Positions 1 to 20,000 of a stretch of DNA of 20,000 nucleotides are shown here, in pieces. Origin of the DNA: an uncultured virus (IMG/VR IMGVR_UViG_3300028603_000036) (taxonomy: Duplodnaviria; Heunggongvirae; Uroviricota; Caudoviricetes); IMG/VR virus record IMGVR_UViG_3300028603_000036. One strand, given 5' to 3'. How positions within the stretch are numbered: position 1 is the stretch's first letter; each line of letters begins with the position of its first letter. A program made the translations under genes and the position numbers. The notes beneath the pieces were generated by a model that was not told the DNA's origin, searched no databases, and saw only the letters and a list, made by a program, of their open reading frames with translations.

Positions 1-615
1 GATACCGGCATGAACAAATGGATGTCCGAGGCCCAGAACAAGGCCGTTATCGACGGCCTGATGGGCGAAGAGTGGCAGTTCTTCGCTGACAAGATGAAAG
101 AGCTTGCCGCCACTATCGCCAGCATGCCGAAGACCTATGACCAGGACGGCAAGGGCGAAGAGGCAATCGCGCATCTGCACTATTTCAGGGGTTCCGGCGA
201 CTGGTACATCACCGAGAAGGACATGGAGGGCGTAGGCACCGAGCAAGCCTTTGGCCTGGCCGACCTGTACGGCGATGGCGGAGAGCTTGGGTATATCAGC
301 ATCCAGGAGCTGCGCGAAGCTGGCGTGGAGCTGGACTTCCATTTCACGCCGAAGGCCGTGCGCGAAGTGCGCAAGAAGCCTGCCGAAACTGCGCCGCCTG
401 CTGGTGGCGAGCCTGACGAAAAGCAGGTTGATCGCTCGCTGTTTCAGTCGGTGATCGACGGCACAGCCCCGAACATGCTGGCTCCCGAACTGGCCGACGA
501 GCTGGAAATAGCCTATCTGCGCAACCAGAGCGACCCCGAGCTGGCGGCGCTGTTCGAGCAAGCCGTTATCGCCTACCAGGCCGCCATGATGGCAGCCACG
601 TCCAGCCTTGCGTAA
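1..615 (+). CDS. Probable 3' part of a polyvalent virion-internal protein (DUF2958-like domain plus helical C-terminus; possibly DarA-like)
   Basis: The frame is open from base 1 (first ATG at 10) to TAA at 613-615, so it may be 5'-truncated. WYITEKD...AFGLADL...GELGYISIQEL...ELDFHFTP resembles DUF2958-type domains of phage/plasmid polyvalent proteins. It lies directly upstream of darB-like. The DarA link is inferred from context only. Confidence 0.5.
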   Translation, partial: DTGMNKWMSEAQNKAVIDGLMGEEWQFFADKMKELAATIASMPKTYDQDGKGEEAIAHLHYFRGSGDWYITEKDMEGVGTEQAFGLADLYGDGGELGYISIQELREAGVELDFHFTPKAVREVRKKPAETAPPAGGEPDEKQVDRSLFQSVIDGTAPNMLAPELADELEIAYLRNQSDPELAALFEQAVIAYQAAMMAATSSLA

Positions 616-627
616 GGAAAAGAGAAA

Positions 628-3600
628 ATGCTGAACCGAAATTCCCTTGATGATGCGGCTGGCGGTGTGCTGGCCCGCTTGAAGCTGGTGGGGGAGCTGG
701 CCCGAATCAAGGGCGAACTGAATGATGTAGGCGCGGGGCCGGTCGCGGCCATGAAGCGCCTGAAGCTGGTTTCGCGCGCGAACCAGATCCGTGCGTCGCT
801 TGGCGCGGCAGCACCCCAGGCGAGCGCAGCACCAGAAGCTGCGCCGGTGGCGGAGCCGCAGGCCGCTGCCGCCCCTGAACCGCAGCCAGAAGGCGGCCCC
901 GAAGAGGTGCTGGAGCCGCGCAACCAGACTGCGCAGTATTACGAGTTCGACCCGAACCGAAAGCCAGCGCAGCGCAAGAAGGACAACGCCGAGGCCATGG
1001 CGCTGCTGGCGCGCATCGACGCGGGCGAGGTGGCCGCGTCCAGCCTGACGCCAGAGGAAAAGCTGGCCCTGGCGAAATACTCCGGCACCGGCGGCGCGCT
1101 GATCGGCGCAGACGGCAAGAAGGGAAGCGCCTACGAGTATTACACTCCCAAGCCGATTGCCGAAGGCATTTGGTCGCTCATGGAGGAGCTGGGCTTTGCT
1201 GGCGGAAAGGTGCTTGACCCGTGCGCGGGCGTGGGCATCTTTGGTGCCACCGCGCCGCTGAACGCCGCCATCGACGCCGTGGAGCTGAACGAGACTTCGG
1301 GCCGTATCAATGGCCTGGTGAACGCTGGCCCAGGCTACAGCGCCACGGTAGCACCATTTGAGCGAGTGGCCGCCGCCACGCCCGATGAGCAGTACGACGC
1401 CGTGGTGACGAACGTGCCGTTTGGTGGCGTGGCTGACCGGGGCGGAAACCAATTGCTGGATGACCGATACCAGAAAGAGCCGCTGCAAAACTATTTCATT
1501 CTGCGGACGCTTGAGAAGCTGAAGCCCGGCGGCCTGGCCGTGTTCATCACGCCGCCCCGATGCGTTACCGGCAAGGGTGGCAAGGAAGAAGAGCTGCGCG
1601 TGAAGGCCAGCTACATGGCCGAGTTCCTGGGAGCGTACCGATTGCCGAATGCCGTGTTCGGCACGGCCAGCGCGGACACAATGACCGACGTGATCGCGTT
1701 CCGCAAATACAGCCGCGAAGCCCTGGACAAGATCGCCGAATTGCGGGAGCAGTCGCCCAAGGCGCTGGTGGAGGCCAATGTGCAGTGGCAGCCGTTCGTC
1801 AACGGTCGCTACTTCGACGGCGAGGGCAAGCGGTTCATCCTGGGCGACTTCGTACCGAAAGACCCCAACAAGTTCCGCGACGTTGACCGCGTGGTGACGC
1901 GCCAGCCCATTGCCGAGATTGCCCGGATGCTCAAGCGCTTCCCCGGCTCGCGTGTGGACTGGGAAATGCTGGGAACAGTCGAAACCACGCCCATCGTGTA
2001 CCGCGACGGCGACACCATCACGCAATCTGGGCAGACCCTGCAAATGCAGGATGGCCGGTGGGTTCCCATGGCTCGCACCGAGAGTAGCGCCAGCATGGCG
2101 GAACTGGTCGGCAAGCTGGCAACGCCTTACTCCGCGTTCGAGGGCCGCGTACAGTGGGCCGACGCCGTGCAGTGCGTCGAGCACATGATTGAAACGTCGC
2201 AGTCGCTCGATATTCCCGCGTGGCTGCGCGGCGCGGTCGCGGAAATCCGTCACCTGAAGGATGAGGGCCAGAGGGCGCAGTTCTGGAATGCGGGCATCGT
2301 CGGTATGGCCGCCGACCAGGTGTTTGAAGAGCGCATGGGTGAAGAAACCGGCGTGAACTTCGCCGAAGAATACCCGGCGTTGTCTGATGCCATGCAGCGC
2401 GTGTCTGTTGCGGCCAGGAAGCGACCGGCGGCCATCGGCGGCAAGCTGCGCGACGGCCTGGCTTTCATCGGCAACCACTACCAGAAGAAAACCGGCTTTT
2501 CTGCCGTCTGGCGGGGCGACGTGCGGCAGGAAGCGCCTACGGTCGAGATTACTGCCGACGCCAGCTTTGAAGGGCTGCGCTACAAAACGAAATCTATCTG
2601 GGTGAGCATGGAGGATGCGCGCGCCATCTACGGCGACGGGTTCGACCCATACGCCGATGCTGACTGGTGCGTTTCGCCCGACGGCAAGAGCGTCACGCGC
2701 GCCGATGACTATTACATCGGCAACTATGCCGAGTTCCTGCGCCGCGTGGATGCCGACATTGCCAGCGCGGAGAACGAGGACATCCGGGCCAAGCTGCTGC
2801 GCCAGAAGATCGACGCCGAAAGCCGAATCGACAGGGTGGACGTATCCAAGCTGTCGTTCAACCTGTTCAGCCCGCATGTCACGCATGAGGAAAAGGCCGA
2901 GTTCCTGCGCCGCTTCGTGCATCCGTCCGCCGCTGTTGTGTACGACGAAAAAACCGGCGTAAAGCGCGTGGACATCGACGTGCCGGGCAGCAGGCTGACA
3001 GACCGTGAAAAGCTGCTGAATCGCATTGGCGACTACCTGAAGAACGGCACGATCACGCTGGGCGGGGCCAAGCTGGATATGCCGGATGCCCAGGCGCTGC
3101 AAGAGCTGCGTCGCATGGTGAATACCGCCAATGAGCAGTTCAACGGCTGGGCGCGCGGCAACCGTGCCGTTATCTCGCGCCTGGAGGCGACCGCCTCTGA
3201 CCCGGAGCGCCTGCGCTTCCGGCAAGTTGAGGATGAAGCGCCCATGCCGATACCGGGCATGAGCGAGGGGTTGACCCTGCACGGCTACCAGAACGCCTAT
3301 GTGCGCAAGACCAGCCGGGAGTTCGGCGGAATCAACGGGTTTGGCGTGGGCCTGGGCAAAACCTTCACTGCGCTGGCCGCTACGCAGTACGCGCAGAGCA
3401 TCGGCGTCAAGAAGAAAACGCTGTTCGTCGTTCCCAACTCCGTGCTGTCCAACTGGCGCAAGGAGGCCATGCGGGCCTATTCCAGCACGGACGATTGCCT
3501 GTTTGTGGGCCTGCGCATTGCCAAGGATGGGCGCGCCACGATCAGTTCCAGCAACTTCGACGCCGACCTGACTGCGGTGATGGAGAACCGGCACAGCAAG

Positions 3601-6600
3601 ATTTTCATGACGCTGGAGGCGTTCGAGCGCATCCGCATGCGTGATGAGACGATCAGCGAGTACGAGGCGTTCATGCGCCGGGCTGACGCCAGTTTCTCGG
3701 AGAGCATGGACAAGAAGGAAGACGAGCGCGCCAAGAGCAAGCAAGCGGGCCTACTGTCCATCCTGTCGGACAAGCGTGGCAGCGCCCCCTACATCGAGGA
3801 CATGGGCGTGGATAGCGTCGTCTTCGATGAGGCCCACGTTTTCAAGAACTCCGCGCAGACCGTGGACTTCAAAGGGGCCAAGTTCCTTTCGATGTCGCCA
3901 GCATCCAAGCGTGGCATCGACGCCCAGGCCAAAGCATGGTTCATTCGCGGGCAATCCCCGCTGAAGGACGGCGTTCTGATGCTGACGGCAACGCCGATCA
4001 CGAACAGCCCACTGGAAATGTACGCCATGCTGTCGCTGGCCGTCGGCCATGAGCGCGTGAACGACCTTTGCCTGGGCATCAAGGGCGCCGACAACTTCAT
4101 GGAAATGATGTGCATCAAGGAGAACCAGGACGATGTGACCATGGACGGCGTGGCGCGCACCACCGATGTCTTTGTCGGCCTGAATAACGTCGGGGTGCTC
4201 CGCAAGTCCATCGGTGAGGTGGCGACCATCAAGAGCGCGGCTGACGTTGGCGGGCAGATCATTGTGCCGGAGCGTGAGGAAAAGCCCACGCCCGTCACGT
4301 TGCCTGATGCCGTGGTGGAACGTCTGAAGCTCTACAAGAGCGCCTTCCGATACGCCATTGATGAGCTGGCCGAGAAGTCGCCGAACCGTGGCGACCCGGA
4401 AGCCTACGACCAGGTTGCCCAGCACTTCGGCGAAGAGCTGAACCTGATTGGGCATCCTTTCAACCTCATCAATAAGATGACCATGCTCATTGCTGACCCA
4501 GAGCTTGACCAGCGGGCCAGTTTTTATAGCTACCTGTCCACCCAGGCGGACAAGGCCAAGCAGGCCATCGAGCAGTTCAACGCCCGCAAGATCACCGAGG
4601 AACGCCCCCGGCCCGGCCCGATGACGGATGAAAGCGCCATTGTCGGGAAGAAAAAGGTGAAGGACTCCGGCGGCAACGAAACCGAACTGCTGAAGATCGA
4701 GGTGCGGGCAAGGGCCATTGATGGCGGGCGCGTGGTGATCGACAGCATTGACCCGGACGTGCAGAGCGCATTCGAGGCTATCGCGGACAAGATCGGCCTT
4801 GACCTGGACGTGTCCGTGCCGCCCAAGCTGGCCGCCATGCTCGAAAACTTCCAGAACGAGCAGGCCAGTCCGCGTGGCATCGACGCCAGCGGCAAGGCGA
4901 CCAGCGTGGTCAAGCAGATCGTGTTTTGCGACATCCTGCCGCTGCACAACAAGATCAAGCGCCTTTTGACGCGCCGTGCCGGTGTGCCAAGCAGCGCCAT
5001 TGCCATTATCACGGGCCGCACCAACAACACGCCGGACGAAATCCTGGCCGTTCAGGACGGCTTCAACGGCGTGGGCGAGGACAGCAAGTATCAGACGGTG
5101 ATCGCCAACGAAAAGGCGGAAGTCGGTATCAACCTTCAGAAAGGAACGCAAGCGATTCACCACCTGACCATCGGATGGACGCCGGACAGTCTGGAGCAGC
5201 GCAACGGGCGCGGTGTTCGGCAGGGCAACGCGACCGAGCGAGTGAATCTCTACTATTACGATGCTGACGGCACCTTTGACACCAGCAAGCGTTCCATGGT
5301 GAACAAGAAGGCTGACTGGATTGGGCAGGTTATGGACGTGAACGGAACCGGCAGCGTGTCCGTGGCTGGCGGGCTGTCCAGGGAGCAGATGGAAGCACTC
5401 ATTGATGTGGTGGGCGACGTTGACGCCATGCGCCGGATGCAGGAGACGATTGCCGCCAAAGAGGCCGAATCGCGGGCCTCCAACAACCGCGACCGGCAAA
5501 TGATCAACCTGGATACCATCCGCAAGCAAAATACCTTCCTGAACGACAACCGGGCTGCCGATAGTTTCGTGATTCGCAAGATCATCGGCCTGTTCGGGCT
5601 GGAAAGGCAGGCCGACAAGCTGCGGGATCGTATTGCCAACCCGAAGGCAACGGCTACCGCTGTTGCCCGCAATGAAAGCCTGCTGGCCGAGCTGATGGCA
5701 AGCATAGGCGGCCTGCGGCGCCAGATCGAGGAATCGGCCACGCTGCACCGCTCGCAATGGAGCGGAGGCGGGCAAACCAGGGAGCCTGCGACTCTGGATA
5801 GCTTCTTTGCTGCTGTGCGTAGCGGTAAGAAGCAGAAGGACGATGATATTGAGGCCATGCTGCGCGGGCGCTCTTACCCGTCGTTCGGGCTTGAGATTGT
5901 CGAGGGCGGCCCGATCACCAACGAATGGCAGGCTGAAGTCGATATGGCGGAATCCATGATCGAAGAGGCCAAGGCCGCGTTCGCCCGCCAAGCCGAGGAA
6001 GCGGGTGGATACCCCGCTGACGTGGCCGAAGCCATTGCCCGAGGCGATGGGGTTGTCTACAACGGCAAGCCGCTGACTCACGGCACGTTTGTGCGCGTGG
6101 CTGGTGGGCTGGCGGTGCTGGCGCTTGAGAATGGCCGCCCGCGCGCCTTCGGTCGATCTATGGACGGCTCTCCGCTGGCGGCGGATACGTCGGCAGTTAT
6201 GGCCGGGGAGTGGATCTATCGTGGCACGGCTGGCTACGACTCGTGCCTGACGGACGCGGCGCAGATCGAAGACATAATCAACGGCGATGGCCGGATTGAA
6301 AACGGCTTCAATACGGTCGTGCCGGAGGTGGCGCAGCGCCGTAAGGTGGAGGCGCTGGCCGCTTATCGGGTGTTCGAGTATCGCTTGCCGCAGCCGTACT
6401 TCCCGTATGTGGTTGTGCCGACAGATGCCGACAAGTCGGAGGTGCAGCGCAGCATCTTTGAGTCGCAGAAGGCCGTGGTTCGGTCGTTCGATGGGGGCTC
6501 TTTCGTCGTGGCGGGCGACGTGGCCGTGGAGCGGGCGAACAGCCGTTCGGATGATCGGTTCAAGCTGCTGCGCGAATACGCTGTTGCCCATGGCATGAAG

Positions 6601-7080
6601 CTGACCGTGGCCGACTTTGACGGTAGCCCTATGTGGGTGCAGCGGCAGATTGAGGAAACGGTTACGGTGGACGCCCTGAAGGCTGCGCTGACCGGCAATA
6701 CTGAGCACGACATTCGTGAGCAGGCCGCCGCGTTCGTTCGTGGTGCGACGGGCTGGTTTGACTGGGAAGGGAAGGATACCAGCGACTACCTGCCGTATGA
6801 GTTCCGCATCGCCATTGTCAACGCCGGGCGCAAGGCCATGGCCGGAACCGAGCAGCCTTCCAGCCAGTCGCCCAATGACGTGGTGGGCATCCGGGGCAAC
6901 ACCATGGCCTGGAAAGACACGATCAAGAGCTGCGCCGTTCGCGCGGGAGCAGGCAAGTACAAGTGGGATAAGCGCTCTCTGTCATGGAACGTGTACCGTT
7001 CCACCTGGGATTACCTGGTTGCCAACTACCCCAAGGCGGCAGAGCAACTCGAATTGATCGGCGCGACCCGTTCACTGTAA
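628..7080 (+). CDS. darB: DarB-like antirestriction protein: N6-adenine methyltransferase fused to SNF2/SF2 helicase
   Basis: 2150 aa with a purine-rich RBS (AAGGA) upstream. MTase motifs: EYYTPKPIAEGIW, VLDPCAGVG (motif I), VVTNVPF (motif IV), AEFLGAYRLP, closely matching recalled P1 DarB. Helicase motifs: LHGYQ, GVGLGKT (Walker A), FDEAH, LTATP, EVGINLQ, LEQRNGRGVRQGN. Confidence 0.88.
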   Translation: MLNRNSLDDAAGGVLARLKLVGELARIKGELNDVGAGPVAAMKRLKLVSRANQIRASLGAAAPQASAAPEAAPVAEPQAAAAPEPQPEGGPEEVLEPRNQTAQYYEFDPNRKPAQRKKDNAEAMALLARIDAGEVAASSLTPEEKLALAKYSGTGGALIGADGKKGSAYEYYTPKPIAEGIWSLMEELGFAGGKVLDPCAGVGIFGATAPLNAAIDAVELNETSGRINGLVNAGPGYSATVAPFERVAAATPDEQYDAVVTNVPFGGVADRGGNQLLDDRYQKEPLQNYFILRTLEKLKPGGLAVFITPPRCVTGKGGKEEELRVKASYMAEFLGAYRLPNAVFGTASADTMTDVIAFRKYSREALDKIAELREQSPKALVEANVQWQPFVNGRYFDGEGKRFILGDFVPKDPNKFRDVDRVVTRQPIAEIARMLKRFPGSRVDWEMLGTVETTPIVYRDGDTITQSGQTLQMQDGRWVPMARTESSASMAELVGKLATPYSAFEGRVQWADAVQCVEHMIETSQSLDIPAWLRGAVAEIRHLKDEGQRAQFWNAGIVGMAADQVFEERMGEETGVNFAEEYPALSDAMQRVSVAARKRPAAIGGKLRDGLAFIGNHYQKKTGFSAVWRGDVRQEAPTVEITADASFEGLRYKTKSIWVSMEDARAIYGDGFDPYADADWCVSPDGKSVTRADDYYIGNYAEFLRRVDADIASAENEDIRAKLLRQKIDAESRIDRVDVSKLSFNLFSPHVTHEEKAEFLRRFVHPSAAVVYDEKTGVKRVDIDVPGSRLTDREKLLNRIGDYLKNGTITLGGAKLDMPDAQALQELRRMVNTANEQFNGWARGNRAVISRLEATASDPERLRFRQVEDEAPMPIPGMSEGLTLHGYQNAYVRKTSREFGGINGFGVGLGKTFTALAATQYAQSIGVKKKTLFVVPNSVLSNWRKEAMRAYSSTDDCLFVGLRIAKDGRATISSSNFDADLTAVMENRHSKIFMTLEAFERIRMRDETISEYEAFMRRADASFSESMDKKEDERAKSKQAGLLSILSDKRGSAPYIEDMGVDSVVFDEAHVFKNSAQTVDFKGAKFLSMSPASKRGIDAQAKAWFIRGQSPLKDGVLMLTATPITNSPLEMYAMLSLAVGHERVNDLCLGIKGADNFMEMMCIKENQDDVTMDGVARTTDVFVGLNNVGVLRKSIGEVATIKSAADVGGQIIVPEREEKPTPVTLPDAVVERLKLYKSAFRYAIDELAEKSPNRGDPEAYDQVAQHFGEELNLIGHPFNLINKMTMLIADPELDQRASFYSYLSTQADKAKQAIEQFNARKITEERPRPGPMTDESAIVGKKKVKDSGGNETELLKIEVRARAIDGGRVVIDSIDPDVQSAFEAIADKIGLDLDVSVPPKLAAMLENFQNEQASPRGIDASGKATSVVKQIVFCDILPLHNKIKRLLTRRAGVPSSAIAIITGRTNNTPDEILAVQDGFNGVGEDSKYQTVIANEKAEVGINLQKGTQAIHHLTIGWTPDSLEQRNGRGVRQGNATERVNLYYYDADGTFDTSKRSMVNKKADWIGQVMDVNGTGSVSVAGGLSREQMEALIDVVGDVDAMRRMQETIAAKEAESRASNNRDRQMINLDTIRKQNTFLNDNRAADSFVIRKIIGLFGLERQADKLRDRIANPKATATAVARNESLLAELMASIGGLRRQIEESATLHRSQWSGGGQTREPATLDSFFAAVRSGKKQKDDDIEAMLRGRSYPSFGLEIVEGGPITNEWQAEVDMAESMIEEAKAAFARQAEEAGGYPADVAEAIARGDGVVYNGKPLTHGTFVRVAGGLAVLALENGRPRAFGRSMDGSPLAADTSAVMAGEWIYRGTAGYDSCLTDAAQIEDIINGDGRIENGFNTVVPEVAQRRKVEALAAYRVFEYRLPQPYFPYVVVPTDADKSEVQRSIFESQKAVVRSFDGGSFVVAGDVAVERANSRSDDRFKLLREYAVAHGMKLTVADFDGSPMWVQRQIEETVTVDALKAALTGNTEHDIREQAAAFVRGATGWFDWEGKDTSDYLPYEFRIAIVNAGRKAMAGTEQPSSQSPNDVVGIRGNTMAWKDTIKSCAVRAGAGKYKWDKRSLSWNVYRSTWDYLVANYPKAAEQLELIGATRSL

Positions 7081-7090
7081 GGATTGAGAC

Positions 7091-7504
7091 ATGGCATACA
7101 CCGAATACAAGTTCGACAAGGAAGCAATCAAGAGCCTGGTGGCCGAGCGCGCCGCCGCCCTGCGCGCCAACCGGGGGTTTTCCAACCTGCTGGCGTTTGG
7201 GCTGGGTGTCGTGGCCGACCGCCTGAACAAAGATCCGCGCCGCTACCGGGATTACGGCCCCTATTGGTGGGCGCTCAAGGACGCCATGAAAGCCGGTGGC
7301 TACAGCCTGGGCGACCAGACTGACCCTCTGGTGAAGCGGGTATACCAGGGCGATAGCGAGGCGGAAACGCTCATCATGGCCGATGAGTTCCGCACCGAAT
7401 ACCTGAAAACGCACATGGTTTATGCAAACCAGTTCCAGCTTGATGCGGGTAGCGCGGACTTTTATGAGCTGTTCGACGCGGATATGGAGTTTCCGGCAGC
7501 CTAA
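7091..7504 (+). CDS. ulx: Ulx-like protein (promotes DarB incorporation into virions in P1)
   Basis: 137 aa. RLNKDPRRYRDYGPYWWALK parallels the recalled P1 Ulx motif RLLKNPRLYRSYGPYW. It follows darB directly, as in P1. RBS AAGGA/GAG upstream. Confidence 0.78.
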   Translation: MAYTEYKFDKEAIKSLVAERAAALRANRGFSNLLAFGLGVVADRLNKDPRRYRDYGPYWWALKDAMKAGGYSLGDQTDPLVKRVYQGDSEAETLIMADEFRTEYLKTHMVYANQFQLDAGSADFYELFDADMEFPAA

Positions 7505-7513
7505 AGCGTAGGG

Positions 7514-7564
7514 CGGAAAATCAGGCAGGGGCATCGTTGCGGCAGAACATACTCTGTTCCGCAT
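7514..7564 (+). promoter_or_regulatory. Putative late promoter, copy 1 (predicts leaderless portal mRNA)
   Basis: CGGAAAA 7514-7520, 29-nt spacer, TACTCT 7550-7555, then 7 nt to ATG 7563. No Shine-Dalgarno sequence. Same geometry as the sites at 13768 and 17211. Confidence 0.68.
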
Positions 7565-9125
7565 GGACGATACCCCCAACACCGCCGATTCGACACGGCC
7601 AGGCTTCCTGGCCCGCCTTGGCCTGTCGCGCAAGCGATGGCAGTCAACGCACGTCGCGCCATCAAGAGAGATTCGGGCTTCCGATACGCACCTGTACGGA
7701 GCCGGAACAACCACGGTTGCCTCCTTGCTGGGGTCTGGAAACCGTGGCGCACGGTCGCGCCAGATCATCTACGAGAAGTGGATGCGCATGGAGGGCGACC
7801 CGATCATCAGCAGTGCATTGCAGTTGCTGGTGACTTCGGCGCTGGGCGGCCATGAAACCAGCGGCGACCTGGTGTTCGTTGAAAAAACGGCAGAAGCGAA
7901 AAAGGACAAACGCCTTGCCGCTATCGCCGACGAGGTTTCCGCAAAGTTGTCGCCCCTGTTCAATCGGGTGGCTTTTCAGATGGCCTACACGGGGTCGGCT
8001 TACGGCGATTCCTACGCTCGAATCTATACCGACGCCACCGGCGTTGTGGATCTTCACTCTGACGAAATGGTGCGCCCGCAGTTGGTGCAGCCATTCGAAC
8101 GTGGGAGCCGTACCATCGGCTTTGCCGTGTCCATTGGTGAACGAAACTTCGAGCGCCTGGACGTGACCCAGCTCGCGCGCCTGAAGATGCCGCGTACCCA
8201 GTGGATTCCGCAGTTCGGCGTAGTCGAGAAGTCGCTGAAAGTCGCCCTGAAAGAGAACAACATCGACAACCTGCCGATCATGCCGAGCATGGTGGGCGGC
8301 TCGATGCTCTACAACGCCGAAGAACCCTATGACAACTTGTCGGCATCGCTGCTGGGCCTGGTGGGGCAGCGGTGGATGGATTCGATTGATGAGCAGATGG
8401 TGGCCGTCAACCTGGAGTCCATGACGCTGGAGCAGCAAGAGCGGTTCGTGGAGTCGGTAAAGGGTATGCTCATGGCGTCGAAGAAGTATGCCGAGCAGGC
8501 AGTGACACGGGGCCGCCCGATCATGGAGCGCATCCGGCACATCATCCCGGTCTTCAATGAGAAGCAACTGACGAATATCGGCCCCGGCAACGGCGGCCAG
8601 ACAGGCCGCGCCGCGACGATCAGCATTGAGGACGTGCTGCTGCATGCTCGCTTGCTGTCCGGCGCCCTGGGCGTCGATCTTTCCATGCTGGGCTTTGCCG
8701 ACCAGCTTTCCGGCGGCCTGGGCGAAGGCGGCTTCTTCCGTGTGTCCGCGCAGGCGGCGGAGCGCGCGCGGGTCATCCGCGTGGCGCTGTCCGACTTCTT
8801 CCATCACGTTATCGACATTCATACTGCCCGCCGTTATGGCGTGGTGTTTCATGAGAGCGAACGTCCTTGGGAAATCAACTTCTTTGGCTCCATATCCGCC
8901 CTGGAGGCAGAGAAACAGCGTACACGCACCGATTCCATGAACTCCGGCATGCTGCTTGTGCAGGCCATGCAGATGCTCAAGGAAATGGGGGCTTCCAAGG
9001 ACATCATGGCCGAGTTTCTGGCAAAGACCATGCTTCTGGACGAAGACCAGGCCGCGCTCTACGCCACCATCGTGGACGCCAAGCCGCAGGGTAACGACAT
9101 GGGCGGGTTCGGCGGGGGGGTGTAG
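7563..9125 (+). CDS. prt: Portal protein, P1 Prt-like
   Basis: 520 aa. IEDVLLHARLLSGALGVDLSMLGFADQLSGGLGEGGFFRVSAQAAERA, AEEPYDNL and IDIHTARRYG match recalled P1 Prt segments. Size and position next to darB/ulx fit. Confidence 0.82.
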   Translation: MDDTPNTADSTRPGFLARLGLSRKRWQSTHVAPSREIRASDTHLYGAGTTTVASLLGSGNRGARSRQIIYEKWMRMEGDPIISSALQLLVTSALGGHETSGDLVFVEKTAEAKKDKRLAAIADEVSAKLSPLFNRVAFQMAYTGSAYGDSYARIYTDATGVVDLHSDEMVRPQLVQPFERGSRTIGFAVSIGERNFERLDVTQLARLKMPRTQWIPQFGVVEKSLKVALKENNIDNLPIMPSMVGGSMLYNAEEPYDNLSASLLGLVGQRWMDSIDEQMVAVNLESMTLEQQERFVESVKGMLMASKKYAEQAVTRGRPIMERIRHIIPVFNEKQLTNIGPGNGGQTGRAATISIEDVLLHARLLSGALGVDLSMLGFADQLSGGLGEGGFFRVSAQAAERARVIRVALSDFFHHVIDIHTARRYGVVFHESERPWEINFFGSISALEAEKQRTRTDSMNSGMLLVQAMQMLKEMGASKDIMAEFLAKTMLLDEDQAALYATIVDAKPQGNDMGGFGGGV

Positions 9126-9127
9126 GC

Positions 9128-10045
9128 ATGTCCTTGTATAACAACGTCGCGGAAAGCCTGTCGGGCGGAAGCCTGATTGGTTCGATTCGCACCGGCATGA
9201 ACGCTGCCCTGGGTGGAGTTGCTAATTCAGCCGCCCAGGCCATGGGTGGCGGCCAGGTGGCGCAGACGGTCGCCAAGATGGGGCAGAGCGCAGCGGTCAA
9301 TGCCGCCGTGAACGTCGTCAACAAGCATGTTCCCATGCAGGCCCAGCGCGCCGTCAATCTGGGAACCGGCGTGGTGGGCGACATCATGCGCGGCGACTGG
9401 GATGGCGCGGGCATGCGCGTCCTGAACTCCGGCATCCTGAATGAAATGCTGCCAGGGTTTGGCGGCGGCATCATGGCGCAAACCGCCTACTGGGGCGGCG
9501 CTACGCCGCTGCTGGGCGGCATCAGCCCGAGCGAGGCCAAGCGCATCTACGACGAAGTGCGCGGTGAGCGGCTTTCCAAAAAGAACCTGTGGCTGCTGGA
9601 GGTGACAAGCAGGCTGGGCGGTGGAGGCATGAACATGCCAGACCGTTTCAACCTGTTCGCCACCGAGGTCGAGTATTCGCCCTTCATCATGGCGGGCGAC
9701 AAGGTGCGTGTAGGCGGCTCCGTGGTCGATGCAATTCAAGGCACGGAGCCTGTCGAAATGCGTATGACGACGCTTGACGATGAGGCCGGTTCAATCAAGC
9801 GGTGGTTTGCTGCTCACCATGGCGCCGCGTCCGCGCGCGACGGCACCATTGGCGAGCCGGATTCCTACGCCATCACCGTCAAGGTGGTTCATTCATTTAT
9901 TACGGCTGCAAGCAACCGGGGCGGGTACGAGGACATCGGCCTGTTCCGGCCAGTCAACCTGGACGTGGCGCTTTCTCGCAGGGAAGACGGGCTGCAAGAG
10001 GTGCAGATGACACTTTCTCAACTAGACACATTTATGAAGCCATGA
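9128..10045 (+). CDS. Tube-fold tail/baseplate protein (P1 Tub-like, tube-initiator type) with Gly/Ala-rich N-terminal extension
   Basis: 305 aa. The C-terminal half (LFATEVEYSP...VRVGG...MTTLDDEAGSIKRWF...DGTIGEPDSYAITVKV) resembles a recalled P1 tail tube-fold protein. It lies upstream of the tape-measure gene. Confidence 0.55.
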   Translation: MSLYNNVAESLSGGSLIGSIRTGMNAALGGVANSAAQAMGGGQVAQTVAKMGQSAAVNAAVNVVNKHVPMQAQRAVNLGTGVVGDIMRGDWDGAGMRVLNSGILNEMLPGFGGGIMAQTAYWGGATPLLGGISPSEAKRIYDEVRGERLSKKNLWLLEVTSRLGGGGMNMPDRFNLFATEVEYSPFIMAGDKVRVGGSVVDAIQGTEPVEMRMTTLDDEAGSIKRWFAAHHGAASARDGTIGEPDSYAITVKVVHSFITAASNRGGYEDIGLFRPVNLDVALSRREDGLQEVQMTLSQLDTFMKP

Positions 10046-10683
10046 GCGCAGGCGTTTACATCATCAAGAACATTAAAAATGGGAAGGTGTATGTTGGCAG
10101 CTCTGCCGACATACCTACCAGGTGGCGCAAGCATAGAGGAACGCTTGAGGCTGGTACGCACCACAACACAAAACTACAGCGTGCATGGTTCAAATATGGT
10201 CGAGATGTATTTTCGTTTGAGGTGGTGGAGATCGAGCCGGACTACGAAAAACGTCTCAAGGCAGAGCAGAGGCTTATTGACCAGCAAAATTCCGCAGTCA
10301 CTGGATACAACATTTACAGCACGGCGGGGAGTCCTCAAGGGTATAGGCACTCTGAGGAAACAATCGCAAAGATTTCTGCTTCGCAGAAGGGCAGGAAGAA
10401 ACCGGCTGGACACGGGGAGCGGGTTTCTGCGGCCCGCAAGGGCATGGCTGTCGGTGCGGATGAGATTGCGCGCTTGGGTGCAATCCGACCCAAATTCCAT
10501 ACCGCTGAATCGCGGGAAAAAATGTCCGCATCACGGCGCGGAAATACGCACCGGCGCGGCTTCAAGGCGTCCGATGAGACGAGGGCCAAGCAGTCAGCAG
10601 CCTTGAAGGGGCGGCCAAAGTCTGAAGAGGCAAGGCGCAATATTGCCGCAGCCGTCCGTCGCCGATTCGGCAAAGAGAGTTGA
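10042..10683 (+). CDS. Free-standing GIY-YIG homing endonuclease with NUMOD3-like DNA-binding repeats
   Basis: The real start is likely ATG 10042 (ATGA overlap with the upstream stop), giving 213 aa. GVYIIKNIKNGKVYVGSS...RWRKH...HHNTKLQRAWFKYG...E...YNI is the I-TevI/Seg-type catalytic domain. HSEETIAKIS, HTAESREKMS, ASDETRAKQS and KSEEARRNIA are NUMOD3-like. Visibly more AT-rich than its neighbours. Confidence 0.9.
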   Translation: MSAGVYIIKNIKNGKVYVGSSADIPTRWRKHRGTLEAGTHHNTKLQRAWFKYGRDVFSFEVVEIEPDYEKRLKAEQRLIDQQNSAVTGYNIYSTAGSPQGYRHSEETIAKISASQKGRKKPAGHGERVSAARKGMAVGADEIARLGAIRPKFHTAESREKMSASRRGNTHRRGFKASDETRAKQSAALKGRPKSEEARRNIAAAVRRRFGKES

Positions 10684-10685
10684 AT

Positions 10686-13600
10686 ATGGCACTGAAGCAT
10701 GACGCCCAAGGATTCCTGGTTGGCGACCCTATCGACTTGAGCGCCCTGGTGGCCGAATGGGCTGGCATCCGTGAGGACGTGCGGGCCATTCGGCAGGCGG
10801 TGCTTGGGATTGAGCAGGCCATGAGCAGCATGGCGCCGGAGTCCACGCCGGTGGCGCTTGCCGTGCCTGGTCGCAGCACCGGCCTTGAAGAAGCTGACCC
10901 GGCTGTAAAGGCGCTGTCCGAAGTCGCACAGCCGGTGATCGCCATCCAGCCAGTTGAGAGCACCGGCGCGCCAGTGCAGCACCAGCAGCCAGAAGCTGCC
11001 CGTCCTGCGCCATCGGCGGCGTCCGCTCCAGCCGCGTCCAGAGACGTGCGGCAAATCCCCGTTTTGTTGCGCACACCGGCCACGCCGAAGGCGAATGCAG
11101 CCGGAGGCGGGCGAGAGGGGGCGGCAGATGCCGCCGTGAACAGGGTAGTTGCCGAGCTGCGCGCCACACGGGCGGCAACGCTACGCGCGCCGGTGGAGCC
11201 GCCGCGCCGGGATAGTCGTGGCAGGTTCGTGAAGGGGCAGGAAGCCAATCAGTCGAAACCCGGCCAGCGCTCCGATGGATCTTCGCCGCGCGAAGAGGAA
11301 GAGCAGGATGAAAGCCTGGTTCGGTCGCTGACTGACCGTGTAACCGGAGCGGTTCGGGAGGCCAGCACCGGCCTTGAAGAAGCTGACCCGGCTGTAAAGG
11401 CGCTGTCCGAAGTCGCACAGCCGGTGGCTCGTGGCTTCGAACTGATAACAGGCGGCGGCGACCAGCAGAAAAAGCAGGAACGCTGGCTGCGCCGCATCTT
11501 CACTACGCTGACCGGCTCCCGGAAAGAGCAAGGTCTGTTCAACAAGATTGCGGCCAAGCGCCTGAAGGCTATCGAAGAAAAGCCGGTGCCGGACGGCGAC
11601 AGCATGGGAATGAGCTTCATTGGCGGTCTACTGGGCTTGCTGGGTGGCCTGTTCGCCAAGATTCCCGGCATTGGCAAGCTGCTTCCGGGTGCCGCTGGTG
11701 CCGCTGGCGCGGCGGGTGCTGCGGCAGGTATGGGGAAGGCTGCCAAGGGCGGCGGCATTGGCCGCATGCTGCGCCGCGTTCCGATTCTGGGGGCGCTGAT
11801 TGGCGGCGCTGGCCTTGCCTACGACCTCTACAGCTCCGAAAACGACGAAACCTTGACGCGCCGAGAGAAAGACCAGAGGGCAGGGCGCGGAACGGGGAGC
11901 CTGGCTGGTGCCGTCGGCGGTATGTGGGCTGGCGCGAAGCTGGGCGCTGCCGTGGGCGCCCTGGGTGGGCCGATTGGCGCTGCGATTGGCGGCGTTGTGG
12001 GCGGTGCCGCCGGACTGTTCTTTGGCGACAAGGCCGGGCAGGTGGTGGGCGAAACGGTGGGCGGCTGGGTGTCCGACCTTCGGGAAGCCGACGTTGGCGG
12101 GATGATCGCCCAGAAATGGGATGCGGCTGTCGAGCGTTTCAGCTCCAAATGGGATGAGGTGTCGGGCTGGTTCAGCTCGAAATGGGATGAAGTTTCGGAG
12201 CGGTTTACGTCCAAATGGGATGAAGTGTCCGAACGCTTCAGCTCCAAGTGGGATGAGCTGACCAAGGGCTTGCAGAGCAAGTGGGATGGGCTGGTTGGCG
12301 ACCTGAAGGGTCTATGGGGCGACATCACCAGCGCAGCCGAGGATGCCTTTGACTGGGTGAAGAGCAAGGGCGACCAAGCCAACGACTACATCAAGTCCGT
12401 TACCGGCGTGGACGTGAAGGAAACCGCCAGAACTGCCGTGAACAGCACCAGAGAGGTGGCTGCTACCGCAATCGCATCAGTCAGGAGCGCAGGCAACGCG
12501 GCCAATGAGGTAGTAAAGGACTGGACTGGCGTGGATGTGAAAGCATCTGCCGGTCGCGCCGTGACTGCGGCCAAGGATGGCGCTGCCTGGGTGGGTGATA
12601 GGGCGACGGCTGCCAAGGATTGGGTTCTCGGCAAAACATCCAAACTATTCGAGTCTGGGAGCGGGGGCGCTGGAACGGTGTCTACAGGGCGTGGCGACCA
12701 CGGCGGCGCATCCTATGGAACCTATCAGCTCGCATCGAATACAGGAACCCTGAAAAAGTTTCTTGACTCAACCTCTTATGGCGAGCAATTCAAGGGCATG
12801 ACGCCCGGAACCAGAGAGTTCAATGACAAGTGGAAACAGATCGCCAGGGATGACCCGAATTTTGGCGATGCCCAGCATGAGTTCATCAAGCAGACACATT
12901 TTGACCCGCAGATTGAGAGGCTGAATAAGGCCGGGATTGACCTGTCTGGTCGTGGCGCCGCCGTAAAGGATTCCGTATGGAGCACATCAGTCCAGTTTGG
13001 TGGAAACAGCAGCCTGATCGAGAAAGCCCTGGCTGGACGCGATGTTGAGAAAATGTCGGATTCTGAAATCGTGTCCACTATTCAGGACTACAAGATTCAG
13101 AATAACGATAGGCTTTTCGCAAGCTCTTCAGATGCAGTGAGAAGGGGAACGCTTAATCGCGCGCATCAAGAGAAAGTGCGCCTTCTTGAGCTTGCCCAGG
13201 CCGATATTCAGGCGCGGTCTGACGAGCGATCCACCCCTGCCGCATCGACAATGGAGGCGCTTTTGGTTGCCGCAACGCCAGCGGAGCACCCTGTTCAAGC
13301 TGGGCGTGGAGTTGAGGCCAGTCCGCGAAATGAGGGTGTAGGACGCGAGGGTGGAGAGCGGGCGCTGGCAATGGCACCTGGCGAGGGTGCGACGGGGCCG
13401 GTTTCCGCTGGCGCGCCTGCATCCGCGCCCGCGCCATCGACCGCTGCCCCGGCATCATCGCCGGAAGTGGCCGTTACCGCGCCGCCTGCGGCCCCTGCCG
13501 CTCCCGTGGTTGCCGGTGCGGCCATGCCCGAAGCCATCAGCCTGGCGGCCCCTGCCGCGCCGGTGGTGGCCGTTGCATCCGTTCCAGCGGTTCCGAGCGC

Positions 13601-13766
13601 CCCCACTATGCCACCTATCGCTGACGCGCCGCCGGTGTCCGTGCCAATGGCGTCCGGCGATACGCGCAAGCCCGTGGCCGTGGTGTCTGCGCCGACCGAG
13701 GTGGGCCAAGACTTGCGTGAGCGCGGTATTGCGCACATTGCCACCGGCGGGCTGGGCAAGGGCTAA
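10686..13766 (+). CDS. Tape-measure-like protein (P1 Sit position) with a lysozyme-like, VgrG3-C-type peptidoglycan hydrolase domain
   Basis: About 1026 aa from ATG 10686 (GAGAG RBS; TTG 10680 is an alternative start). It has glycine-zipper hydrophobic segments, 11-aa Trp-periodic repeats, a FESG...SYGTYQ...VWSTSVQFG lytic domain and a Pro/Ala-rich tail. It sits before pmgA/bplA-like genes, as sit does in P1. Confidence 0.8.
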   Translation: MALKHDAQGFLVGDPIDLSALVAEWAGIREDVRAIRQAVLGIEQAMSSMAPESTPVALAVPGRSTGLEEADPAVKALSEVAQPVIAIQPVESTGAPVQHQQPEAARPAPSAASAPAASRDVRQIPVLLRTPATPKANAAGGGREGAADAAVNRVVAELRATRAATLRAPVEPPRRDSRGRFVKGQEANQSKPGQRSDGSSPREEEEQDESLVRSLTDRVTGAVREASTGLEEADPAVKALSEVAQPVARGFELITGGGDQQKKQERWLRRIFTTLTGSRKEQGLFNKIAAKRLKAIEEKPVPDGDSMGMSFIGGLLGLLGGLFAKIPGIGKLLPGAAGAAGAAGAAAGMGKAAKGGGIGRMLRRVPILGALIGGAGLAYDLYSSENDETLTRREKDQRAGRGTGSLAGAVGGMWAGAKLGAAVGALGGPIGAAIGGVVGGAAGLFFGDKAGQVVGETVGGWVSDLREADVGGMIAQKWDAAVERFSSKWDEVSGWFSSKWDEVSERFTSKWDEVSERFSSKWDELTKGLQSKWDGLVGDLKGLWGDITSAAEDAFDWVKSKGDQANDYIKSVTGVDVKETARTAVNSTREVAATAIASVRSAGNAANEVVKDWTGVDVKASAGRAVTAAKDGAAWVGDRATAAKDWVLGKTSKLFESGSGGAGTVSTGRGDHGGASYGTYQLASNTGTLKKFLDSTSYGEQFKGMTPGTREFNDKWKQIARDDPNFGDAQHEFIKQTHFDPQIERLNKAGIDLSGRGAAVKDSVWSTSVQFGGNSSLIEKALAGRDVEKMSDSEIVSTIQDYKIQNNDRLFASSSDAVRRGTLNRAHQEKVRLLELAQADIQARSDERSTPAASTMEALLVAATPAEHPVQAGRGVEASPRNEGVGREGGERALAMAPGEGATGPVSAGAPASAPAPSTAAPASSPEVAVTAPPAAPAAPVVAGAAMPEAISLAAPAAPVVAVASVPAVPSAPTMPPIADAPPVSVPMASGDTRKPVAVVSAPTEVGQDLRERGIAHIATGGLGKG
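10874..11426 (+). repeat. Exact 64-bp direct repeat (10874-10937 and 11363-11426), in frame
   Basis: CAGCACCGGCCTTGAAGAAGCTGACCCGGCTGTAAAGGCGCTGTCCGAAGTCGCACAGCCGGTG occurs twice, 489 bp (163 codons) apart. Both copies encode STGLEEADPAVKALSEVAQPV. Confidence 0.95.
12114..12317 (+). repeat. Degenerate 33-bp tandem repeats (11-aa KWDxxxxxFSS tape-measure repeat)
   Basis: AAATGGGAT/AAGTGGGAT at 12114, 12147, 12180, 12213, 12246 and 12279, with a further Trp codon in register at 12315. Confidence 0.92.
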
Positions 13767-13767
13767 A

Positions 13768-13818
13768 CGGAAAACTGACCGCTTCCTGGTGCTGCCTGAA
13801 GTCTACTCTTTCCAGCAT
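13768..13818 (+). promoter_or_regulatory. Putative late promoter, copy 2 (predicts leaderless baseplate-operon mRNA)
   Basis: CGGAAAA 13768-13774, 29-nt spacer, TACTCT 13804-13809, then 7 nt to ATG 13817. No SD. Spacing is identical to copy 1. Confidence 0.68.
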
Positions 13819-14125
13819 GGCAAAGATCAATGGAAACGACGTTCAGGGGATGGTTCGCCACTGGCTGAATACGCCGGTTGGCGGCTATCTGGGTTCTGAC
13901 TATGGACAGGACACGAAATCACTTTTGCAGCGCCCGCATGCTGATGGCGCTGCTGATTCGTTCCTGGCAAAGATGCGCAGCGACGTTCCGGTGCTGGAGG
14001 CTCTGCCTGCCGGTTCGCTGAACCTGTACGGGGTTCCGTCTGCCCCAGACCGCCTTGACCTGGTGGTGGAGGTCTTCGGCCAGGCCATAGAAATTACCGG
14101 AGGGGCCAATGCTAACCAAGGCTGA
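13817..14125 (+). CDS. pmgA: Baseplate wedge / sheath-initiator protein, P1 PmgA-like (gp25-like)
   Basis: 102 aa. HWLNTPVGGYLGSDYG resembles recalled P1 PmgA (EWLNTYQGEVYGDPSWG). Synteny sit-pmgA-bplA. Confidence 0.65.
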   Translation: MAKINGNDVQGMVRHWLNTPVGGYLGSDYGQDTKSLLQRPHADGAADSFLAKMRSDVPVLEALPAGSLNLYGVPSAPDRLDLVVEVFGQAIEITGGANANQG

Positions 14126-15605
14126 TTTCCAGAAGGCTATCCGCGACTCGATCAATACATACCCGAATGTCGCGCCGCTTTTCCAGGCGGGCGATCCTCG
14201 CATCATGCAGCACCTGGACGCTATGGCGACCATGCTTTCCATGTTGTCGGCCCAGGTGGAGACGGCCCAGGCCGAGCCGTTTGAGAAGGCGCGGGATTCA
14301 ACCGTTCTGGCAGACGCCGCCATGCGCGGCATTGTGCGCAAAGGTAAGTCCGCGCGCGTTAGGTTGCGGGCCGTTAATACGGGAAGCGAACCTTTCACTG
14401 TGGAGTCTGCGCGGACGCTGCTGGATGCGTCGGGCCTAGCTTGGCGCGTAGAGACGGCGGCGACGGTCGAGCCTGGTGGTTCGGCGACATTCGAGGCCAG
14501 CCAGATCAGCTCAACCCGCGTGAGACATATTGTCCGTGGAACGGAGCCGTTCTACGCCATCCAGGTTCCGGCGCCGGGCGATGACTCATATTTGTGCGCG
14601 ATTGCTGTCAGTGATGTTGATGGCGCCTTTGAGCACCGCGACCGCTACGTGAATACCGATGTTGATGAGCGGGTGTTCCACGTCGAGGCCGACGACCAGC
14701 AGCGCGTGTACGTTCGCTTTGGCTTTGACGGCGTGGTGGGGGTGCAGCCGAAGGATGGCGCGGAAATCGACCTGACCGTGTTCTATACGGCGGGCGAGGT
14801 TAGCCCGGCCTACGGCAGCCCGTTTTCTTTCGAGTATCTGGGCGCGCCCGCCGAGGCCGCCATCACTATGAGCATGGATGCGTTGTTGGTGGCAGGGCAG
14901 AATCCTATGCCCATGGCCGTGCTGCGCGACCTGGCCCGCTATCCGTCCGTCTATGACAACAACGCAGTGTTCCTGGGCGAGTTCGATTTTCTGGTGCGGC
15001 GCAAATTCCCGACCCTTAAATTCCTATCCGTCTGGAATGAGTCGGCAGAGGAACAGGCGCGTGGCCCGAGTTTTGACAACATCAACGCCCTGTTCGTGGC
15101 TTGCCTATCGAGCGATGGCGGTGAACAGGTGCGCCATGAGGATGATCCTGATACCCCGGTCGCCCCACTGGTGATCGAAGGCGATTCCCTGACCGCCACC
15201 CAGCAGGAAATAAAAGCTGCCATCCTGGCCGCCGACGACAGCTATCGGGTGCATTTTTTCACGCCGGTGCGCTCGAAGATCCGCATGACCATCAATGCCC
15301 GTGTGTCCACGTCCTATGTTGCGTCCGACGTTAAGGAGAAGATCACCGAGGCGCTACTGACGGAGTTCGGCCAGGATTCGGCGGCGGCCCGGCGCGGGCG
15401 GCAGCGCCCGCTGTACCAGCGCGTTTACGCACTGCTGCGTAAGAAGGTTCAGGCGCTGTCCGATGGCGAGGCGGACTTGACCGTGAATATCGTGGAGCCT
15501 GCATCGCTGCTGGCGCGGCCTGAAATGTGGCGCTACCTCGATCACGACACGCTGGCCGTGAACGTGGAGACGGTCAACATCGTTACGCCATCCTGGGGCG
15601 GGTAG
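14109..15605 (+). CDS. bplA: Baseplate wedge protein, P1 BplA-like (J-like)
   Basis: 498 aa, overlapping the upstream gene, with a GGAGG RBS. AEPFEKARDSTVLADA, VRFGFDGVVGVQPKDG and YDNNAVFLGEFDFLVRRKFPTLKFLSVWNE...NINALFVA parallel recalled P1 BplA. Confidence 0.78.
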   Translation: MLTKADFQKAIRDSINTYPNVAPLFQAGDPRIMQHLDAMATMLSMLSAQVETAQAEPFEKARDSTVLADAAMRGIVRKGKSARVRLRAVNTGSEPFTVESARTLLDASGLAWRVETAATVEPGGSATFEASQISSTRVRHIVRGTEPFYAIQVPAPGDDSYLCAIAVSDVDGAFEHRDRYVNTDVDERVFHVEADDQQRVYVRFGFDGVVGVQPKDGAEIDLTVFYTAGEVSPAYGSPFSFEYLGAPAEAAITMSMDALLVAGQNPMPMAVLRDLARYPSVYDNNAVFLGEFDFLVRRKFPTLKFLSVWNESAEEQARGPSFDNINALFVACLSSDGGEQVRHEDDPDTPVAPLVIEGDSLTATQQEIKAAILAADDSYRVHFFTPVRSKIRMTINARVSTSYVASDVKEKITEALLTEFGQDSAAARRGRQRPLYQRVYALLRKKVQALSDGEADLTVNIVEPASLLARPEMWRYLDHDTLAVNVETVNIVTPSWGG

Positions 15606-15608
15606 GCC

Positions 15609-17198
15609 ATGGGTTCCTTCGACTTCTCAAATGCCGAGCTGCCGCGCCTGCTGCCGCTGGAAAACAGCTATGCGGAGAACGGCGTCGAAGCCGACCTCAA
15701 GCAGTTATTCCTTGACCTGTTCAACCAGCATCTGGCGGCGGACACGTTCGACGTGAACGTGCTGGGCGCTGCGCATCTTGGCAGTTTCGACCTGGTGCGC
15801 CGAGCCGTAAACACTGATGGCCTGGTGCTGATGCAGGGCGACCGCGAAGAGGCTGCCACTCGCTACCTGTACCGCGCCTGGAAATCGGGCGATGTGCAGG
15901 GGCGCGGGCTGCACTTCCTGCGCACCTACCTTCAGATGCTGTTCCCGAATCTGTGCCAAGTTGATCAGCTTTGGCACGACAAGAATATGCCGTACCCGAC
16001 CGGGCTATATTCGTCCAAGCCACGGTTTTCGTGGTGGCTGCACCAGCTTGGTGAGCCGGGCCTGAAGTTGGACGGTTCCTGGGGCGTTGGTCGGCGCATC
16101 CTGGATGCGGACGAAAGTCGCGCCGACCGCGAGGTCGATACCGACAATATGTATCTGACCAGCCGCGTGGAAATCGTGCTGGACTTCAGCGTGAACGTGC
16201 GTTCGGTGGCAAGCCTGATGCACATTATCCGTTCGGTGATACCGGCGCGCTTGCTACCGCTGTTCCGATTCTGGCTGACTTTCGTGCTGCACCTGGAGAT
16301 CCTTGCGTCGTCCAGCCTGTTCATGGAAAAGAACGCCAAGATGCGTTACCCGTGGTGCGGGCGCGTCATTGGCGAATCCGATGATGTCCGCTGGAAGCTG
16401 GGCCGCGACGGGGAGCTGGTCAAGCTGGGTCTGCCGTTCGGCACCTTCCGCCTGGGCGAGATTCGAGGCGGTAAGTCGGTGTGGCGGCTGAAAAGCTGCC
16501 GCATCGAAAGCGACCTGCTGATGGAAAGCCACGCCAGCGCGTCCGCCTACCGGCTGCCCACGATTGGAGAAAAAGACCGGCGACTGGACGGCACCTGGCG
16601 GCTGGGTGGGCGGTCGATATACGTGGGCAGCCGTGCGCTCATGCAGAAGCGCGTCAACATGGATGTTCCCGCTGACCTGCTGACGACATTCCACGAACAC
16701 CACCAGATCAAGTACCCGGCCAATCCCGCGCGGCTGGGCGCGCGTGTGCGCCTGTCATCCTGGCGTCGTCTGGATGGCCGCTGGAAGGTGGGCGGCCTTC
16801 TGGCTCCGCGTCCGTTCGGCTTCACCCTGGAGCGCGGCGAGCCTTTCCTGATTGAAAGCAGCACGACCATGGCATCCGAGGCTTCTATGTGGGCCTTCCC
16901 GGAGCGCCTGACGCGCGCGGCGGCAACGAAGGTGACAGGCACACCGCGCCAGCTCAATGGTTCCTGGTACTTGGGCGCAGAGAACAAGCTGGGGCGCTTC
17001 CGGCTGAATGGCCGCCGCCTGCGGGCCATGAAGATGACCAAATATCCGCGCCTGGGCCACTTCAAGGTGGCCGCCGACATACCGGGCGAAGAACAGTATG
17101 TGTCCGGCACCGTCCGACGCCTGCGCCTGGATGGTGGGTGGCAAATCGGCAGCCCAGCGGCACCCGAGTTCACTTTTGAGGCGTTCAAGGTGGGTTAA
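15609..17198 (+). CDS. Baseplate wedge protein (gp16/gpI-like N-terminus) with extended C-terminal L[DN]GxW repeats
   Basis: 529 aa, following bplA-like. GRGLHFLRTYLQMLF, LTSRVEI and IIRSVIPARL fit a tail-protein-I-like wedge subunit. Five L[DN]GxW motifs are present. Confidence 0.6.
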   Translation: MGSFDFSNAELPRLLPLENSYAENGVEADLKQLFLDLFNQHLAADTFDVNVLGAAHLGSFDLVRRAVNTDGLVLMQGDREEAATRYLYRAWKSGDVQGRGLHFLRTYLQMLFPNLCQVDQLWHDKNMPYPTGLYSSKPRFSWWLHQLGEPGLKLDGSWGVGRRILDADESRADREVDTDNMYLTSRVEIVLDFSVNVRSVASLMHIIRSVIPARLLPLFRFWLTFVLHLEILASSSLFMEKNAKMRYPWCGRVIGESDDVRWKLGRDGELVKLGLPFGTFRLGEIRGGKSVWRLKSCRIESDLLMESHASASAYRLPTIGEKDRRLDGTWRLGGRSIYVGSRALMQKRVNMDVPADLLTTFHEHHQIKYPANPARLGARVRLSSWRRLDGRWKVGGLLAPRPFGFTLERGEPFLIESSTTMASEASMWAFPERLTRAAATKVTGTPRQLNGSWYLGAENKLGRFRLNGRRLRAMKMTKYPRLGHFKVAADIPGEEQYVSGTVRRLRLDGGWQIGSPAAPEFTFEAFKVG

Positions 17199-17210
17199 CC
17201 CTCTTGGATT

Positions 17211-17261
17211 CGGAAAATGCCGCCGTTTCGGGCAGTTCCGGGCAGCAAGAATGGCTGGCAT
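17211..17261 (+). promoter_or_regulatory. Putative late promoter, copy 3 (tail fibre / receptor-binding operon)
   Basis: CGGAAAA 17211-17217, 29-nt spacer, AAGAAT 17247-17252, and GCAT at 17258-17261 in the same register as copies 1 and 2. A short leader with AGGAGG (17273-17278) follows. Confidence 0.6.
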
Positions 17262-17284
17262 CACGACGTTCTAGGAGGACTGGC

Positions 17285-17665
17285 ATGGCCGAAGCCGTGG
17301 TAGCCAATATTTATCGCCGCCGCATCGCCGCTCGCATGGCCGGTGGCGCAAACATCGCGCCCATTGCCTTTATGGCGTTCGGCGACGGCGGGCATAACGC
17401 GGACTTGACGCCGAAAGCGCCGTCCGCCAACGCCACTTCACTGAATAACGAGATTCTGCGCAAGCCGCTGGCGGCCATCACGCAAGAAGACCTGTATTCG
17501 GTAACGGGCAAGGGGGCGATTGAAGCCAATGAGGTTGTCGGTGCGGGAATTTCCGAAGCGGCCCTTATTGACGCCAATGGAAACCTCGTCGGCTTGAAGA
17601 CGTTTGCGCCGAAGTTCAAGGAGAACGACGAGCGTTACGAAATCAGTATCAAGCTGCGCTTTTAA
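17285..17665 (+). CDS. Tail-collar fibre protein (fibre attachment domain, DUF3751-like)
   Basis: 126 aa from ATG 17285 with a perfect AGGAGG SD, preferred over TTG 17204. MAFGDGG...SLNNEILRKP...ISEAALIDANGNLVGLKTFAPKFK is typical of collar/fibre N-terminal domains. Confidence 0.75.
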   Translation: MAEAVVANIYRRRIAARMAGGANIAPIAFMAFGDGGHNADLTPKAPSANATSLNNEILRKPLAAITQEDLYSVTGKGAIEANEVVGAGISEAALIDANGNLVGLKTFAPKFKENDERYEISIKLRF

Positions 17666-17676
17666 GGAGCCTTCAA

Positions 17677-18594
17677 ATGGCATTGCCCCACCCGAAAATT
17701 ACCCCGCTTCCCAACAATGAACCCGACGCGGTTCCTTCCCTGTGGAACACCCGCTATGACGAGATTGATGCGAACTTCGCTGATCTGGATGGCCGTCTTG
17801 TCGCTCGTGAAAATGAACTGAACGCGGCGCGCGGCGGGAAAGCGAATCTTGGCATCCGCCTGAATGAACTGGAATCCAGTGTGTCCGGCCAGTCGGAGGA
17901 GGCCGACAACAACAAGATCGCCGTTTTGCTCTTTGCGCTGCAACAAGCAGCGCTGGCAAATTCAGGCGTCAACACCCTGAAGACGGTCGCCCAACAGGAA
18001 GGCGAAATCGTCATTACGAACCGTGGCCTGATTCGCGGCTGCGCGGCCAGCAAGTCCACGACCGCCACGCGGAACCTGAATTTCACCGATGGCGCCTGCT
18101 TTGCGCAGGGCCGCGCGTTTGCCGTCAGCGGCACCGATAACGCGGCCAGCGTTCCCAGCAATCCGTCCGGCTCTTCCGTCACGGTGCGCGCGTATCTGTT
18201 TCAGGATGCCAACGGCTCGTGGCGGCCCGCAGTGACGCCGGTCGGCACCGACGTACCGGACGGCGCTATCACGCTCTACCAACTGACCATCCCCGCCGGT
18301 AATACCGACGCGACAGACCCCAATTTGAGCGGCGTCACGCTGACCAGCGTGCGCCGGTTTGAGCCGCAGTTCCCTCTGCTGCTCGATAGCCCGCCCACTC
18401 AGACGGTCGCCATCAACACCCTTGGCGCTTCCGACTACCAGCTTGCGTTCGATGTGGTGTCCGCTCAAGGCGCGCCCTGCGGCGCTGACGCCGTGGTTGC
18501 GCATAGCCGCGCCACCAATGGCTTTTCCATTGAGCTGCACAGCGCAGCAGACAACGTGCGCCTGCGCTGGAAGCTCTCGCGCTTGAGCAACTAA
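17677..18594 (+). CDS. Putative tail fibre / receptor-binding scaffold protein
   Basis: 305 aa with AAGGAG SD. N-terminal coiled coil (NTRYDEIDANFADLDGRL...AARGGKANLGIRL) followed by beta-rich domains. Located in the fibre operon. Confidence 0.6.
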   Translation: MALPHPKITPLPNNEPDAVPSLWNTRYDEIDANFADLDGRLVARENELNAARGGKANLGIRLNELESSVSGQSEEADNNKIAVLLFALQQAALANSGVNTLKTVAQQEGEIVITNRGLIRGCAASKSTTATRNLNFTDGACFAQGRAFAVSGTDNAASVPSNPSGSSVTVRAYLFQDANGSWRPAVTPVGTDVPDGAITLYQLTIPAGNTDATDPNLSGVTLTSVRRFEPQFPLLLDSPPTQTVAINTLGASDYQLAFDVVSAQGAPCGADAVVAHSRATNGFSIELHSAADNVRLRWKLSRLSN

Positions 18595-18614
18595 CCCCCT
18601 CGAAGGAGAAAACA

Positions 18615-18950
18615 ATGGCACGTATTCAATTGAAGCAGCCCGGCCAGGCCGTGGCTGATTTTGCGGTGGACGGCCACGTCATCACTGTGGCCGGTGTCCT
18701 GGTGGACTGCCGCGAATTGCAGCAGGACAGCATGCAAGTCGTTGAGGTGCGCCAGTCCGGCAGCACCGCCCATATCGGTGGCGATGGCGCATACCTGGCG
18801 CACATCGTCATTCCGGCCCGCGTCTACGAAGAGATCCCGGTCGAAGGCAGCGAGGAAGACGAGGGCGAAGAGGGTCAAAGCGTCGAGCGCGTGGCCCAGG
18901 AGCTTGACCCCAACGCCATCGAAGTAACCCTCTGGCCCCTGGCGAACTGA
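18615..18950 (+). CDS. Small phage protein, putative adaptor for the Mtd-like receptor-binding protein
   Basis: 111 aa with AAGGAG SD. YLAHIVIPARVYEE...acidic loop...LDPNAIEVTLWP resembles a small-gene family I recall upstream of FGE/CLec DGR targets in phages. Confidence 0.55.
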   Translation: MARIQLKQPGQAVADFAVDGHVITVAGVLVDCRELQQDSMQVVEVRQSGSTAHIGGDGAYLAHIVIPARVYEEIPVEGSEEDEGEEGQSVERVAQELDPNAIEVTLWPLAN

Positions 18951-18959
18951 TCGCCAGGG
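18937..18959 (+). other. GC-rich hairpin over the stop codon, upstream of the mtd-like gene
   Basis: CCCTGGCGA (18937-18945), loop ACTGA, TCGCCAGGG (18951-18959): a perfect 9-bp stem with no U-tract. Confidence 0.45.
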
Positions 18960-18983
18960 CAGCCGCAACTATTGGAGAAATTC

Positions 18984-20000
18984 ATGCCCAGCATTTACGT
19001 GAAAGACGAGCTACGCGCTTCCGTCGAAGCCGCCAGCGGCGGCAAGCAGACCATCCTGTATACCGCCAGTGGACAGCCGTCCATCATGAACGTCGTGCCG
19101 AAGTTCAATCTGGAAGACATTGATGTCAGCCTTGGCACCGGCGTCCATCCCGCATTCATCGTCGGCGGCGTCGAGAAAAGCGAGCTGTTCATTGGCGCGT
19201 ATCAGGGAATCATCAAGAACGGCGAGCTGGTTTCTCTGGCCGGTGTTGACCCCAGCGCCTCCGCCAATCACGACACATTCGTGAATGCAGCGCGGGCAGC
19301 CGGGCCTGGCTTTCACCTCACCACGAACGCGGAGTACGCTGCGCTGGCCCTGTGGTGTCAGAAAAACGGTTTCCAGCCGCGCGGCAACAGCAACTACGGT
19401 CGCTCCCACGAAGCCACGCACGAAACGGCCCGCCGTCAGGATGGCGGCACCCCCGGAGCCAGCAGCGGCACCGCCCGCACCTTGACCGGCTCTGGCCCTG
19501 CGTCGTGGCGTCACGACAATACGCCGAATGGTATTTCCGACCTGTGCGGGAATATTTGGGAATGGTCGCCTGGCATGCGCCTGATGGACGGCGAAATTCA
19601 AGTCATCCCCAACAACGACGCCGCACTGCACACCACGGACTTGGCGCGCACTTCCAGTGCCTGGCGCGCTATCCGTGCAAGCGACGGCGCCCTGGTGGCT
19701 CCCGGCACCGCTGGCACCCTCAAGTACGACGCCTCAAGCCCGACCGGCGGCAACATCGTCCTTTCCGACGCCATTACCAACCGTCTTGGCGAGCTGGGCG
19801 ACGACGCGAACTCCGGTAACTCGGCGTCTGTTGCGCTGAAGAGCATGACGGCTAAGGCTGGCCTGAATGTTCCTGCTATCGCCAAGGCGTTGGGACTGTA
19901 TCCGGCTGTGCCTGAAACGATGAAAAGTGAAAGCGCCTATATGCGCAACTATGGCGAGCGCGTCCCGTCTCGTGGCGGCAGCTGGAGCAGCGGCGCGGAT
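18984..20000 (+). CDS. Mtd-like C-type-lectin/FGE-fold receptor-binding protein, probable DGR target (3'-truncated)
   Basis: Absent from the ORF track because there is no stop in the window. ATG 18984 with GGAG SD, 339 open codons: MPSIYVKDELRASVEAASGGKQT...HPAFIVGGVEKSELFIGAYQ...GFHLTTNAEYAALALW...RTLTGSGP.SWRHD...GISDLCGNIWEW...RNYGERVPSRGGSWSSGAD. These are hallmark FGE/CLec motifs. Confidence 0.85.
   Translation, partial: MPSIYVKDELRASVEAASGGKQTILYTASGQPSIMNVVPKFNLEDIDVSLGTGVHPAFIVGGVEKSELFIGAYQGIIKNGELVSLAGVDPSASANHDTFVNAARAAGPGFHLTTNAEYAALALWCQKNGFQPRGNSNYGRSHEATHETARRQDGGTPGASSGTARTLTGSGPASWRHDNTPNGISDLCGNIWEWSPGMRLMDGEIQVIPNNDAALHTTDLARTSSAWRAIRASDGALVAPGTAGTLKYDASSPTGGNIVLSDAITNRLGELGDDANSGNSASVALKSMTAKAGLNVPAIAKALGLYPAVPETMKSESAYMRNYGERVPSRGGSWSSGAD

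Follow-up and report, generated by a model that had tools for sequence, protein, structure and literature searches.

A TaqVP-family target protein and its adjoining diversity-generating retroelement in a temperate phage distantly related to P1

The last gene of the window (the whole 20,000-nt stretch of DNA that was analysed) very probably encodes a target protein of the TaqVP family, whose final 39 codons are rewritten by a complete and directly adjoining diversity-generating retroelement (DGR), with a second cassette that acts in trans on a second target protein (target 2). All sequence parts of a DGR were found: a DGR reverse transcriptase (RT), a pair of template repeat (TR) and variable region (VR), Avd, and the location of the VR at the 3' end of a lectin-fold target ORF. 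We regard this DGR as a real example of a well-known system, and it is probably active. The coordinates of the features are listed in Table 1.

Table 1. Features in the window and in the remainder of the contig (C3)
Feature	Position	Strand	Description
Baseplate protein, BplA homologue	window 14109..15605	+	phrog_1369 at 3e-105
p153	window 17204..17665	+	tail-collar-fibre-like backbone gene, at P1 gene R position; PHROGs 9521, 1780, 4618
p305	window 17677..18594	+	chimeric fibre protein; N-terminal ~80 aa P1-related backbone, residues 41-303 DGR-carrying module
p111	window 18615..18950	+	small conserved gene travelling with target; phrog_8734 match
Target gene 1, codons 1-339 of 366	window 18984..20000; rest C3 159-239, stop C3 240-242	+	open frame, TaqVP-type lectin-fold DGR variable protein
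End repeat / assembly junction	window 19843..20000 = C3 1-158	+	158 nt present at both contig ends; break inside VR1
VR1	C3 114-230; first 45 nt = window 19956..20000	+	117 nt, codons 325-363 of 366; ungapped match to TR1
TR1	C3 1001-1117		ungapped match to VR1
Tyrosine integrase	C3 4488-5735		family match

Closure of the contig

The window corresponds to C3:52617-72616, the final 20 kb of a 72.6-kb contig. Since the ends of this contig overlap, the frame that starts at 18984 runs on at the contig start and encodes a protein of 366 aa. The genome is circular or circularly assembled, with a size of approximately 72.5 kb and the window as its right end, and belongs to a temperate contractile-tailed phage.

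The two copies of the end repeat are 97% identical, not 100%, and the assembly is fragmented (259 contigs), as might be seen if the closure were an assembly artefact that unites, on a non-circular contig, a target gene and a DGR from different molecules or strains. We find this hardly credible. The copies differ at five positions, all of which are aligned to TR1 adenines within VR1, as expected for DGR alleles. In addition, the gene order across the junction (target, orf99, avd1, RT1, avd2, RT2, int) is contiguous in the provirus loci L010 and L119, in which the target is 96% identical to target 1, and the order from the target to RT2 is also unbroken in L013, L015 and L016. Finally, a 126.6-kb contig of another sequencing run (X3) spans C3 1-4187.

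The target gene and its protein

The sequence-only reading had described an open frame from 18984 to the window end, with the motifs GFHLTTNAEY, DLCGNIWEW and RGGSW and the final ten codons CGT GGC GGC AGC TGG AGC AGC GGC GCG GAT, and all of these are present. The ATG at 18984 is preceded by GGAG 8-11 nt upstream, the frame is stop-free through base 20000 (339 codons), and the three motifs are located at residues 109-118, 186-194 and 329-333, respectively. As nine full-length homologues (366 aa) open with MPSIYVKD, the start of target 1 is fixed.

Using phmmer, target 1 matched TaqVP (PDB 5VF4) over residues 5-337 (E 7e-104). It also matched phrog_2889 at 1e-135, and searches of Pfam and NCBIfam gave no family for target 1 or target 2. 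A structure model of target 1 (pLDDT 83.3) was matched to TaqVP by Foldseek with E 2.4e-39, TM 0.87-0.88 and 51% identity. Target 1 is a single-domain, formylglycine-enzyme-type C-type-lectin protein of the TaqVP family; proteins of this type are single-domain monomers, according to passages of PMC6328139. The initial description as an Mtd-like C-type-lectin protein holds for the lectin fold and for the role of DGR target. Membership of the Mtd family was rejected, as Mtd was absent among the best 50 Foldseek matches of the target-1 model and the lectin fold alone is in common.

Target 1 is the last gene of the tail-fibre cluster and, on the late strand, ends the run of baseplate and fibre genes. 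It is a predicted virion protein that would bind a putative receptor. One homologue of the target, in phiARM81mr, is annotated as a virion structural protein.

A real DGR target could also have a binding role other than that of a receptor-binding virion protein, for instance towards molecules of the host or of competitors, after lysis or intracellularly. In line with this, target 1 is a separate small gene without fusion to a fibre shaft, the paralogous target 2 is located in an early operon outside the tail module, and TaqVP is monomeric and is assigned no function in the passages of PMC6328139 that deal with it. Such a role is nevertheless improbable, in view of the position of target 1 at the close of the late-strand baseplate-fibre string and of the phiARM81mr annotation. 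Moreover, Pseudomonas phage Bise inherits the target, the p305(41-303) part and p111 as one block, homologues of p305(41-303) and p111 stand ahead of the target in 18/43 viral loci, and in relatives a type-2 lectin domain forms the C-terminus of the fibre itself.

Variable region, template repeat and adenine-restricted variation

The apparent variable region that had been placed near 19950 proved to be real, the homology to TR1 beginning at window 19956 (C3 114). Where the window reads AGC TGG AGC AGC, TR1 reads AAC TGG AAC AAC, the template codons that had been predicted. Over the 117 nt, TR1 and the VR1 copy at the contig start differ at 11 positions, and 11/11 mismatches are at TR adenines (hypergeometric P = 2.9e-9). 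For the window copy of VR1 this holds for 5/5 mismatches (hypergeometric P = 2e-4), so that the differences are adenine-only, as foreseen. When VR2 (described below) is counted with both VR1 copies, 24/24 VR/TR mismatches are at TR adenines, with none elsewhere in the repeats. The adenine bias of the VR1/TR1 mismatches is far beyond chance.

Variation was judged from assembled contigs and from the copies at the C3 ends. The contig of run X3 differs from VR1 at 17 sites, all 17 aligned to TR adenines, which agrees with the adenine-biased variation expected among close sequences; no difference between X3 and C3 is listed in C3 340-2514, the interval containing TR1. Together, the alleles at the C3 ends and the X3 differences indicate that VR1 diversification is ongoing in populations. 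The closest protein homologue of target 1 differs at 9/324 residues outside the VR and at 14/39 inside. A VR/TR pair was present in all 25 related viral loci with both avd and RT (25/25), and the mismatches were mostly or wholly at TR adenines in 24 of these; in the remaining locus, L012, only 8/17 were.

Runs X1 and X2 contain no contig over C3 ~144-207 inside VR1; this would fit hypervariation, but missing cover counts as no evidence. The listed VR1-TR1 joints (143->1009 and 250->1016) were rejected as biology and are repeat-induced contig links.

The adjoining DGR cassette

Directly 3' of target 1 we found a small membrane ORF (2-TM), avd1, TR1, a structured spacer and RT1. The avd, TR and DGR-clade RT that had been predicted from the window are present on the same replicon, directly downstream when the two contig ends are joined. 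The products of avd1 and avd2 (the latter from the second cassette) match the NCBIfam equivalog NF033474 'DGR protein Avd' with 112.5 and 94.5 bits, respectively (cut-off 80), and Pfam bAvd at 2e-31 and 7e-24. RT1 and RT2 both match RVT_1 and contain the motifs IGNLTSQ and YMDD (RT1) and VGALTSQ and YMDD (RT2). The hallmark of DGR RTs is given as (I/V/L)GxxxSQ in a passage of PMC3521204. By the SQ motif in region 4 and the YxDD, both enzymes are assigned to the DGR clade. RT1 is 39.6% identical to Brt of Bordetella phage BPP-1 over 95% of its length, and its best PDB match is 8ub7_A (E 8e-63), which is identified solely by the depositors' label 'Reverse transcriptase'.

Rfam family RT-14 was found at C3 1116-1268 with 46.0 bits, 2 bits under the gathering score, and directly 3' of the TR it passes that score in 3/10 related loci scanned. 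VR1 and TR1 have a GC-rich block in common (GGCGGTCGGCCCGCT), a candidate IMH/IMH* element, beyond which they diverge. A predicted hairpin is located at C3 265-286, 35 nt 3' of VR1, with a 9-bp GC stem, a GGTA loop and one A-G mismatch. An alignment of 13 loci shows that it is conserved, 6/9 pairs having compensatory changes; the 96-nt fold around it is no better than that of shuffles (z = -1.37). The published consensus, as worded in part of PMC3240598, comprises a 7-10 bp stem and a GRNA loop, 4-34 bp after the VR, and the predicted VR1 hairpin fits it.

By analogy with the BPP-1 prototype, an RNA of TR1 and spacer would be copied by RT1 together with Avd1, and template adenines would be misread during copying. 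The cDNA would replace VR1, guided by the common GC-rich 3' block and by the GC-rich, GRNA-loop hairpin downstream. In this way 14 codons (24 adenines) would be randomised on the ligand-binding face, and the likely outcome would be a change of the cell-surface receptor bound by the phage. The DGR is presumed to be enzymatically active.

A second cassette with a remote target

An avd2-TR2-RT2 cassette, 42% identical to cassette 1, lies directly behind it. This cassette is predicted to serve target 2, a paralogous lectin protein encoded 12.7 kb away on the other strand, and would act on it in trans. Target 2 is a stand-alone protein of 321 codons in a leftward early operon and is without a signal peptide. 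It matches TaqVP, and Mtd is fourth for the target-2 model (E 8e-5). VR2 (C3 16822-16923) takes up its last 35 codons (287-321), with 33 whole codons inside and 23 positions aligned to TR2 adenines, and 8/8 mismatches between TR2 and VR2 are at TR adenines over 102 nt (hypergeometric P = 2.2e-6). Behind VR2, the loop of the hairpin is only 3 nt long and does not correspond to GRNA, and an Rfam search gave no family for the TR2-RT2 spacer.

A contig of run X1, which may be the source sample, spans VR2 with 0 differences. The VR2/TR2 pair of the close relative G001 has 11 non-adenine mismatches among 20, and cassette 2 may therefore be decaying in the lineage of G001. No TR2/VR2 match was found in provirus G005 between L023 and L054 (E < 1e-6).

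The identity of VR2 in X1 and the non-adenine mismatches in G001 could be taken as signs of a fossil or orphan target, that is, of a retroelement that is now inactive and a lectin protein that is a static adhesin; the evidence on variation is also that of assembled contigs. However, both avd and both RT genes are intact, the latter with the catalytic YMDD and the SQ motif, and all 24 VR/TR mismatches in the genome are at TR adenines. The two VR1 alleles within one assembly differ only at adenine-aligned sites, as does X3 at each of its 17, which makes a fossil target highly improbable compared with a functional DGR.

Relationship to P1 and history of the fibre locus

The virion had been read as P1-type. 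When P1 bases 1-48000 were compared by tblastn, 8/84 ORF translations matched with 25-59% identity, namely Hdf, DarA, DarB, Ulx, portal, Pro and BplA (25-38%) and the non-virion SSB (59%); the PHROG names PmgG, Hdf, DarB and Ulx likewise point to P1. No tblastn match was obtained for P1 S, U, R and cin at E <= 1e-4. The 'P1-related' call is anchored by the BplA homologue, whose identity is 63% with the homologue in Xanthomonas phage Rb1 and, across half of its length, 25% with P1 BplA. The neighbouring p153 is 50% identical to its Rb1 counterpart and has a weak Pfam match to PF12571 (E 9e-4, below cut-off). The virion module is P1-related, but only distantly.

The likeness does not extend to the prophage state. 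The contigs of run X3 are split at C3 4175-4187, the pattern that an integrated prophage would give; from the tyrosine integrase and the integration in this other run, the phage is probably no plasmid prophage. When the assembly of C3 was searched for attB, only chance matches of 14-17 nt appeared, and no tRNA was found at the attachment region.

Sequence comparison of p305 indicated two origins. Over residues 1-82, p305 has 41% identity with the N-terminus of the 540-aa fibre of Rb1, and over residues 1-69 it has 55-61% identity with the beginning of the DGR-tipped fibre in the relatives L116 and L117. Over residues 41-303 it has 53% identity with the product of a Bise gene that lies two genes ahead of the Bise DGR target and is separated from this target by the p111 homologue. 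p111 itself is 45% identical to the product of the gene preceding the target in Bise and was aligned in 12 sequences (alignment A4); it may be a fibre-tip adaptor or chaperone.

It had also been proposed that the DGR replaced an invertible fibre cassette. The module is indeed at the position of P1 S/U/cin, but at this place the closest relatives have a fibre whose tip is a different lectin domain, also diversified by a DGR, and Rb1 has an ordinary fibre. The relatives point to the replacement of another DGR-tipped fibre, not of an invertible cassette. A Cin-type inversion system in the phage itself was rejected, as no PF00239 resolvase gene was found on C3 and no long inverted repeats in window 14000-20000.

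A further, rather unlikely scenario is that the tandem DGRs record a swap of fibre tips. A Bise-like block, consisting of the distal fibre, p111, target 1 and avd1-TR1-RT1, would have come in and displaced the original DGR-tipped fibre end, and the resident avd2-TR2-RT2 would have been kept as a purely trans-acting cassette with target 2, perhaps a non-virion protein, as its sole client. Target 2 could then be a diversified binding factor that is expressed early or during lysogeny and functions, for instance, in receptor masking, superinfection exclusion or the sensing of invaders.

Comparison with known systems

The prototype DGR of BPP-1 (mtd-avd-TR-brt) has the same order of target with 3' VR, avd, TR, structured spacer and RT, and has in common with cassette 1 a related RT, the Avd equivalog, adenine-only mismatches and, as predicted for VR1, a GC-rich, GRNA-loop hairpin after the VR. 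In contrast to Mtd, the single-domain, TaqVP-type target 1 is without the beta-prism and beta-sandwich trimerisation domains. In addition, a 2-TM ORF is nested between target 1 and avd1, a second cassette follows, and the spacer is RT-14-like, whereas an RT-10 motif has been reported for BPP-1.

The Thermus aquaticus prophage DGR (PDB 5VF4), as far as it is covered by passages of PMC6328139, has a homologous target with the 51% identity given above, the VR at the same place (TaqVP 341-374 versus residues 325-363 here) and the same cassette layout. It differs in host lineage and in phage backbone, the phage described here having a P1-related tail module and a second DGR. Bise (OR683401.1) contains the same block of fibre part, small gene, target, avd, TR and RT; besides the identities for p305(41-303) and p111, those for target, avd and RT are 61.5%, 39% and 36%, respectively. 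However, the Bise genome is 38 kb long, its baseplate genes (V and J) are of the P2 type, and it has a single cassette and a target-avd gap without an ORF.

Two-target DGRs of 'Quimbyviridae', in which the second target is non-structural, are described in passages of PMC8008677 with one VR after the tail-fibre genes and another on the opposite strand, distal to the structural genes, as found here; in our phage, however, both targets have an avd-TR-RT of their own, the two cassettes being arranged in tandem. Phage DGRs whose sole target is non-adjacent have been described (in part of PMC5758913), and DGRs with two RTs are rare, one survey counting 12 according to a passage of PMC11661182. Finally, the C-segment of P1 (S/U, S'/U' and the Cin invertase) has the same position, after sit-pmgA-bplA-16-R, and the same presumed purpose of varying the specificity of the distal fibre. 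Its mechanism is entirely different, C3 being without a resolvase gene and no flanking inverted repeats having been found in window 14000-20000.

Significance

A first reading of the raw sequence foretold a retroelement beyond the contig break, down to the template codons. The finding places a DGR on a P1-related myovirus backbone with Dar proteins, a combination that occurs in at least 7/43 related IMG/VR loci; a literature search found no paper pairing 'diversity-generating retroelement' with 'P1-like'. For phage host-range work, it marks two regions of 100-117 nt where assemblies will break and alleles should be kept separate. The fibre locus would be a clear case from nature in which DGR cassettes move together with the tips of tail fibres and an old cassette is kept for a remote target. 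If target 2 is indeed a non-virion protein, one phage would have two hypermutation systems for two different jobs.

Extent of target 1 and the contig junction

The open frame proposed in the sequence-only reading was present as described, with the motifs GFHLTTNAEY, DLCGNIWEW and RGGSW and the final codons CGT GGC GGC AGC TGG AGC AGC GGC GCG GAT (target 1, see table). Its start, MPSIYVKD, is common to all 9 full-length homologues fetched, each of which is 366 aa long. The window (C3 52617-72616) ends where contig C3 ends, and window 19843-20000 recurs, with 5 differences, as C3 1-158. Through this overlap target 1 resumes at C3 159 and reaches its stop at 240-242, giving a protein of 366 aa. 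The join of the contig ends is not an assembly accident, since in the IMG/VR provirus L010/L119, whose target is 96% identical to target 1, the order is contiguous (baseplate, p529, p153, p305, p111, target, orf99, avd1, RT1, avd2, RT2, integrase; ORFs with numbers are named by their length in aa), and since one 126.6-kb contig of another sequencing run, X3, spans C3 1-4187.

Features of the DGR locus and its surroundings
Feature	Position	Strand	Remarks
Dar set	window 628-7080, 7091-7504; C3 47626-48114, 48351-53231		C3 coordinates: upstream of window start
Tape-measure-like protein, 1028 aa	window 10680-13766		at P1 sit position
Target 1 frame, window part	window 18984..20000	+	ATG after GGAG; 339 codons, open to base 20000
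VR1	C3 114-230		= window 19956-20000 plus C3 159-230
GC-rich hairpin, conserved	C3 265-286		downstream of target 1 stop
orf99, 99 aa	C3 313-612		two hydrophobic segments; phrog_1443
avd1	C3 614-988		passed NCBI equivalog model for DGR Avd
TR1	C3 1001-1117		ungapped alignment to VR1
TR1-RT1 spacer	C3 1116-1268		Rfam RT-14 match
RT1	C3 1293-2357		YMDD and IGNLTSQ
avd2	C3 2354-2704		directly after RT1
TR2	C3 2743-2844
TR2-RT2 spacer	C3 2845-3007		conserved
RT2	C3 3008-4090		42% identical to RT1
Candidate attP (probable)	C3 4091-4490		just upstream of integrase gene
Terminator after cassette 2	C3 4233-4256
Target 2, 321 aa	C3 16815-17780		leftward operon; VR2 at gene end
VR2	C3 16822-16923	minus	TR2 match, 8/8 mismatches at TR adenines
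157-aa protein	C3 17805-18278	minus	phrog_11227 (labelled 'protease')
RT-14 after TR, TaqVP-type DGR loci	L031 3370-3528; L023 11584-11722; L033 5688-5840
sRNA-Xcc1 (RF02221)	L010 3669-3753	minus	above gathering score; upstream of baseplate genes

A DGR cassette downstream of target 1

The avd gene, template repeat (TR) and reverse transcriptase (RT) of a diversity-generating retroelement (DGR) that had been predicted beyond the window were found downstream of target 1, as avd1, TR1 and RT1 (C3 614-2357). The variable region VR1, expected to start near 19950, begins at window 19956, and its mismatches to TR1 are confined to TR1 adenines, of which there are 24 in 117 nt. The contig-start copy of VR1 showed 11 differences, 11/11 at adenines (P = 2.9e-9), and the window copy 5, all 5 at adenines (P = 2e-4). 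TR1 codes for ...RGGNWNNGAN..., and the predicted template codons AAC TGG AAC AAC were found exactly, opposite AGC TGG AGC AGC in the window. Avd2, like Avd1, passed the NCBI model. Both RTs contain YMDD, and the motif (I/V/L)GxxxSQ, described as characteristic of DGR RTs in a survey of 155 elements (PMC3521204), reads VGALTSQ in RT2. Over 95% of its length, RT1 shares 39.6% identity with the Brt protein of BPP-1.

VR1 and TR1 part ways after a common GC-rich block, GGCGGTCGGCCCGCT, much as would be seen with IMH and IMH*. An IMH or hairpin had also been anticipated. The hairpin past VR1 combines a GGTA loop with a stem of 9 bp that includes one A-G mismatch; it is present 3' of the VR in 13 aligned loci, where 6 of the 9 pairs show compensatory changes. 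By its sequence it appears to fit the consensus defined experimentally in BPP-1 and other phage DGRs, given in PMC3240598 as a GC-rich stem of 7-10 bp with a GRNA loop, 4-34 bp past the VR. On its own, the 96-nt fold around it was not better than that of shuffled sequences (z = -1.37).

The spacer between TR1 and RT1 matches RT-14 with 46.0 bits vs a gathering score of 48.1, and RT-14 was above threshold immediately 3' of the TR in 3 of the 10 related loci scanned. In BPP-1, Weinberg et al. (PMC5737381) locate the RT-10 motif in the interval from TR to RT; they also speculate on other RT motifs for other DGRs. The role of RT-14 was left open at its description; its placement directly after TaqVP-type TRs supports the idea of a DGR spacer RNA.

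Nested between target 1 and avd1 is orf99, which has the same coordinates in L004/L005 and is conserved, with identities of 38-70%, across 7 related loci (L010, L012-L016, L119). A counterpart is missing from phage Bise.

Target 1 is a homologue of TaqVP

Pfam and NCBIfam searches of target 1 gave no family. In a phmmer search of the PDB, residues 5-337 matched 5VF4 (E 7e-104), and an AlphaFold model covering the window part (pLDDT 83.3) matched the same structure with a TM of 0.87-0.88, an rmsd of 3.3 A and 51% identity. This PDB entry holds TaqVP, which is the variable protein encoded by the DGR of a prophage in Thermus aquaticus and is described as a single-domain monomer with a C-type lectin fold of the formylglycine-enzyme subtype and a VR at residues 341-374 (PMC6328139). 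An Mtd-like C-type lectin protein had been proposed; the fold holds, but the protein is a TaqVP homologue, and Mtd, which has the C-type lectin fold alone in common with target 1, was absent among the best 50 structure matches of the model. The target-1 family is large, with 2581 of the 8000 proteins scored reaching E <= 0.001, and it has members in named phages of Pseudomonas, Klebsiella, Vibrio, Aeromonas and Faecalibacterium. Any virion location of target 1, or of target 2 (see below), is a prediction from gene context.

Signs of diversification

The contig ends carry two alleles of VR1, whose 5 differing sites all lie opposite TR adenines. Compared at contig level, the X3 run (labelled single organism) differs from VR1 at 17 sites, 17/17 opposite TR adenines; 38 of the 44 differences were listed, and none of these fell in C3 340-2514, TR1 included. 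Relative to its closest protein homologue, target 1 differs in 9 of 324 residues outside the VR and in 14 of 39 inside. All 25 related viral loci with both avd and RT contain a VR/TR pair, with mismatches mostly or all at TR adenines in 24; the weakest was L012 (8/17).

A second cassette with a remote target

Cassette 2 (avd2-TR2-RT2) serves target 2, a shorter paralogue of target 1. The two families align in hhalign with 99.5% probability (E 6e-23), the target-2 family profile matches 5VF4 at 3.5e-18, and the target-2 model (pLDDT 95.4) matches TaqVP (E 8e-16), Mtd (8e-5), FGE enzymes and TvpA. Target 2 is flanked by erf and the gene of a 157-aa protein with two N-terminal TM segments, and is followed by an intrinsic terminator. 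The gene of the 157-aa protein precedes target 2 by 24 nt, and in L059 it is found, with 80% conservation, next to the homologue of target 2. On other viral contigs, the type-2 lectin domain stands beside its own avd2-/RT2-like genes in 28 of 54 loci; in L069, which has a P2-like baseplate module, an 855-aa fibre has this domain as its C-terminus.

The TR2-RT2 spacer shows strong conservation across 5 related phages and folds into several hairpins; of the 45 predicted pairs, 6 have compensatory changes. An Rfam search gave no family at E <= 0.1, and the spacer may represent an undescribed type of DGR spacer RNA.

The P1-related backbone

C3 codes for an integrase, Erf/RecE-type recombination genes, a CII-like regulator, a DnaC-like loader, a terminase and a contractile-tail virion module. 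Its P1-style genes are PmgG-like and a Dar antirestriction set, consisting of a DarB-like methyltransferase/helicase (2150 aa), Ulx-like, Hdf-like and a DarA-like internal head protein (1626 aa), with 28-38% identity to the P1 counterparts. The tape-measure-like protein has a C-terminal VgrG3-like peptidoglycan hydrolase domain (PF21277, E 2e-73).

The label 'P1-type' is apt for a distant relationship only. Translations of 8 of the 84 ORFs match bases 1-48 kb of P1, the portion compared, with 25-59% identity, and the gene order (tape measure, pmgA-like, bplA-like, p529, p153, fibre) is that of P1 sit-pmgA-bplA-16-R-S. A punavirus identity was ruled out, however, because C3 carries a tyrosine integrase, X3 contigs break at C3 4175-4187 in an integrated-prophage pattern, C3 has no resolvase gene, and no long inverted repeats flanking the fibre genes were found. 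The candidate attP contains several GATGGTA-like repeats in both orientations; no recognisable attB was found in the same assembly. By baseplate protein, the nearest cultured relative is Xanthomonas phage Rb1 (63%), which differs in having an ordinary fibre, without a DGR, at the fibre locus.

History of the fibre locus

Since the gene order matches that of P1, the DGR block occupies the position of the S/U and Cin-invertible segment of P1. As an account of the locus's history, the proposal that a DGR replaced the invertible fibre cassette is not supported; relatives point to the swap of a fibre already tipped by a DGR. Three P1-related genomes (G006, G010, G008) contain an RT2-type cassette only, whose TR matches VRs in two genes: the fibre C-terminus, in a fibre whose N-terminal 69 aa are as in p305, and a remote stand-alone gene. 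Across the three, mismatches were at TR adenines in 8/8 and 9/9; 11/12 and 20/24; and 13/13, 13/13 and 15/15. The N-terminus of the chimeric fibre p305 is 41% identical to Rb1 and 55-61% to these relatives; from about residue 41 it resembles phage Bise, and the same holds for p111, target 1, avd1 and RT1. The simplest reading of these sequences would be a fibre-tip swap, in which a Bise-like block that brought its own DGR took over the distal fibre and its VR, and the resident avd2-TR2-RT2 was retained, now for the remote target alone.

Two RT genes in identical tandem layout were present in 5 of 43 loci with target-1 relatives (L010, L013, L015, L016, L023). Some members may be losing cassette 2, because 11 of the 20 mismatches of the VR2/TR2 pair in the L010 provirus are not at adenines.

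Precedents and novelty

Every element of the locus has precedent. Lectin-fold DGR targets in tail modules are already known from BPP-1, TaqVP and many metagenomic phages. Published accounts record ORFs inserted between the target and the core genes, as well as phage DGRs with non-adjacent targets or a non-adjacent target only (PMC5758913), and a second target that lies on the opposite strand, beyond the structural module (PMC8008677); cassettes with two RTs are described as rare (PMC11661182). The supplementary tables of DGR surveys (PMC8144416, PMC5758913, PMC11661182) may already include the present IMG/VR elements. Our literature search found no paper pairing 'diversity-generating retroelement' with 'P1-like'. 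What is new is a DGR on a P1-related backbone, and a clear module-swap history behind tandem cassettes.
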